DNA of 64,000 nucleotides from the NCBI GenBank assembly GCA_039829955.1, contig CP140035.1, positions 18,935-82,934 on the forward strand, in the 5' to 3' direction. The position numbers and the translations under genes were made by a program. Below, piece by piece: positions 1 to 64,000 of the stretch (positions within the stretch are counted from its first letter, which is position 1; every line of letters starts with the position of its first letter). The notes below the pieces were generated by a model, which was given only the letters and a program-made list of their open reading frames with translations, was not told where the DNA came from and ran no database searches. This DNA comes from Buchnera aphidicola (Nurudea shiraii). GTDB taxonomy: Bacteria > Pseudomonadota > Gammaproteobacteria > Enterobacterales > Enterobacteriaceae.

Positions 1-665
1 ATACAACCACTATTATAGGTGGAATAGGAGAAAAATACGATATTAGAAATAGAATTAGTCAAATTCGTCAACAAATTCAAGAAGCTACTTCTGATTATGA
101 TAAAGAAAAATTAAACGAGAGATTAGCAAAATTATCAGGTGGAGTAGCTGTGTTAAAAGTTGGTGCTGCTACAGAAGTAGAAATGAAAGAGAAAAAAGCT
201 CGTGTAGAAGATGCTTTACATGCTACTCGTGCTGCTGTAGAAGAAGGTGTTGTTCCGGGAGGTGGAGTAGCTTTGGTTAGAGTTGCTGCTAAAGTTTCTA
301 ATCTTCTTGGACAAAATGAAGATCAAAACGTAGGTATAAGAGTTGCTCTTCGCGCTATGGAAGCACCTTTACGTCAGATTGTTTCTAATTCTGGAGAAGA
401 ACCTTCTGTTGTAACTAATAATGTTAAAGATGGAAAAGGAAATTATGGATATAATGCTGCTACAGATGAATATGGAGATATGATACATTTTGGTATTTTA
501 GATCCTACTAAAGTAACTCGTTCAGCATTACAGTATGCTTCTTCTGTTGCTGGATTGATGATAACAACAGAATGTATGGTGACAGATTTGCCGAAAGATG
601 AAAAATCTGACTTAAACAGCACTCCTTCTGCTCCTGGTATGGGTGGTATGGGTGGAATGATGTAA
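1..665 (+). CDS. groEL: Chaperonin GroEL, C-terminal part (5' end upstream of window)
   Basis: Frame open from base 3. ...[88 protein letters not shown]... and the GMGGMGGMM tail are near-identical to E. coli GroEL. TAA at 663-665. Confidence 0.97.
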
Positions 666-701
666 TTTAGTAAAAATTTTAAATATATTTATTATTATTT
701 T

Positions 702-745
702 AATATTTCTCTCCTTTAGATGTAAAATATTAGGAGAGAAATATT
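702..745 (+). terminator. Intrinsic-terminator-like hairpin after groEL
   Basis: Perfect 14-bp stem AATATTTCTCTCCT (702-715) / AGGAGAGAAATATT (732-745) with a 16-nt loop, followed by TTTAT. It starts 37 nt after the groEL stop, between convergent groEL and dnaC. Confidence 0.6.
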
Positions 746-1066
746 TTTATTAAAAATTAGAAATGTAATTTAAAGTTTTAGTTTTAAAATTGTTAGAATA
801 TTAAAAATTAAATATTTTTTATAAATTTTAAAATTTATACATTTTGAATGTATTATGATTCATATAAAACGTTATCGAAATGCTTTTAAATTTTTATTGA
901 CATTTCAAAATATATATGATTTTAATCATAGTTAAAATTTTATAAAATTTTTATATATTTAAAGATAGAATTTTAATTTTAGATTTTATATTTAATTAGA
1001 TTTCATAGGATTTATATTTTTTTTAAAATATAATATAATTTTATATTTACTTATTATTTCAAAATT

Positions 1067-1792
1067 TTATATATGTCTTCTGTAACTTTCCCATTCAAAT
1101 GTCAACCATAAGCTGTTTCCTAGACGCATACGATCAATAACACGTTCACCTAATAATGCTTTTAATCCTCTGTAATTTAAATTTGATAACATTCCCGTTG
1201 AGCGTTTTGATGATGACCTTCTATCTACAATTTGATTAATAATGATTTTTTCATATTTTGATTCTATTTGCATTCCAATCTCATCTATCATTAATAAATC
1301 TACATTACTTAAATTTTTTAATAAAGTTTCTTCAGTTGTATCACTGTTTCCATTAAAAGTACTTTTTATATTAGACATTAAATCTGCAACAGTTATGATC
1401 AATACACTTTTTCCATTTAAAATTAAATAATTACCTATGGCAGAAGCTAAGTGATTTTTTCCAGTTCCAGGTTTCCCAGAGAAAATAAAACTCGATATAT
1501 TTTTATTAAATTCTTTAGCATATTTTTTTGCAGCTCTAGCTACTTTTTTATGTCCTTCGTGTTCAATACGATAGTTTTTAAAAGAACAATTCAAATATAA
1601 TTCTTTAATTCCTGATTGTCCTAAAATATGTTTTATTTTTGTTTTTTTATTTTTTTTTAAAATAGCTTCAGATGATAGTCTTCCTTGTTCTTGATTCCAT
1701 GCTAGTAAGTCTTCATCATGTGTAAATTTTGGTTTAACATGTTTTGGCATTAAACATTGAAGGCGTTTTAAAAATTTTTTATTTTCGTTCAT
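1067..1792 (-). CDS. dnaC: DNA replication protein DnaC (helicase loader)
   Basis: 241 aa, collinear with E. coli DnaC (245 aa): NCSFKNYRIEHEG, Walker A GKPGTGKNHLA, DLLMIDEIG, VDRRSSSKRSTGMLSN. Contains an in-frame A10 tract (1650-1659 as T on +). Confidence 0.95.
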   Translation of the reverse strand: MNENKKFLKRLQCLMPKHVKPKFTHDEDLLAWNQEQGRLSSEAILKKNKKTKIKHILGQSGIKELYLNCSFKNYRIEHEGHKKVARAAKKYAKEFNKNISSFIFSGKPGTGKNHLASAIGNYLILNGKSVLIITVADLMSNIKSTFNGNSDTTEETLLKNLSNVDLLMIDEIGMQIESKYEKIIINQIVDRRSSSKRSTGMLSNLNYRGLKALLGERVIDRMRLGNSLWLTFEWESYRRHI

Positions 1793-1996
1793 TTTTTCTC
1801 AAGAGTATTTTAGATATTTAATTAGAAATTAATATTGATATTATGGAATTTCGAATAATATAAATTTGAACATATTTTAAAATAATACTTATTTATATAT
1901 TTTATTTAAAACATGAATTGAAATTTTGAGTTTTTAAATAAAATATAAATTAATAAAAAATTGTTTTATTATATATTTTAATATTAAAAAGATATT

Positions 1997-2556
1997 TTAA
2001 TCATATTTTTTGCATATGTGAAGTTGATAATTCACTTTTTTTGTTTTTTTTTCTTTGTATAATTTCCAATTTTTTGGTATAAATATTTTTTTCGATGTAT
2101 TTTCTCTTTCTATATATATTAGCGAATGATTTTTTGTATATCGGTTTTTTTCTAGTTGAATAATAGAATCTTGTAATAACGTAGTATTAAAAGGAGGGTC
2201 TAAAAATATTATGTCGTAAGATTTCCTTGCTTTCTTTAACCATGTTATAGCATGTTTGTGTATTATTTTAAAATTTTTTATATTTAGTTCTATAAGTTTT
2301 TTTTTAATTTCATATACTATTTTTTTTTTTCTATAAAAGTTACATGAGAAGCTTGACGAGAAATTGCTTCTATTCCTAATATTCCACTTCCAGAGAAACA
2401 ATCTAAACATGTAGCATGAATAATTTTTTCTTTTATCCAATTGAATAATGTTTCCCGCATACGATCAGTGGTAGGTCGTATTCCAGAATTTTTTTTAATT
2501 AAAATTTTTTGTCCTCGGAATTTTCCACTTATAATTCGGATTTTATTTTTTTTCAT
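1997..2556 (-). pseudogene. rsmD: 16S rRNA m2G966 methyltransferase RsmD (YhhF), interrupted by a frameshift in an A11 tract
   Basis: Two overlapping ORFs (2317-2556 and 1997-2440) together are collinear with E. coli RsmD (198 aa). The 5' piece has RPTTDRMRETLFNW and DCFSGSG; the 3' piece has DPPF. The frames meet in the run of 11 A (2320-2330). One extra A gives a 186-aa product. Confidence 0.9.
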
Positions 2557-2694
2557 ATTTTATAAATTTTCAATTATGTAATTTAAATGAATTTTTATTT
2601 TTAAAATTTTATATATGTATTTATTTAATTATATAAATAATATATTATTTAAGTATAATTATAGGTATTTGTAAAAACAAGAAGAAATAACATA

Positions 2695-3870
2695 ATGTCA
2701 GAAAATGACAAAAACAAGTTTAAAAAATTTTTTTCTTGGTTTCGTTTTAAAAAAAAAACTGATAAAAAAAACAAATCAAATCAGCATATTTCAAAAAAAG
2801 ATATAATTTCAAAGAAGAAATCTTTAGATTTATGTTCTTCATCTGTAAGTAAAAATACTGTATTTGACAAACAAGATAAGGAATCGTTAAAACTTGATAA
2901 ATTAAATGTTAAATGTTTCGAAAATAAAAAATCTTCTATAAATATTAAAAATCAAGGAAAATTTTCTCGATTAGTACAAAAATTATCAAAAACTAAAGAA
3001 CAATTGGGATTTAGAATTCATAGTTTATTCTTTAAACAAGTTATAAAAGATTCTTTTTTTGAAGATATTTTTGAACAACTTATAATTTCTGATATTGGTT
3101 TAGAAACTACCAATGAATTAATTAATAGTTTAAAAAATGCAATATATTGTCAAAATTTAAAAGATAAAAAAATAGTATTATTGACTTTAAAAAAAATTAT
3201 GATTGATATTTTAAAAAAAGTTGAAAAACCATTAAAAATAACACATAAAAAACCATTTTTTATATTAGTAACAGGTATTAATGGGGTAGGAAAAACATCA
3301 ATTATTGGAAAGTTAGCTCATAAATTTAAAAGTCAAGGAAAGTCAGTCATGTTAGCAGCAGGTGATACATTTCGGGCAGCAGCTGTTGATCAATTAAAAT
3401 TTTTTGGAGAAAAGAGTTTAATTCCAGTGATATTTCAGAAATGTGGAACAGACCCCGCTTCTGTGATTTTTAACGCATTTCAAGTAGCGAGATCAAAAAA
3501 TATTGATATTTTAATAGCAGACACTTCGGGAAGATTACATAATAAAAGTAATTTAATGGAAGAATTAAAAAAAATTAAAAGAGTTATAAAAAAAATAGAT
3601 ATCTCAGCACCTGATGAAACAATTTTAGTATTAGATGCATGCATAGGTCAAAATTCAATAAATCAAGCTAAAATTTTTAAAGAAGCATTAGACGTTACTG
3701 GGTTAGTAATCACTAAATTAGATGGAACTTCTAAAGGGGGAGTAATTTTTTCTATAGCAAAAAATCTCTCTATTCCTATCAGATACATTAGTTTCGGGGA
3801 AAAAATATCAGATATAGATCACTTTAATAGTAAAAATTTTGTAAATGCCATTTTTTCTGAAAACATTTAG
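2695..3870 (+). CDS. ftsY: Signal recognition particle receptor FtsY
   Basis: C-terminal NG GTPase domain with GINGVGKTSIIGKLA, DTSGRLH and TKLDGTSKGG; Lys-rich N-terminal region; in-frame A10 tract at 2749-2758. Confidence 0.95.
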   Translation: MSENDKNKFKKFFSWFRFKKKTDKKNKSNQHISKKDIISKKKSLDLCSSSVSKNTVFDKQDKESLKLDKLNVKCFENKKSSINIKNQGKFSRLVQKLSKTKEQLGFRIHSLFFKQVIKDSFFEDIFEQLIISDIGLETTNELINSLKNAIYCQNLKDKKIVLLTLKKIMIDILKKVEKPLKITHKKPFFILVTGINGVGKTSIIGKLAHKFKSQGKSVMLAAGDTFRAAAVDQLKFFGEKSLIPVIFQKCGTDPASVIFNAFQVARSKNIDILIADTSGRLHNKSNLMEELKKIKRVIKKIDISAPDETILVLDACIGQNSINQAKIFKEALDVTGLVITKLDGTSKGGVIFSIAKNLSIPIRYISFGEKISDIDHFNSKNFVNAIFSENI

Positions 3871-4017
3871 TTTTATTCAAAATTTAGGAGATTTTTTAAA
3901 ATATTATAAAACCGATATATTTGAATTTAACCTTTATTGTTTAGTTTTTTAATAAATTATATGTATAAAATTATATATTACATAATAAATTATATTCTTT
4001 TAGTATGTGGATTACAA

Positions 4018-4875
4018 ATGATTAAAAATAAAAAGATATTATCAGTAGTTTCATTAGGAAATTTAGAATCATACATAAAAGTTGCTAATTCTTGTCCAAT
4101 ATTATCTTTGAAAGAAGAACAATCGCTTTCAAAACGATTATATTATAAAAGTGATTTAGAAGCAGCTAAAATATTAATTTTATCTCATTTAAGATTTGTA
4201 ATTCATATTTCTAGAAATTATACAGGGTACGGATTATTACAATCTGATTTAATACAAGAAGGAAATATTGGTTTAATGAAAGCAGTACGTCGCTTTAATC
4301 CAGAAGTAGGAGTAAGATTAGTATCTTTTGCTATACATTGGATTAAATCTGAAATTCATGAGTATATACTAAGAAATTGGCGTATTGTAAAAGTAGCTAC
4401 TACAAAACCACAGAGAAAATTATTTTTTAATTTGCGTAAAACGAAAAAGAAATTAGGATGGTTTAACAAGAGCGAATTAGATCTTATAGCAAATGAATTA
4501 GGAGTAAAACAAAAAGATGTTAGAGAGATGGAATCTCGTATGTCAGCACAAGATGTAGCTTTACATCCTTTTTTGAATAATCATGTAAAAGGAGATAAAT
4601 GTGTTAATTCAACTTTTTATCTAAAAGACAAGTTATCTAATTTTGCTAATACAGTGGAAGAAAAGAACTGGGATTCGTATACTTTTAATAAATTAAACAG
4701 TGCTCTTTTAAGATTAGATGAAAGGAGTCGTTATATTATTAATACGAGATGGTTAAATGAAAGAAGTAAAATTACTTTAAAAGAAATTGCTAATAGTTAT
4801 GGTATTTCTGCAGAAAGAGTTCGACAATTAGAAAAAAATGCGATGAAAAAATTGCGAATCGCCATAGAAACATAA
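4018..4875 (+). CDS. rpoH: RNA polymerase sigma-32 (heat-shock sigma factor RpoH)
   Basis: 285 aa from ATG 4018, collinear with E. coli RpoH (284 aa): [45 protein letters not shown]. The TTG-initiated extension from 3937 in the ORF track has no homologous counterpart. Confidence 0.93.
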
Positions 4876-4886
4876 AATTTTAATTT

Positions 4887-4909
4887 AGAATACAATCTTT
4901 TTGTATTTT
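4887..4909. terminator. Weak AT-rich hairpin between convergent rpoH and glmS
   Basis: Stem AATACAA (4889-4895) / TTGTATT (4901-4907) with a 5-nt loop, followed by TTTA. Short and AT-only, so this is a low-confidence call. Confidence 0.3.
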
Positions 4910-4960
4910 AAATGAATTTTATGTTAATTCTAACAGATTGATGTTTATAATTTTGCTTTT

Positions 4961-6793
4961 TTATTCTACCGTAACTGATTTTGCTAAATTTCTAGGTTGA
5001 TCTATGTTTTTTTCTTTCATTAAGGCAGTATAATACGCTAATAGTTGTATAGGAATAGAATAAAAAATAGGAGAAATTAAATTTTCTACATACGGTAATC
5101 TAATTATATTTTTATTAGTGTTAAATTCAGCATTTAAATCTGAAAATATATAAGTTAAACCTTTTCTAACATGAATTTCCTCTATATTTAATTGTATTTT
5201 TTTTAATAAATGATTGTTAGGAGCAATGATTATAACTGGTATATTAGAATCTATCAGAGCTAAAGGGCCATGTTTTAACTCTCCTATAGAATATCCTTCT
5301 GCATGAATATAAGAAATTTCTTTCATTTTTAATGCTCCTTCCATGGCAATGGGATATAATTCACCTTTTCCTAAAAAAATAATATTTTTTCTATTAAATA
5401 TTTTTTTTGCTAAGGAATGAATGATGTTTTTATATTTTAATGCTTCTTCTAATCTTTCTGGAAGCACATTAAGTGTATTTATTATTTTTTCTTCTAATTT
5501 TAAATTACTTCTTTTTAAGCTGATTAATTTAGTAACTAACATTAGTAAAATAGTTAATTGTGCAGTAAATGCTTTAGTAGATGCTACACCTATTTCTATT
5601 CCGGCATGAGTAAGTAATGAAAAATCTGATTCATATACTAAAGATGAATTGTTTGAATTACATATGGCTAATGATCCTAAATATTTAAAATTTTTTGAAA
5701 TTCTTAAAGCCGTTAAACTATCAGCAGTTTCTCCAGATTGAGATAGTATTAATAACAAACTATTTTTTCTTACTACGAATTTTCTATAACAAAATTCTGA
5801 AGCAATTTCAACATCACATGATATCATAGCAAGCGATTCAAACCAGTATCTCGATACTAATCCGGCATAATATGATGTTCCACATGCTACAATATGAATG
5901 TGTTCGGTTTTAAATAGTATTTTTTCAGCATGTGAGTTTAACTCTGAAAAATAAATTTTTTTATTTTTAGTTAATCTATTTAAAATAGTATTCCGTATTG
6001 AATGAGGTTGTTCATGTATTTCTTTTTCCATGTAATGTCTAAATATTCCTTTATGTATATTATCTGATTTAATTTTAAGATATTTAATTTTTCTTGTTTT
6101 TAACATTCCATCTTTATCAAAAATAGTAACATTATAATGCTTTAATATTGCAATATCTCCATCGTGTAAATATATAAAATGTTTTGTAATTTTTGATAAA
6201 GCTAGTTGATCTGATGCAACATAGTTTTCTTTATCTCCTATTCCTATTATTAGAGGATTTCCTAATCGTACTGCTATTAATATATTAGGGTTATTTGCAT
6301 CCATAACTACTATGCTATAATTTCCTTTTAATTGTTGAATAACATTTTGAATAATTTTAATAAAACTATCCTTTTTATTTATAATTTGAGTAAAATGAAT
6401 TAAATGAGCAATTACTTCTGTATCAGTATTAGAAGAAAAATGATATCCTTTTTTTTTTAAATATATTTTTATGTTTTTATAGTTTTCGATTATTCCATTA
6501 TGTACGACAGAAATGTTATTAGATATTTGGGGATGTGCATTTTTTACTAATGCTTTTCCATGTGTAGCCCATCTGGTATGCGCCATTCCTATTTTTCCAT
6601 TTAAATTGTTTTTTTCAATAATTTTTATTAAATTATAAACTTTTCCTTTAGCTCGGAAGCGTAAAATTTTTTTGTTTTTATTAATAATAGCTAACCCAGA
6701 AGAATCATATCCTCTATATTCTAATTGTATTATTCCTTCTTTTAATATTGATATAATATTCCTTTGAGCGATAGCAGCGATAATTCCACACAT
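4961..6793 (-). CDS. glmS: Glutamine--fructose-6-phosphate aminotransferase
   Basis: 610 aa, starts MCGI (N-terminal nucleophile Cys) and ends ...NLAKSVTVE as in E. coli GlmS. In-frame A10 tract (6449-6458 as T). Confidence 0.96.
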
Positions 6794-6823
6794 TTTATAC
6801 CCTATAATTAAAATTTATAATTT

Positions 6824-8173
6824 TTAAAGTTTTTTTTTTTGTATTTCTTTTTTTTTGTTGTAAACTAAGCTAAATTTATTAACATTTTTTGTAACTGTAG
6901 TCCCTGCTGCAATAACAGTGTGATGTGAAATGGTAATAGGAGCAATTAACTGGCAATTTGATCCGATAAAAACATTGTCTCCTATAATAGTATTAAACTT
7001 ATTTTTTCCGTTATAATTACAAAAAATAGTTCCTGCTCCTATGTTAACGTGTTTTCCAACTTTAGAATTTCCTAAATAACTTAAATGTTTTGCTTTTGAT
7101 TTACAATCTATTGTAGTTTCTTTAGTTTCGACAAAATTTCCTATTTGAACGTGATTGTTTAGCACTGTTCCACTTCTCAAATGAGAAAAGGGGCCAATGA
7201 TACAATTATTTTTAATAATTGTTTTTTCAATAATAGTATATGCTTTAATGTAACAATTATCTCCAATTTGGCTATTTTTTATAATACACCCGGGTCCAAT
7301 TTTTACGCAATTTCCTAATATAATAGTTCCTTTTAAAATTACTCCAGTGTCAATTTCTATATTTTTTCCATATTTTACTGTTCCTCGAATATGAAAGTTT
7401 TTTGGATCATGTAGTGTAACACCTGACAATAATAAATTATTAATTTTTTTTTGTTGATATAGTTCTTTAGCTATTGATAATTGAAGTTTATTGTTTATAC
7501 CTTGTATTTCATGTATATGAACAGGATTAACAGAATGTATTATATTTTTATTTTTGTAAGCAATATAAATAATATCAGTAATATAGTATTCGTTGTTTGC
7601 ATTTTTATTTTTTATTTTCTTCGTCCAATCTTTTAAATTTTTTCCGGTAGTAATAAAAATTCCAGAATTTATTTCGCGAATTTTTAGTTGTTTTTGGGTA
7701 GCGTCTTTACATTCCACAATTTTTATTATTTTTCCATTTTTTCTAATGATTCTTCCAAAATCGTTAGAATTTTTTAATTTAGCTGTTAATAAACTAATTG
7801 ATGATTTTTTTTTAGATAATATTAATTTTTTTAGAGATTCATTAGATATTAATGGCATATCTCCGTAAAGAATTAAATAATTTTCGTCATTTTTTATAAT
7901 GTTTGTCATTTGACATACAGCATGTCCTGTACCTAAAATTCTATTTTGTTTTATCCAAATTAATGTGGGATCAGTAATAATAGATTTGAGTAATTTATAT
8001 TTGCTATTATAAATTAAGTAAATATTTTTTGAATTAATAGATTTTGCTAAATTTACAACATGTTGTATTATAGGTTTATCTCCTAACATATGAAGAACTT
8101 TAGGATAATTAGAACGCATTCTTCTTCCTTTTCCGGCAGCGAGAATGATAACATTTATATTTTTTTTTGACAT
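6824..8173 (-). CDS. glmU: Bifunctional GlcNAc-1-P uridyltransferase / GlcN-1-P acetyltransferase
   Basis: 449 aa. N-terminal LAAGKGRRM nucleotidyltransferase motif plus C-terminal hexapeptide-repeat beta-helix. In-frame A11 tract just before the stop (6830-6840 as T). Confidence 0.93.
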   Translation of the reverse strand: MSKKNINVIILAAGKGRRMRSNYPKVLHMLGDKPIIQHVVNLAKSINSKNIYLIYNSKYKLLKSIITDPTLIWIKQNRILGTGHAVCQMTNIIKNDENYLILYGDMPLISNESLKKLILSKKKSSISLLTAKLKNSNDFGRIIRKNGKIIKIVECKDATQKQLKIREINSGIFITTGKNLKDWTKKIKNKNANNEYYITDIIYIAYKNKNIIHSVNPVHIHEIQGINNKLQLSIAKELYQQKKINNLLLSGVTLHDPKNFHIRGTVKYGKNIEIDTGVILKGTIILGNCVKIGPGCIIKNSQIGDNCYIKAYTIIEKTIIKNNCIIGPFSHLRSGTVLNNHVQIGNFVETKETTIDCKSKAKHLSYLGNSKVGKHVNIGAGTIFCNYNGKNKFNTIIGDNVFIGSNCQLIAPITISHHTVIAAGTTVTKNVNKFSLVYNKKKEIQKKKL

Positions 8174-8339
8174 ATATTTGCTCTTGATTTTATTTTAATA
8201 TTCAGTTGTAAGCTGCTTTTTAGATATTACATTTTAAAGGAATAAAATATTTAACGTCTTATTTTATCTGATTATATAGATTTAATATCTTTTATATTTA
8301 AATATTATTCATTAACAATTAGTATACATTAAGGTTTCT

Positions 8340-9155
8340 ATGTATTATGATATTATTTCGATTGATCTTGATGGAACGCTTTTGTCTCCAGACAGTCATG
8401 TAAGTGAGTATACGAAAAATGTTATTAGAATTTTATCTAGTAAAGGAGTATATTTTGTAATAGCAACAGGTAGACATCATGTTGAAGCGAATATAATTAA
8501 AAATATTTTAAATATTCCAGCATTTTTAATTACTTCTAATGGAGCAAGAGTATATGATCAATCTGGTTCTCTAATATATAGTTGTGATATAAACGAAGAC
8601 ATAGTATTAAATTTAGTACGTTCATTTTTTTTCGAAAAAGATATATTAATTCAATTATATTCTCATGAAAATTGGTATGTTAATAATGTTTGTCATAGCA
8701 ATGTAAATTTTTATTCGTTTTTAGGATTTCAATATAAGTTATTTGATTGCATATCTCCAATATATCAAAATATTAGTAAAATATTTTTTACTAGTAAAAA
8801 TATTGAAAAATTATTGTTTTTAAAAAAGAAAATTTTAAGTAGATTTAATGGTTCTATAAATATTAGTTTTTCTAGTTTGTATTGTGTAGAAGTGATGTCT
8901 AGTAAAGTTTCTAAAGGGAATGCTTTGAAGATTATTTTAAATTTATTAAAATCATCATCTAAAAAGTGCTTATCTTTTGGTAATTCTATGAATGATAAAG
9001 AGATGTTAGAATTTTCTGAAAAAGGATGTATTATGAAAAATAGTGATTATTTTCTTAAAAAATCTCTTTCTCAGTTTGAAGTGATTGGAAATAATATAGA
9101 AGATGGAGTAGCAAAATACTTAAAAAAAACTTTTAAAATTAATTTAAAAAATTAA
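8340..9155 (+). CDS. yigL: Cof-type HAD-IIB sugar phosphatase, YigL-like
   Basis: MYYDIISIDLDGTLLSPDSHVSEYTKNVIRILSSKGVYFVIATGRHHVEA...ITSNGARVYD aligns along its length with E. coli YigL (MYQVVASDLDGTLLSPDHTLSPYAKE...FATGRHHVDV...ITSNGARVHD). AAGG 5 nt before the ATG. Confidence 0.75.
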   Translation: MYYDIISIDLDGTLLSPDSHVSEYTKNVIRILSSKGVYFVIATGRHHVEANIIKNILNIPAFLITSNGARVYDQSGSLIYSCDINEDIVLNLVRSFFFEKDILIQLYSHENWYVNNVCHSNVNFYSFLGFQYKLFDCISPIYQNISKIFFTSKNIEKLLFLKKKILSRFNGSINISFSSLYCVEVMSSKVSKGNALKIILNLLKSSSKKCLSFGNSMNDKEMLEFSEKGCIMKNSDYFLKKSLSQFEVIGNNIEDGVAKYLKKTFKINLKN

Positions 9156-9275
9156 AGTAGTTATTTATTTTTTATAATAAAATGTTTTAAGAAGTTTACT
9201 GTTACAATTTAATTATAACATACATGCAAATGTATTAAGAGATTATACATATATGTTATATTCGGAGTTTATTAA

Positions 9276-11549
9276 ATGAAAGTTTTTAGTCATATATTAG
9301 GTTTTCCTAGGATTGGTGTGAATCGAGAATTAAAAATTGCACAAGAGAGTTATTGGTCTGGTAAAATTTCTCAAGATCAGTTGTTATCGGTTGGAAAAAG
9401 TTTGAGAAAAAAACATTGGAAGCAGCAATTTGAAAACGGTATAGATTTCATTTCTGTGGGTGATTTTGCTTGGTATGATCATGTATTAGGAATGACTATG
9501 TTGTTAGGAAATATTCCAGAAAGACATCAATGTAAAAATGGTACTATCACTTTAGATACTTTATTTCATATTGCACGTGGTAATTCTATTAAAAATACAT
9601 TAATACCTGCTTCAGATATGACAAAATGGTTTGATACTAATTATCATTATATTGTTCCTGAATTTACGCGTAATTCAAATTTTAGCTTATCTTGGATTCA
9701 ATTATTAGAAGAAATTGACGAAGCACTCTTATTAGGTTATCAAGTTAAGCCAATTATTTTAGGTCCATTAACATATTTATGGTTAGGAAAAATTAAAGGT
9801 ACTCATTTTGAAAAGTTAAGTTTATTAAAAAAAATTATTCCAGTATATCAAAATCTTTTATTAGAGTTAAAAAAAAGAAATATTTTGTGGGTGCAAATAG
9901 ATGAGCCAATTTTAGTTTTAGAATTACCAGAAGCATGGAAAAAATCTTTTTATTTTGTTTATGAAAGTTTGTTAGGTTACAGTAAAATATTATTAGCTAC
10001 GTATTTTGGAAGTATTAATCACAATCTTGATGTAATTTGTAAATTGCCTGTACAAGGTCTGCATATAGATCTAGTATCTGGAAAATGTAATTTATCTTTG
10101 TTAAATTCGCAAATTTCTGAAGATTGGGTATTATCGTTAGGTATGATAAATGGAAGAAATATTTGGCGTACAAATTTGTCTCAATGGTTTAAAAAATTAT
10201 CAGAATTTTTAATTTTTAGGAATAAGGTGTGGATAGCTTCTTCTTGTTCATTGCTACATTCCCCTGTAGATGTTAAGTATGAATTATCTTTAGATAAGAA
10301 GACCAAGAGCTGGTTTGCTTTTGCTATACAAAAATGTCAAGAATTACGTTTGTTAAAAGACGCGTTAAATAACAATATTATAACTGAAATAGATTTATGG
10401 AGTCATCCTGTCCATTTTCGCTCTCAATTCAGTATCAAGAATGATACTTTAATAAAAGATAAATCAAGTAAATTTTTATCACAAGACGATAATAAAAGAA
10501 GACATCCTTATTCTATTAGATCAAAAAAACAAAAAATAAAATTGAGCTTACCAATTTTACCTATTACTACAATCGGATCTTTTCCTCAAACAAAAGAAAT
10601 AAGAAAACTTAGATTTAATTTTAAAAAAGGAAATATAAGTTATGAAGAATATAAAAATGTGTTATGTAAACATATAAGATCAGTTATTTCTTTTCAAGAA
10701 AATTTAGGAATAGATGTTTTAACTCACGGTGAATTTGAAAGAAATGACATGGTAGAATATTTTAGTGAACACTTAAATGGTTTTGTATTTACACAAAATG
10801 GATGGGTTCAAAGTTATGGTTCAAGATGTGTAAAACCTCCTATTATCGTAGGAGATATTAGTCGATCTAAATCTATTACTACAAAATGGATTACATATGC
10901 ACAATCTTTAACTAATAAACCAGTAAAAGGTATGTTAACTGGCCCTATAACTATTTTATGTTGGTCTTTTTTGAGAGAAGATGTGTCAAAAGAAAATATA
11001 GCTAAACAAATCGCTATAGCTTTGCGAGATGAAGTGTTAGAGTTAGAGAAAAAAGGAATAAATATTATTCAAATTGACGAACCAGCTTTAAGAGAAGGAT
11101 TGCCTTTACGAAATAGTTTATGGAATCAATATTTATCTTGGGCTATTGAAGCTTTTCGATTAACGTATTTAGGTGTTAAAGATGAAACTCAAATTCACAC
11201 GCACATGTGTTATTGTGAGTTTAATGATATTATGGATGCGATTGTTTTGTTAGATGTAGATGTTATCACTATTGAAACGTCTCGATCTGATATGGAATTG
11301 TTAGAATTTTTTAAAGATTTTAAATATCCTAATGGAATTGGTCCAGGTATATATGATGTGCATTCGCCATCTGTACCGAGTATTGAGTGGATGACCGAAT
11401 TATTAAAAAAAGCTATTAATTACATTCCAATAAGTAGATTATGGGTGAATCCAGATTGTGGATTAAAAACAAGAGATTGGGAAACTACTCAGTTATCGTT
11501 GCAAAATATGGTTAAAGCAGCTAAAATTATTAGGAACGATTATAATTAA
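9276..11549 (+). CDS. metE: Cobalamin-independent methionine synthase
   Basis: 757 aa, collinear with E. coli MetE (753 aa); HMCYCEF and NPDCGLKTR zinc-site regions present; GGAG 8 nt before the ATG. Confidence 0.96.
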
Positions 11550-11628
11550 TAATATGACTAAAAAGACGATGTTTGAAAACATCGTCTTTTTAGTCATATT
11601 ATTAATTATAATCGTTCCTAATAATTTT
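11523..11628. repeat. Perfect 52-bp-arm palindrome overlapping the metE 3' end
   Basis: Left arm 11523-11574 is the exact reverse complement of right arm 11577-11628 (52/52, checked base by base), with a 2-nt centre GA. The left arm includes the last 9 codons of metE (11523-11549). The right arm ends in a T run (11625-11630). Confidence 0.95.
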
Positions 11629-11712
11629 TTATATGTTTTGTTAAAGAGTTATAAAAAAATAGGTTTCTTTTATATTAAGAATTATGTTCTTATACTATAT
11701 TTATATTTACGT

Positions 11713-11850
11713 TTTATTAACATAAATAATTATTAATTTTGAGTCTAAACGTTTAATGATATTTTAAATATATGTTTAAGTATATTTTGTATTTTAATTT
11801 TAAATATAATGTTGTGTTAAATAAAAGATTTAATTATTTATGTTAATAAA
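11713..11850. repeat. 20-bp perfect inverted repeat flanking a 98-nt spacer
   Basis: TTTATTAACATAAATAATTA (11713-11732) is the exact reverse complement of 11831-11850. The right arm lies 10 nt beyond the yicC stop. Confidence 0.85.
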
Positions 11851-11859
11851 CATTAAATC

Positions 11860-12723
11860 TTATTCAATATTTTGACTTTGTTCTCTAATTTGTTCAATTA
11901 ATACTTTAATTTCTATTACTGATGAATGAATATCGAAATTTGAAGATTTGGAAGATAATGTATTAATTTCTCGATTTAGTTCTTGCATAATAAAATCTAA
12001 TTTTCTTCCGATAGGTTTATTGTTATCTAATATGGAAAAAGTTTTTAAAATATGCATATCTATTCTGTCTAATTCTTCTGAAATGTCAGTTTTTTGTATT
12101 ATAAAAAATAATTCTTGATTTAGTCTATTTTGATCAATATCAATTTTTAATTCTTCTATTTTTTCTAAAATTCTTTTTTTTTGATGGTGTTTTATTTTAG
12201 TAATATTACTTCTTATAATATTTATATTATGTTTTATAAAAAATAGTTTTTCTTCTATTAGTTTTTTAAGGTGATTACCTTCGTTTTTTCTAAAGTTTAA
12301 TAGTTTCTTAATGGTTTTTTGAAATAATTTTAAAATTTCAGAAGATATTTTATCTATATTGCTATTTTTTAAATTAATTACTCCTGGCCAATTCAATAAA
12401 TCGATAATGTTTATTATTCCATCGGGTGCTTTTAATTTTATATATTCGATATACTTCATTAGTTGTTTAATTAAAGTTATATTAATAGAGTGAGTAGAGA
12501 TAGTATATTTATTCATTTCAAATTGTAAACTACATTCTATTTTACCTCTATTTAAGTTAGATCTAATATATTGACGTAATAAAGGTTCTAATTCTCTAAA
12601 TTCTTCTGACAATCTAAAATTTGTTTCTAAATAACGATGATTAAAAGAACGAATTTCGAAAGTAGCACATCCCCATGTTTTACTAATTTTTCCTTTTGCA
12701 TATCCTGTCATACTATATGTCAC
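11860..12723 (-). CDS. yicC: YicC-family protein
   Basis: (V)TYSMTGYAKGKISKTWGCATFEIRSFNHRYLETNFRLSEEFRELEP matches E. coli YicC MIRSMTAYARREIKGEWGSATWEMRSVNQRYLETYFRLPEQFRSLEP. GTG start at 12723 with GGAG 7 nt upstream. Confidence 0.9.
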   Translation of the reverse strand: MTYSMTGYAKGKISKTWGCATFEIRSFNHRYLETNFRLSEEFRELEPLLRQYIRSNLNRGKIECSLQFEMNKYTISTHSINITLIKQLMKYIEYIKLKAPDGIINIIDLLNWPGVINLKNSNIDKISSEILKLFQKTIKKLLNFRKNEGNHLKKLIEEKLFFIKHNINIIRSNITKIKHHQKKRILEKIEELKIDIDQNRLNQELFFIIQKTDISEELDRIDMHILKTFSILDNNKPIGRKLDFIMQELNREINTLSSKSSNFDIHSSVIEIKVLIEQIREQSQNIE

Positions 12724-12792
12724 AGCTTAACTCCGTTAAAATTAGCATGAAAAATTTGGTTTTATATATTTTGCATATTAATGGTTTAACAT

Positions 12793-14358
12793 TTAATGTT
12801 TGAAATATCTAATTTGTGTAAAAATCATAGAAATATTATAGTTATTAACTTCTGAAATTATTTCTTGATCTCTAATTGACCCTCCTGGTTGAATTATGCA
12901 AGATACACCTTGTTTAGAAATTACGTTGATACTATCTTTAAACGGAAAAAAAGCATCTGATGCTACAACAGATTGTGTTAAATCTATTTTATTATGATTA
13001 GCTTTTATTGTAGCAATTTTTACAGCGTCTATTCTACTAGTTTGTCCTGCTCCAATACTAATTACCTTTAAATTTTTTACATATACTATAGCATTGGATT
13101 TTAAGTATTTTACAACTTTCAACGCAAATAGGGCATCTTTCATTTCCTGTATATTAGGTATTTTTTTGCTAACTATTTTCCATTTTTTTTCTTTTATATC
13201 ATTGTAAGAGTTTGTTTGTACTAAGAAGTGATTATTAAAAGACTTAATGTTTAGTACATTGTTATTAATATTTTGATTAAAATATTTTAATATTCGTATA
13301 TTGTTTTTTTTAGAAAGTATTTTTAAGGATGATTTAGTAATTTTTGGAGCTATAATTAATTCTGCAAATTGTTGATTTATTATTGTTTCTGCTATTTTTT
13401 CGTTAAGTCTTCTATTAAAAGCAATTATTCCTCCAAATGCTGAAATAGGATCTGATTTATATGCAGATAAATAAGCATGATAGCAATTTTTTGAAATAGC
13501 TACTCCACAAGGATTGTTGTGTTTAACTATAACACATGCTGGTTTTTTAAATTCTTGTACGCAAGACACAGCAACGTTAAAATCAGACACGTTATTATAA
13601 GAAAGAGTTTTTCCTTGAATTTGAACGAAATTGTGATTTTTAAATGAATTGACATATAATCCTGCTTTTTGATGTATATTTTCTCCATAAGCTAAATTTT
13701 GTTTTTTTTTAAGTGTGATGTTTAGATATTTTGGAAAATAATTATGTTTACTATGTTTGATTGCGTTTTGTAAACAAGAAAAATAATTAGCTATGTTGCA
13801 ATCATATTCTAAAATATATTGAAACGCGGAATAAGCTAATTTTAAGCGTGTTTTATATGAGATTTTATTTTTAAAATTTATTTCTTTAATAACATTATTG
13901 TAATCTTTGATTTGAGTTATAACAGCAATATGATGATAATTTTTTATAGCAGCACGAACTATAGTGGGTCCTCCAATATCAATTGATTCAATTATATCTT
14001 GATAATTTGAGTTTTTATTTTTTAATGTTTTCAAAAATGGATAAAAATTTACAATGATTAAGTCCATTTTAATTATTTTATAGTAATTTAACAGATCTTG
14101 ATCATGTGGTAGTCGTGCTAAAACACCAGAGTATATTTTATGGTGTAATGTCTTTACTCTTCCAGAAATAATTTCAGGAATTTTAGTGTATTCAGAAATA
14201 TCTGTAGATTTAATTCCAACATCTTGTAATATTTTTTTTGTTCCAGAAGTAGTAAACAAATTAATTTTTTTTTGCGTAAGTGCTTTAGAAAATTCTATAA
14301 TTCCGGTTTTATCAAATACGCTAATTAGTACATTTTTTATTGTTATATTTTTTTTCAT
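12793..14358 (-). CDS. purH: Bifunctional AICAR transformylase / IMP cyclohydrolase
   Basis: 521 aa, full-length PurH-like: N-terminal MGS-like domain (VLISVFDKTGIIEF) and C-terminal AICARFT domain (PCGVA..., QPGGSIRD). Confidence 0.94.
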   Translation of the reverse strand: MKKNITIKNVLISVFDKTGIIEFSKALTQKKINLFTTSGTKKILQDVGIKSTDISEYTKIPEIISGRVKTLHHKIYSGVLARLPHDQDLLNYYKIIKMDLIIVNFYPFLKTLKNKNSNYQDIIESIDIGGPTIVRAAIKNYHHIAVITQIKDYNNVIKEINFKNKISYKTRLKLAYSAFQYILEYDCNIANYFSCLQNAIKHSKHNYFPKYLNITLKKKQNLAYGENIHQKAGLYVNSFKNHNFVQIQGKTLSYNNVSDFNVAVSCVQEFKKPACVIVKHNNPCGVAISKNCYHAYLSAYKSDPISAFGGIIAFNRRLNEKIAETIINQQFAELIIAPKITKSSLKILSKKNNIRILKYFNQNINNNVLNIKSFNNHFLVQTNSYNDIKEKKWKIVSKKIPNIQEMKDALFALKVVKYLKSNAIVYVKNLKVISIGAGQTSRIDAVKIATIKANHNKIDLTQSVVASDAFFPFKDSINVISKQGVSCIIQPGGSIRDQEIISEVNNYNISMIFTQIRYFKH

Positions 14359-14786
14359 ATTTATGATTTTAAATTTAATTATATTGATATAATACTTTAA
14401 TTTTTAAATTTTTAATAAATAAAAAAATATATTAAAAATATAATATAACTATATAATAATTATTATTAATTAATTTTAATGTTTTAAAGATTGCTTGATT
14501 TTTGTGTTTAATGATATTTTTAAAATAAAATTATATTTATTTATGTTAAACTAACATAGGAAAACGTAATTAAAAAATTTATATTTTGATTATATTTAAA
14601 TGTCATTTTTTAAAGTTTATAGATATTATATAATTTTAAAATAGACATATTTTAGACTGACTTAAAATGTTTATATTCGACGATTTCAAAATAAAATATG
14701 TGATATCTTTTATATAAAAAGTATTAAGATAATATATAAAAATAAACATCTACAATGAAAGTAAACGTTTATTTTTTTATTATATT

Positions 14787-17700
14787 TTACAAAGTAGAAT
14801 TTAACAGTTCTGATAAATTGGCAGATGCTTCTTCTGCGCTAACAGAAGTTGATAGATCAAGGTTTGCTTTTTCTTTTTGACGTTGACGCAATCTTTTTTT
14901 ATGATAAGCGTACCCTGTTCCTGCTGGAATTAATCGTCCTACAATGACATTTTCTTTTAAGCCCCTTAATTCGTCTTTTTTCCCCGCTACAGCTGACTCA
15001 GTTAATACTCTTGTTGTTTCTTGAAAAGAAGCAGCAGATATAAACGATTCTGTTGCAAGAGAAGCTTTAGTAATTCCTAATAAATCTCTAGAAAATGTAG
15101 CTAAGGTTTTTTCTTCACAATTAAGAACTTTGTTAGCCATTACTAATCGAGAATATTCTACTTGCTCTCCATTTAGGAATTCTGAATTTCCAGATTGAAT
15201 AATAGTTGCTTTTCTTAACATTTGTCTTACTATTACTTCGATATGTTTGTCATTAATTTTAACTCCTTGAAGACGATATACCTCTTGTACTTCATTGACA
15301 ATGTATTTAGTTACAGCTTGAATACCTCTTAACCTTAATATATCGTGAGGAGACTCTGGTCCATCAGATATAACATCACCTTTTTCAATTCTTTCTCCTT
15401 CGAAAACGTTCAGTTGTCTCCATTTTGGAATCATTTCTTCGTAAGGTGGACTATTGTCGTAGGGTAGGATGATTAATCTTCGTTTTCCTTTGGTATCTTT
15501 TCCAAAAGAAACAAATCCACTTATTTCAGCTAAAATAGCCAGTTCTTTAGGTTTTCGTGCTTCAAATAAATCTGCTACTCTTGGTAATCCTCCGGTAATA
15601 TCTTTGGTTCCTCCTGATTCTTGGGGGATTCTTGCTAAAGTATCTCCAGATTGGATGTGCATATTATTATCGATTTGTATTATAGCTTTACTTGGTAAAA
15701 AGTATTGCGCTGGCATTTCAGTTCCAGGTATTAGTACATCTTTATTTTTAGAATCTACTATTTTTAATAATGGTCGCAAATCTTTTCCTATTGTGGTTCT
15801 TTCTGATGTATCGAGTATAACTATAGATGTTAAACCTGTTAATTCGTCAGTTTGTCGAGTAATACTTTGTCCATCTATCATGTCAACAAATTTAACAAAT
15901 CCGTTTACTTCAGAAATGACTGGAATAGTATGAGGATCCCATTTTGCTATTATTTCTCCTGATTTTACTTTTTCTCCATTTTTTTTAGCTAAAATAGCGC
16001 CGTAAGGTATTTTATAACTTTCTTTTGTTATATTAGTATGGTCTATAATTTTTAATTCAACATTACGTGAGGTAATTATTACTTTTCCTTCAGAGTTGGT
16101 TACAAATTTGGTATTATCAAGTTTTATAGTTCCAAACGTTTTAATTTGTATGTTGCATTCTGTTGCAGCTCTAGAAGCCGCTCCCCCGATATGAAAGGTT
16201 CTCATTGTAAGTTGTGTACCTGGTTCTCCGATAGATTGAGCAGCAATTACTCCAATCGCTTCTCCTTTTTCTACCATATGTCCTCTAGCTAAATCTCTTC
16301 CATAACAATAAGCACATACTCCAAAATTAGTTTCACAATTTACTACTGATCTCACTTTAATATTGTCTATAGCATTTTTTTCTAAGATATCACACCATTT
16401 TTCATTTAATAATGTGTTTCGAGGTATTAATATGTTTGAAGAAAAAGGTTTTAAAACATTATCTGTTGTTACACGACCTAAAACTTTTTCTCGTAATGGT
16501 TCTTTAACTTCACCTCCTTCTATTACAGCTGTCATAATAACACCTTCATGTGTATTGCAATTTTCTTCTGTGACTACTAAATCTTGAGCAACGTCAACTA
16601 AGCGACGGGTTAAATATCCAGAATTAGCTGTTTTTAAAGCGGTATCAGCTAATCCTTTTCTAGCTCCATGAGTAGAAATGAAATATTGTAGTACGTTTAG
16701 TCCTTCTCTAAAATTTGCTGTAATTGGAGTTTCAATAATAGATCCATCAGGTTTAGCCATTAAACCTCTCATTCCAGCTAATTGTCTTATTTGAGCTGCT
16801 GATCCTCTAGCTCCTGAATCTGCCATCATAAATATGCTGTTAAAAGATGGTTGTTTTATTATGTTCCCATGTTTATCATTAACATATTCTGCAGATAAAT
16901 TGTTCATCATAGCTTTTGATACTCTTTCATTAGCGTCTGCCCAAATGTCAATAACTTTATTATATCTTTCTCCTGAAGTAACGAATCCTGATTGGAATTG
17001 ATCTTGTATTTCTGCCACTTCCATTTCTGCTTCTGAAATGATATCTGTTTTTTTATTTGGAATGACCATATCATCGATACCTACTGATGCCCCAGATCGT
17101 GCAGCATACATAAATCCTGTGTACATAATTTGATCAGCAAAATGTACTGTTGGTTTTAGTCCTAGTATTCTGTAACACGTATTAAGCATCGTAGAAATAG
17201 ATTTTTTTCTTAATGTTTGATTAACTATAGAAAAAGGTAGTCCTTTTGGTACAATCATCCATAAAATAGATCTTCCTATAGTAGTATTTATTACTTTTTG
17301 TTTTTTTATAAATTTTTTATCATTTACAATAATATATTCTGAAATTTTTACTTTTACTTTAGCATGTAAATGTGCTAGTCCTAACCTGTATATTTTTTCA
17401 GCTTCTTTAGAGTTTTTTAATATCATTCCCTCTCCTTTAGCATTGATTTTTTCTCGAGTCATGTAATAAAGTCCTAATACAACATCTTGAGAGGGTACAA
17501 TAATTGGTTCTCCATTGGCAGGTGATAAAATGTTATTAGTAGACATCATTAGTGAACGTGCTTCTAATTGTGCTTCGATAGTTAATGGAACATGTACAGC
17601 CATTTGATCTCCATCAAAGTCCGCATTATATGCTGCACATACTAGTGGATGTAATTGTATGGCTTTTCCTTCAACTAAAATAGGTTCGAAAGCTTGAATT

Positions 17701-18998
17701 CCAAGTCTGTGTAAGGTGGGAGCTCGATTAAGTAACACAGGATGTTCGTGAATGACTTCGTCTAGGATATCCCATACGATAGATTCTTCGCGTTCTACCA
17801 TTTTTTTCGCTGATTTAATAGTGCTTGCTAATCCTTTTATTTCTAGTTTTCCGTAAATAAATGGTTTAAATAATTCTAGAGCCATTTTTTTAGGTAAACC
17901 ACATTGATGTAATTGTAAATATGGACCAACAGTAATTACTGATCTTCCTGAGTAATCTACTCTTTTTCCTAATAAATTTTGTCTAAATCTTCCTTGTTTT
18001 CCTTTAATCATGTCGCTTAAAGATTTAAGTGGACGTTTATTAGATCCTGTTATAGCTCGCCCTCTTCTTCCATTATCTAATAGTGCGTCTACAGCTTCTT
18101 GAAGCATTCTTTTTTCATTTCTAATAATGATATCTGGAGCTGATAATTCTAACAATCGCTTAAGACGATTATTTCTATTAATTACTCGACGATATAAATC
18201 ATTTAGGTCGGATGTGGCAAATCTTCCACCATCCAATGGAACTAGTGGTCTAAGATCTGGAGGTAAAATGGGTAATACAGTTAGAATCATCCATTCAGGC
18301 TTATTATGTGATTGTAAAAATGACTCTAATAGTTTAATACGTTTTGTTAATTTTTTACGTTTAGTTTCAGAATTGCTGTTATGTAGCTCTTGTTTTAAAA
18401 TATCACATTCTTGAACTAAATTAATATCGTTCAATAATAATTGTATTGCTTCAGCACCCATTTTAGCGTTAAATTCATCTCCAAATTCTTCTAAAGCATT
18501 TAAGTATTGTTCTTCAGTTAAGATTTGGCGTTTTTCAAGATTAGTCATTCCTTTATCAACAACTACATAAGATTCAAAATAAAGAACTCTTTCAATATCT
18601 CGTAATGGCATGTCTAATAGTAATCCAATTCTTGATGGAAGAGATTTTAAGAACCAAATATGTGCAATAGGTGATGCTAATTCAATATGCCCCATGCGTT
18701 CTCGACGTACTTTACTTTGTGTGACTTCTACTCCACATTTTTCACAAATTACTCCACGGTGTTTTAATCTTTTATATTTTCCGCATAAACATTCGTAATC
18801 TTTTACTGGTCCGAAAATCCGTGCGCAAAACAATCCATTTCTTTCCGGTTTAAATGTTCGATAGTTAATAGTTTCTGGTTTTTTAACCTCTCCAAATGAC
18901 CAAGATCGGATTATGTCCGGAGAAGCTAAAGCAATTTTTATTGCGTCAAATTCATCAGTTTTAATTTGTGATTTTAAAAATTTTAATAAATTTTTCAC
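14787..18998 (-). CDS. rpoC: DNA-directed RNA polymerase subunit beta'
   Basis: 1403 aa with the catalytic [12 protein letters not shown] motif and near-identity to E. coli RpoC over long stretches. Confidence 0.99.
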
Positions 18999-19079
18999 GA
19001 ATTAGTTCCTGTCGAAGTGAATATTTGAAATAAAAAAATTAATTGGTAAGAATTTTTTTAAAAATTAGGTATCAAAATT

Positions 19080-22000
19080 TTAATCATTTTCTAATTCGAT
19101 ATTAATGCCTAATGATCTTATTTCTTTTAGTAATACATTAAAAGATTCAGGCATTCCTGGCTCCATTTTATAGTTTCCATCCACTATATTTTTGTACATT
19201 TTTGTTCTTCCATTTACATCGTCAGATTTTACCGTTAACATTTCTTGTAAAGTATAAGCAGCTCCGTAAGCTTCTAACGCCCAAACTTCCATTTCTCCAA
19301 ATCTTTGTCCTCCAAATTGAGCTTTTCCACCTAAAGGTTGTTGAGTAACTAAGCTATAAGATCCAGTAGATCGTGCATGCATTTTATCGTCAACAAGATG
19401 ATTAAGTTTTAACATATACATATATCCTACAGTAACTGGTCTTTCGAACTTTTCACCAGTTCTTCCATCAAATAATGTTATTTGTCCAGAGGTAGGTAAA
19501 CTTGCTAGTTTTAATAGTTCTTTTATTTCTTTTTCTCTAGCTCCATCAAAAACAGGTGTTGCAAGTGGCATCCCATTTTTAAAATTTTTTGCTAAACGTA
19601 ATACTTCATCATCAGAAAATGTATTTAAGTTTATTTTTTGTTTAACTTTTTCTCCTAAATCAAAAGCTGTTTGAATAAAATTTCGAATAGATTCGATAGA
19701 ATTTTTATTTTTTAACATTGTATTAATTTTTTTTCCAATTCCTTTCGATGCTAATCCTAAATGAGTTTCTAAAATTTGCCCTATATTCATTCTAGATGGT
19801 ACTCCTAAAGGATTTAACACAATATCTACAGGTATTCCATGTTGATCGTATGGCATGTCTTCGATAGGATTGATTTTAGAAATTACTCCTTTATTTCCAT
19901 GGCGACCTGCCATTTTATCTCCCGGTTGAATATGTCTTTTTACTGCTAAGTAAACTTTTACGATTTTTAAGATCCCAGGAGTTAAGTCATCTCCTTGAGT
20001 AATTTTTTTATATTGAATTTCTAATTTTTTTTCAAATTCTTTTTTAAGATCACTATATTGTAAAGATAATTGTGTTAATTTTTTTTGATTTTTTTTATTG
20101 TTTACAGAAATATTTAACCATTCTGTTTTAGATAACTGATTTAAACTTTCTATCTTAATATTAGAGCATAATAAAATAGATTGAATTTGGTTAAATAAAC
20201 TTGATTCAAATGTTTTGAGTTCTTCTGTAAGATCTTTTTTAGCTTTTTGAAGTTGTATATCCTCAATTTTTAATGCTCTTTTATCTTTTTTTACTCCATC
20301 TCTAGTAAAAACTTGTATGTCAATTACTGTTCCAAACATTCCATTAGGAACTCTTAAAGAAGAGTCTTTTACATCTGATGCTTTTTCTCCAAATATAGCT
20401 CGTAGCAATTTTTCTTCGGGAGTTAGTTGTGTTTCTCCTTTAGGAGTAACTTTTCCTACTAAAATGTCTCCTCCTTTTACTTCTGCTCCAATATAAACAA
20501 TTCCTGATTCATCTAGTTTAGATAATGCAGATTCTCCTATGTTAGGTATATCAGATGTAATTTCTTCAGATCCTAATTTTGTATCTCGTGCAATACAAGC
20601 TAATTCTTGAATATGAATGGTAGTAAATCTATCTTCTCGAACAACTTGTTCCGATATTAAGATAGAATCTTCGAAATTATATCCATTCCAAGGCATAAAA
20701 GCTACGCGCATATTTTGCCCTAATGCTAATTCGCCTAAATCAGTAGACGGTCCATCTGCTAATACATCTCCTTTTTCTACTTTTTCTCCTAAAGATACAC
20801 ATGGTATTTGATTAATACATGTATTTTGATTAGATCTAGTATATTTAGTAAGATTATAAATATCAATTCCCGCTTCTCCAGATATCATTTCGTCTGAATT
20901 AATTTTAACAATTATTCTAGATGCGTCTATATATTGTACGACCCCTCCCCTTTTGGCTATTTCTGTTACTCCAGAGTCTACTGCTACAGTCCGTTCCATA
21001 CCAGTTCCTACCAAGGGTTTTTCTGATATTAACGTAGGAACAGCTTGTCGTTGCATGTTAGCACCCATCAATGCTCTATTTGCATCATCGTGTTCTAAAA
21101 ATGGAATTAAAGATGCACCTACAGAAACAATTTGTTGTGTAGAAATATCCATATAGTTAACTTGATTTGGATGAAAAAGACTAGATTCACCTTTATGCCG
21201 ACATGTTATTAAATCGTCAATTAAGCGTCCGTTTTTATCTAAGTTAGTGTTAGCCTGAGCAATAACAAAATTTCCTTCTTCTATGGCGGAAAGATACTCA
21301 ATTTTTTTAATTACAGATCCTTTATATACTTTTTGATAAGGGGTTTCTAAAAATCCGTATATATTTGTTCTTGCATATACAGATAAAGAGTTTATTAGAC
21401 CGATATTAGGTCCTTCTGGAGTTTCGATTGGACAAACTCTTCCATAGTGTGTAGGATGAACGTCTCGTACTTCAAATCCTGCTCGTTCTCTGGTTAATCC
21501 TCCTAAACCTAGTGCAGAAATGCGACGTTTATGTGTTATTTCTGATAATGGATTATTTTGATCCATAAATTGGGATAGTTGGCTAGATCCAAAAAATTCT
21601 TTTATTGCAGCAGAAATAGGCTTAGCATTAATCATATCTTGTGGAACTAATGTATCTAAATCGCTTAAAGATAACCTTTCTTTTACGGCTCTTTCAACTC
21701 GTATTAATCCTATTCTAAATTGATTTTCTGCCATTTCTCCTACTGATCTTATTCTTCTATTTCCTAAATGATCGATATCGTCAATATCTCCTTTTCCATT
21801 TCTGATATCAATTAACTTTTTAATAACATCAATAATATCTATCTTATTTAGTGTAGTTTTTCCTTGTATATTACTTCTTGATAAAGATCGGTTAAATTTC
21901 ATGCGTCCAACTGAAGAAAGATCATATTTTTCTTCTGAAAAAAATAGATTTTCAAATAAATTTTCTGTGGCATCACGTGTTGGAGGTTCTCCTGGACGCA

Positions 22001-23108
22001 TCATGCGATAAATTTCAATTAATGCACTGGAACGATCAGAGGTGGGATCAATTTTTAACGTTTCTGAAATATACGGTCCATGATCTAAATCATTAGTAAA
22101 TATTGTTATAATTTCAGAAAAATTATTTAATTTTAATTTTTTTATGACTTCGATATTTAGTTTAGTATTAGCTGGCAAAATAATTTCTTTTGTTTTTACA
22201 TCAAAATAATTTTTTGCTGATATTTTTCCTACGAGATATTCTTCAGGTACTTCAATAGAATTAATATTATTCTTTTTTAATAAATTGATATGTCTAGCAG
22301 TAATTCGTTGACCTTTTTTGACATACAATTTATCATTACAAAAAATATCAAAAGTTGCTGTTTCACCACGCAATCTTTCTGGAACAAGTTCCATTATGAT
22401 TTTTTTTGAAAATATTTTAAATGTATTTTTTTTGAAAAATATATTAAGAATTTCTTCTGTGTTAAGATTAAGCGCTTTTAAGATAATACTTGCAGGTAAT
22501 TTACGTCTCCTGTCAATTCGAATAAATAAATTGTCTTTAGGGTCGAATTCGAAATCTAACCATGATCCTCGATATGGAATAATTCGAGCATTATACAATA
22601 CTTTTCCGGATGAATGAGTTTTTCCTTTATCACTATCAAAAAATACTCCTGGGCTTCTGTGTAGTTGTGATACTACTACTCTTTCAGTACCATTAATTAT
22701 AAATGTTCCGTTTTTTGTCATTAATGGAATTTCTCCCATATATACTTCTTGTTCTTTAACAGTTTTTATTTTTTTCTCTACAGTTTCGCGTTCATAGATA
22801 ATTAAACGTAGTTTGACACGTAATGGAGCTGAATAAGTAGATCCTCGAATTTGACATTCTTTTACGTCGAAAGAAGAATTTCCTAAATAATATTCAATGT
22901 ATTGAAGTTCGGAATTTCCATTGTAACTTAAAATAGGAAATATTGATTGAAATGCGGCTTCTAATCCATATAAAGTGTTTGGATCTTTTTTTATAAATTT
23001 TTTAAATGAATCAATTTGAATAGAAAGAAGATATGGTACATCAAGTACTTTTGGGTGTTTTCCAAAATTTTTTCGAATTCGTTTTTTTTCAGTATAAGAG
23101 TAAACCAT
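19080..23108 (-). CDS. rpoB: DNA-directed RNA polymerase subunit beta
   Basis: 1342 aa (same length as E. coli RpoB), starts [17 protein letters not shown]. Confidence 0.99.
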
Positions 23109-23304
23109 AGGGTTCCTCGATTAGTCAGTCAATTTAAGTATTATCTATTTATTAAAATAATTTTAGTAACTTGTTTATTTTTTTCAAATGTGTTTTGAAC
23201 TAAACGTTTTTTACAAAATAAAGAATAATATAAGAATTGTATGACTAAACATTTTTATTGAGAACGTTAAATATAAAATGTTTCAAAACAATTGAATAGA
23301 AAGG

Positions 23305-23327
23305 GCTGGTGATTACTAATCACCAGC
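23305..23327 (-). terminator. rplL-rpoB intergenic hairpin (attenuator-like)
   Basis: 11-bp GC-containing stem GCTGGTGATTA / TAATCACCAGC in an otherwise AT-rich 258-nt spacer. On the transcribed (-) strand it is followed by CCTTTCTATTCAATTGTTTTG. E. coli has a partial terminator at this position. Confidence 0.5.
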
Positions 23328-23366
23328 TATTAAAAAATATAATCTTAATTTTTATAATGTAAAATT

Positions 23367-23735
23367 TTATTTAATTTCTGATTCAGCACCAGTTTCATCT
23401 AATATTTTTTTAAGAGATTCAGCTTCTGTTTTAGTAATATGTTCTTTTATTGTAGTAGGAGCTGATTCAACTAAATCTTTCGCTTCTTTTAGTCCTAATC
23501 CGGTAGCACTTCGTACTGCTTTTATTACTGATACTTTATTTCCGCCAATAGATTTTAGTATTACATCGAATTCTGTTTTTTCTTCTGATGGTTCTGAAGT
23601 AGTAGGAGATTTAGAATTTGTTAATGTTTCTATTGATATTCCAAATTTTTTTTCCATATCAGAAATTAAATCAATAACATTTTTTACTGGCATTTCTGAT
23701 ATAGCTTCCAAAATCTGTTCTTTAGTTATAGACAT
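23367..23735 (-). CDS. rplL: 50S ribosomal protein L7/L12
   Basis: 122 aa, [15 protein letters not shown]..., C-terminal domain [27 protein letters not shown]. Confidence 0.98.
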
Positions 23736-23795
23736 AATATTTGTCCTTCATAATATCTAAAAAAACAATTTTTAGTATTATTTACAAAATATAAA

Positions 23796-24293
23796 TTATA
23801 TTTTATGTTTTGTTTCTTTTATAGATATAAGAGCGCGTATTAATTTTCCTATAGTTATTTCTTTTATAGTTATTATTAGTTTGTATATTGCTTCATTATA
23901 TGTAAGCATGTCTGATAATATGTTTATATTAGACTGAGATAATATTTGACCTTCAAAAACAGCTCCGATAATTTTAAAGTTTTTGTTTTTTGTTGAAAAT
24001 TCTTTAAATAGTTTTGCTGCGCTTCTTGGATGATCTATAGAGTAACCTATTAGTACTGGACCAACTAATAGTTTTTTTAGGCATGAAAAATGAGTACCTT
24101 TAATACCTAATTTTATTAAAGTATTTTTAAAAACTCCTAGTTTGACACCTATTTTTCGGGCTAATTTTCGTAATTCAGTGATTTCGTTTACTTTTACGTT
24201 TCTTGAATTAGCAATAACTATTGACAATGCATTTTTAGCTGTATTATGTATTTCAGTAACAATTTCTTTTTTTTTTTGAAGATTTAATATCAT
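23796..24293 (-). CDS. rplJ: 50S ribosomal protein L10
   Basis: 165 aa; MILNLQKKKEIVTEI matches E. coli MALNLQDKQAIVAEV. Codons 6-9 are an in-frame A11 tract (24267-24277 as T). Confidence 0.96.
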   Translation of the reverse strand: MILNLQKKKEIVTEIHNTAKNALSIVIANSRNVKVNEITELRKLARKIGVKLGVFKNTLIKLGIKGTHFSCLKKLLVGPVLIGYSIDHPRSAAKLFKEFSTKNKNFKIIGAVFEGQILSQSNINILSDMLTYNEAIYKLIITIKEITIGKLIRALISIKETKHKI

Positions 24294-24563
24294 TAATTTA
24301 AATACTCCTAAATTTGATTAAAATTACAGAAATAATTTTATTTGTAAAAAATAAAAACTAGCAACTTTATTCATATAATTTTAAAAAATTTCAATTTTTG
24401 AGTATGTCAATAGAATAATTAAAATTATATATTTTAAAATTTAGATGATAAGTAAATATTTTCAAATATGTTTAAACTGAAAGTATTAATTATAGATATT
24501 AATTAAGAAATGAATCTTTTATTGTAAAGAATTTTTCTTTCAGAGTAAAGCAAAATTAAGTAA
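24294..24563 (-). promoter_or_regulatory. Possible rplJ leader (L10-L12 autoregulatory region in E. coli)
   Basis: A 270-nt untranslated spacer is retained between rplA and rplJ in a compacted genome. This is a positional analogy only; I could not verify the structure by eye. Confidence 0.3.
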
Positions 24564-25259
24564 TTACAGAGTTAAACTATTTAAGTTAATATTTACTCCT
24601 AAGCTCATGGTGGTTGATAGGGTTATTTTTTTTATGTAGGGTCCTTTTAAAGTTTTAGGTTTGAATTTTTTTAAAGATTTTATTAAAGAATTTAAATTTT
24701 CCTTTATATTTTTACTTAAGAAATTAATTTTTCCAATTGAAGTATGTATTATTCCATTTTTATCACTTTTATAATTTATTTGACCGTTTTTGGCATTTTT
24801 AATTGCGTATTCAAGATTATTAGTTACTGTACCTAATTTCAAATGTGGCATAAGACCTCTAGGTCCTAATATAGGTCCTAGTTTATTTACGAATTTCATA
24901 ACTTCAGTAGAAGCAATAGCAATGTTAAAATCGATTCCATGTACTTGTATATGTTTTATTAAATCATGTAATCCCACATATTCTGCACCACATCTTTTTG
25001 CAACTTCTATATTTTCATCTTGAGTAAATACTGCTACTTTTATTAATTTTCCAATGCCATGAGGTAATATAGTACTTCCTCGTATGTTTTGATCAGATTT
25101 TTTAGAGTTGATTCCTAAATTAATAGATACATCTATACTTTCATTGAATTTAGAAACAGCAATTTTTTTAAGTAAAAGAATGCTTTCTTCTATGTCAAAT
25201 ATTTTTTTGTTTTTAACTAAATTATGCATAAATTGCATTTTTTTAGTAAGTTTTTTCAT
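24564..25259 (-). CDS. rplA: 50S ribosomal protein L1
   Basis: 231 aa, L1-like throughout. Its ATG directly abuts the rplK stop (TAAATG). Confidence 0.97.
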   Translation of the reverse strand: MKKLTKKMQFMHNLVKNKKIFDIEESILLLKKIAVSKFNESIDVSINLGINSKKSDQNIRGSTILPHGIGKLIKVAVFTQDENIEVAKRCGAEYVGLHDLIKHIQVHGIDFNIAIASTEVMKFVNKLGPILGPRGLMPHLKLGTVTNNLEYAIKNAKNGQINYKSDKNGIIHTSIGKINFLSKNIKENLNSLIKSLKKFKPKTLKGPYIKKITLSTTMSLGVNINLNSLTL

Positions 25260-25691
25260 TTACTTTCCTTTTATAGTTAATCCTATAGAATTAGCAGTTC
25301 CTATAATAGATTTAGCCATTTTTTCAATATTAGATCCAGTCATATCAGTTTGTTTTATTTTAGCAATTTCTATTATTTGTTGATAAGTTATTTCTCCTAC
25401 TTTCTCTGTATTAGGTTTAGAAGAACCAGATTTAATTCCTATTGCTTTTTTTAATAATATAGAAGCAGGTGGAGTTTTAATGATGAAAGAAAACGTTTTA
25501 TCTGAATAAACGGTTATTACAGTAGGAATAGGTAATCCTTTTTCTAAGTGATTAGTTTTTGTATTAAATAGTTTGCAAAATTCCATAATATTTAAACCTT
25601 TTTGACCTAAAGCTGGTCCGACTGGAGGACTAGGATTTGCCATTCCTGCTAAAACTTGAAGTTTGATATAAGTTTGTATTTTTTTAGCCAT
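25260..25691 (-). CDS. rplK: 50S ribosomal protein L11
   Basis: 143 aa, [43 protein letters not shown]. Confidence 0.98.
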
Positions 25692-25780
25692 ATTGTTCTC
25701 CTAATTTTTTAAAAATTTAATTTTATATTGTTTTATAAAAATCAAGAAATATAGGTTAGTTTTTAATTAAAATGACATGT

Positions 25781-26326
25781 TCAATTCTTTTTCACTTGCC
25801 CGAAATCTAGTTCTACAGGAGTAGATCTTCCGAATATTGAAACTGATACTTTCAATCTATTTTTTTCATAATCAACTTGTTCTACTACTCCATTAAAATC
25901 TAAAAATGGTCCATCATTTACTCTAACTATTTCTCCAGGTTCAAATAATGTTTTTGGTCTAGGTTTATCTCCTATTTGTTTAAGTCTATTAATAATAATG
26001 TTGACCTCTCGGTCACTAATTGGAGAAGGTTTATCAGATGTTCCTCCTATAAATCCTAATACGTGAGGTATACTTCGAATTAAGTGCCAACTTGAATCGT
26101 TCATGATCATTTGAATGAGTACATATCCTGGAAAAAATTTATATTCGCTTTTTTTTTGTTTTCCTGCTTTAATTTCTACTACTTCTTCAGTTGGTACCAT
26201 GACTTCTCCAAATAATTGTTCCATATTATTTAATTTAATATGTTCTCGTATTGATTTCATAATACGATTTTCAAACCCAGAAAATGCTTGTAATACGTAC
26301 CATCGTTTTTGAGGATTTTTATACAT
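25781..26326 (-). CDS. nusG: Transcription termination/antitermination factor NusG
   Basis: 181 aa (E. coli 181), [15 protein letters not shown]..., KOW region [43 protein letters not shown]. Confidence 0.97.
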
Positions 26327-26327
26327 A

Positions 26328-26711
26328 TTATATCCTTAAACTAGTAAAAAATGATACAACTCGGATTAAAATATTATCTAATCCCCATAAAATTAAAGAA
26401 ATTACAATAGTTACAATAATTACAATAATAGTTGTATGAAATGTTTCTTTTAAGTGAGGCCAGTGTATTTTTTTTGTTTCTTTTTTTGTTTCATTTATTA
26501 AAAATAGTATTTTTTTTCCTTGTTTAGTTAAAAAAATTATTGTAATAATTAAACTAATTAAAAGTGTTGTTATGGTTATATGAAGTAACGAAGATAAACT
26601 ACTATAATAATAGTGATTAAAAAGTATCAATATTATTAGTATTCCTATACTAACCAATTTTAGTATATTTGAAATACAATGTTTTTTGTGTGGTTTTATT
26701 TTTTTAGCCAT
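26328..26711 (-). CDS. secE: Preprotein translocase subunit SecE
   Basis: 127 aa (E. coli 127), three hydrophobic segments, directly upstream of nusG (1-nt gap) as in E. coli. Confidence 0.9.
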
Positions 26712-27068
26712 GTATTATCCTATAATATATGATATTTTAAATATGTAGTTTGTTTAGTTTATGTTGAAAATAGAAATAATTTTAAATTAACATATATAAT
26801 ACGAATGCTTTGAATGGAATCATATAGTTTTCTACTGTTAGTAATTTAATTTCATACAATTTAATTAGTTTTATGTGATATATGAAGAATATACTTTAGT
26901 GAAACTAAAAGTATATACGAATTTTCGTTAAATGATTTAGATTAATAAAGTGAAGAGATTTTTTGAATTTTGTTATTTATAAAAGATTTTAAACGTATTT
27001 TTTAAAAATTAATTTTATGTTTTTTATATAAATATAAATTTATAAATGTTTGTATAATTTTTTTATAA

Positions 27069-27141
27069 TGCTGATACCCAGGATTAAACTGGGGACCTCA
27101 TCCTTACCAAGGATGTGCTCTATCAACTGAGCTATATCAGC
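27069..27141 (-). tRNA. thrT: tRNA-Thr (anticodon GGU)
   Basis: Minus strand GCTGATATAGCTCAGTTGATAGAGCACATCCTTGGTAAGGATGAGGTCCCCAGTTTAATCCTGGGTATCAGCA. The cloverleaf folds; anticodon loop TTGGTAA. The 3' flank is TTA, so no CCA is encoded. Confidence 0.93.
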
Positions 27142-27154
27142 CTCAGATGTTTTA

Positions 27155-27226
<72 letters not shown>

Positions 27227-27267
27227 ACATCTAATTATTTTAAAATATACACAAATTTTCTTTATGA

Positions 27268-27349
27268 TGGTGGGAGAAGGATTCGAACCTTCGAAGTCTA
27301 TGACGGCAAATTTACAGTCTGCTCCCTTTAACCGCTCGGGAATCCCACC
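27268..27349 (-). tRNA. tyrU: tRNA-Tyr (anticodon GUA)
   Basis: GGTGGGATTCCCGAGCGGTTAAAGGGAGCAGACTGTAAATTTGCCGTCATAGACTTCGAAGGTTCGAATCCTTCTCCCACCA. Long variable arm, loop CTGTAAA. The 3' flank is TCA, so no CCA is encoded. Confidence 0.93.
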
Positions 27350-27379
27350 TTTATATTTTGTATCGTTTATAATTTCTTT

Positions 27380-27452
27380 TGCCGGCTACCGGAATCGAAC
27401 TGGTTACCTACTGATTACAAGTCAGTCGCTCTACCTTTTGAGCTAAGCCGGC
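27380..27452 (-). tRNA. thrU: tRNA-Thr (anticodon UGU)
   Basis: GCCGGCTTAGCTCAAAAGGTAGAGCGACTGACTTGTAATCAGTAGGTAACCAGTTCGATTCCGGTAGCCGGCA. Loop CTTGTAA. The 3' flank is AAA, so no CCA is encoded. Operon order thrU-tyrU-glyT-thrT matches E. coli. Confidence 0.93.
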
Positions 27453-27629
27453 TTTGTTCTTAATATATTACGTATAGATTTAATTTTATGCAATGAAAAT
27501 TTAACATTAATTACATACTATTTAAATAAATTTTAATATTTTGAAAATATTTTTAATTTTTTAAGAAAACTTGTTTTTATGATTTTAGAATAGTATTCTA
27601 TAAATATAAATTTTAAAAATCAAGCTATC

Positions 27630-28433
27630 GTGAAAAATTTATATTTGAGTTCAAGCATTAAGGACATTTTAAAATATTTAGTTCAGGATATTTTAAAAAA
27701 TGATTTAATGCATTTAAAATTAGGAACATGTGAGAATAAAAAGCCTTATATTTTAGGAGTAACTGGGAGTGTAGCAGTTGGAAAAAGTACGATGTCTCAT
27801 AAGTTAAAATTAGGATTGCAAAATTATTTCACTAAAAAAAATGTTTCTGTAGTTACAACAGATAGTTTTTTATTTTCTAATGAAATTTTGAGTAGTTTAG
27901 GGTTAATGAAGCATAAGGGATTTCCTGATACATATGACATTAGAAAATTAATAGATTTTTTTTTAAAAATTCAATCAGGAATTTCAAACATTGTTATTCC
28001 AGTATATTCTCATTTTTTTCAAAATGTTGTTTTAAATAGTAATAAAATGATAGAAAATTCAGATATTTTTATTATAGAGGGCTTACATATTTTAAATCCT
28101 TCTTTTTATATGACAAAAAAACGTAATTCATTCTTGTTGTCAAAGTTTTTTAATTGTTCGATTTATATAGATGCAGATGATTTATTTTTAAAAGAATGGT
28201 ATCTTAGTCGTTTTTTATATTTAAGAAAAATGTCGAAATTTTATCCGGATTCTTTTTTTAATTTTTATTATAAAATGTCTTTAAATGATGCGATAAATGT
28301 TGCTAGTAAAACATGGTATGAAGTTAATTATAAAAATTTAAAAAAAAATATTTTTTTAACTCAAGAATATGCTGATTTTATTGTAATTAAAGATTTTAAT
28401 CATGACATTAATTGTATAAAAATTGTTAACTAA
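27630..28433 (+). CDS. coaA: Type I pantothenate kinase, N-terminally short
   Basis: P-loop GVTGSVAVGKST, then VVTTDSFLF, GLMKHKGFPDTYD, PVYSH, IIEGLHILN, collinear with E. coli CoaA residues ~47-316. GTG start. Divergent from the thrU operon as in E. coli. Confidence 0.88.
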   Translation: MKNLYLSSSIKDILKYLVQDILKNDLMHLKLGTCENKKPYILGVTGSVAVGKSTMSHKLKLGLQNYFTKKNVSVVTTDSFLFSNEILSSLGLMKHKGFPDTYDIRKLIDFFLKIQSGISNIVIPVYSHFFQNVVLNSNKMIENSDIFIIEGLHILNPSFYMTKKRNSFLLSKFFNCSIYIDADDLFLKEWYLSRFLYLRKMSKFYPDSFFNFYYKMSLNDAINVASKTWYEVNYKNLKKNIFLTQEYADFIVIKDFNHDINCIKIVN

Positions 28434-28546
28434 ATTTTTTAGAACGGAGTATTATCTACACTTCAAATTATTTTCTGTTTCAAAAGAATGCAGTGTTATT
28501 AAAATAAGAGGATATAACAGTTATATTATTATGTTTATGTTCATTA

Positions 28547-29557
28547 TTAAAGAATATTATTTTTTCCGATAATATTAATTTCTTTTTCAAGAAAAATATT
28601 AAATTTTTCGTATACTTTTTTTTGTATTATTTTTGCCAAAATTAGTATGTTTTGAGAAGTACAATTATATTCGTTTACGAGTATTAATGCTTGTTTATCG
28701 TGTACTTTAGCTCCTCCAATGCGATATCCCTTTAATTGACATTTTTCAATTAACCATCCTGCTGAAATTTTTACATTTTCATTATTTTCAGGATAGTTAG
28801 GTACGTTTTTATATTTACATAAAAGTTTTTTAGCATGGCTTTTTTTAATGATTGGATTTTTAAAGAAACTTCCAGCGTGTCCTACATTTTTTAAATTAGG
28901 AAATTTTTTATTTCTAATTTTTTTTATAAAATTAAAAATTTCAAGTGCGGTGATATTTTTGTTATTAGTTTGTTGTAAACGTAGATGAATTACATTAGGA
29001 GACCATTTTTTTTTAAGTTTAATTCCTACAGATAAAATTATATAATTATGATCGTGTGTATTCTTAAAAATACTATTTCTGTATTCAAACATGCAATATT
29101 TTGATTGTATTTTTGTTATATTACAACTCGTTAAAGATAAAATTTCTACATAATCACATATATCTTTAAATTCTAATCCATATGCTCCTATGTTTTGAAT
29201 TGGAGCTGCCCCTACTGTTCCAGGAATAAAGGCTAAGTTTTCTAACCCATAAATTCCTAATTTTAATGTATATGTGACTAAGTTATGCCATTTTACTCCT
29301 CCTTTAGCATTTATTAACCAATATTCACGATTTTCTAAAATTTTTATTCCTGAAATTTTATTAATTGCTACAATCCCATTATAATTTTTAGAAAATAATG
29401 TGTTACTTCCTTCGCCTAATAATATAAAAGAAGACTTTTTTTTACACATGTTCCATGTTTTAATAAGAACACGTATGTTGCTTACTATAACTATCTTTTT
29501 CGCGTATACATCAATTTTAAATGTATGGAATTTTTTTAACGATTGATTTGCATGCAT
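28547..29557 (-). CDS. murB: UDP-N-acetylenolpyruvoylglucosamine reductase
   Basis: 336 aa, FAD-binding MurB fold (LKKFHTF..., ILLGEGSNTLF, GAAPIQNIGAYG, AGSFFKNP, SAGWLIEKCQLKGYRIGGAKVHDKQALILVN). Confidence 0.94.
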   Translation of the reverse strand: MHANQSLKKFHTFKIDVYAKKIVIVSNIRVLIKTWNMCKKKSSFILLGEGSNTLFSKNYNGIVAINKISGIKILENREYWLINAKGGVKWHNLVTYTLKLGIYGLENLAFIPGTVGAAPIQNIGAYGLEFKDICDYVEILSLTSCNITKIQSKYCMFEYRNSIFKNTHDHNYIILSVGIKLKKKWSPNVIHLRLQQTNNKNITALEIFNFIKKIRNKKFPNLKNVGHAGSFFKNPIIKKSHAKKLLCKYKNVPNYPENNENVKISAGWLIEKCQLKGYRIGGAKVHDKQALILVNEYNCTSQNILILAKIIQKKVYEKFNIFLEKEINIIGKNNIL

Positions 29558-29751
29558 TTTTGAATTTTATTTTTAATCTTTTCGTGAAACGTTACAAGTT
29601 TAGTTTTATAACATCATTGTTGAAAGATATTAAATTAGTAATTTATAGTTTTATTCTAATAAAAACGATATTTTATCTAGATTAAATCAATTAACTTCAA
29701 GATTTTAATAATATAAAAATTTCAATTTTCTATTTTGATAGGAATTATAAT

Positions 29752-30645
29752 ATGTATGTATGTGACATTCATTGTTATGAAGTATTGAATGAATACTTAG
29801 TTAATGTTCGTGAAAAAATTAACGTATCATTTGAATTATTTCCTCCTAAAGATTTAATATCACGAAAAAAATTGTTTAAAACAGTTAACAAATTAAAGTT
29901 ATTACATCCAGTTTTTTTTTCAGTAACATGCGGAGCGTTTTTTGAAACAAGAAACAATACATATAATATTGCAAATGAAATTAAAAATCAAACTAATATA
30001 GAAACTGTTCCTCATCTTACATGTTCTAATATGACTAAAGATGAATTAGTAGAAATTGCAAAAAAATATTGGAATAGTGGTTTTCGTAGTATCTTAGCAT
30101 TAAGAGGAGATTTTAAAAATTTTGAGAAAAAAACAGTGATGTATGCTGTTGATTTGATAAAAATATTAAAATGTGTTGCTAATTTTAATATTTTAGTTGC
30201 TGCTTATCCAGAATTACATCCTGAGTCTCGTAGCGCTGAAGTTGATTTAATCAACTTAAAAAGAAAAATAGACGCTGGTGCTAACTGTGCTATTACTCAG
30301 TTTTTTTTTAGTACTACTCATTTTTTGAAGTTTAGAGATTTATGTGTACGAAGCGGAATTACTATAGATATTATTCCAGGTATTTTTCCTATTTTCAATT
30401 TTAAACAATTATGTAATTTTTCCAAGATGAGTAATGTAACAATTCCAACTTGGATTTATCATATGTTTAATGGATTAGAAAATGATCTCAAAAGAAGTGA
30501 AATTATTGGAACGAGCATAGCTATAGATATGGTCAAAGTACTTTATAAAGAAGGAATTAGAAATTTTCATTTTTATGCGTTAAATAAGTCAAATATGGTT
30601 ATTTCTATATGCCATATTTTAGGAAAAAAACTTTGTTCTGTTTAA
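29752..30645 (+). CDS. metF: 5,10-methylenetetrahydrofolate reductase
   Basis: 297 aa; INVSFELFPPK..., FFSVTCGA, VPHLTC and ILALRGD align with E. coli MetF (296 aa). Confidence 0.93.
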   Translation: MYVCDIHCYEVLNEYLVNVREKINVSFELFPPKDLISRKKLFKTVNKLKLLHPVFFSVTCGAFFETRNNTYNIANEIKNQTNIETVPHLTCSNMTKDELVEIAKKYWNSGFRSILALRGDFKNFEKKTVMYAVDLIKILKCVANFNILVAAYPELHPESRSAEVDLINLKRKIDAGANCAITQFFFSTTHFLKFRDLCVRSGITIDIIPGIFPIFNFKQLCNFSKMSNVTIPTWIYHMFNGLENDLKRSEIIGTSIAIDMVKVLYKEGIRNFHFYALNKSNMVISICHILGKKLCSV

Positions 30646-30977
30646 CGTTTTGTATAATTATATTTATAAATTAATATTTATGTTGTTGATTTATTTTATT
30701 AACATATTGAAAGTTAATATATGGTATTTTATAAATACTAGATATAAAATTTTGGTTTAAATTTTTGTTTTAATACAAATATTAAAATTTTAATTTTTTA
30801 AAATATATGAAATATAACATTTTAAAAAATAAATTAATATTTGTATTATAGAATTATTAGTTTATATATAAGATGTTTAAATATCTGAGTACTTATAAGA
30901 AGTATAGAATAATTATTTTTTATAAAAAGTCGTATGATTAAAACATACGTTATAATGCGCGATTTATCAGGATCATC

Positions 30978-32195
30978 ATGAAAAACAAAAAAGATTATAA
31001 AAAAGTTGTTGTAGCCTATTCAGGTGGGTTAGATACATCGGCTATTATTCCTTGGATTAAAGAGAAATATAATTCAGATGTAATTGCATATGTTGCAGAT
31101 GTTGGGCAATCTAAAAATGATTTATATGATATTGAAAAAAAAGCACTTCAATCTGGGGCATCTCAGTGTATGGTTATTGATTTAAAAGAAGATTTTGTAA
31201 GAAATTATATTTATCCTGTATTGAAAACTGGAGCATTGTATGAAGGAAATTATTTATTGGGAACTGCATTAGCTCGACCTATTATAGCTAAAAAACAAGT
31301 AGAAGTTGCACTAAAATTAGGTGCTGACGGTGTATGTCACGGTGCAACTGGGAAAGGAAATGATCAAGTACGATTTGAAACTACATATGCTGCATTAGCA
31401 CCTCAATTAAAAGTTATTGCTCCTTGGAGAGAATGGGATTTACATTCACGTGAAGAATTACTCGTGTATTTAAAAGGAAAAAATATAAAAACAACTGCTA
31501 CTATTGAAAAAATTTATAGTAGAGACGAAAATATATGGCATATTTCAACAGAAGGTGGAGTTCTTGAAGATCCATGGAATATGTGTAAGGAAGATTGTTG
31601 GGTTTGGACTGTAGATCCTAAAAATGCACCTGATAAACCTGAAATTATTTCTTTAACAATACAAAACGGTTGTGTAGTAGCTGTGAACGGGGATTATCTT
31701 ACTCCGTTTAAGTGTTTAAAAAAGCTAAATACAATAGGATCTCGGCATGGTATTGGACGTGTTGACATTGTAGAAAATCGATTAGTAGGTATGAAATCTC
31801 GAGGTTGTTATGAAACTCCGGGCGGAACAATCATGTTTAATGCTTTACGTTTTATTGAACAATTAGTATTAGATCGAGATAGTTTTAAATGGAGGCAAAT
31901 TCTTGGACTAGAAATGTCATATGTAATTTACAATGGGAATTGGTTTAGTCCTATTCGAAAATCTATTCAAGCATCAGCTGATATATTATCTTTAGAATTA
32001 AATGGAGAAGTAATATTAGAGTTATATAAAGGAACGATTACTCCTCTTCGAAAATATTCATCTAATTCTCTATATTCCAAAGATTTTGTTACGTTTGGTT
32101 TAGATGATGTATACTGTCAATCTGATGCAAATGGTTTTATAAAAATTTTTTCTTTACCTTCTAGAATACGAGCAATGAGAAAAAGTTCTCATTAA
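30978..32195 (+). CDS. argG: Argininosuccinate synthase (type 1, ~400-aa class)
   Basis: [15 protein letters not shown] pyrophosphatase motif, [24 protein letters not shown]. 405 aa, resembling the short type 1 enzymes rather than the 447-aa E. coli type 2. Confidence 0.95.
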
Positions 32196-32273
32196 TTTAA
32201 CTATACTCATTGTAATGAAGATTATGTTTTAAGAAAAATGATAATTTTTCATAGTTAACGGAGTAAATATAAG

Positions 32274-33653
32274 ATGTTATGGGGAGGAAGATTTTTACGT
32301 GATTCTGATGCTTTTTTTAAACAATTTAATTCTTCTTTAAATGTTGATTATCAATTAGTAGAACAGGATATTTTTTCTTCTATAGCATGGTCTAAAGCGT
32401 TATTGAGTGTTGATGTATTAACAGTAGAAGAACAAAAAAGAATTGAAATTGCTTTAAACTCTTTGTGGGATTTAGTTAAAAACAGTCCTACTTGTATGTT
32501 AAAAAGTGATTCAGAAGATATACATAGTTGGGTAGAAAAAGAATTAATTAAAATTGTAGGAGAAATTGGAAAGAAATTACATACAGGTCGTAGTAGGAAC
32601 GATCAAGTAACTACTGATTTAAAGTTATGGTGTAAGTATAAGGTTAAAATTTTATTAAATCAAATTAAGAAATTCAAATTAGCATTAATTAAAAGTGCTG
32701 AAAAAAATCAAAGTATTATTATGCCTGGATATACGCATTTACAAAGAGCTCAACCTATTACTTTTTCTTTTTGGTGTTTAGCTTATATAGAAATGTTGGA
32801 TCGAGATGAAGATCGTTTAGAAGACGTATTAAAAAGATTGAATGTTAGTCCATTAGGTTGTGGAGCTCTTTCTGGGACTACATGGAATATTGACCGAGAC
32901 AAATTAGCTAAGGAAATGGGTTTTACCTCAGCTACTAAAAATAGTTTGGATAGTGTTTCAGATCGCGATTATATTATAGAATTAGCTTCAGTTGCATCTA
33001 TAGGAATGATTCATTTATCAAGGTTTTCTGAAGATTTAATTTTTTTTAATTCTTCTGAATCTAAATTTGTAACGTTTTCGGATGCGATTACTTCAGGTTC
33101 GTCTCTTATGCCTCAAAAAAAAAATCCAGATTCTTTAGAAATTATTAGATCTAAATCGGGAAGAGTAATTGGATTTTTGATTAGTATTTTAGTAATTTTA
33201 AAAGGTTTACCGTTATCTTATAATAAAGATATGCAAGAAGATAAAGAAGGATTATTTGACGCTTTAAAGACTTGGAGTAGATGTTTATTAATGTCTATTT
33301 TAGTTTTAGATAATTTAGAAGTTAATTATTCTACTTGTTTAAAAGCAGCAAACAAAGATTATTCTAATTCTACTGAATTGGCTGATTATTTAGTAAAAAA
33401 AGGTGTAACGTTTCGTGATGCACATTACATAACAGGGAAAATAGTATTAGAAGCTATTCAAAATAAACTTCCGTTAGAAAAGTTACATTTAAAAGTGTTA
33501 AAAAAACATTGTAATCTTATTGAATCTGATGTATATAAGCATTTGGAATTACGGGAAATTCTTAACAAAAGAAATTCCAAAGGAGGAGTGTCTTTTAAGC
33601 AAGTTCAAAGATCTATTAAAGAGATAAAGAAAAAGTTAAACATAAAGTTGTAA
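32274..33653 (+). CDS. argH: Argininosuccinate lyase
   Basis: 459 aa; MLWGGRF..., [10 protein letters not shown], signature [12 protein letters not shown] (encoded partly by an in-frame A10 tract, 33115-33124). GGAG before the ATG. Confidence 0.96.
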
Positions 33654-34175
33654 TCATCTTTTTAAAATCTTAATTATAAAATGTTATAATGTCTTAGTTG
33701 GAAAGTTAATATTTTATAAAAAAATTAAACAGTTTTTTAAAAACGTATTTAATATTATAAAATGTTTATGATATGTCGTAATTTGATAAATAATAAAATT
33801 TATGTTTTAAGAGTTTTATAATTAGTTTTGACATTATTACTTTAAATTTTATTATATATGTTATAACTTGAGTTAACATTAAAATGTTTTAATAAAAATT
33901 TATTTTTAAATATATGTAAATGTAATATTTAACTGATTTTTGTTAATTTTAAAAGAATTAAAACATTTATAAATTAAAATAGTGTACTATTTTTACAAAG
34001 TAAATTTTTAAAATAATAAAATAATGAGAAAATGTTATATTTATTAAAATGTTATGTACATTTATATGTATTCTATATGTATATTATTACTACAAGTTAA
34101 TATATCGTATATATAATACAAGAATTAAATTATTTTAATAACTGCATAATATATTTGTATTATTTGGAGAAAATT

Positions 34176-34871
34176 TTGTTTGAAGAAGTTGAATTAATAT
34201 GGAATCAAATTTTGTCTGAAGTTCAAATTCTTTGTGAGCGAGAAATTTTATTATTAGGGTTTTATCATTCTTATATATTAAATCACAAAAATTTTGGTAC
34301 AGCATTAAGCTATATGTTGTCTAACAAATTAGGAAATAAAGTTATTTCTGCTATTTTTTTAAGAGATATAATACAACGAATATATGATGCTAATTTTGAT
34401 ATCATTTTTTCAGCGATAAAAGATATACAAGCAATACATGAAACAGATTTATCAGACACTTGTTATGCTATTTCATTTTTGTATTCAAAAGAGTTTCATG
34501 CATTACAAGCATATCGTATAAGTAATTTTTTTTGGAATTCCGGTAGAAAAGAATTAGCTATATATTTTCAAAACTGTATTTCATTTGTATTTTCTATAGA
34601 TATTCATCCTAAATCATTAATTGAAAATGGAATTGTATTAAGTCATACTTCTGGAATTGTTATTGGAAGAAAAGCAGAAATGGAGAATCGTTTTTCTAAT
34701 CCAAAATTAACAAATTTTAAAAGAACTAAAATAATAAAAGACATTCTTTGTCCAAAAATTTATTCGGGAGTAACAATAGGGTCTGGAGTAATAATATTAG
34801 GTAATGTTGAAATAGGACCAAATGTAAGTATTAGTCCAGGAACAGTAGTGTTAACATCTATATATGTTTAA
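34176..34871 (+). CDS. cysE: Serine O-acetyltransferase homologue, divergent and C-terminally short (possibly decaying)
   Basis: (M)FEEVELIWNQI...FYHSYILNHKNFGTALSYMLSNKL...FHALQAYRISNFFWNSGRKELAIYFQN...DIHP...GVTIGSGVIILGNVEIG is collinear with E. coli CysE. There is no ATG: TTG at 34176 has GGAG 6 nt upstream (the ORF track starts at TTG 34155). 231 aa versus 273. Confidence 0.8.
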   Translation: MFEEVELIWNQILSEVQILCEREILLLGFYHSYILNHKNFGTALSYMLSNKLGNKVISAIFLRDIIQRIYDANFDIIFSAIKDIQAIHETDLSDTCYAISFLYSKEFHALQAYRISNFFWNSGRKELAIYFQNCISFVFSIDIHPKSLIENGIVLSHTSGIVIGRKAEMENRFSNPKLTNFKRTKIIKDILCPKIYSGVTIGSGVIILGNVEIGPNVSISPGTVVLTSIYV

Positions 34872-35047
34872 TAATATAGTATAGTTTTATATATTTTTAA
34901 AAGTTAAATTTATTTAATATTGTAATAGTAATTTAAAATAAGTTCAATTAGATATAAAGTAGTTATAATAGTTTTATTTTATATAATTTTTGAAATACAA
35001 AAATTTAAATAACGTTTAAAATATTAATACAAAAATGTTATTTTGAA

Positions 35048-35086
35048 CAAATTAAAGCTTCCTTTTCAATAGGAAGCTTTAATTTG
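35048..35086. terminator. Bidirectional terminator-like hairpin between convergent cysE and rpoD
   Basis: Perfect 16-bp stem CAAATTAAAGCTTCCT (35048-35063) / AGGAAGCTTTAATTTG (35071-35086), 7-nt loop, T-rich flanks on both strands. Confidence 0.6.
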
Positions 35087-35113
35087 ACTTAATTTTATAA
35101 AAATGTTGTTTAT

Positions 35114-36952
35114 TTAGTCATCTAAAAAACTACGAAGGATTTCCGATCTACTAGGATGTCGTAGTTTTCGTAAAGCTTTAGCCTCTATTTGACGTATTCT
35201 TTCACGAGTAACATCAAATTGCTTTCCGACTTCTTCTAAAGTATGATCTGTGTTCATATCTATTCCAAATCTCATTCGGAGTACTTTAGCTTCTCGAGCT
35301 GTTAATCCTGCTAAAACATTATGCGTAGCAGATCGTAAATTTTCTGAAGTAGCAGAATCTAAAGGCAATTCTAATGTAGTATCTTCTATAAAATCTCCTA
35401 AATGAGAATCATCGTCTTCTCCAACAGGAGTTTCCATTGATATTGGTTCTTTTGCTATTTTTAATATTTTTCGTATTTTTTCTTCTGGAATTGACATATG
35501 TTCTGATAACTCTTCAGGTGTTGGTTCTCGACCTATTTTTTGTAATATTTGTCTAGAAATACGATTTAATTTGTTAATTGTTTCAATCATATGTACTGGT
35601 ATTCTAATAGTTCTTGCTTGATCGGCAATAGAACGCGTGATTGCTTGCCTTATCCACCAAGTAGCATATGTTGAAAATTTGTATCCTCTTCGATATTCAA
35701 ATTTATCGACAGCTTTCATTAATCCTATGTTACCTTCTTGAATCAAATCTAAAAATTGAAGTCCTCTGTTTGTATATTTTTTTGCAATTGAAATAACTAA
35801 TCTTAAATTAGCTTCTACCATTTCTTTTTTTGCTTTTTTTGCTTTTTGTTCCCCTATAGATATTTTTTTATTAATGTCTTTAATTTGTTTTATAGTAAGT
35901 CCTGTGGTTTTCTCAATTTTAATTAGTTCTTCTATAATAGAGTTTAGTTTTTCTTTAATTGTATTAAGCTTTTCAAACCATGGATATGTTTTATATTTAG
36001 ATAATTTTTTCCATATTTTTTTAATTTTTATTGTAAGAAATTCTTCGAAAATTTTTTTAGGAATAGAACAGTTTTTTAAACACAATATTTTTATAATTTT
36101 TTCTTTCGTTTGAATTCGTTGCATCATGCGTTGCATGTTTTTAACTAAAAAATCGAATTGTTTGGGAGCTAGTCTGAATTGTTTAAAAATTTCTGATAAA
36201 TTTTGAATTTCAATTATTGAATCATGATGATGTCTTTTTTTATTTTTTAGTACATTTTTAGTTTTTTTGTATTGATTTTTTAATTCATGAAACTTCTCCC
36301 GAGCTAATTCTGGATCGATTTGATTATTATTTTCGTTAGTATCATCTAAGCTATCATCATCATTATTGTGAATATTTTCTTCTTCTGAAAAATTAGTTCC
36401 AATGTGATGTGAAATAGGCGAAAAAAATTCTTCTAAATTAGGATCAACAAATCCATTAATTAGGTCAGTTAGTTTAAGTTCTCCTAGTTCTACTCTCTGG
36501 TATTGTTTTAATAGATAAACAATTGATTTTGGGTATTCTGCTACAGAACATTGAACTTGATTAATTCCTTCTTCTATTCGTTTAGCTATATCGATTTCTC
36601 CTTCTCTAGTTAATAAATCTACCGTTCCCATTTCTCGCATATACATTCTTACGGGATCAGTAGTTCGTCCTAACTCAGAGTTTACATTAGATAATACTTG
36701 TGCAGCTGCTTCTACTGCATCTTCATCCGTATCTGTATGTCTTATTTCTTGTAGTATAAGATCATCAGAATCTGGTGCTTCTTCTACTACTTGAATACCC
36801 ATATCATTGATCATTTGAATGATATCTTCTATTTGATCTGAATTAATTATATCATTTGGCAAGTGGTCGTGCACTTCAGTATAAGTTAGATATCCTTGTT
36901 CTTTTCCATGAGTAACTAGTAGTTTAAGTTGTAATTGTGGATTTTGCTCCAT
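35114..36952 (-). CDS. rpoD: RNA polymerase sigma-70
   Basis: 612 aa; regions 2-4 near-identical to E. coli RpoD ([59 protein letters not shown]..., [26 protein letters not shown]). Confidence 0.99.
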
Positions 36953-37077
36953 AAGATGATATCCATATTTTATTAAGATAGAGAATATATTAATTATATC
37001 GAAAACAGATTTTTATATAAATATTTTCAAATTTTTTATAAATATTTCATATAGTATTTAATTTAAAAGTGGTTATT

Positions 37078-38847
37078 TTAGATTTTTGATTTTAATAAAT
37101 CGCATTTTGTTAATTTCTTGTTAATTAACCATAATTCATATTTTTCGTGTTTTTCAAGTCCTGTTTTTCTTTCTTTGATAATTAGTTCATTTTTTTTATT
37201 TTCTAATGTTCTATTATAAAGGTTCTTTAATGAATCTAAGAAAACTCGATGTATTTGATTTTTTGAGATCATATGATTCCAGACAGATAATTGACTCAAT
37301 TTTTTAAAGATTTTTGTATTCCTATACATTTCTAGAATTTGACCAGTGTTAGAATTAGGAAACATAATACATTTTTTTACTAAATCTAAAAATATAATAG
37401 ATCCTATTGAATTAAAACTTTTTAAAAACTTTGTTGATGGAATAGTATGTGCTAATTTCGGATTTTGTAGTAGAAGTACGACTAAAATACGTATAGTTAT
37501 TTGTTGCGTTTTTTTTTGATTTTTATTTTCCTTAAAAAGTATCTGATGCGATTTTACAGTATGTAATTTTTTTAAAATGTTTAAATCTGGAATACCTATT
37601 CTATTTCCTAACTTGTGAAGTAAATGTATTCGTGTAATTTTTCCTGGAATTTGATTTATTAGAGGAATTGTTTTAGAACCTAAGTAAAAACGTTCATTTA
37701 TTGAGCTTAGATCTATATTTTCAAATAGTTTTTTTAGCAAAAATTCTGATAATGTTGTAGCATTTTTTATGCGTTTTGCAAAATTTTCTTTTCCTTCTTT
37801 TCTTATAATTGTATCAGGATCTTCACCATGAGGTAAAAATATAAATTTAATATATTTTCCATCTTGAATATAAGGAAAAGTCATTTTTAAAGTTCTCCAA
37901 GCAGCTTTTTCTCCTGCAAGATCTCCATCATAGCAATATATAATAGTATCTGTAGTTCTAAATAGTAGTTGTATTTGATGATTTGTGATAGATGTTCCTA
38001 ACACAGCAATTGAATAATTAATATTAAATTGATAGAGTGTTATGACATCTAAATATCCTTCGACTACTAATATTTTTTTTGGTTTTGGATTGTGTTGTAA
38101 AATTTCGAACAAGCCATATATATTTCGACTTTTTTGAAATATTTCTGTTTCAGGAGAATTAATATATTTAGGAGTACTTTTATTGATTGATCTTCCTCCA
38201 AACCCAATGACTTTTCCGTTTTTATTTCTAATTGGAAAAATTATTCTTTCTTGTAATCGATCATATTTATATCCGTTTTTATTAATTAATAACATGCCTA
38301 CATTAATTAGTTCTTGCAACTTAAAATTATTAGAGGTTATTATTTTTTTTATGCTATTTAACTTTTTAGTAGAAAATCCTATTTTAAAAAACTGAATCAT
38401 AGATATACTAATTCCACGACTTTTTAAATATTTATATGCATATTGTTCTTTAAATATGTTTTTATGATAGATATTAGATAAAGTTTCTGTTACGACATAT
38501 AAATTATTACGTTTTTCGTGACTAAAAAAATTGGAAAGATATTTTTTTTTATATGGAATGCTTAGTCCGTTAATATTTGCTAGTTCTTCAATACTTTCTA
38601 TAAACGTTAGTTTATCGTAATGTATAAGGAAGTCGATTGCGTTTCCGTGTACATTACATCCAAAACAATAATAAAATTGTTTCTCACTGTTTACAGTAAA
38701 AGACGGTGTTTTTTCTTGATGAAAAGGGCAATGTGTATTGTAATTTTTTCCAATTTTTTTGAGAGGTATTCTAGTTTTTATTACATCAATAATATTAGTT
38801 TGATGTAATAATTCGTTAATAAAGTATTTTGGAATTATTCCTTTCAT
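37078..38847 (-). CDS. dnaG: DNA primase
   Basis: 589 aa; zinc ribbon CPFHQEKTPSFTVNSEKQFYYCFGC, TOPRIM region (VVEGYLDVI). Lies between rpsU and rpoD as in the E. coli macromolecular synthesis operon. Confidence 0.96.
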   Translation of the reverse strand: MKGIIPKYFINELLHQTNIIDVIKTRIPLKKIGKNYNTHCPFHQEKTPSFTVNSEKQFYYCFGCNVHGNAIDFLIHYDKLTFIESIEELANINGLSIPYKKKYLSNFFSHEKRNNLYVVTETLSNIYHKNIFKEQYAYKYLKSRGISISMIQFFKIGFSTKKLNSIKKIITSNNFKLQELINVGMLLINKNGYKYDRLQERIIFPIRNKNGKVIGFGGRSINKSTPKYINSPETEIFQKSRNIYGLFEILQHNPKPKKILVVEGYLDVITLYQFNINYSIAVLGTSITNHQIQLLFRTTDTIIYCYDGDLAGEKAAWRTLKMTFPYIQDGKYIKFIFLPHGEDPDTIIRKEGKENFAKRIKNATTLSEFLLKKLFENIDLSSINERFYLGSKTIPLINQIPGKITRIHLLHKLGNRIGIPDLNILKKLHTVKSHQILFKENKNQKKTQQITIRILVVLLLQNPKLAHTIPSTKFLKSFNSIGSIIFLDLVKKCIMFPNSNTGQILEMYRNTKIFKKLSQLSVWNHMISKNQIHRVFLDSLKNLYNRTLENKKNELIIKERKTGLEKHEKYELWLINKKLTKCDLLKSKI

Positions 38848-38927
38848 GCCATTTTAAGAGTATTATATTATGACCGAACTTAAATACAGTACGGTCGGTT
38901 AGTTAATTTATATTATGACAATTAAAA

Positions 38928-39143
38928 TTAATACATTCGAATTCTTTTTAGATTTTCTCTAGAAAGTTTTTTAGTTAAACGTTTAATTGCAGATGCTTTT
39001 GCTCGTTTCCGTTTAGTAGTAGGTTTTTCATAAAATTCTCTTCTTCTAATTTCTGATAAAATTCCAGCTTTTTCGCAAGATCTTTTAAATCTTCTTAAAG
39101 CTACATCAAAAGGCTCATTTTCGCGTATTTTAATTATTGGCAT
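38928..39143 (-). CDS. rpsU: 30S ribosomal protein S21
   Basis: 71 aa from ATG 39143: [43 protein letters not shown]..., near-identical to E. coli S21. The ORF-track start at 39191 adds 16 non-homologous residues. Confidence 0.96.
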
Positions 39144-39384
39144 AATTATATAAGTTCCTTTATTAAATTTTAAATTTTTAAATATATACAAAATAAAATT
39201 TGTTAAGAAGATATTAACATTATATTTAAAATTATATGTAAAGTATTATAATTATATGTTTTATAAAATAATTTAAATTAGTTTTAATTTATATTTATAT
39301 TTTTTGAAAAATAAAATAGTAAAATATAATTAAATATAAAGTATATTAAGTTTTAAATATGAATATATTAAGGTAAAAATATAT

Positions 39385-40398
39385 ATGCGAGTATTAGGAA
39401 TTGAAACATCTTGCGACGATACTGGAATTGCAATATATGATAGTGTTAAAGGAATTATTGCAAATAAGCTATATAATCAGTCTTATTTTCATAATTTTTA
39501 CGGTGGTGTAGTTCCTGAATTAGCTTCCCAAAAACATCTTGAGGTTTTAGCTACATTAATCAAAGATATGTTAAAAGAATTTAATGTTAATAAGTATTCT
39601 ATAGATGGAATTGCTTATACAGCTGGACCAGGATTAGTAGGTTCTTTGTTAGTGGGAGCATCTTTATCTACTGCATTAGCTTTTTCTTTAAGTATACCTA
39701 CTATTTTAGTGAATCATATGGAAGGTCATTTATTAACTCCTATGTTGGAATTTAAAAAACTTAAATTTCCATTTGTTGGATTGTTAGTATCTGGAGGACA
39801 TACGCAATTAGTAAATGCATTCGGTATTGGAAAATATGAGTTATTAGGTACATCATTGGATGATGCTGTAGGTGAAGCGTTTGATAAAGTAGCTAAATTA
39901 TTGGGATTAAGTTATCCAGGAGGTCCTAGTTTATCTAAATTAGCAAAATTAGGAAAATCTGGTCGTTTTCATTTTCCAAGACCTATGATAAATCAAAAAA
40001 ATTTAGATTTTAGTTTTTCTGGTTTAAAAACTTTTGTTTCTAACGTTATTAAATTGCACAAGAATAATTTTCAAACTAGAGCAGATATTGCTAAAGAATT
40101 CGAAAATGCAGCTACAGATATTTTAGTATCAAAGAGCAAAAAAGCTTTGAAACAGTTAAATTATTCTACTTTAGTAGTATCTGGAGGGGTAAGTTTAAAT
40201 TCAAATTTAAGAAAGAAAATTAATATTATGATTAGTGATTTTCAAGGAAAAGTATTTTATCCCAGATTAGATCTATGTACTGATAATGGAGCAATGATAG
40301 CATATGTAGGTATGCTTAGGTTAAAAAAGTTTAGTAATTTTGATTTAAAAATTTCTGTACATCCTAAGTGGTCTATTACTGATGTAGATCCAGTGTAG
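39385..40398 (+). CDS. tsaD: tRNA N6-adenosine threonylcarbamoyltransferase TsaD (YgjD/Gcp)
   Basis: 337 aa; MRVLGIETSCDDTGIAIYD, NHMEGHLL, SGGHTQL, SGGVSLN. Divergent from rpsU as in E. coli. Confidence 0.95.
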   Translation: MRVLGIETSCDDTGIAIYDSVKGIIANKLYNQSYFHNFYGGVVPELASQKHLEVLATLIKDMLKEFNVNKYSIDGIAYTAGPGLVGSLLVGASLSTALAFSLSIPTILVNHMEGHLLTPMLEFKKLKFPFVGLLVSGGHTQLVNAFGIGKYELLGTSLDDAVGEAFDKVAKLLGLSYPGGPSLSKLAKLGKSGRFHFPRPMINQKNLDFSFSGLKTFVSNVIKLHKNNFQTRADIAKEFENAATDILVSKSKKALKQLNYSTLVVSGGVSLNSNLRKKINIMISDFQGKVFYPRLDLCTDNGAMIAYVGMLRLKKFSNFDLKISVHPKWSITDVDPV

Positions 40399-40505
40399 TA
40401 CATTAGGTGAATGTGTAAATGTTTTGTATGTGCTATATAAAATATAATAATTAATATTTAATTAATGAAAAATAGATTAGATACAATTTAACAATTTAGT
40501 TTTTA

Positions 40506-41141
40506 TTATTTGTAGTTTTTGATGTATTTTTTTAAATCTTGAATAGTTAAAATTGGGATTTTATGTACTTTAGAAAATATAATAATTTCAGATAATTTTG
40601 ACATAGATCCGTCTTTATTGACTAGTTCACATAATATTCCAGCAGGTTTAAATCCTGCTAAAGTAACTAGTTCTATTGTTGCTTCTGTATGTCCAGATCT
40701 TCCAAAAATACCATTTTTATGTGCTTGTAATGGGAATACATGACCAGGTCTATTGAGATCTTTTGGTTTTGCATTGTCTTTTATAGCTGTTCGAATAGTA
40801 GTGATTCTATCTTTTGCAGATACTCCGGTTGATATTCCTTGAGAAGCTTCTATAGTTACAGTAAAATTAGTTTTAAATTTACTAGTGTTATTTTTTACCA
40901 TAAATGGTAATTTTAATTGTTTTCGTTTAGATTCAGTAATACACAAACATACTATTCCACTTCCGTATCGAATTGTTAGTGCCATTTGTTTTATAGTCAT
41001 TACTTCTGCTGGAAAAATTAAATCACCTTCGTTTTCGCGATTTATATCGTCTAAAACTATTGCTCCATTTCCTAATTTAAGAGATTTAATTGCGATTTGA
41101 ACGCGTTTTTGTGGAGTAATAGAAAAAAAAGAATTATACAT
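40506..41141 (-). CDS. ribB: 3,4-dihydroxy-2-butanone-4-phosphate synthase
   Basis: 211 aa; [32 protein letters not shown]. Confidence 0.95.
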
Positions 41142-41324
41142 TTTATTTCAGCCTCATTAATGGTAATAATGTTATTTTAAATTAGAATGATTGCATGAGA
41201 AGTATAATTGAAAATTGTTTTATTGTATATTTTAATACATTATGATTTTTGTTTAAAAACAAAATATTTGTATATTTTTAAAATATTGTTAATAATTTTT
41301 GATTAATATATTAAAAGGTTATTT

Positions 41325-42569
41325 ATGAAAATATATTTAGTTGGAGGTGCTGTTCGAAATAAATTATTACATATCCCTATTAAAGATAGAGATTGGGTGG
41401 TTACTGGAGCTACTCCAAAAATGTTATTAGATTTGAATTTTAAACAAGTAGGAAAAGATTTTCCTGTCTTTTTGCATCCTAATAGTAAAGAAGAATATTC
41501 ATTGGCAAGAATTGATAAAAAGACTGGAGTAGGGTACACAGGGTTTACATCATACTTTTCTAAGAAAACTACTTTAAAAGAAGATTTAATACGAAGAGAT
41601 TTAACGATTAACTCTATAGCTCAAGATAAAAATGGAATTTATATTGATTTTTTTGGTGGATTAAAAGATCTTAGAAATAAAATTTTGCGTCACATTTCTT
41701 TTTCTTTTTGTGAAGATCCTTTAAGAGTATTTAGAGTAGCACGATTTTCTGCAGAATTCAATCATTTTGGTTTTCAAATTGCAAAAGAAACTATGCAACT
41801 TATGACTAATATGGTCAAAAATAAAGAATTATTGTACTTAACTAAAAGTCGAATTTGGAGAGAAACAGAAAAAGCATTAAAGACATCTAATCCTCATGTA
41901 TATTTTCAAATTTTATATTATTGCGGCGCTTTATCTTTAGTTTTTCCGGAAATTAATATGGTGTGTCAGTTTGAATTTCAAAAAATTTTTAGATATTTTA
42001 AAAATTTTTATTTTAAGTTTAATTTTTTTTTCGAAATTGCAAGGATATCTAATTTAATTTTTGATGTAGATATTAAGTTTTCTTATTTATGTAATATAAT
42101 TTGTCGATTTCAAGAACAAAATGTTTGCGATTTTTTATTTGAAATATATGATAAATTTTCAAATCAATTTGTGAAAAAAATATGTAAACGTTTATATATT
42201 CCTTCTTATATAAAAGATTTGTCTGTTATTTTTTCTAGTTGCTTCAAATTTTTACGCATTATTCATTTCCAATCATCAAAAGATATTATTATTTTTTTTA
42301 ATAAAACAGATGTGTGGAGAAAGCCTATTAGAATTAAAAAGTTATCTATTTTAATTAATTTATATATATGTAATTTTGAGAATAAAAAACTTCAAAATTC
42401 ATGTCAAGGGAAGTTTCTTAAGAATGCTTTTAATATTGCTAATAAAATTTCTATTAAACCAATTTTACATCTAGGATTTATAGGAATAGAAATACGAAAC
42501 GAGTTGGATCGTTTAAGAATTATTGCAATTGATGAGTGGAGACGTAATTTAAATAATTTAGAAATTTAG
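41325..42569 (+). CDS. cca: tRNA CCA-adding nucleotidyltransferase; C-terminal HD domain degenerate
   Basis: [26 protein letters not shown] matches E. coli [34 protein letters not shown] is present. At the position of E. coli VDVRFATLCHDLGK it reads [14 protein letters not shown]. The 3' end overlaps uppP by 12 nt (convergent). Confidence 0.92.
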   Translation: [414 protein letters not shown]

Positions 42570-43373
42570 AAAGGTAATAATACAGGATAGTGAAATTCGA
42601 TAAATAATAAATGGTATAAAAGAACAAACGCTAATTTTTTTCAAGCATTTTTTTATAAAAATTGCAGATGTAATAAAAGAGGATAACCAACCTATTAAAA
42701 AAAAAGTAATATTATGTAATGTTATAATTTGAAGATTATTATATAAATCTAAAATTATAGCTCCAAAAGAAATTGGAACGGATATAATAAAAGAAAAATA
42801 AGTTGCTTGAAGTTGACTTAATCCTATTAAAATACCTATAGAGATAGTAGAACAAGATCTAGAAACTCCTGGCCATAAAGCTAGACATTGAAAGCATCCT
42901 ATAACACATGATTGTAGTAAACTTATATTTTTATTTTTATTTTTTGTATTTTTCTTAAATATTTCTGACAGAATTAGTAATGTAGAACCAAAGATAAGTG
43001 GAAAAAATATATTTTTAAGATTGAAAAGTTGTTGTATATGTTTATGAAGAAACAATTCTATTAATACTATTGGAATAGTACTAATTACAACATGAAGGTA
43101 TGATAAATTACTTCGAGAATTATAGTTGTCGTTTTTTTTGAAAAATGAATAAAATAATTCAATAAAAGTATTTTTAAAATATAGAAGAATAGATAGAGAT
43201 GTTCCAAATTGTATAAATGAATTTAACATTTTTACTTCGTGCACTTCTATTTTAAAAAATTTAGAAAAAATGATTATGTGACTAGTTGATGAAATAGGAA
43301 AAAATTCTAGTATTCCTCCTATAATTCCTAAAAAAATAGTAATAAATATATGATAAATAGTAGTTGTATACAT
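42558..43373 (-). CDS. uppP: Undecaprenyl-diphosphatase
   Basis: 271 aa polytopic membrane protein; EFFPISSTSH N-terminal motif and PGVSRS motif typical of BacA/UppP. Confidence 0.9.
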   Translation of the reverse strand: MYTTTIYHIFITIFLGIIGGILEFFPISSTSHIIIFSKFFKIEVHEVKMLNSFIQFGTSLSILLYFKNTFIELFYSFFKKNDNYNSRSNLSYLHVVISTIPIVLIELFLHKHIQQLFNLKNIFFPLIFGSTLLILSEIFKKNTKNKNKNISLLQSCVIGCFQCLALWPGVSRSCSTISIGILIGLSQLQATYFSFIISVPISFGAIILDLYNNLQIITLHNITFFLIGWLSSFITSAIFIKKCLKKISVCSFIPFIIYRISLSCIITFLNF

Positions 43374-43427
43374 GTTTATGTTGTTTGGTTATAAAAGTTT
43401 TATGAAATTTTAAAAATTAAATTAAAA

Positions 43428-43461
43428 TAGGTAAAACGGATAAATCATACCGTCTTACCTA
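43428..43461 (-). terminator. Terminator-like hairpin after crr
   Basis: 12-bp stem with one mismatch (TAGGTAAAACGG / CCGTCTTACCTA), 10-nt loop. On the - strand it is followed by ATTTTAATTTAATTTTT. It begins 7 nt after the crr stop. Confidence 0.55.
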
Positions 43462-43467
43462 TAAATC

Positions 43468-43956
43468 TTATTTTTCTATAGAAAAAATTACGTTTTTTCC
43501 GGCAATAATTTGACCTGATTTTTTGTGTATTTTTTTAAATAATTCTATATTAGATATAATTACAGGTGTTATTATAGATTTAGCTGTTTTTTTTAAGAAA
43601 GGTAGATCTAGGTTAATAATAGGATCTCCTATTTTTACAGTTTGATTTTCTTCAGCAAGTTTTTTGAATCCAGATCCTTGTAATTTTATTGTATCTATTC
43701 CAAAATGTACAAAAAGTTCTATATTATGTTCATGTGATTTTATTGAAAAAGCGTGCAATGTTTTAAATATTTTTGCAATAGTTCCATTGATAGGAGATAG
43801 CATAATGTTGCTAGTAGGTAAAATAGCAATTCCATCTCCTACTATTTTTTTTGAAAATACAACGTCTGGTACTGTTTCAAGATTAACAATATTTCCTGAC
43901 AACGGAGCGAAAATATTTATTTTTTTTTTATTGAAAAGATTAGAAAATAAATGCAT
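43468..43956 (-). CDS. crr: PTS glucose-specific EIIA component
   Basis: 162 aa from ATG 43956: [45 protein letters not shown]...HAFSI...[10 protein letters not shown] matches E. coli Crr. In-frame A10 tract (43920-43929 as T). Confidence 0.94.
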
Positions 43957-43981
43957 ATTGCTTCCTGTTAATAATTTTTTA

Positions 43982-45700
43982 TTAACTTTGTATAATAAAT
44001 TCATTAATAATTTTTGTTATTTCTTTAGATGTTGATTGAGATAAAACACGTTTTGCTAGGTATGTAGTATCTTCGAAATTGGTTTTTCGAATTATATTTT
44101 TAATTTTTGGAATTGTAGATGCACTCATACTAAATTTGTCTAAACCCATTCCGAGTAACATAGCTGTAGCTTTTTCATCACCAGCTAATTCTCCGCACAT
44201 ACTTGTCCATTTTCCAGCGTTGTGTGAAGCATTAATAACTCTCTGAATTAAGTTTAATACTGCAGGATTCATAGGATTATATAAATTTGAAATTAAATCG
44301 TTTCCTCTGTCGACAGCTAAAGTATATTGTGTCAAATCATTACTTCCAATGCTGAAAAAATCAACTTCTTTTGCCAAATGTTGTGATATTATTGCAGAGG
44401 CCGGAGTTTCTATCATTATGCCTATTTCTATTTTAGAATCGAATGGTATTCTTTTATTTTTTAATTTGAATTGTAATTTTTTAAGTTCTTCTTTTAAATT
44501 TTGTATTTCTTCTACGGAGATAATCATGGGAAACATAATTTTTAATTTTCCAAAAGCAGATGCTCTTAACACTGCTGTGAGTTGAGCATGTAAAATTTCT
44601 TTTTTATCCATTGCTATGCGTATAGCTCTCCAACCTAAAAATGGGTTATCTTCTTTTGGAACATTCATATATGATAAATTTTTATCGCCTCCTATATCCA
44701 TGGTTCGTATAATTACAGATTTGTTTTGCATTTTTTTTGCTACAATTTGATACGCATTAAATTGTTCTTCTTCACTAGGAAAAGAATTTCTATTCATAAA
44801 CAAGAATTCTGTTCGATATAATCCAATGCATTCGGCTCCATGTTTTTTAACATTTACAATATCATCGATTGTTCCTATATTAGCTCCAATTTCTACACGA
44901 TGACCATCTACTGTAATTGCATGTAAATATTTTAATTTTTTTAGCTTATTTTTTTTATATTCGTATTCTTTTTTTGCTTTTTTAATTTCTTGAACTTTAG
45001 AAAAGTGTGGATTAATAAATATAATATTATTAACTCCATCTAATATTAAAAAATCGTTGTTTTTTACTTTTTGTGTTATATTTTCAGTTCCGACGATAGC
45101 TGGTATTTCTAAAGATCTAGCTATAATAGAGGTATGTGAAGTTTTTCCTCCTAAGTCTGTAACAAATCCTAGTATTTTATTTGGATTTATTTGGGCGGTT
45201 TCTGAAGGTGTTAAATCTTTGGCAATTAAAATGACAGGATTTTGAATATAACTGAGATCGATGACACTTAAGTTAAGAATATTTTTAATCAATCTGTTAC
45301 CAATGTCTCTTATGTCTATTGCTCTATTTTTTAGGTATTCATCGTCTAATTTTTCTAATATTTTAATTTGTTTTTCTATTACAATTTGAGTGGCATATTC
45401 TGCTGATAAATTTTTATTTTTAATTAAAGATAGTACATTTTTTTTTAATTCTTCATCATCAATTAGCATAATATGTGCTTCAAAAATATCTTGTTTATTG
45501 TTTTTAAAAGTTTTTCCAATTTGATTTTTTATGATTTGAAGTTGATTTATAGTTTTGCTTTTTCCTTTTGAAAATTTTTCAATTTCTTGACATATTTTGT
45601 CACATTTAATTTTATTTTTGTTAATAAAAATTTTTTCTTCTTGTAGTAGTAGTACATTACCAAATGCAATTCCTGGTGATGCTAAAATTCCTGAAATCAT
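43982..45700 (-). CDS. ptsI: PTS enzyme I
   Basis: 572 aa; [14 protein letters not shown], phospho-His region [19 protein letters not shown]-terminal PEP-utilising domain ([17 protein letters not shown]). Confidence 0.97.
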
Positions 45701-45787
45701 AATATTACCCTTAATATAACAATATTTTATATTTATAATAGTTATTTATTGGTCTCAGGTAATATTATATTAATCATTATATGTTAT

Positions 45788-45811
45788 CCGGAAGTATTAT
45801 TGTACTTCCGG
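45788..45811 (-). other. GC-containing hairpin in the ptsH-ptsI spacer
   Basis: Perfect 9-bp stem CCGGAAGTA / TACTTCCGG with a 6-nt loop, in a 158-nt AT-rich spacer. No T run follows on either strand. Confidence 0.45.
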
Positions 45812-45858
45812 TAAAGTTATACTGTGAATAATATTTAATATTTTAAGACATAAATATT

Positions 45859-46116
45859 TTATTTAAGCGTTTTTATAAATTTTTCTAAGTTTTCTACTGC
45901 TAATTTTTCGTCTATACCGTTTGCTGAAATTGTAATGAGACTATTTTTTACTAAACCTAATGTTTGTAATTTAAATAAACTTTTTGCATTTACAGATTTT
46001 CCATTCGAGGTAATAAAAATTTCTGAAATAAATTTTTGTGCTTCTTTTACTAAAAGTGCAGCTGGACGTATATGTAATCCATGAGGATTATTAATTGTAA
46101 CTTCTTTTTGAAACAT
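45859..46116 (-). CDS. ptsH: Phosphocarrier protein HPr
   Basis: 85 aa from ATG 46116: [29 protein letters not shown]... matches E. coli [35 protein letters not shown] lies just upstream. Confidence 0.96.
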
Positions 46117-46875
46117 TTTTCTCCTTGATTTCATGTTATCTTTATTAAATAAAATTAGTATATAACATTGTAAGTATTTTATTGATTTAGTTACACATAA
46201 ATGCGTTGTTTGTAGATGTAGTTAAGTTAATAATAATTTTTTTATTTTCATTTGTCATTAAGTATTAATTAATATTAATTAAAAGTTATTTATTATATGA
46301 ACGTTTATTTGAAATTATATAATATAATTCATTAGATTATATCATTCATAACAAGAATGTTTTTTAAAAAGATTTCAATTTTAATTATGTTTATATAAAA
46401 ATAATATTTTAAAATTAATAGCATAATTATTATAAATTTTAAAGTTTCATAATATGATTTATGAACATAGCTTGTTATTTATTTTTGTTTTGAATTTTAG
46501 ATTAGATATAGTTTTGAACTTTGTGATTTGAAACAGTTGAGAAAATTATCTATTTTATTGTTTGAAATTTTATATTTATTATTTTAAGCGGATATAATGC
46601 ATCGTGTTGAACAATAATTATATATAATTTTCTACAATAAGTGAGTTATTTAAAATGTTTATTTTTATAAATAACTTTGTTTTTAATATATTTAAAATAT
46701 TAAAATGTAAATGTCATGTTAAATAAAAGGATATTTTCTCGAGAGTTTTTGCTTTAAATTTTATTAAGTTTTTCATAGTAATATAAAACATAAATTTTAA
46801 ATTTGAATATTTTGAGTATTTCAAAATTTAAATTCATCAATAGTTTTTATATTTTAGATATTTTAATGGGTTTGT

Positions 46876-48897
46876 ATGATATTTATTAAAAGTTATATAT
46901 TAAAATTACGAGAAAAAATTCGTTATTATAATTATTTGTATTATTCTTTTAGTTCGCAAAAAATTTCTGATTGCAGATACGATTATTTAATGAAAAAACT
47001 TCGTTATTTGGAAAATAAATATAAACATTTTTTATTTATGAAAGATTCTCCAACTTTTCAAGTAGGTTCTTTGTGTGCTTCTGATTTAAAAACATATAAA
47101 CATATTACCCCTATGTTATCTTTAAACCATGTATTTTCTATTCGAGATTATTTAAATTTTTATAAAAAAACAAAAAAAGTTTTGAAAAAACAAATAATAT
47201 GTTTCTGTTGTGAATTAAAGTTAGATGGATTAGCTTTAAATTTAGTTTATGAAAAAGGAAAATTAGTCATAGCTATGACAAGAGGAAATGGAATTTTAGG
47301 TGAAAATGTTACAGATAATGTTAAAAAAATTTTTTCTATTCCTAAAAAATTAGTTGGAAAAGATGTACCTGAAAAAATAGAAGTACGAGGAGAAGTTTTT
47401 ATGTTAAAAAACGATTTCATAAGATTAAATAATATAGCAGTTCGTAGTCAAATGAAAAAGTTTTCTAATACTAGAAATGCTTCTTCTGGATTATTGCGTC
47501 AAAAAAATTTAAAAAATATTTTTATGAATAATTTAATGTTTTGTTGCTATGGATATGGATATTGTTCTGGTAATGACGATATTTTAAATCATTATGATAA
47601 ATTACAAAAATTACATAGTTGGGGTCTTCCGATTAGTGGATATAACTGCGTATTTAATTCCAATTATGATATTTTAAATTTTTATAATAAAATTGAAAGT
47701 ATACGAAGTTTTTTAAACTTTAATATTGATGGAATAGTTATTAAGGTGAATTCTATTCCTTTGCAAAATAAGTTGGGTTATACAAGAAGAGCTCCAGTTT
47801 GGGCAATTGCATTGAAATTTTTTGATCAAGAAAAAACATCTAAAATATTAAAAATAGAATATAAAATTGGAAGAACAGGAGTGATTACTCCTATAGCAGT
47901 AGTAGATCCTATTTGTATATCTGGAGTAATAATAAGGAGGATTTCTTTATATAATTTTCATGAAATTAAAAAGTTAGGAATTCGATTAGGAGATATTGTC
48001 AAGATTAAACGTTCCGGGGATGTTATTCCTAAAATTATAAGTGTTGTACGTAATTGTTCTAATGATGTTCAAGATATTGTTTTTCCTCATTTATGTCCGT
48101 CTTGTCGATCTAAATTGAAAATATATGATAAACGTATTAAAATTCGTTGTATAAATAATTTAAAATGCAAAGAACAACTTAAGAAAACTTTATATTATTT
48201 TTGTTCTAAATCTGGATTAAATATTTTGGGATTAGGTTTTAAAACTGTTAGTAAGTTAGTAAACAAAAATTACGTTAAAAATTTCTCGGATTTTTTTAAT
48301 CTTCATGAAAATGCTTTAATTACATTAGATGAAGTTGGAAAAAAAAATGCATCTAATATTATTGATGCTATTCATAATTCTAAAAACATTACTTTTTCTA
48401 AGTTCTTATGTGCTCTTGGAATTGATGAAATAGGAACGGTAAAGTCAGATATTCTTTCTAAACATTTTTTGTCTTTAAGCAATTTGATGAATGCAACGTT
48501 TAGTGAAATTTGTTCGTTAAAAGGAATCGGTTTTATAGCATCAAGGAATATATTTAATTTTATAAATGATGAAAGTAATAAGAACGTTATTTTGAATTTA
48601 TCAAAAAGTTTAAATATATCTTCAAGTTACGATAATGTTAGTTATGTCAGAAAAAGTTCCAATCCATTTTTTAAGAAAAAAATTGTTTTTAGTGGAACGT
48701 TAAATAAGTTTTCTCGTTCCCAAGCTGTGGATATAATAAAAGAGTTAGGTGGAAACGTTATGTCCAATGTTTCGATAAAAACCGATTATATTGTTATTGG
48801 TAAAAACCCTGGATCTAAATTCTTCAAATCTAATATTTTAAATATAAAAGTAATATTAGAACAAAATTTTCTAGAGATAATCAAAAATTATTTGTAA
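46876..48897 (+). CDS. ligA: NAD-dependent DNA ligase
   Basis: 673 aa; adenylation motif CELKLDGLA, four-Cys zinc finger (CPSCRSKL...CINNLKC), HhH and C-terminal BRCT regions, collinear with E. coli LigA (671 aa). Confidence 0.95.
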   Translation: MIFIKSYILKLREKIRYYNYLYYSFSSQKISDCRYDYLMKKLRYLENKYKHFLFMKDSPTFQVGSLCASDLKTYKHITPMLSLNHVFSIRDYLNFYKKTKKVLKKQIICFCCELKLDGLALNLVYEKGKLVIAMTRGNGILGENVTDNVKKIFSIPKKLVGKDVPEKIEVRGEVFMLKNDFIRLNNIAVRSQMKKFSNTRNASSGLLRQKNLKNIFMNNLMFCCYGYGYCSGNDDILNHYDKLQKLHSWGLPISGYNCVFNSNYDILNFYNKIESIRSFLNFNIDGIVIKVNSIPLQNKLGYTRRAPVWAIALKFFDQEKTSKILKIEYKIGRTGVITPIAVVDPICISGVIIRRISLYNFHEIKKLGIRLGDIVKIKRSGDVIPKIISVVRNCSNDVQDIVFPHLCPSCRSKLKIYDKRIKIRCINNLKCKEQLKKTLYYFCSKSGLNILGLGFKTVSKLVNKNYVKNFSDFFNLHENALITLDEVGKKNASNIIDAIHNSKNITFSKFLCALGIDEIGTVKSDILSKHFLSLSNLMNATFSEICSLKGIGFIASRNIFNFINDESNKNVILNLSKSLNISSSYDNVSYVRKSSNPFFKKKIVFSGTLNKFSRSQAVDIIKELGGNVMSNVSIKTDYIVIGKNPGSKFFKSNILNIKVILEQNFLEIIKNYL

Positions 48898-48906
48898 AAT
48901 TTAAAA

Positions 48907-48979
48907 TGGGTCGTGCAGGATTTGAACCTGCGACCAATTGATTAAAAGTCAACTGCTCTACCAACTGAGCTAACGACCC
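48907..48979 (-). tRNA. tRNA-Lys (anticodon UUU)
   Basis: GGGTCGTTAGCTCAGTTGGTAGAGCAGTTGACTTTTAATCAATTGGTCGCAGGTTCAAATCCTGCACGACCCA. Loop CTTTTAA. The 3' flank is TTT, so no CCA is encoded. Confidence 0.93.
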
Positions 48980-48997
48980 TTATATAAAGTGTTTTTG

Positions 48998-49070
48998 TAG
49001 GTGATGACGGAATCGAACCGCCGACAACCTCCGTGTAAAGGAGGCGCTCTACCAACTGAGCTAATCACCT
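48998..49070 (-). tRNA. tRNA-Val (anticodon UAC)
   Basis: AGGTGATTAGCTCAGTTGGTAGAGCGCCTCCTTTACACGGAGGTTGTCGGCGGTTCGATTCCGTCATCACCTA. Loop TTTACAC. A1:U72 replaces E. coli G1:C72. No encoded CCA. Divergent from gltX, like the E. coli valU-lysV cluster. Confidence 0.92.
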
Positions 49071-49194
49071 ATATGTCATTATATATATTATTGTAAGGAA
49101 TAGAAGTACAGAGTCAATCTTTTTTTATAAAATTTGCTGTTTATTTTGTATTTTTACTTTAATTGAAATGTTTTAATATCTGTAAAGGTAAAAT

Positions 49195-50604
49195 ATGTTA
49201 GTTATAACAAGATTTGCTCCAAGTCCTACTGGTTGTTTACATATCGGAAGTGTTCGAACTGCATTATATTCTTGGTTGTTTGCTAGAAGTAACAACGGAA
49301 AATTCATTTTACGCATTGAAGATACAGATGTTAAACGTTCTACAAAAAAATCAATTTTAGAGATAATTGAGAATTTAAAATGGTTAGGATTAGATTGGGA
49401 TGAAGGTCCTTATTATCAAAGTACGAAAATTGAATATTACAAAGGTATTATTAATTCTATGATTACATCAGGATTAGCATACAGATGTTATTGTACTAAT
49501 GATAGATTAAAAATTTTAAGAAAACGTCAATTTCTGAATGGTGAAAAACCTAAATACGATAAAAAATGTAGAAATATTATATATAAAGATTATCATAATG
49601 TGGAACATGTAGTCCGATTTTGTAATCCATTAAATGGAGAAGTATCATTTTATGATGGGATTAGGGGAAAAATATCGTTTCAGAATAGTGAATTAGATGA
49701 TGTTATTATTCAAAGAACTAATGGCATTCCGACATATAATTTTTGTGCAGTAATAGATGATCGAGATATGAATATTACACATGTTATTAGAGGAGAGGAT
49801 CATATTAATAATACTCCTCGTCAAATTAATATCTTTCGTGCGTTAAATGCTAAATTTCCTAAATATTCGCATGTTTCAATGATATTAGATGTACAAGGTA
49901 AAAAATTATCTAAAAGACGAGATATAGTTGGTATATCAGAATATAAATCTCAAGGTTATCTACCAGAAGCATTGTTAAACTATATTGTAAGATTAGGATG
50001 GGCGTATAAAAATCAAGAAGTTTTTAGTATTAATGATATGAAGAAATTATTTAGAATAAAAGGAGTTAATAAATCTCCCAGTCGTTTTGATTTAAACAAA
50101 TTATTATGGTTAAATCGCATTTATATTAGAAATTCTCCTAAACATGTTGTTAAAAGATATCTTGAATATCAATTTAAAAAAGAAGGAATTGACTATTCAA
50201 ATGGATTAGATTTAATTGAACTTATAAGTTTATTAGGATTCCGGTATAGTACTTTGAAGGATATGGTTTTTCATTCTCGTTATTTTTATGATGATAATAT
50301 TGTTATAAATGAAGAATTTGCTAAAAAATATTTGACAAAATCTTCTATGACTATTTTAGAATATGTATATAGTAAAATTTCAAGTATTGAAACATGGAAT
50401 TTAGAAAATTTGTCAATGATGATACATACTATATCACATGAATTAAGTATAAATTTTAAAGAATTATCTATGCCTCTTCGTGTAGCTATTACTGGTGATA
50501 TTTTTTCACCTAGTATTCATATTGTTATATATGGTGTAGGAAAACAAAGATCTTTGTCAAGAATTCAAACTGCAATGTTGTATGTTCGAAAAAGAATATG
50601 TTAA
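49195..50604 (+). CDS. gltX: Glutamate--tRNA ligase
   Basis: 469 aa; RFAPSPTGCLHIGSVRTALYSW (HIGH motif), KLSKR (KMSKS-type motif). Confidence 0.96.
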   Translation: MLVITRFAPSPTGCLHIGSVRTALYSWLFARSNNGKFILRIEDTDVKRSTKKSILEIIENLKWLGLDWDEGPYYQSTKIEYYKGIINSMITSGLAYRCYCTNDRLKILRKRQFLNGEKPKYDKKCRNIIYKDYHNVEHVVRFCNPLNGEVSFYDGIRGKISFQNSELDDVIIQRTNGIPTYNFCAVIDDRDMNITHVIRGEDHINNTPRQINIFRALNAKFPKYSHVSMILDVQGKKLSKRRDIVGISEYKSQGYLPEALLNYIVRLGWAYKNQEVFSINDMKKLFRIKGVNKSPSRFDLNKLLWLNRIYIRNSPKHVVKRYLEYQFKKEGIDYSNGLDLIELISLLGFRYSTLKDMVFHSRYFYDDNIVINEEFAKKYLTKSSMTILEYVYSKISSIETWNLENLSMMIHTISHELSINFKELSMPLRVAITGDIFSPSIHIVIYGVGKQRSLSRIQTAMLYVRKRIC

Positions 50605-50743
50605 AAATAGTATTGATGTTTAGTTGATATCGAGAAATTTTAAAAAAGTTTTTAAAATAGCAATAATGTTATGTATAACATATTTTATGTTCATATATTT
50701 TTTAAAAATAATATCTATGTGTGTATATATTGATAAAAGTAAT

Positions 50744-50816
50744 GGGGTTATAGCTCAATAGGGAGAGCTTTTGCATGGCATGCAAACGGTTAGCGGTTCG
50801 AATCCGCTTAACTCCA
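50744..50816 (+). tRNA. tRNA-Ala (anticodon GGC)
   Basis: GGGGTTATAGCTCAATAGGGAGAGCTTTTGCATGGCATGCAAACGGTTAGCGGTTCGAATCCGCTTAACTCCA. Loop ATGGCAT. The G3:U70 identity pair is kept. The 3' flank is AAA, so no CCA is encoded. Confidence 0.92.
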
Positions 50817-51084
50817 AAATTAAAATTAGTGACAATATTTTAAAATCTATAAAATAAAAATGTTATTGTTTTGAGAATTTTTCGTATGATTTATAATTTA
50901 AGATTATTAACTATAAATTAAATAGTTGATATTATTAAAATTAATAAAACTTTTTATAAATTAATAATTTAAAATTATTTAAATATTGAATTTATGTGAA
51001 GTGTTAAATTTATAGGAATGTTTTATTAAGTTGAATACAAGAGTTCATAATTAGTAAGTTCATAAAAACAATGCCTTGTAAGTT

Positions 51085-51126
51085 CTAATATATTAAATGC
51101 TGAAATATAAACATTTAATATATTAG
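51085..51126. terminator. Hairpin between tRNA-Ala and the fliE 3' end
   Basis: Perfect 15-bp stem CTAATATATTAAATG (51085-51099) / CATTTAATATATTAG (51112-51126), 12-nt loop, 33 nt beyond the fliE stop. No clean T run follows. Confidence 0.4.
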
Positions 51127-51158
51127 TATGTATTATTGTGATTAATTTTAATTAAAAA

Positions 51159-51482
51159 CTAAATTTGCAAGTTCATCATTTCTTGACAACCTGATGTGAT
51201 CTTATTTCGAATTTGCATAAGTGCTTCTAGAGATAAAAAATTTTTTTGAAGTGTAACTAAAACATCATTTAAAGTTGAATGTGGATTGTCATTTTTTTCT
51301 AGATCTTGAGATTCATTCTCTGTTTTTTTTTGATTTAGATGAAGTAAATTAAATGCATCTTTTACATAATCTGTGAAATTTTTGGATACTTTTTTGTTAT
51401 CATCTTCAGAACGTTTTGTATGCATTAAAGAATCAAGAGCAGTTATTATTTTAATACTGTCTTCCATAGTTTCAATAAACAT
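51159..51482 (-). CDS. fliE: Flagellar hook-basal body complex protein FliE
   Basis: 107 aa; C-terminus LNDVLVTLQKNFLSLEALMQIRNKITSGCQEMMNLQI matches E. coli [37 protein letters not shown]. Confidence 0.9.
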   Translation of the reverse strand: MFIETMEDSIKIITALDSLMHTKRSEDDNKKVSKNFTDYVKDAFNLLHLNQKKTENESQDLEKNDNPHSTLNDVLVTLQKNFLSLEALMQIRNKITSGCQEMMNLQI

Positions 51483-51671
51483 TTTTTTCTCTCAAAAAAG
51501 TAATATGAATATGATGAATATTAACATAAGTTTCGACAGGATAAAACGTTTTAAATATTTTTTTGACTTATTATAAAAAATAATGTTATTAATTATTATT
51601 TTTATATAATGAATATATTTTATTAGGTATGTAGTTAGAAATTGTTAATAGTTTTTAAAGGAATATAGTTC

Positions 51672-53342
51672 ATGAATGTTGATTTGAAAAATAGTTCGAA
51701 TTTACAGAATAAAAATAAAAAAAGTCATCTTTTATCTTATTTTACATCTAATCTTCGTATTGTTATTATAATTTTTTCAATATCTTTAATAATACTATTA
51801 TATGTATTTTTTTTTAAATCTTCTAATTATCATGCTCTTTACAATAATTTATCTAAAGAGGACGAACGATTAATTATTTCTCAATTAAAAATAATGCATG
51901 TTCCTTTTAAATTTGACAATGATCATAGTATTCTTATGGTTCCAGAAGAAAAATTACAAGAAGTTAGAGTGAATTTATCTGAACAAGGACTTCCAAAAAG
52001 CAATAGTATTGGATTTGAACTATTAGATCAAGAAAAATTTGGAATTAGTCAATTTAATGAGCAAATAAACTATCAGAGAGCATTAGAAGGAGAGTTGGCT
52101 AGAAGTATACAAAAATTAAATAATATTAAAACAGCAAGAGTACATATAGCTTTTCCTAAACCTTCTTTGTTTGTACAGGATAAGAAGTTTCCTTCGGCTT
52201 CTATCATTATAGAGGTAAAACAAGATTCAGATATTGAAGTGGATCAAATAAATGCTATTTTGCATATGGTATCTTCAAGTATATCTGGATTGTCAATTGA
52301 AAATATTTCTATTATTGATCAAAAAGGGAAATTATTAAATAGTAGTGATTCGTTAAATAGTAATGTTGATAATACGAAGCTAAAATATTATGATTTAATT
52401 GAAGAACATTATAAACAGAGAATTGAAAACATTTTAATACCTTTATTAGGTTTAAATAATGTACATGCTCAAGTTACTGCACAAATTAATTTTGATAAGA
52501 AAGAAAGTACAGAAGAAAAATATAAACCAAATTATGCTAATGATAGCAAGTCTATTCGGTCTCATCAGAGTACTAAAAATATAGAATTAAATGAGAAATA
52601 TACAGATAATTCTATTTCTCCTAATTCTTTTTCTGGAAAGTTAAAGATTCTATCGGAGAAATTGTCGTCTGATTCTTATAATTCAGATAATTTTTCTTCT
52701 AAATCTTCAACACTGAAGAATGAATCTAGTAAAAATGTTAATAATTCATTAACATTACCAAAATCAAGTACTAATCAAGACTATATTGTTAATTATGAAT
52801 TAGATCGTACTATTACACGCACAAAATTACAAATGGGAGATATAAAAAGATTGTCAGTTGCTGTAGTAATAAATTATGTTCGTAATAAGAATGGAGATTG
52901 GGTATCTCTAAGTTCGAATCAGATAAAAAAAATAGAAAATTTAATTCAAGCAGCGATTGGATTTTCTTCAAAACGAGGAGACTTTATTTCTATAGATAGT
53001 GCGCTATTTGTGAAACCATCTATTTATGTTCATGAAGATGTTTCTTTTTGGAAACATTCTTTATTGTTAAATAATACATTGGAATACGGACTGATATTAG
53101 TTTTTTTAATAATGTTGTTATTATTATATAAAATATTTTTTTCCAAAAAGAATTTTCAAAAGAACAATTTACATAATGCTCATGATAAGAATGTATTCAA
53201 TAATGATAAGAAAAAATTTGATATAGAACAAGATAGTTTTAAAAAAATATTAATGGAGAAAGGGTTCGGAGATATTTCTACAAGAGATACACATGCTATA
53301 GCTATGATTATTAAAAAGTGGATGAGTGGTGATAAAAAATGA
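51672..53342 (+). CDS. fliF: Flagellar MS-ring protein FliF
   Basis: 556 aa; N-terminal TM segment, conserved QINYQRALEGELARSI..., ARVHIAFPK, second TM near the C-terminus. Divergent from fliE. Confidence 0.94.
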   Translation: MNVDLKNSSNLQNKNKKSHLLSYFTSNLRIVIIIFSISLIILLYVFFFKSSNYHALYNNLSKEDERLIISQLKIMHVPFKFDNDHSILMVPEEKLQEVRVNLSEQGLPKSNSIGFELLDQEKFGISQFNEQINYQRALEGELARSIQKLNNIKTARVHIAFPKPSLFVQDKKFPSASIIIEVKQDSDIEVDQINAILHMVSSSISGLSIENISIIDQKGKLLNSSDSLNSNVDNTKLKYYDLIEEHYKQRIENILIPLLGLNNVHAQVTAQINFDKKESTEEKYKPNYANDSKSIRSHQSTKNIELNEKYTDNSISPNSFSGKLKILSEKLSSDSYNSDNFSSKSSTLKNESSKNVNNSLTLPKSSTNQDYIVNYELDRTITRTKLQMGDIKRLSVAVVINYVRNKNGDWVSLSSNQIKKIENLIQAAIGFSSKRGDFISIDSALFVKPSIYVHEDVSFWKHSLLLNNTLEYGLILVFLIMLLLLYKIFFSKKNFQKNNLHNAHDKNVFNNDKKKFDIEQDSFKKILMEKGFGDISTRDTHAIAMIIKKWMSGDKK

Positions 53343-54292
53343 TGATTTTAAATGGTATTGAAAAAAGTGCTATTTTGTTGATTTCTATTGGAATAAATCA
53401 GGCAGTTAAAATATTAAATCAGTTATCTCATTCAGAAGTTCAATCCCTTATTAAATGTATGTTTAATTTGGGAAATGTTTCTTGTTTAGCTATTGATCAA
53501 GTGTTGTTTGAATTTAAAAAAAAATTTTCTTCTAATAATTCTACTACTTTAATAGATAAAAATTATGTCGCTTCTTTATCTAAAAAGGTATTAGGAGACA
53601 AAAATACAACAATGTTATTTAACAAGATCAAAGATAACAAAGATATTGTTTATGGGATTAAGCAATTAAATGCGATTGATTCTAAAGATATTTTTAAATT
53701 ACTCAAAGATGAACATCCTCAGATCATTACCACAATATTAATATATTTAAATAGAAATAAATCATCAGAAGTTTTATCTTATCTAGAAAAGTCATTAAGT
53801 TTTAATATTATTTCTAGAATAGTTCAATTTTCTGGTTTAACTAGATCAGGAGAGCATGAATTGGTTAAAGTTATTAATTATTTGTTAAATAATTATCAAA
53901 AAGACATATATAATAAAAAAGGGACTGAAATAGTTGTAGAATTATTAAAATTAATGACATATGATCAAGAAAAACGTATTATTAGTGAAATCGAAAAGTA
54001 TAATAAAAAATTATCAGATTTTATAAAGTCTAAAACTTTATCATTTGAAGACATTAAAAATTTTAATGATTCTTGTATTCAACATTTAGTTAAACATGCT
54101 ACTCTTGATGAATTGTTAATAGCTATGAGTACATCAAGTGAATTATTAAGAGAAAAAATTTTTAAAAATGTTTCTAAGAAAGATGCTGATTATTTACGTA
54201 ATAATCTTGCTAAAAAAAATTCTATATTACTTAATGATGTTAAAAAAATTCAAAATAATCTATTAGACATAATTAAAGGTTCTTTAAGATAA
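53339..54292 (+). CDS. fliG: Flagellar motor switch protein FliG
   Basis: 317 aa; GIEKSAILLISIG matches E. coli GTDKSVILLMTIG. ATGA overlap with the fliF stop. Confidence 0.92.
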   Translation: MMILNGIEKSAILLISIGINQAVKILNQLSHSEVQSLIKCMFNLGNVSCLAIDQVLFEFKKKFSSNNSTTLIDKNYVASLSKKVLGDKNTTMLFNKIKDNKDIVYGIKQLNAIDSKDIFKLLKDEHPQIITTILIYLNRNKSSEVLSYLEKSLSFNIISRIVQFSGLTRSGEHELVKVINYLLNNYQKDIYNKKGTEIVVELLKLMTYDQEKRIISEIEKYNKKLSDFIKSKTLSFEDIKNFNDSCIQHLVKHATLDELLIAMSTSSELLREKIFKNVSKKDADYLRNNLAKKNSILLNDVKKIQNNLLDIIKGSLR

Positions 54293-54311
54293 ATATGTAT
54301 AAGAGGTATTT

Positions 54312-55003
54312 ATGTATCAAAAAATGTCAAAATCCACTTGGAAGAGATGGTATCCTAAAGAAGCTCAAAAAAAAGATAAAAAAATAATAGACGATATTTC
54401 AAATAAAGATGATAGGAAATATAATAAAAAAAAATTCAAGAAAAAAGAACTAATTTAATTACTGATGTAAACAAAAAAAATAATTTTGAAATTAATAATA
54501 TTGATTATGAAAATGGTTTTCAAAAAGGAGAAAAAGAAGGATTTTTAGCAGGATTTAATAAAGCGCTATTAGAGTTTAACAAAAAAAATAGTTTGTTATT
54601 GGATCAAATAAATAATCTTGTTTTAAGTTTTGATAAAGCATTAACAAAATTAGATGGTGTTATTTCTTCTAATTTAGCATTTTTAGTGATGAGTATTTCT
54701 AAAAAAATTATAGAAAGTACGTCATGTTATGATGATAAAAGTCTACTAAAAAAAATAAAAAAGTTATTTAAAGATGAAAAAATTGTATTTAGCAAACCTA
54801 AATTATTTATTAATCCTTATGATAAAGAAATAGTTGAAGAATATTTTAAAACAATTTTTTTAAAGTATGGGTGGACAATTTTTTATGATAAAAAAGTATC
54901 TAAAGGAGGTTTTATAATATATTCGAAAAATACTATATTGGATTCAACTATGTCAGGGCGTTGGATCGAGTTGTGTAAATTGGTTTTTAAAAAGGAAGAA
55001 TGA
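54312..55003 (+). pseudogene. fliH: Flagellar export protein FliH, interrupted by a frameshift in an A9 tract
   Basis: The ATG 54312 frame (AAGAGG SD 5 nt upstream) gives MYQKMSKSTWKRWYPKE... and stops at 54456-54458. The downstream frame (the ORF-track 54593-55003 piece) is open back to 54428. The two frames meet in A9 (54426-54434). One extra A gives ~230 aa, collinear with E. coli FliH (WKTW motif, GYQEGLAQG-like GFQKGEKEGFLAGF, C-terminal domain). The stop overlaps the fliI ATG (ATGA). Confidence 0.85.
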
Positions 55004-56364
55004 TGAACTTACGATTAGAAAAATGGTTAGAAAAGACATTAATTTATGAAAAAAAAGCAACTCATCTTCCTAGTATAGTACAATATGGACGTTTAGTAGG
55101 ATTCAATGGATCTATTTTAGAGGTCAGTGGTTTACAGTTATCTATTGGATCGATTTGTTATATAGAAGTAGATTTAGGAAGTCATGATATCGATGAAGTA
55201 GAAGCTGAAGTAGTCGGATTTAAAAATAACATATTGCTTTTAATGCCTTTAGAAAATATATCTAATGTTATTTCGGGATCTAGAGTAAGACCAAAATTAA
55301 TAAATGGTGTGAATTATATTGTTAATACATTACCGATATATCAAGGATTATTAGGAAGAGTATTGGATAGTTTAGGAAGGCCATTAGATAATTTAGATAT
55401 AATTAAAGAACATAAAAAAAGTTTATCGCATTCTATAGTAAATCCTTTACATAGGGCTCCTATTGTGGATGTTTTGGACACTGGAGTTCGTGCTATTAAT
55501 GCATTATTAACTATTGGTAGAGGTCAAAGAATTGGATTGTTTTCTAGTTCTGGATTAGGAAAAAGTGTGCTTCTTGGTATGATGACGAAATACACTGAAG
55601 CTGACGTAGTTATATTAAGTTTAATAGGAGAACGTAGTCGAGAGGTAAAAGAATTTATTGAGAGTGTTCTTACTCGAGATGCGCTTAAAAAATCAGTTGT
55701 TGTTGCATCTTCTGCTGAATTTTCTCCTTTATTACAAGTCAAAGGAGCTAACTATGCTGTTCGTATTTCAGAATATTTTCGAGACAAGAATTATCATGTT
55801 TTATTAATAATGGATTCTTTAACACGTTATGCTATGGCTTACAGAGAAATAGCATTATCTGTGGGAGAATTACCTGCTTCTAAGGGTTATCCTCCTTCTG
55901 TTTTTTCTAGGATGTCTTCTCTAATAGAAAGATCAGGAAATGGAAAAAAGAAAGGAGGATCTATTACAGCTTTTTATACAGTTTTAACTGAAGAAGAAGA
56001 AAAATATGATCCTATTGCAGATTCAGCGCGATCTATTTTGGATGGGCACATTATATTATCTCGAGAATATGCCGAATCTGGTCATTATCCTGCTATAAAT
56101 ATTGAAGCTTCTATTAGTCGAGTTATGTCTAACGTTGTGGATTCTGTTCATGATTCTAAAGCTCGTTATTTAAAAAAGTTATTATCATGTTATCAGCGCA
56201 ATCGTGATTTAATTAGTGTAGGTGCTTATGTTTCAGGTACTAATTCTGAATTAGATATAGCTATATCTCTATTACCTAAAATAGAAAAATTTTTACAACA
56301 AGGTATGCATGAAAAAAGTACTTTTTCTGAATCTAAAAAAGATTTGTATGCAATTTTTAGTTAA
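55000..56364 (+). CDS. fliI: Flagellum-specific ATPase FliI
   Basis: 454 aa; Walker A SSSGLGKSVLLGMM, Walker B VLLIMDSLTRYA, F1-ATPase-like fold. Confidence 0.96.
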   Translation: MMNLRLEKWLEKTLIYEKKATHLPSIVQYGRLVGFNGSILEVSGLQLSIGSICYIEVDLGSHDIDEVEAEVVGFKNNILLLMPLENISNVISGSRVRPKLINGVNYIVNTLPIYQGLLGRVLDSLGRPLDNLDIIKEHKKSLSHSIVNPLHRAPIVDVLDTGVRAINALLTIGRGQRIGLFSSSGLGKSVLLGMMTKYTEADVVILSLIGERSREVKEFIESVLTRDALKKSVVVASSAEFSPLLQVKGANYAVRISEYFRDKNYHVLLIMDSLTRYAMAYREIALSVGELPASKGYPPSVFSRMSSLIERSGNGKKKGGSITAFYTVLTEEEEKYDPIADSARSILDGHIILSREYAESGHYPAINIEASISRVMSNVVDSVHDSKARYLKKLLSCYQRNRDLISVGAYVSGTNSELDIAISLLPKIEKFLQQGMHEKSTFSESKKDLYAIFS

Positions 56365-56381
56365 ATAAAGGATCTTAGAAT

Positions 56382-56824
56382 ATGTTCAAAAATAAAAAAT
56401 TTGTTGATTTGTTAGAAAATATTGATAAAAAAAAAATTTACAATTATCGATGATTTTAGAAAAAATCATTTTAAATAAAAAAAAAGTTCAGGAACAGATA
56501 GATTTATTACTAAAATACAAGGATGAATATTTTGTTAAATTAAATCTTAAGATGTGTTCTGGAATTTCCGGTTTTGAACTAAAAAATTATGATAATTTTA
56601 TTAGTTCTTTGGTACATGGAATTAAGAATCAAAAAAAGATTATAGAAAGATATAAACAGCAATATAGTGAATATTTTAATTTATGGAGGAAAAATCAATG
56701 TAGATTAAAGATGTGGAATATAATGCACTTAAAAATTTTAAAACATAATTTAAAATTGATTCAATTAGATGAACAAATACAGCTTGATGAACATGTTCAA
56801 AAATCTTTTTTTAAGAAAAGGTAA
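56382..56824 (+). CDS. fliJ: Flagellar export chaperone FliJ; 5' end out of frame at an A10 tract
   Basis: The 124-aa ORF (56450-56824) aligns with E. coli FliJ from residue ~33 (VQEQIDLLLKYKDEY vs AEEQLKMLIDYQNEY). ATG 56382 (AAGGA upstream) opens a 23-codon frame ending at TGA 56451-56453. One extra A in A10 (56427-56436) fuses them into 147 aa, the E. coli length. Confidence 0.8.
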
Positions 56825-56836
56825 TTTATTACTATT

Positions 56837-58017
56837 ATGTTAAAAATTATAAGTATAGTTACAAATACTTTATTTTGTAAAAATAAAAGTTCTTTTTTTA
56901 GATTAGATTTAAAAAAAAAACTAATTTTTCTGAAAGATTCTTAAAAAAAAATATTGTTCTCGATAGGATAAATGTTTTAAAATATACATCGAGACACGAG
57001 AAAAAAGTTAAAGATTTTCTAGGTGTTTTTTTGAATGTTTATAAAATTAGAAAACGGAAAGACAATTTCCAAAGTGACAATGTTTTATTATATGATTGTG
57101 TTTTTTATAAGGATTATTTTTGTTCTTTTAAAAGAATTATAAAAAATGATAATACAAAAAGTTTTTTTTCTGGTTTAAAAGCATACAATGATATAAAAAA
57201 ACATGTTGGTAACTTGTTTAAAAAAGATGTAATAAAATTTAATAAAATAGCTGTTAATATATTAAAAAAATGTTCTAATCTTTTTCTGATGTCTAAAAAT
57301 TTATATAGGTCCATAGTATATAGCTTTTTGAAAATAGCCACTTTTTCAAGCTATACTATTGATTGTTTAAAATCAAAAAATGATTTTAGTCAATTTTTAT
57401 TGAATTTAAAACTTTCAAAACTTTTAAAAAATTTTTTTAAAAAAAAAATATGTTGTGATGAAGAAACTGGTGATATATTTAACTTTTTTCCAAAAATATG
57501 TTGTTCTACATATCTAAAACAAAATATTCCTAAGCAAAATGAAAAATTTTTTTTATTTCATCATAAAGATGCAAATTTAATTCAAGATAGTTGGATATAC
57601 AATATTCATAAAAAATTATTGACATTTTTTTTTAAAAGTAAAAAAATTATAGAGTTATTTTTTAATTCACAGTATTTAGGATCATTATTTATACGATTAA
57701 AAGTAAAACGAAATCAATCAATTAAATTAGATTTAGTTTCTGATAATAAAATTTTAAAAAAAATGTTAGAATCTGATGTTTCTAACTTTAAAAATACTGT
57801 CTCTAAGTCCGGACTTAAGTTTAAAGATATTACTATTCAGACGAAAAATTTCAAAAAACATACTGTTTCAAAAAATAATTATGATTTTTATAATAGAGCT
57901 GTAAATCTTAATAATTTTTCTAAATTTAAACAACAAAATGATAATTTTTGTAGATTATTATTGTCAGAGTTTTGTTCTCCTATCATAAGTAAAGAAAGTA
58001 TCGATATTTATATTTAA
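56837..58017 (+). CDS. fliK: Flagellar hook-length control protein FliK; probable 5' extension out of frame at an A10 tract
   Basis: The ORF 57031-58017 has only a TTG start and its frame is open back to 56902. C-terminal domain (YLGSLFIRLKVKRNQSIKLDLVSDN...LESDVSNFKNTVSKSGLKF) resembles E. coli FliK (DLGEVQISLKVDDNQAQIQMVSPH...LEAALPVLRTQLAESGIQL). ATG 56837 (MLKIISIVT..., compare E. coli MIRLAPLIT) joins it if A10 (56911-56920) gains one A, giving 393 aa. Confidence 0.75.
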
Positions 58018-58158
58018 TAAGAAATAATGTGTCGTATGTATTATAATATAATTTATGTGCTTTACTTATTGCAACAATTTATTGTTAGTTTAATTTGAAT
58101 TAATTTTTTATATATTTTAATATAATTTGAGAGATATATTTATTTTTAGGGTGTTTTG

Positions 58159-59103
58159 ATGATAAGTAATGTTATTTTAAAAACTAAAAAAAACGATATA
58201 GCCTATAATAATATAAATAAATTTTTTAAAGTTCATGTTTATGATTCTGGATTAGATTATTATACTATGTATCAAATAAAAGAATCTTTAAAAGACATTT
58301 CTATTTTTTTTTCAAAACAAGTTCTTTTAGATTTTTTAGATATTTTAGATGTTAAATTTGATATTAAATTGTATAGCATTCAATTAAAAAAATATAATTG
58401 TGAACAAGATTATTTCAAAGATTCAACGTTGGTAAATATTGGTAATCTTTCTACTTTTTCAGAGATAGGGATAATAGGATTTTCTGACAAGATCATAGAA
58501 TCAATAATAGATGTTCTTTTTGGGGGTAAAAATATACTTCAAGATTGTAGTAATAATTCTTATACATTAAAAAAGTATGATGTAAAAATTATAGAGAAGA
58601 TTATAGACATAATTAAAAAATCATATTGTATGTCTTGGAAGAAAAAACATGGGATAGATATAGAATTTTCTAATTTTCGTCTAGTAGAAAAAGCACATCT
58701 TGATAGTATTATTCCAAATAATAGCATTTTTCTATTTACTATTTTTAAAATAAAATGTGGAAATAAATTAGGATTTTTAAATATTAGTTTGTCGTTTTCG
58801 TTTATTAAAAAATTTAAAAATGAATTGTTAGAAAAGCATAAAAATAAGATTTTTTTTGAAAAAAAGCATGTAGATAAAATTTCATTAAAAATGATATATA
58901 ATTTAAAAATAAATTTAGATGTTAAGTTAGTTGGTCTTTCTCTTTTATTATCTAAAATTTCATTTTTAAAAATTGGTGATATTATTTTTATAAATACTCC
59001 AGAAAATGCTTTAGCATTTTCTAATAATATACCTGTAATATCAGGGAAATATAAAATGTATAAAAATAAATACGTTTTTTTTGTTAAGAATTTTTTAATT
59101 TAA
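58159..59103 (+). CDS. fliM: Flagellar motor switch protein FliM
   Basis: 314 aa from ATG 58159 (the ORF track starts at TTG 58156). VDVLFGG-type motif (IDVLFGGKN) and a C-terminal SpoA-like region (KIGDIIFINTPENALAFSNNIPVISGKY). No N-terminal LSQAEIDALL-type CheY-binding peptide. Confidence 0.88.
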   Translation: MISNVILKTKKNDIAYNNINKFFKVHVYDSGLDYYTMYQIKESLKDISIFFSKQVLLDFLDILDVKFDIKLYSIQLKKYNCEQDYFKDSTLVNIGNLSTFSEIGIIGFSDKIIESIIDVLFGGKNILQDCSNNSYTLKKYDVKIIEKIIDIIKKSYCMSWKKKHGIDIEFSNFRLVEKAHLDSIIPNNSIFLFTIFKIKCGNKLGFLNISLSFSFIKKFKNELLEKHKNKIFFEKKHVDKISLKMIYNLKINLDVKLVGLSLLLSKISFLKIGDIIFINTPENALAFSNNIPVISGKYKMYKNKYVFFVKNFLI

Positions 59104-59125
59104 GATTATTGTAGGAATATAACTT

Positions 59126-59520
59126 ATGAATAATAAAAAAAGTATAACTGGTACTAATAATGTAGATAATGTGGACATGTTAGAAGACATACATTTGAGT
59201 AAAAAAAAAATATTAAAGATGAAAATAATACTATGAATTTAGAAAAACCTATACAAAATTCAAATAATTTAAACTTTGTTATCGATATTCCAGTAGATGT
59301 TACTATTGAGTTAGGTAAGATAGAGGTATCAATTAAAGATCTTTTAAATTTAAGTAAAGGTTCTATATTATCTTTAAATAAATATTCAGGAGAACCGTTA
59401 AATATATTAGTAAACAAATTTATTATTGCTAAAGGAGAATTAGTTATTGTAGAAGAAAGATATGGAATTCGTATTACTAGTATTGTTGATAATTCGCATG
59501 TTTTAGATATTACGAATTAA
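59126..59520 (+). CDS. fliN: Flagellar motor switch protein FliN; 5' end out of frame at an A10 tract
   Basis: The 95-aa ORF (59233-59520) holds the conserved SpoA domain (IDIPVDVTIELGKIEVSIKDLLNLSKGSILSLNKYSGEPLNILVNKFIIAKGELVIVEERYGIRIT). ATG 59126 (AGGA 9 nt upstream) opens a frame that stops at TGA 59234-59236. One extra A in A10 (59201-59210) fuses them into 131 aa (E. coli 137). Confidence 0.85.
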
Positions 59521-59548
59521 TATATTAAAATATTGTGAGAAATTATTT

Positions 59549-59842
59549 ATGGAAAATATGTTTCAATTTACTTTTAAGAATGCAATTTTTTCAAAAATGG
59601 GAGTTCTTTTTTTTAAAATAATTGTAATTTTATTAATATTAATTTGGATATTAAGAAAAATTGGTATTGAAAAAAAAATTATAAATAATACATCTATAAA
59701 AATTTTAGAAAAAGTGTCAATTGGATCTGGAGAAAGCATCGTCATTGTTAATTTAAAAGAAATTAGATTAGTAGTCGGTGTAACTTCAAAAAATATTTCT
59801 CTTTTGTATACGTTGCCTCCGGTAAAAAATGAGAAATATTAG
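59549..59842 (+). CDS. fliO: Flagellar biosynthesis protein FliO
   Basis: 97 aa with one TM segment. IKILEKVSIGSGESIVIVNLKEIRLVVGVTSKNISLLYTLPP matches E. coli FliO LKISASASLGARERVVVVDVEDARLVLGVTAGQINLLHKLPP. Confidence 0.8.
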   Translation: MENMFQFTFKNAIFSKMGVLFFKIIVILLILIWILRKIGIEKKIINNTSIKILEKVSIGSGESIVIVNLKEIRLVVGVTSKNISLLYTLPPVKNEKY

Positions 59843-59866
59843 TAAAAATTAAAATATTCATGATTA

Positions 59867-60631
59867 ATGTGGAAATTTATTAAATATTGTGAGACAAAAA
59901 TGATTTTTCGAATGATATTATTGTTTTTATTATTGTTTTCTCCTGTAGAAAGTGCAAATATTTCTAATTTTTCTATGCATTCTTTACAACATGAGGTAGA
60001 AAATTGGTCTCTTCCGTTACAAATGATGATTTTTTTAACATTGTTGACATTTATCACTCCTATTGTATTGATGATGACTAGTTTTTCTAGAATCATTATT
60101 GTGTTTAGTTTACTACGAAATGCTTTGGGAACTCCATATTCTCCTCCTAATCAAATTTTACTAGGTTTATCTTTATTTTTAACTTTTTTTATTATGGCTC
60201 CAGTATTTGATAAAATTTACCAAGATGCTTATTTACCATTTAGTGAAGATAAGATTAGTATTAGTTCAGCTCTGTCAAAAGGTATTCAACCTCTTCATGA
60301 ATTTATGATTAATCAGACTCGTACAAATGATTTGGCTTTTTTTTCAAAATTGGCTAATATTTCTAGCTTTTCAAGTAAAAGAGAAGTTCCAATGCGTGTT
60401 TTATTACCTTCTTTTGTTACTAGCGAATTAAAAACAGCTTTTCAAATTGGGTTTACTATTTTTATACCGTTTTTAATAATTGATCTAGTAGTAGCTAGTG
60501 TTCTTATGGCTTTAGGGATGATGATGGTACCTCCTTCAACAATATCATTACCTTTTAAGTTAATGCTATTTGTGTTAGTAGATGGATGGAAATTATTAAT
60601 TGCTTCTTTAACTCAAAGTTTTTTTCATTAA
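59867..60631 (+). CDS. fliP: Flagellar export apparatus protein FliP
   Basis: Highly similar to E. coli FliP ([45 protein letters not shown]..., [32 protein letters not shown]). Alternative start at ATG 59900. Confidence 0.95.
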
Positions 60632-60715
60632 ATTTAAATTTTAATAATTATATTTATAATATATAAAATAATTTTATATTTTTAAGATTTTATACATATT
60701 AAGTTAAGGAAATTT

Positions 60716-60985
60716 ATGACAGTAGAATCTGTAATGACTCTTTTTCAAGAAGCAATGAAAGTAGCTTTAATGCTTGCTTCTCCTTTATTGTTAACTGCAT
60801 TATGTAGTGGTTTAATTATTAGTATCTTACAAGCTGCTACCCAAATAAATGAACAAACTTTATCATTTATTCCTAAAATTATTACAGTTTTATTATCTAT
60901 CACAATTTTTGGTCCATGGATGCTTGCTTTAATCATAGATTATACTCGATCTTTGTTCAATAATTTATCTTTTATAACAAATTAA
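60716..60985 (+). CDS. fliQ: Flagellar export apparatus protein FliQ
   Basis: 89 aa (E. coli 89), two TM segments, ILQAATQINEQTLSFIPKI. Confidence 0.93.
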   Translation: MTVESVMTLFQEAMKVALMLASPLLLTALCSGLIISILQAATQINEQTLSFIPKIITVLLSITIFGPWMLALIIDYTRSLFNNLSFITN

Positions 60986-60988
60986 TTG

Positions 60989-61768
60989 ATGATAAATTTT
61001 AATGTTAATGATTTAATATTTACTTTTTATAATTTTTTATTTTTAGTAGTTCGCGTGTTATCTTTTGTTATTGTTGCTCCATTATTTGGAGATAGTTCTA
61101 TTCCTAAAAAAATTAAATTATTTTTTTCATTTGTTATTAGTTGGTGTTTTACATTTTTTGTTCCTATAACAAATTTAAATTTATTATCTATAGATGGGTT
61201 TTTAGTATTAATAGAGCAAATAATTATTGGTACTTCTTTAGGATTTATTGTGCAATTGATGTTTTCTACAATAAAGATATCTGGAGAAATTATAAGTTTT
61301 CAAATGGGTTTATCGTTTTCGTCTCTGATAGATTGGAATACTCATTCCAATATATCTGTTTTATCTCGTCTTCTTTATATGTTTTTGTTACTTTTGTTTT
61401 TAGAATTCAATGGTCATCTTTGGATGATATCGGTATTATTTGATGTATTTTTGAAAATTCCCATTCAAATAGTGGAGTTTGATTCAAGTTCATTTTTTAA
61501 AATTTTAATAATTTCAAAGTTTATATTCGTTGATGGTCTTATGCTAGTATTTCCAATGGTCATAATTCAGTTAATGTTAAATGTTTCTATGGGTATTTTA
61601 AACAGAATCGCTTCTCAAATTTCTATTTTTTCTGTTGGGTTTTCTTTAACTTTACTGATAGGAATGTATATTTTTTATTTATTCATTCCCATATTTCCTC
61701 TTATTTATAATGATATATTTAATCGTGTAGTATTTTCGTTATCTGTGTTTTTGAAGACATATCTATAA
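60989..61768 (+). CDS. fliR: Flagellar export apparatus protein FliR
   Basis: 259 aa polytopic membrane protein, immediately after fliQ (ATG 60989, or TTG 60986). Size and position match E. coli FliR (261 aa). Confidence 0.88.
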   Translation: MINFNVNDLIFTFYNFLFLVVRVLSFVIVAPLFGDSSIPKKIKLFFSFVISWCFTFFVPITNLNLLSIDGFLVLIEQIIIGTSLGFIVQLMFSTIKISGEIISFQMGLSFSSLIDWNTHSNISVLSRLLYMFLLLLFLEFNGHLWMISVLFDVFLKIPIQIVEFDSSSFFKILIISKFIFVDGLMLVFPMVIIQLMLNVSMGILNRIASQISIFSVGFSLTLLIGMYIFYLFIPIFPLIYNDIFNRVVFSLSVFLKTYL

Positions 61769-61954
61769 AATATATTTTAAAAATATTTATTGTTAAATAG
61801 CTAAATTAATGTTAGACGCATAACATATCAGTGAATTATATTTTATGTTTTTAATTATATTTATATCAATTTGAAAATATATTTAGACTATAATTTAAAT
61901 GTATTTTTTAATAATATAGTTTTAAATATTGAAGTATTTAAATATATTTAAGGT

Positions 61955-62013
61955 ATTATAAAATGCTAATTTATGGATAAGAGATATTTTAATATAATTT
62001 AGCATTTTATAAT
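61955..62013. terminator. Hairpin between convergent fliR and rpmG
   Basis: Perfect 15-bp arms ATTATAAAATGCTAA (61955-61969) / TTAGCATTTTATAAT (61999-62013) with a 29-nt loop, 29 nt beyond the rpmG stop. Confidence 0.4.
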
Positions 62014-62041
62014 TTCAAAAGTATTTTATATTAAAATAAAA

Positions 62042-62209
62042 CTATTTTATTTTTTCTTCTTGATACCATACATGTTTTTTAATAATAGGATCATATTTTT
62101 TTAATTTTAACTTTTTAGTTACAGTTTTTTTATTTTTTGTTGTGGTGTAGTAATGTTTACTACCTGATGAAGACGTTAGTTTAATTTTATTTCGAGAACT
62201 TTTTGACAT
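62042..62209 (-). CDS. rpmG: 50S ribosomal protein L33 (below the ORF-track size cut-off)
   Basis: Hand translation of the minus strand: [55 protein letters not shown], 55 aa. Matches E. coli L33 [55 protein letters not shown]. Confidence 0.93.
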
Positions 62210-62450
62210 GTTTGTACGCTCTTTTTTTAAGTAGTAGTGTATTTTTTAAAACCCTATCAATTCCTAATTTATCCATGCATCGCATTCCTTTTGCAGATAC
62301 TTTTAATGATATAAATCTATTTTTTTTTGTGTCCCAAAATTTATGTAAATGTAAATTTGGAAAAAATCGCCTTTTAGTAGCGTTCATAGCATGTGATCGA
62401 TGATTTCCAATCATTGGTTTTTTCCCAGTTATCTGACAAACTTTTGACAT
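62187..62450 (-). CDS. rpmB: 50S ribosomal protein L28
   Basis: [39 protein letters not shown]... matches E. coli [39 protein letters not shown]. 87 aa versus 78; the 3' end overlaps the rpmG start by 23 nt. Confidence 0.95.
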
Positions 62451-62626
62451 AACTAAATCACCTACTTAAGTTGATAATAAATTCTTAAATTTTATTTATA
62501 ATGATATTATAAGATGTTATTCAATAGAATTGAATATTAATTTAATTTTATATTTCTAAAATTAGAAAAACATTTTTATTAAATTTTAGAAATTATAAAT
62601 TACATTTTATTAATAAGGCTTGCTTT

Positions 62627-64000
62627 GTGAATTTTTTAAAGCGATTTTTTATATTTATAATTTTACTATTTTCATCTTTTTTTTGTAGTATGTTATTTTT
62701 AATTTATAGTAATTATGGACTAAAAATTATGTATAACTTAGTTCATTATTATATACCAGAATTTAAAATAAAGAAAATAATAGGAAAATATAATAATTTT
62801 ATATTGGAAGACATTAGATATTTATCTAATGAAAGAAGTTTTTTTATTAAAAAAGCATATTTAAGAATAAGTTTTAATTTTTTTAAGCGTTTCTTTATTT
62901 CTATAGATAAAATTTTATTTTTAGGGTGTGATATATATGTAAAACACTTTTCTTTAAGTATGTCACAAAAAAAAAATTTTATTTTCAATAAAAAATTTAT
63001 GTTTTTTTTTAAAATACCTATTGTTCTAAAGGACGTAAAAATTAATAATTTTTCTTTTTTTACAAATAATATTATTTTTAAGATAGATAATTTTTCTGGA
63101 GAATACGTTTGGAATGGAATAATGTTAAAATGTTTACATAGTGAAGCTAATAATGTTTATTTTAAAAAACATAAATTTTCAAACAAGAAAAATATAGAGT
63201 TTAAGAGATTAAAAATAAAACGTAACGTTAGTTTAAATTTAAATTTTAAAGAAATTTTGAATTATTTTAAAAAATGGAGTTTTCATTTTCCTATAGATAT
63301 AAATTTAGGATCTTTTTACAGTAAGAATGTTTATTTTTTTGATGAGAGTAGTTTTAATTTGCATAATTTTCATGCTATTTTTAATATTATTAATAATAAA
63401 ATTTCTGTAAGAAGATTATGTTTTTTAAATTCTAATATGAAATTTTGTATATCTGGAGTATGTGACGTTAATAAACACTTTTTAACTAATGTGCGTATAT
63501 ATTATTACAGCTTAGAAAAATTATATAAAAAAGAAAGTGTTATTATTTGTGTTAATGGTTTTTTATTTAAGAAATTAGATATAATTTTTAATCTTTTAGG
63601 GTTTTTAAACGCTCGAGTTTACGTTAAAATAGAATATAAAAAGTACAATTCTATTTTAAATATGGAACTTTTTGCTCCATCTTTAATATTAGTGAAAAAT
63701 AAAGAAAAATATACGTTATTGGAAGATATAAAATTTAAAATTATGGGAAATTCGTTGAATTATAAATTTTTTGTTGATGGAATTATTAATTTTAATTTTT
63801 TTATTCCTATAAAAGTAAGTTTATTAGGGTCTAGTAATTATTCAACGATATATATCAAAAAATTTAAATGTAAGTTTTTAAAAAAAAGCACGTATTTTAG
63901 TAGTTTTTTGGGTTTATTTAACAAAACAAGATATTTTAGTTCGGTTATTTCAAATCAAGATAAGAATGTTTTGTACAAAAAATTTATGATAAAGAAAATG
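62627..64000 (+). CDS. tamB: TamB (YtfN)-like translocation and assembly module protein, N-terminal part (continues past window)
   Basis: Not in the ORF track because no stop falls inside the window. I translated 62627-64000 codon by codon: 458 sense codons from GTG 62627 (AAGG 9 nt upstream). N-terminal signal anchor, then LFLIYSNYGLKIMYNLVHYYIPEFKIKKIIGKYNNFILEDIRY versus E. coli TamB [43 protein letters not shown]. Confidence 0.7.
   Translation, partial: MNFLKRFFIFIILLFSSFFCSMLFLIYSNYGLKIMYNLVHYYIPEFKIKKIIGKYNNFILEDIRYLSNERSFFIKKAYLRISFNFFKRFFISIDKILFLGCDIYVKHFSLSMSQKKNFIFNKKFMFFFKIPIVLKDVKINNFSFFTNNIIFKIDNFSGEYVWNGIMLKCLHSEANNVYFKKHKFSNKKNIEFKRLKIKRNVSLNLNFKEILNYFKKWSFHFPIDINLGSFYSKNVYFFDESSFNLHNFHAIFNIINNKISVRRLCFLNSNMKFCISGVCDVNKHFLTNVRIYYYSLEKLYKKESVIICVNGFLFKKLDIIFNLLGFLNARVYVKIEYKKYNSILNMELFAPSLILVKNKEKYTLLEDIKFKIMGNSLNYKFFVDGIINFNFFIPIKVSLLGSSNYSTIYIKKFKCKFLKKSTYFSSFLGLFNKTRYFSSVISNQDKNVLYKKFMIKKM

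Follow-up and report, generated by a model that had tools for sequence, protein, structure and literature searches.

Poly(A) frame breaks in a flagellar operon of gall-aphid Buchnera: real genomic states with probable frame recovery inside the tracts

Can a gene whose reading frame is interrupted in a run of adenines still deliver its product? This question is raised by five genes in a 64,000-nucleotide stretch (the window; all positions refer to it) of the Buchnera aphidicola genome from the aphid Nurudea shiraii (CP140035), which was assembled with SPAdes from Illumina NextSeq 2x150 reads (PMC11188193). Stop-to-stop frame maps of the window and a census of its homopolymers, in which +1/-1 edits were applied, confirmed that fliH, fliJ, fliK, fliN and rsmD are each split between two frames. 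As a first-pass annotation had proposed, these breaks lie in A9-A11 tracts and each is mended by one added A (or by the loss of two), a rule that holds for the window; no further poly(A) run of at least 8 bases breaks a gene there. The mended products are collinear with their own families and with their relatives. For each gene, the position of the shift is a 25-43 nt interval of frame overlap with the tract inside it; for fliJ and for ligA of N. yanoniella only, alignment with in-frame relatives pins the one-base gap to the tract itself. The comparative material, fetched with fliI as an anchor, comprises eight Rhus-gall-aphid (Melaphidina-type) Buchnera lineages and two outgroups.

The simplest answer would be that the genes are truly intact and that long homopolymers were under-called by one base. 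All five breaks are mended by the same +1 change, and N. shiraii is known from a single assembly, so that the fliH A9 and rsmD A11 states each come from one sample. Moreover, PCR-made libraries stutter toward shorter runs. However, the platform was Illumina, not 454, Ion Torrent or Nanopore, and when independent samples or assemblers were compared, 169 of 172 homopolymer runs of at least 8 bases had the same length (two N. yanoniella genomes, Chaetogeoica from NCBI versus Logan, and three assemblies of the N. ibofushi type, one of them a JGI metagenome). If miscalls were as frequent as this discordance, finding at least five of them among 37 tracts would have p = 4e-4. Eight further A10-A11 tracts in the N. 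shiraii assembly, among them the A11 of rplJ, are in frame, and other species, Logan re-assemblies and a JGI metagenome show the same broken tracts. The fliJ tract has the same total length in independent relatives, being A10 in seven lineages and A9G in the eighth, S. peitan. Finally, three breaks in relatives (fliH and fliK of F. choui, fliK of N. ibofushi) need -1, so the claim that every break needs +1 fails at the level of the clade. The uniform direction within the window, five of five, is not significant on its own (p = 0.06). Across lineages, +1-needing breaks account for 12 of 15 states (p = 0.035), and rather than being a sign of miscalling, as had been suggested, this bias matches insertion-biased slippage, which predicts such an excess (PMC5574713). 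An artefact is very unlikely; the platform, the reproducible homopolymer calls and the broken homologous tracts of relatives support the part of the earlier proposal that took the breaks for real genomic states.

The gene fliJ (56382-56824, plus strand) consists of an ATG and 15 codons, the A10 tract (56427-56436), which is the putative recoding site, and 128 codons with a PF02050 match. One added A joins the 16 and 128 codons into a product of 147 aa, and the TIGR02473 match crosses the junction. When aligned with the outgroups Baizongia and Chaetogeoica, which are both in frame, all eight Rhus-gall-aphid lineages show a single gap column, which lies at the tract, that is, a -1 frameshift in 8/8 lineages and 0/2 outgroups. 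Since N. shiraii and N. yanoniella together form the sister group of all other Melaphidina (PMC6395032) and all eight lineages are broken, the break is older than the crown of the clade. The codons flanking the tract on both sides are under purifying selection: in estimates that are rough, as are all pN/pS values given here, because synonymous sites are almost saturated (pS 0.4-0.6), pN/pS is 0.32 for the 15 codons upstream of the tract, 0.26 for the first 14 codons after it in the shifted frame, and 0.31-0.43 for the sequence 3' of the break, comparable to gltX (0.35-0.43). At such a composition, the 128 codons would stay open by chance with a probability of about 1e-8. A TAA that arises where the tract begins closes the downstream frame, and as fliJ has no start codon between this TAA and the constrained codons, translation must enter the shifted frame within the tract. 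A break present in all eight lineages and flanked by purifying selection on both sides points to an old lesion across which the gene is apparently still expressed.

In fliH, fliK and fliN, the tracts switch between in-frame and broken states among lineages. The fliH gene (54312-55003, plus strand) is divided into 41 N-terminal codons with a W-x-K/R-W-Y-P motif and 188 C-terminal codons with PF02108, and its A9 tract (54426-54434) falls inside the frame-switch interval 54428-54458. One added A yields 230 aa, compared with 232 aa in intact relatives; the tract of S. peitan is an in-frame A10, that of F. choui an A11, and the N-terminal motif is conserved in the upstream piece of broken lineages. 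The fliN gene (59126-59520, plus strand; 26 + 102 codons, the C-terminal part with PF01052) has its A10 tract at 59201-59210, inside the frame-switch interval 59203-59236; the mended product measures 131 aa (129-130 aa in intact relatives), and the same broken A10 state is found in F. choui and at a further locus, L066. Both coding sequences stay constrained 3' of their breaks, with pN/pS of 0.35-0.53 for fliH and 0.34-0.45 for fliN. By contrast, fliK (56837-58017, plus strand; 28 + 364 codons, weak PF02120 match) is almost neutral (pN/pS 0.79-0.91). Its first A10 tract (56911-56920), inside the fliK frame-switch interval, is shared with N. yanoniella and is an A3-A7 in relatives that are unbroken there, while a second A10 (57439-57448) is in frame and kept as A9-A10 in relatives. 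The +1 A product has 393 aa, against 390 aa in intact relatives. Five lineages have breaks in this gene, at several different sites, and in one lineage (L076) it is degraded. Given this weak constraint, the break may be a step toward loss, and plain decay without rescue is a plausible and serious alternative for fliK.

Outside the flagellar operon, rsmD (1997-2556, minus strand), which by translation and family match encodes the 16S rRNA m2G966 methyltransferase, is split at an A11 (T11 on the plus strand, 2320-2330) between the SAM-binding motif DCFSGSG and DPPF. One added A merges 76 and 106 codons into 186 aa with a single PF03602 match over residues 6-179 and a TIGR00095 score of 167.9 bits (cutoff 117.5). 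The idea that housekeeping genes are generally spared does not hold in this clade: both N. yanoniella genomes have a break in the essential ligA, at an A10 just 5' of the KxDG motif, which suggests that rescue operates in the clade.

We therefore favor, with a probability of about 0.68, the reading that the five tract deficits are real and that the product regains frame inside the tract, most likely through RNA polymerase slippage. Replication slippage, in a genome rich in A+T and poor in repair, is the probable origin of the one-base deficits, and the broken genes, or at least some of them, would not be dead, a fraction of product regaining frame inside the tract. This would most likely happen when RNA polymerase slides back on the T-run of its template and puts one extra A into the mRNA. 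For fliJ, the broken state would be ancestral to the sampled Rhus-gall-aphid Buchnera and kept by selection, with frame recovery in the tract as the normal way of producing this 147-aa export-apparatus protein; in fliH and fliN, tract length would toggle in and out of frame while the coding sequence stays constrained. That slippage does this, how efficiently, and whether dosage is affected are inferred from published precedent. As far as later papers relay the work of Tamas et al. (2008), frameshifted Buchnera and Blochmannia genes had 12-50% corrected transcripts (PMC5009743), a share also given as about 30% (PMC3017870). Among transcription errors in Buchnera, 151 of 157 insertions but 16 of 57 deletions fell in homopolymers (PMC5574713), and this concentration of insertions fits the excess of +1-needing breaks. 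Against rescue, none of the transcription errors seen by CirSeq in Buchnera LSR1 restored a reading frame (PMC5574713). Thus, of the earlier proposal that real breaks are tolerated through slippage, the genomic states and selection after the break on fliJ, fliH and fliN are borne out, and slippage itself would follow published examples.

Could the flagellar genes and rsmD simply be young pseudogenes with neither functional product nor rescue? The near-neutral fliK, with its differing break sites and its degraded copy, speaks for this, as do the piecemeal loss of flagellar genes in other Buchnera lineages (PMC3246468), the homopolymer indels in 10-70% of disrupted Buchnera genes (PMC3164680) and the CirSeq result. 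Yet the fliJ break is clade-wide while both of its pieces are open and constrained, fliH and fliN are constrained 3' of their breaks, and the downstream ORFs would be open at random with chances of 2.5e-7 to 4e-22. With the essential ligA in the same state in N. yanoniella, decay as a general explanation is unlikely. We are more doubtful still that recoding is dispensable because internal starts yield proteins that lack the N-terminal part, with the upstream mini-ORFs as remnants. It is true that NCBI annotates FliJ of N. shiraii as an intact 124-aa protein from the ATG at 56450 (P0121), that the mini-ORF stop overlaps this ATG (ATGA, 56450-56453), and that in N. shiraii fliN an in-frame ATG at 59233 precedes the whole PF01052 domain. 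However, these ATGs are not conserved, the fliJ position being Leu or Ile in other lineages; the fliJ codons between the tract and the internal start are constrained in the shifted frame, as is the mini-ORF; the FliH motif persists in the upstream piece of broken lineages; and the TIGR02473 model aligns across the junction.

A somewhat better, if still improbable, alternative is that the frame is recovered mainly by the ribosome, through a -1 slip or sliding on the run of Lys codons, A_AAA_AAA. Every tract offers a perfect tandem-slippage heptamer in the upstream frame, and a -1 shift gives the same protein as one added A in the mRNA. Such a shift would also account for the predominance of +1-needing breaks, and frameshifting that compensates indels in organelles and endosymbionts has been discussed (PMC5009743). 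Against it, the experimental precedent from Buchnera and Blochmannia concerns transcripts only. The heptamer A_AAA_AAx in the zero frame is shared with dnaX-type programmed -1 frameshifting, but unlike in that type, fliJ has no conserved downstream stimulatory structure (0 predicted pairs, 8 species), and no Shine-Dalgarno-like element is seen upstream of its tract. In addition, the dnaX shift truncates a protein, whereas that in N. shiraii would complete one. Alongside the favored slippage of RNA polymerase, a ribosomal slip may nevertheless contribute.

Parallels are also found among secretion systems. FliJ and FliN correspond to Spa13 and Spa33 of the injectisome. In Shigella flexneri, the genomic copies of mxiA, spa13 and spa33 keep their frame and slippage lowers their output, whereas the N. 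shiraii genes are out of frame and would need slippage for any output; the homology is between the machines, not between the slippery sites. The A/T runs of mxiE, mxiA, spa13 and spa33 slip at 15-55% (Penno et al., 2005, 2006, as cited in PMC4256274). Full-length MxiE needs slippage, as the broken N. shiraii genes would. Likewise, tssM of Citrobacter rodentium and Yersinia carries an interruption at a poly(A), with a rescue of about 20-25%, although it belongs to a type VI system of free-living pathogens and both its short and long forms are functional (PMC4256274).

Closer to home, fliJ and the other genes would be a new example of the known endosymbiont rescue of tract-broken genes by polymerase or ribosome slippage (Tamas et al., 2008; Wernegreen et al., 2010). 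As described in citing papers, the Buchnera and Blochmannia cases of Tamas et al. (2008; PNAS 105:14934) have the same anatomy, a single-base indel in at least 9 A with an otherwise intact ORF (PMC3164680, PMC5009743, PMC3017870), and are conserved across populations or species, as are the present breaks. In these accounts, however, the Buchnera cases are cell-wall genes of the Rhopalosiphum padi symbiont and come with corrected-transcript fractions, whereas the present four breaks share one flagellar operon, belong to a Fordini symbiont and are known from its DNA sequence. The homopolymer frameshift of Wernegreen, Kauppinen and Degnan (2010; Mol Biol Evol 27:833) is, as others cite it, kept between species with the gene undegraded (PMC3017870, PMC4256274), like fliJ in eight lineages, though host clade and gene differ. 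In the ant symbiont Blochmannia vafer, eight genes, with dnaX, dnaG and pth among them, carry homopolymer frameshifts, and some of the eight are essential information-transfer genes, which parallels ligA of N. yanoniella, and independent events and reversions at the same tract recall the toggling of fliH and fliN; its breaks are spread over functions, whereas those of N. shiraii are concentrated in one operon (PMC3017870).

How strong is this concentration? The first-pass annotation had counted 3/4 broken flagellar tracts against 1/9 others (about 0.05); our recount of tracts of at least 10 bases keeps the 3/4 but gives 1/8 elsewhere (Fisher p = 0.067), and the dnaC tract listed as an A10 (1650-1659) has 9 bases (1650-1658). 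The A11 of glmU is indeed in frame, but is a weak control as it sits in the last few codons. For tracts of at least 9 bases in the window, 4/10 flagellar and 1/27 other tracts are broken (p = 0.014), and by genes the ratio is 4/13 to 1/39 (p = 0.011). Part of this enrichment reflects opportunity, because fliF, fliP, fliQ and fliR lack A runs of at least 9 bases in all eight lineages. That the breaks throttle the dosage of FliH, FliJ, FliK and FliN is speculation. The neighboring plus-strand genes are intact: fliF and fliG (51672-54292), fliI, which encodes the ATPase (55000-56364), fliM (58156-59103), and fliO, fliP, fliQ and fliR (59549-61768). As a side observation, truncated proteins could arise without slippage from the internal ATGs that follow the tracts in fliJ and fliN. 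In relatives, fliM carries A10-A11 tracts that are in frame.

Stop-to-stop frame maps of the window (25% G+C) and a census of all its A/T runs of at least 8 bases, each of them tested with a +1 and a -1 edit, identify exactly five poly(A) runs at which two long, abutting open frames are joined by the addition of one A. One lies on the minus strand in rsmD (A11, 2320-2330), where 76 and 106 codons are rejoined, and the others lie in fliH (A9, 54426-54434; 41 and 188 codons), fliJ (A10, 56427-56436; 16 and 128 codons), fliK (A10, 56911-56920; 28 and 364 codons) and fliN (A10, 59201-59210; 26 and 102 codons). This confirms the observation of five frame breaks: the first-pass annotation had placed them at A9-A11 tracts, each repaired by one added A, which both the maps and the census bear out in the window; the dnaC run that it gave as 10 bases actually has 9. 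The position of each shift is resolved only to a frame overlap of 25-43 nt per gene, and the A9-A11 tract lies inside all five overlaps. By chance alone, the downstream ORFs would be open with a probability of 2.5e-7 to 4e-22, and the open frames flanking each break are collinear with the orthologues, the genes being otherwise intact.

Once repaired, the products have normal lengths (FliJ 147 aa, FliH 230, FliN 131, FliK 393 and RsmD 186). In the downstream pieces of the four flagellar export and C-ring proteins, the Pfam domains are those expected, with FliH (PF02108, 92 bits), FliJ (PF02050, 58 bits) and FliMN_C (PF01052, 78 bits, in FliN) above their cutoffs and Flg_hook (PF02120) weak in FliK, at 26.2 bits against a cutoff of 29.8; because this score is below threshold, the assignment of FliK relies on synteny and on tblastn comparison with relatives. 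Repaired RsmD, the 16S rRNA m2G966 methyltransferase, gives a single PF03602 match that includes the junction, which is also spanned by the equivalog TIGR00095 (167.9 bits, above its cutoff of 117.5; residues 4-179). Likewise, the alignment of FliJ to its equivalog model begins at residue 11 and so runs over the junction, where the repaired protein reads LLENIDKKKNLQLSM.

FliI and FliG homologues led, by contig look-up, to the fliE-fliR regions of relatives. Together with N. shiraii, eight lineages of Buchnera from Melaphidina, the Rhus-gall aphids, were compared, the others being N. yanoniella (two samples), Floraphis choui, Schlechtendalia peitan, Meitanaphis elongallis, the Logan assemblies L066 and L076, and an N. 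ibofushi type in three assemblies (CP140039, CP140041 and a JGI metagenome); Baizongia pistaciae and Chaetogeoica yunlongensis (NCBI and Logan assemblies) served as outgroups. Automated break flags (runs of at least 7) raised false alarms where genes meet, fliO/fliP among them, and masked the true frame where a spurious one outscored it, as in N. yanoniella fliH; these errors were settled by hand with frame maps and tblastn. Buchnera flagellar proteins are strikingly diverged within this aphid group. FliG of the relatives is only 50-63% identical to the N. shiraii protein, and pS is 0.4-0.6, near saturation in the pN/pS comparisons that follow. FliG XW81_00340, from Buchnera of 'Schlechtendalia chinensis', is identical to FliG of all three N. 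ibofushi-type assemblies, which fits the aphid phylogeny, since N. ibofushi groups with Schlechtendalia there. An apparent insertion of 472 bp in the JGI contig is merely a run of N.

Under-calling of homopolymers by the sequencing platform would offer a technical explanation of the breaks, and their uniform +1 direction had been taken to point to it. We reject this sign of an artefact: the same bias is predicted by insertion-biased slippage, and the direction is not uniform across the clade. The sequencing technology, which the first-pass annotation had wished to see identified, is Illumina; CP140035 was assembled with SPAdes from whole-aphid DNA (NextSeq 2x150, TruSeq Nano; PMC11188193). Between independent samples or assemblers, runs of at least 8 bases were equal in length in 52/54, 47/48, 35/35 and 35/35 comparisons, and at a discordance of 1.7% the probability of at least five miscalls among 37 tracts is 4e-4. 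Eight further A10-A11 tracts of the N. shiraii assembly are in frame, and systematic under-calling is therefore absent. Among the in-frame tracts of the window are those of rplJ (A11, 24267-24277) and argH (A10, 33115-33124); the A11 of glmU sits within the final few codons of the gene. The same broken states, moreover, are seen again in other species. Run-length reproducibility, in-frame A10-A11 tracts and recurrence across species thus support the view that the breaks are real genomic states; for fliJ the artefact reading is refuted, and at the other four breaks it is very unlikely.

The most useful element of this analysis is an ancient, selectively maintained frameshift in fliJ, whose reality and selection are supported by comparison among the lineages. 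In an alignment of the 5' end, exactly one gap column, located at the tract, sets all eight Melaphidina-type lineages apart from the two outgroups, which are in frame and have no homopolymer at the site (8/8 versus 0/2). The tract is A10 in seven lineages and A9G, with total length unchanged, in S. peitan, so that inspection of the same tract across related Buchnera, one of the checks proposed earlier, finds the break at equal length throughout. In the host tree, N. shiraii and N. yanoniella are sister to all remaining Melaphidina (PMC6395032). Because the break is present in all eight lineages and these span the basal split, it predates the Melaphidina crown, given a single origin. Despite the divergence, the start codon, 15 upstream codons and 128 downstream codons of fliJ are intact everywhere. 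With pS near saturation, pN/pS is 0.31-0.43 in the downstream part, equal to that of gltX (0.35-0.43), 0.32 in the 15 codons upstream of the tract and 0.26 in the first 14 codons past it in the shifted frame. A stop codon, TAA, closes this shifted frame where the T of GAT (in S. peitan, AGT) meets the first pair of As in the tract, and no start codon lies between the TAA and the constrained codons; therefore, translation must switch frames inside the A run.

A minor rival to a switch within the run is that internal starts downstream of the tract yield the FliJ product. The NCBI-annotated FliJ of N. shiraii (P0121), an intact 124-aa protein that hides the frameshift, starts at ATG 56450, and in N. 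shiraii only, the stop of a 23-codon mini-ORF in fliJ overlaps this downstream-frame ATG (ATGA, 56450-56453), an arrangement typical of translational coupling. However, ATG 56450 is not conserved among the lineages, and fliJ codons upstream of it are under constraint. Each of the five tracts carries the slippery heptamer A_AAA_AAA in the upstream (zero) frame, as expected of a dnaX-type programmed -1 frameshift site. The second component of such a site, a downstream stimulatory structure, was looked for at fliJ and rejected: in the 74 nt that follow the tract in eight species, RNAalifold predicts 0 conserved pairs at 0 kcal/mol. The sequence is compatible with recovery of the frame by either RNA polymerase or the ribosome.

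In the remaining flagellar genes, the state of the tracts differs between species. In S. peitan, the homologous fliH tract has 10 As and is in frame; it is A9 in N. shiraii, where it needs +1, and A11 in F. choui, where it needs -1; N. yanoniella is broken at A10, L066 is broken at another tract (A11), and the gene is intact in the three remaining lineages. The upstream pieces retain the conserved N-terminal W-x-K/R-W-Y-P motif of FliH. For fliN, an A10 break is found in N. shiraii, F. choui and L066, whereas the gene is intact in four other aligned lineages, with A7-A9 there, and also in L076. Since the three broken lineages do not form a clade, the state of fliN has changed several times. 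Downstream of the breaks, pN/pS is 0.35-0.53 in fliH and 0.34-0.45 in fliN, i.e. constrained, with pS again near saturation. The A10 break of fliK is common to N. shiraii and N. yanoniella; overall, fliK is broken at several tracts in five lineages and intact in S. peitan, M. elongallis and Baizongia, and its pN/pS is 0.79-0.91, intact fliM being likewise high (0.60-0.74). All flagellar tracts have the same length in both N. yanoniella samples and in all three N. ibofushi-type assemblies, unlike the polymorphism between close samples expected of a phase-variable contingency locus; toggling is seen between species only. In L076 (SRR32023170; 7760-8860, 10215-10604), fliK is represented by weak tblastn fragments in two frames and is apparently degraded, and fliO was not called. 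The fliH and fliN genes of this assembly are intact, and its fliJ shows the common A10 break. In the outgroup Chaetogeoica (11843-12000), fliK is seemingly split into ORFs of 43 aa and 338 aa in different frames, with a T10 run (11963-11972) between them.

A flagellar excess of broken tracts had been put forward as suggestive, at about 0.05. An enrichment is indeed seen in the window, and it is modest, with p = 0.067 for tracts of at least 10, 0.014 for tracts of at least 9 and 0.011 by gene. Across the eight lineages, 20/42 A runs of at least 9 are broken in fliH, fliJ, fliK and fliN versus 0/13 in other flagellar genes (p = 0.002, or 0.01 with fliJ counted once), these counts being lineage states and not independent events. 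This pattern partly reflects opportunity, because fliF, fliP, fliQ and fliR have no A runs of at least 9 in any of the eight lineages (51672-61768 and homologous loci); long A runs amount to 1-2.8 per kb in fliH, fliJ, fliK and fliN. As to direction, the earlier statement that every break needs +1 holds for all five in the window but not for the clade, where 12/15 lineage states need +1 (p = 0.035) and three, F. choui fliH, F. choui fliK and N. ibofushi fliK, need -1. In Buchnera transcription errors, homopolymers take 151/157 insertions versus 16/57 deletions (PMC5574713), and the +1 excess fits these data. A -1 ribosomal slip on A_AAA_AAA would likewise favour the +1 direction.

In anatomy, conservation and selection, the breaks match the endosymbiont poly(A) frameshifts with slippage rescue (Tamas 2008; Wernegreen 2010): a single-base indel in an A/T tract of at least about 9, intact flanking frames, conservation between species for fliJ, fliK and fliN and, for fliJ, fliH and fliN, continued selection. 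Similar breaks occur in essential genes of Blochmannia, where a single tract has undergone both independent events and reversions (PMC3017870). Published fractions of corrected transcripts include 12-50% (PMC5009743), or about 30% (PMC3017870). Against general rescue, CirSeq in another Buchnera strain recorded no frame-restoring event (PMC5574713). The first-pass annotation had proposed real breaks expressed through RNA polymerase slippage; the breaks are real and selection on fliJ, fliH and fliN continues, and slippage would, by precedent, be the route of frame recovery. Two slippery type III secretion genes of Shigella, spa13 and spa33, are counterparts of FliJ and FliN. The runs in such Shigella genes slip at 15-55% (PMC4256274). 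With a probability of roughly one in five, the fliJ A10 could be a selected, obligatory recoding site that has set FliJ output since before the radiation, and the toggling fliH, fliK and fliN tracts heritable dosage dials for accessory parts of the flagellar type III export machine, in parallel to spa13 and spa33; slippage would then be a convergent means of adjusting the stoichiometry of type III secretion. More ordinarily, the tracts would be no more than tolerated damage.

The established picture of such frameshifts is unchanged; what is added is a clade and a set of genes new to it. The sharing of the fliJ break by eight lineages, with selection on both of its sides, ranks among the stronger comparative arguments that these frameshifts permit function, and fliJ, clean and deeply conserved, lends itself as a natural test of the reliance of a reduced genome on frame recovery, within the filament-less Buchnera basal body, a machine of still unproven function. 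Gene-content comparisons of Buchnera miscount fliH, fliJ, fliK and fliN, because callers split or shorten fliH, fliK and fliN and NCBI gives an intact 124-aa FliJ; the words pseudogene, frameshift and flagell- are never used in the source paper (PMC11188193).

Essential genes are not exempt. The first-pass annotation had regarded housekeeping genes as spared, but ligA, encoding the essential NAD-dependent DNA ligase, is broken at an A10 (2263-2272) that needs +1 in both N. yanoniella genomes, and the alignment gap of one column falls immediately before the KxDG adenylation motif; the gene is intact in N. shiraii (46876-48897) and in every other relative. The ptsH-ligA spacer of one N. yanoniella genome (CP140036) contains a T45 (1139-1183), a T81 (1601-1681) and a 25-nt unit repeated in tandem about eight times. 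The first N. yanoniella sample lacks these runs and repeats, which could be an assembly artefact or mark a hypervariable spacer. Finally, an A8 run on the minus strand of the window (28616-28623) lies 22 codons from the end of a 336-aa gene; with one A removed, the open frame reaches 44 codons beyond the run, which may indicate a C-terminal frame change.
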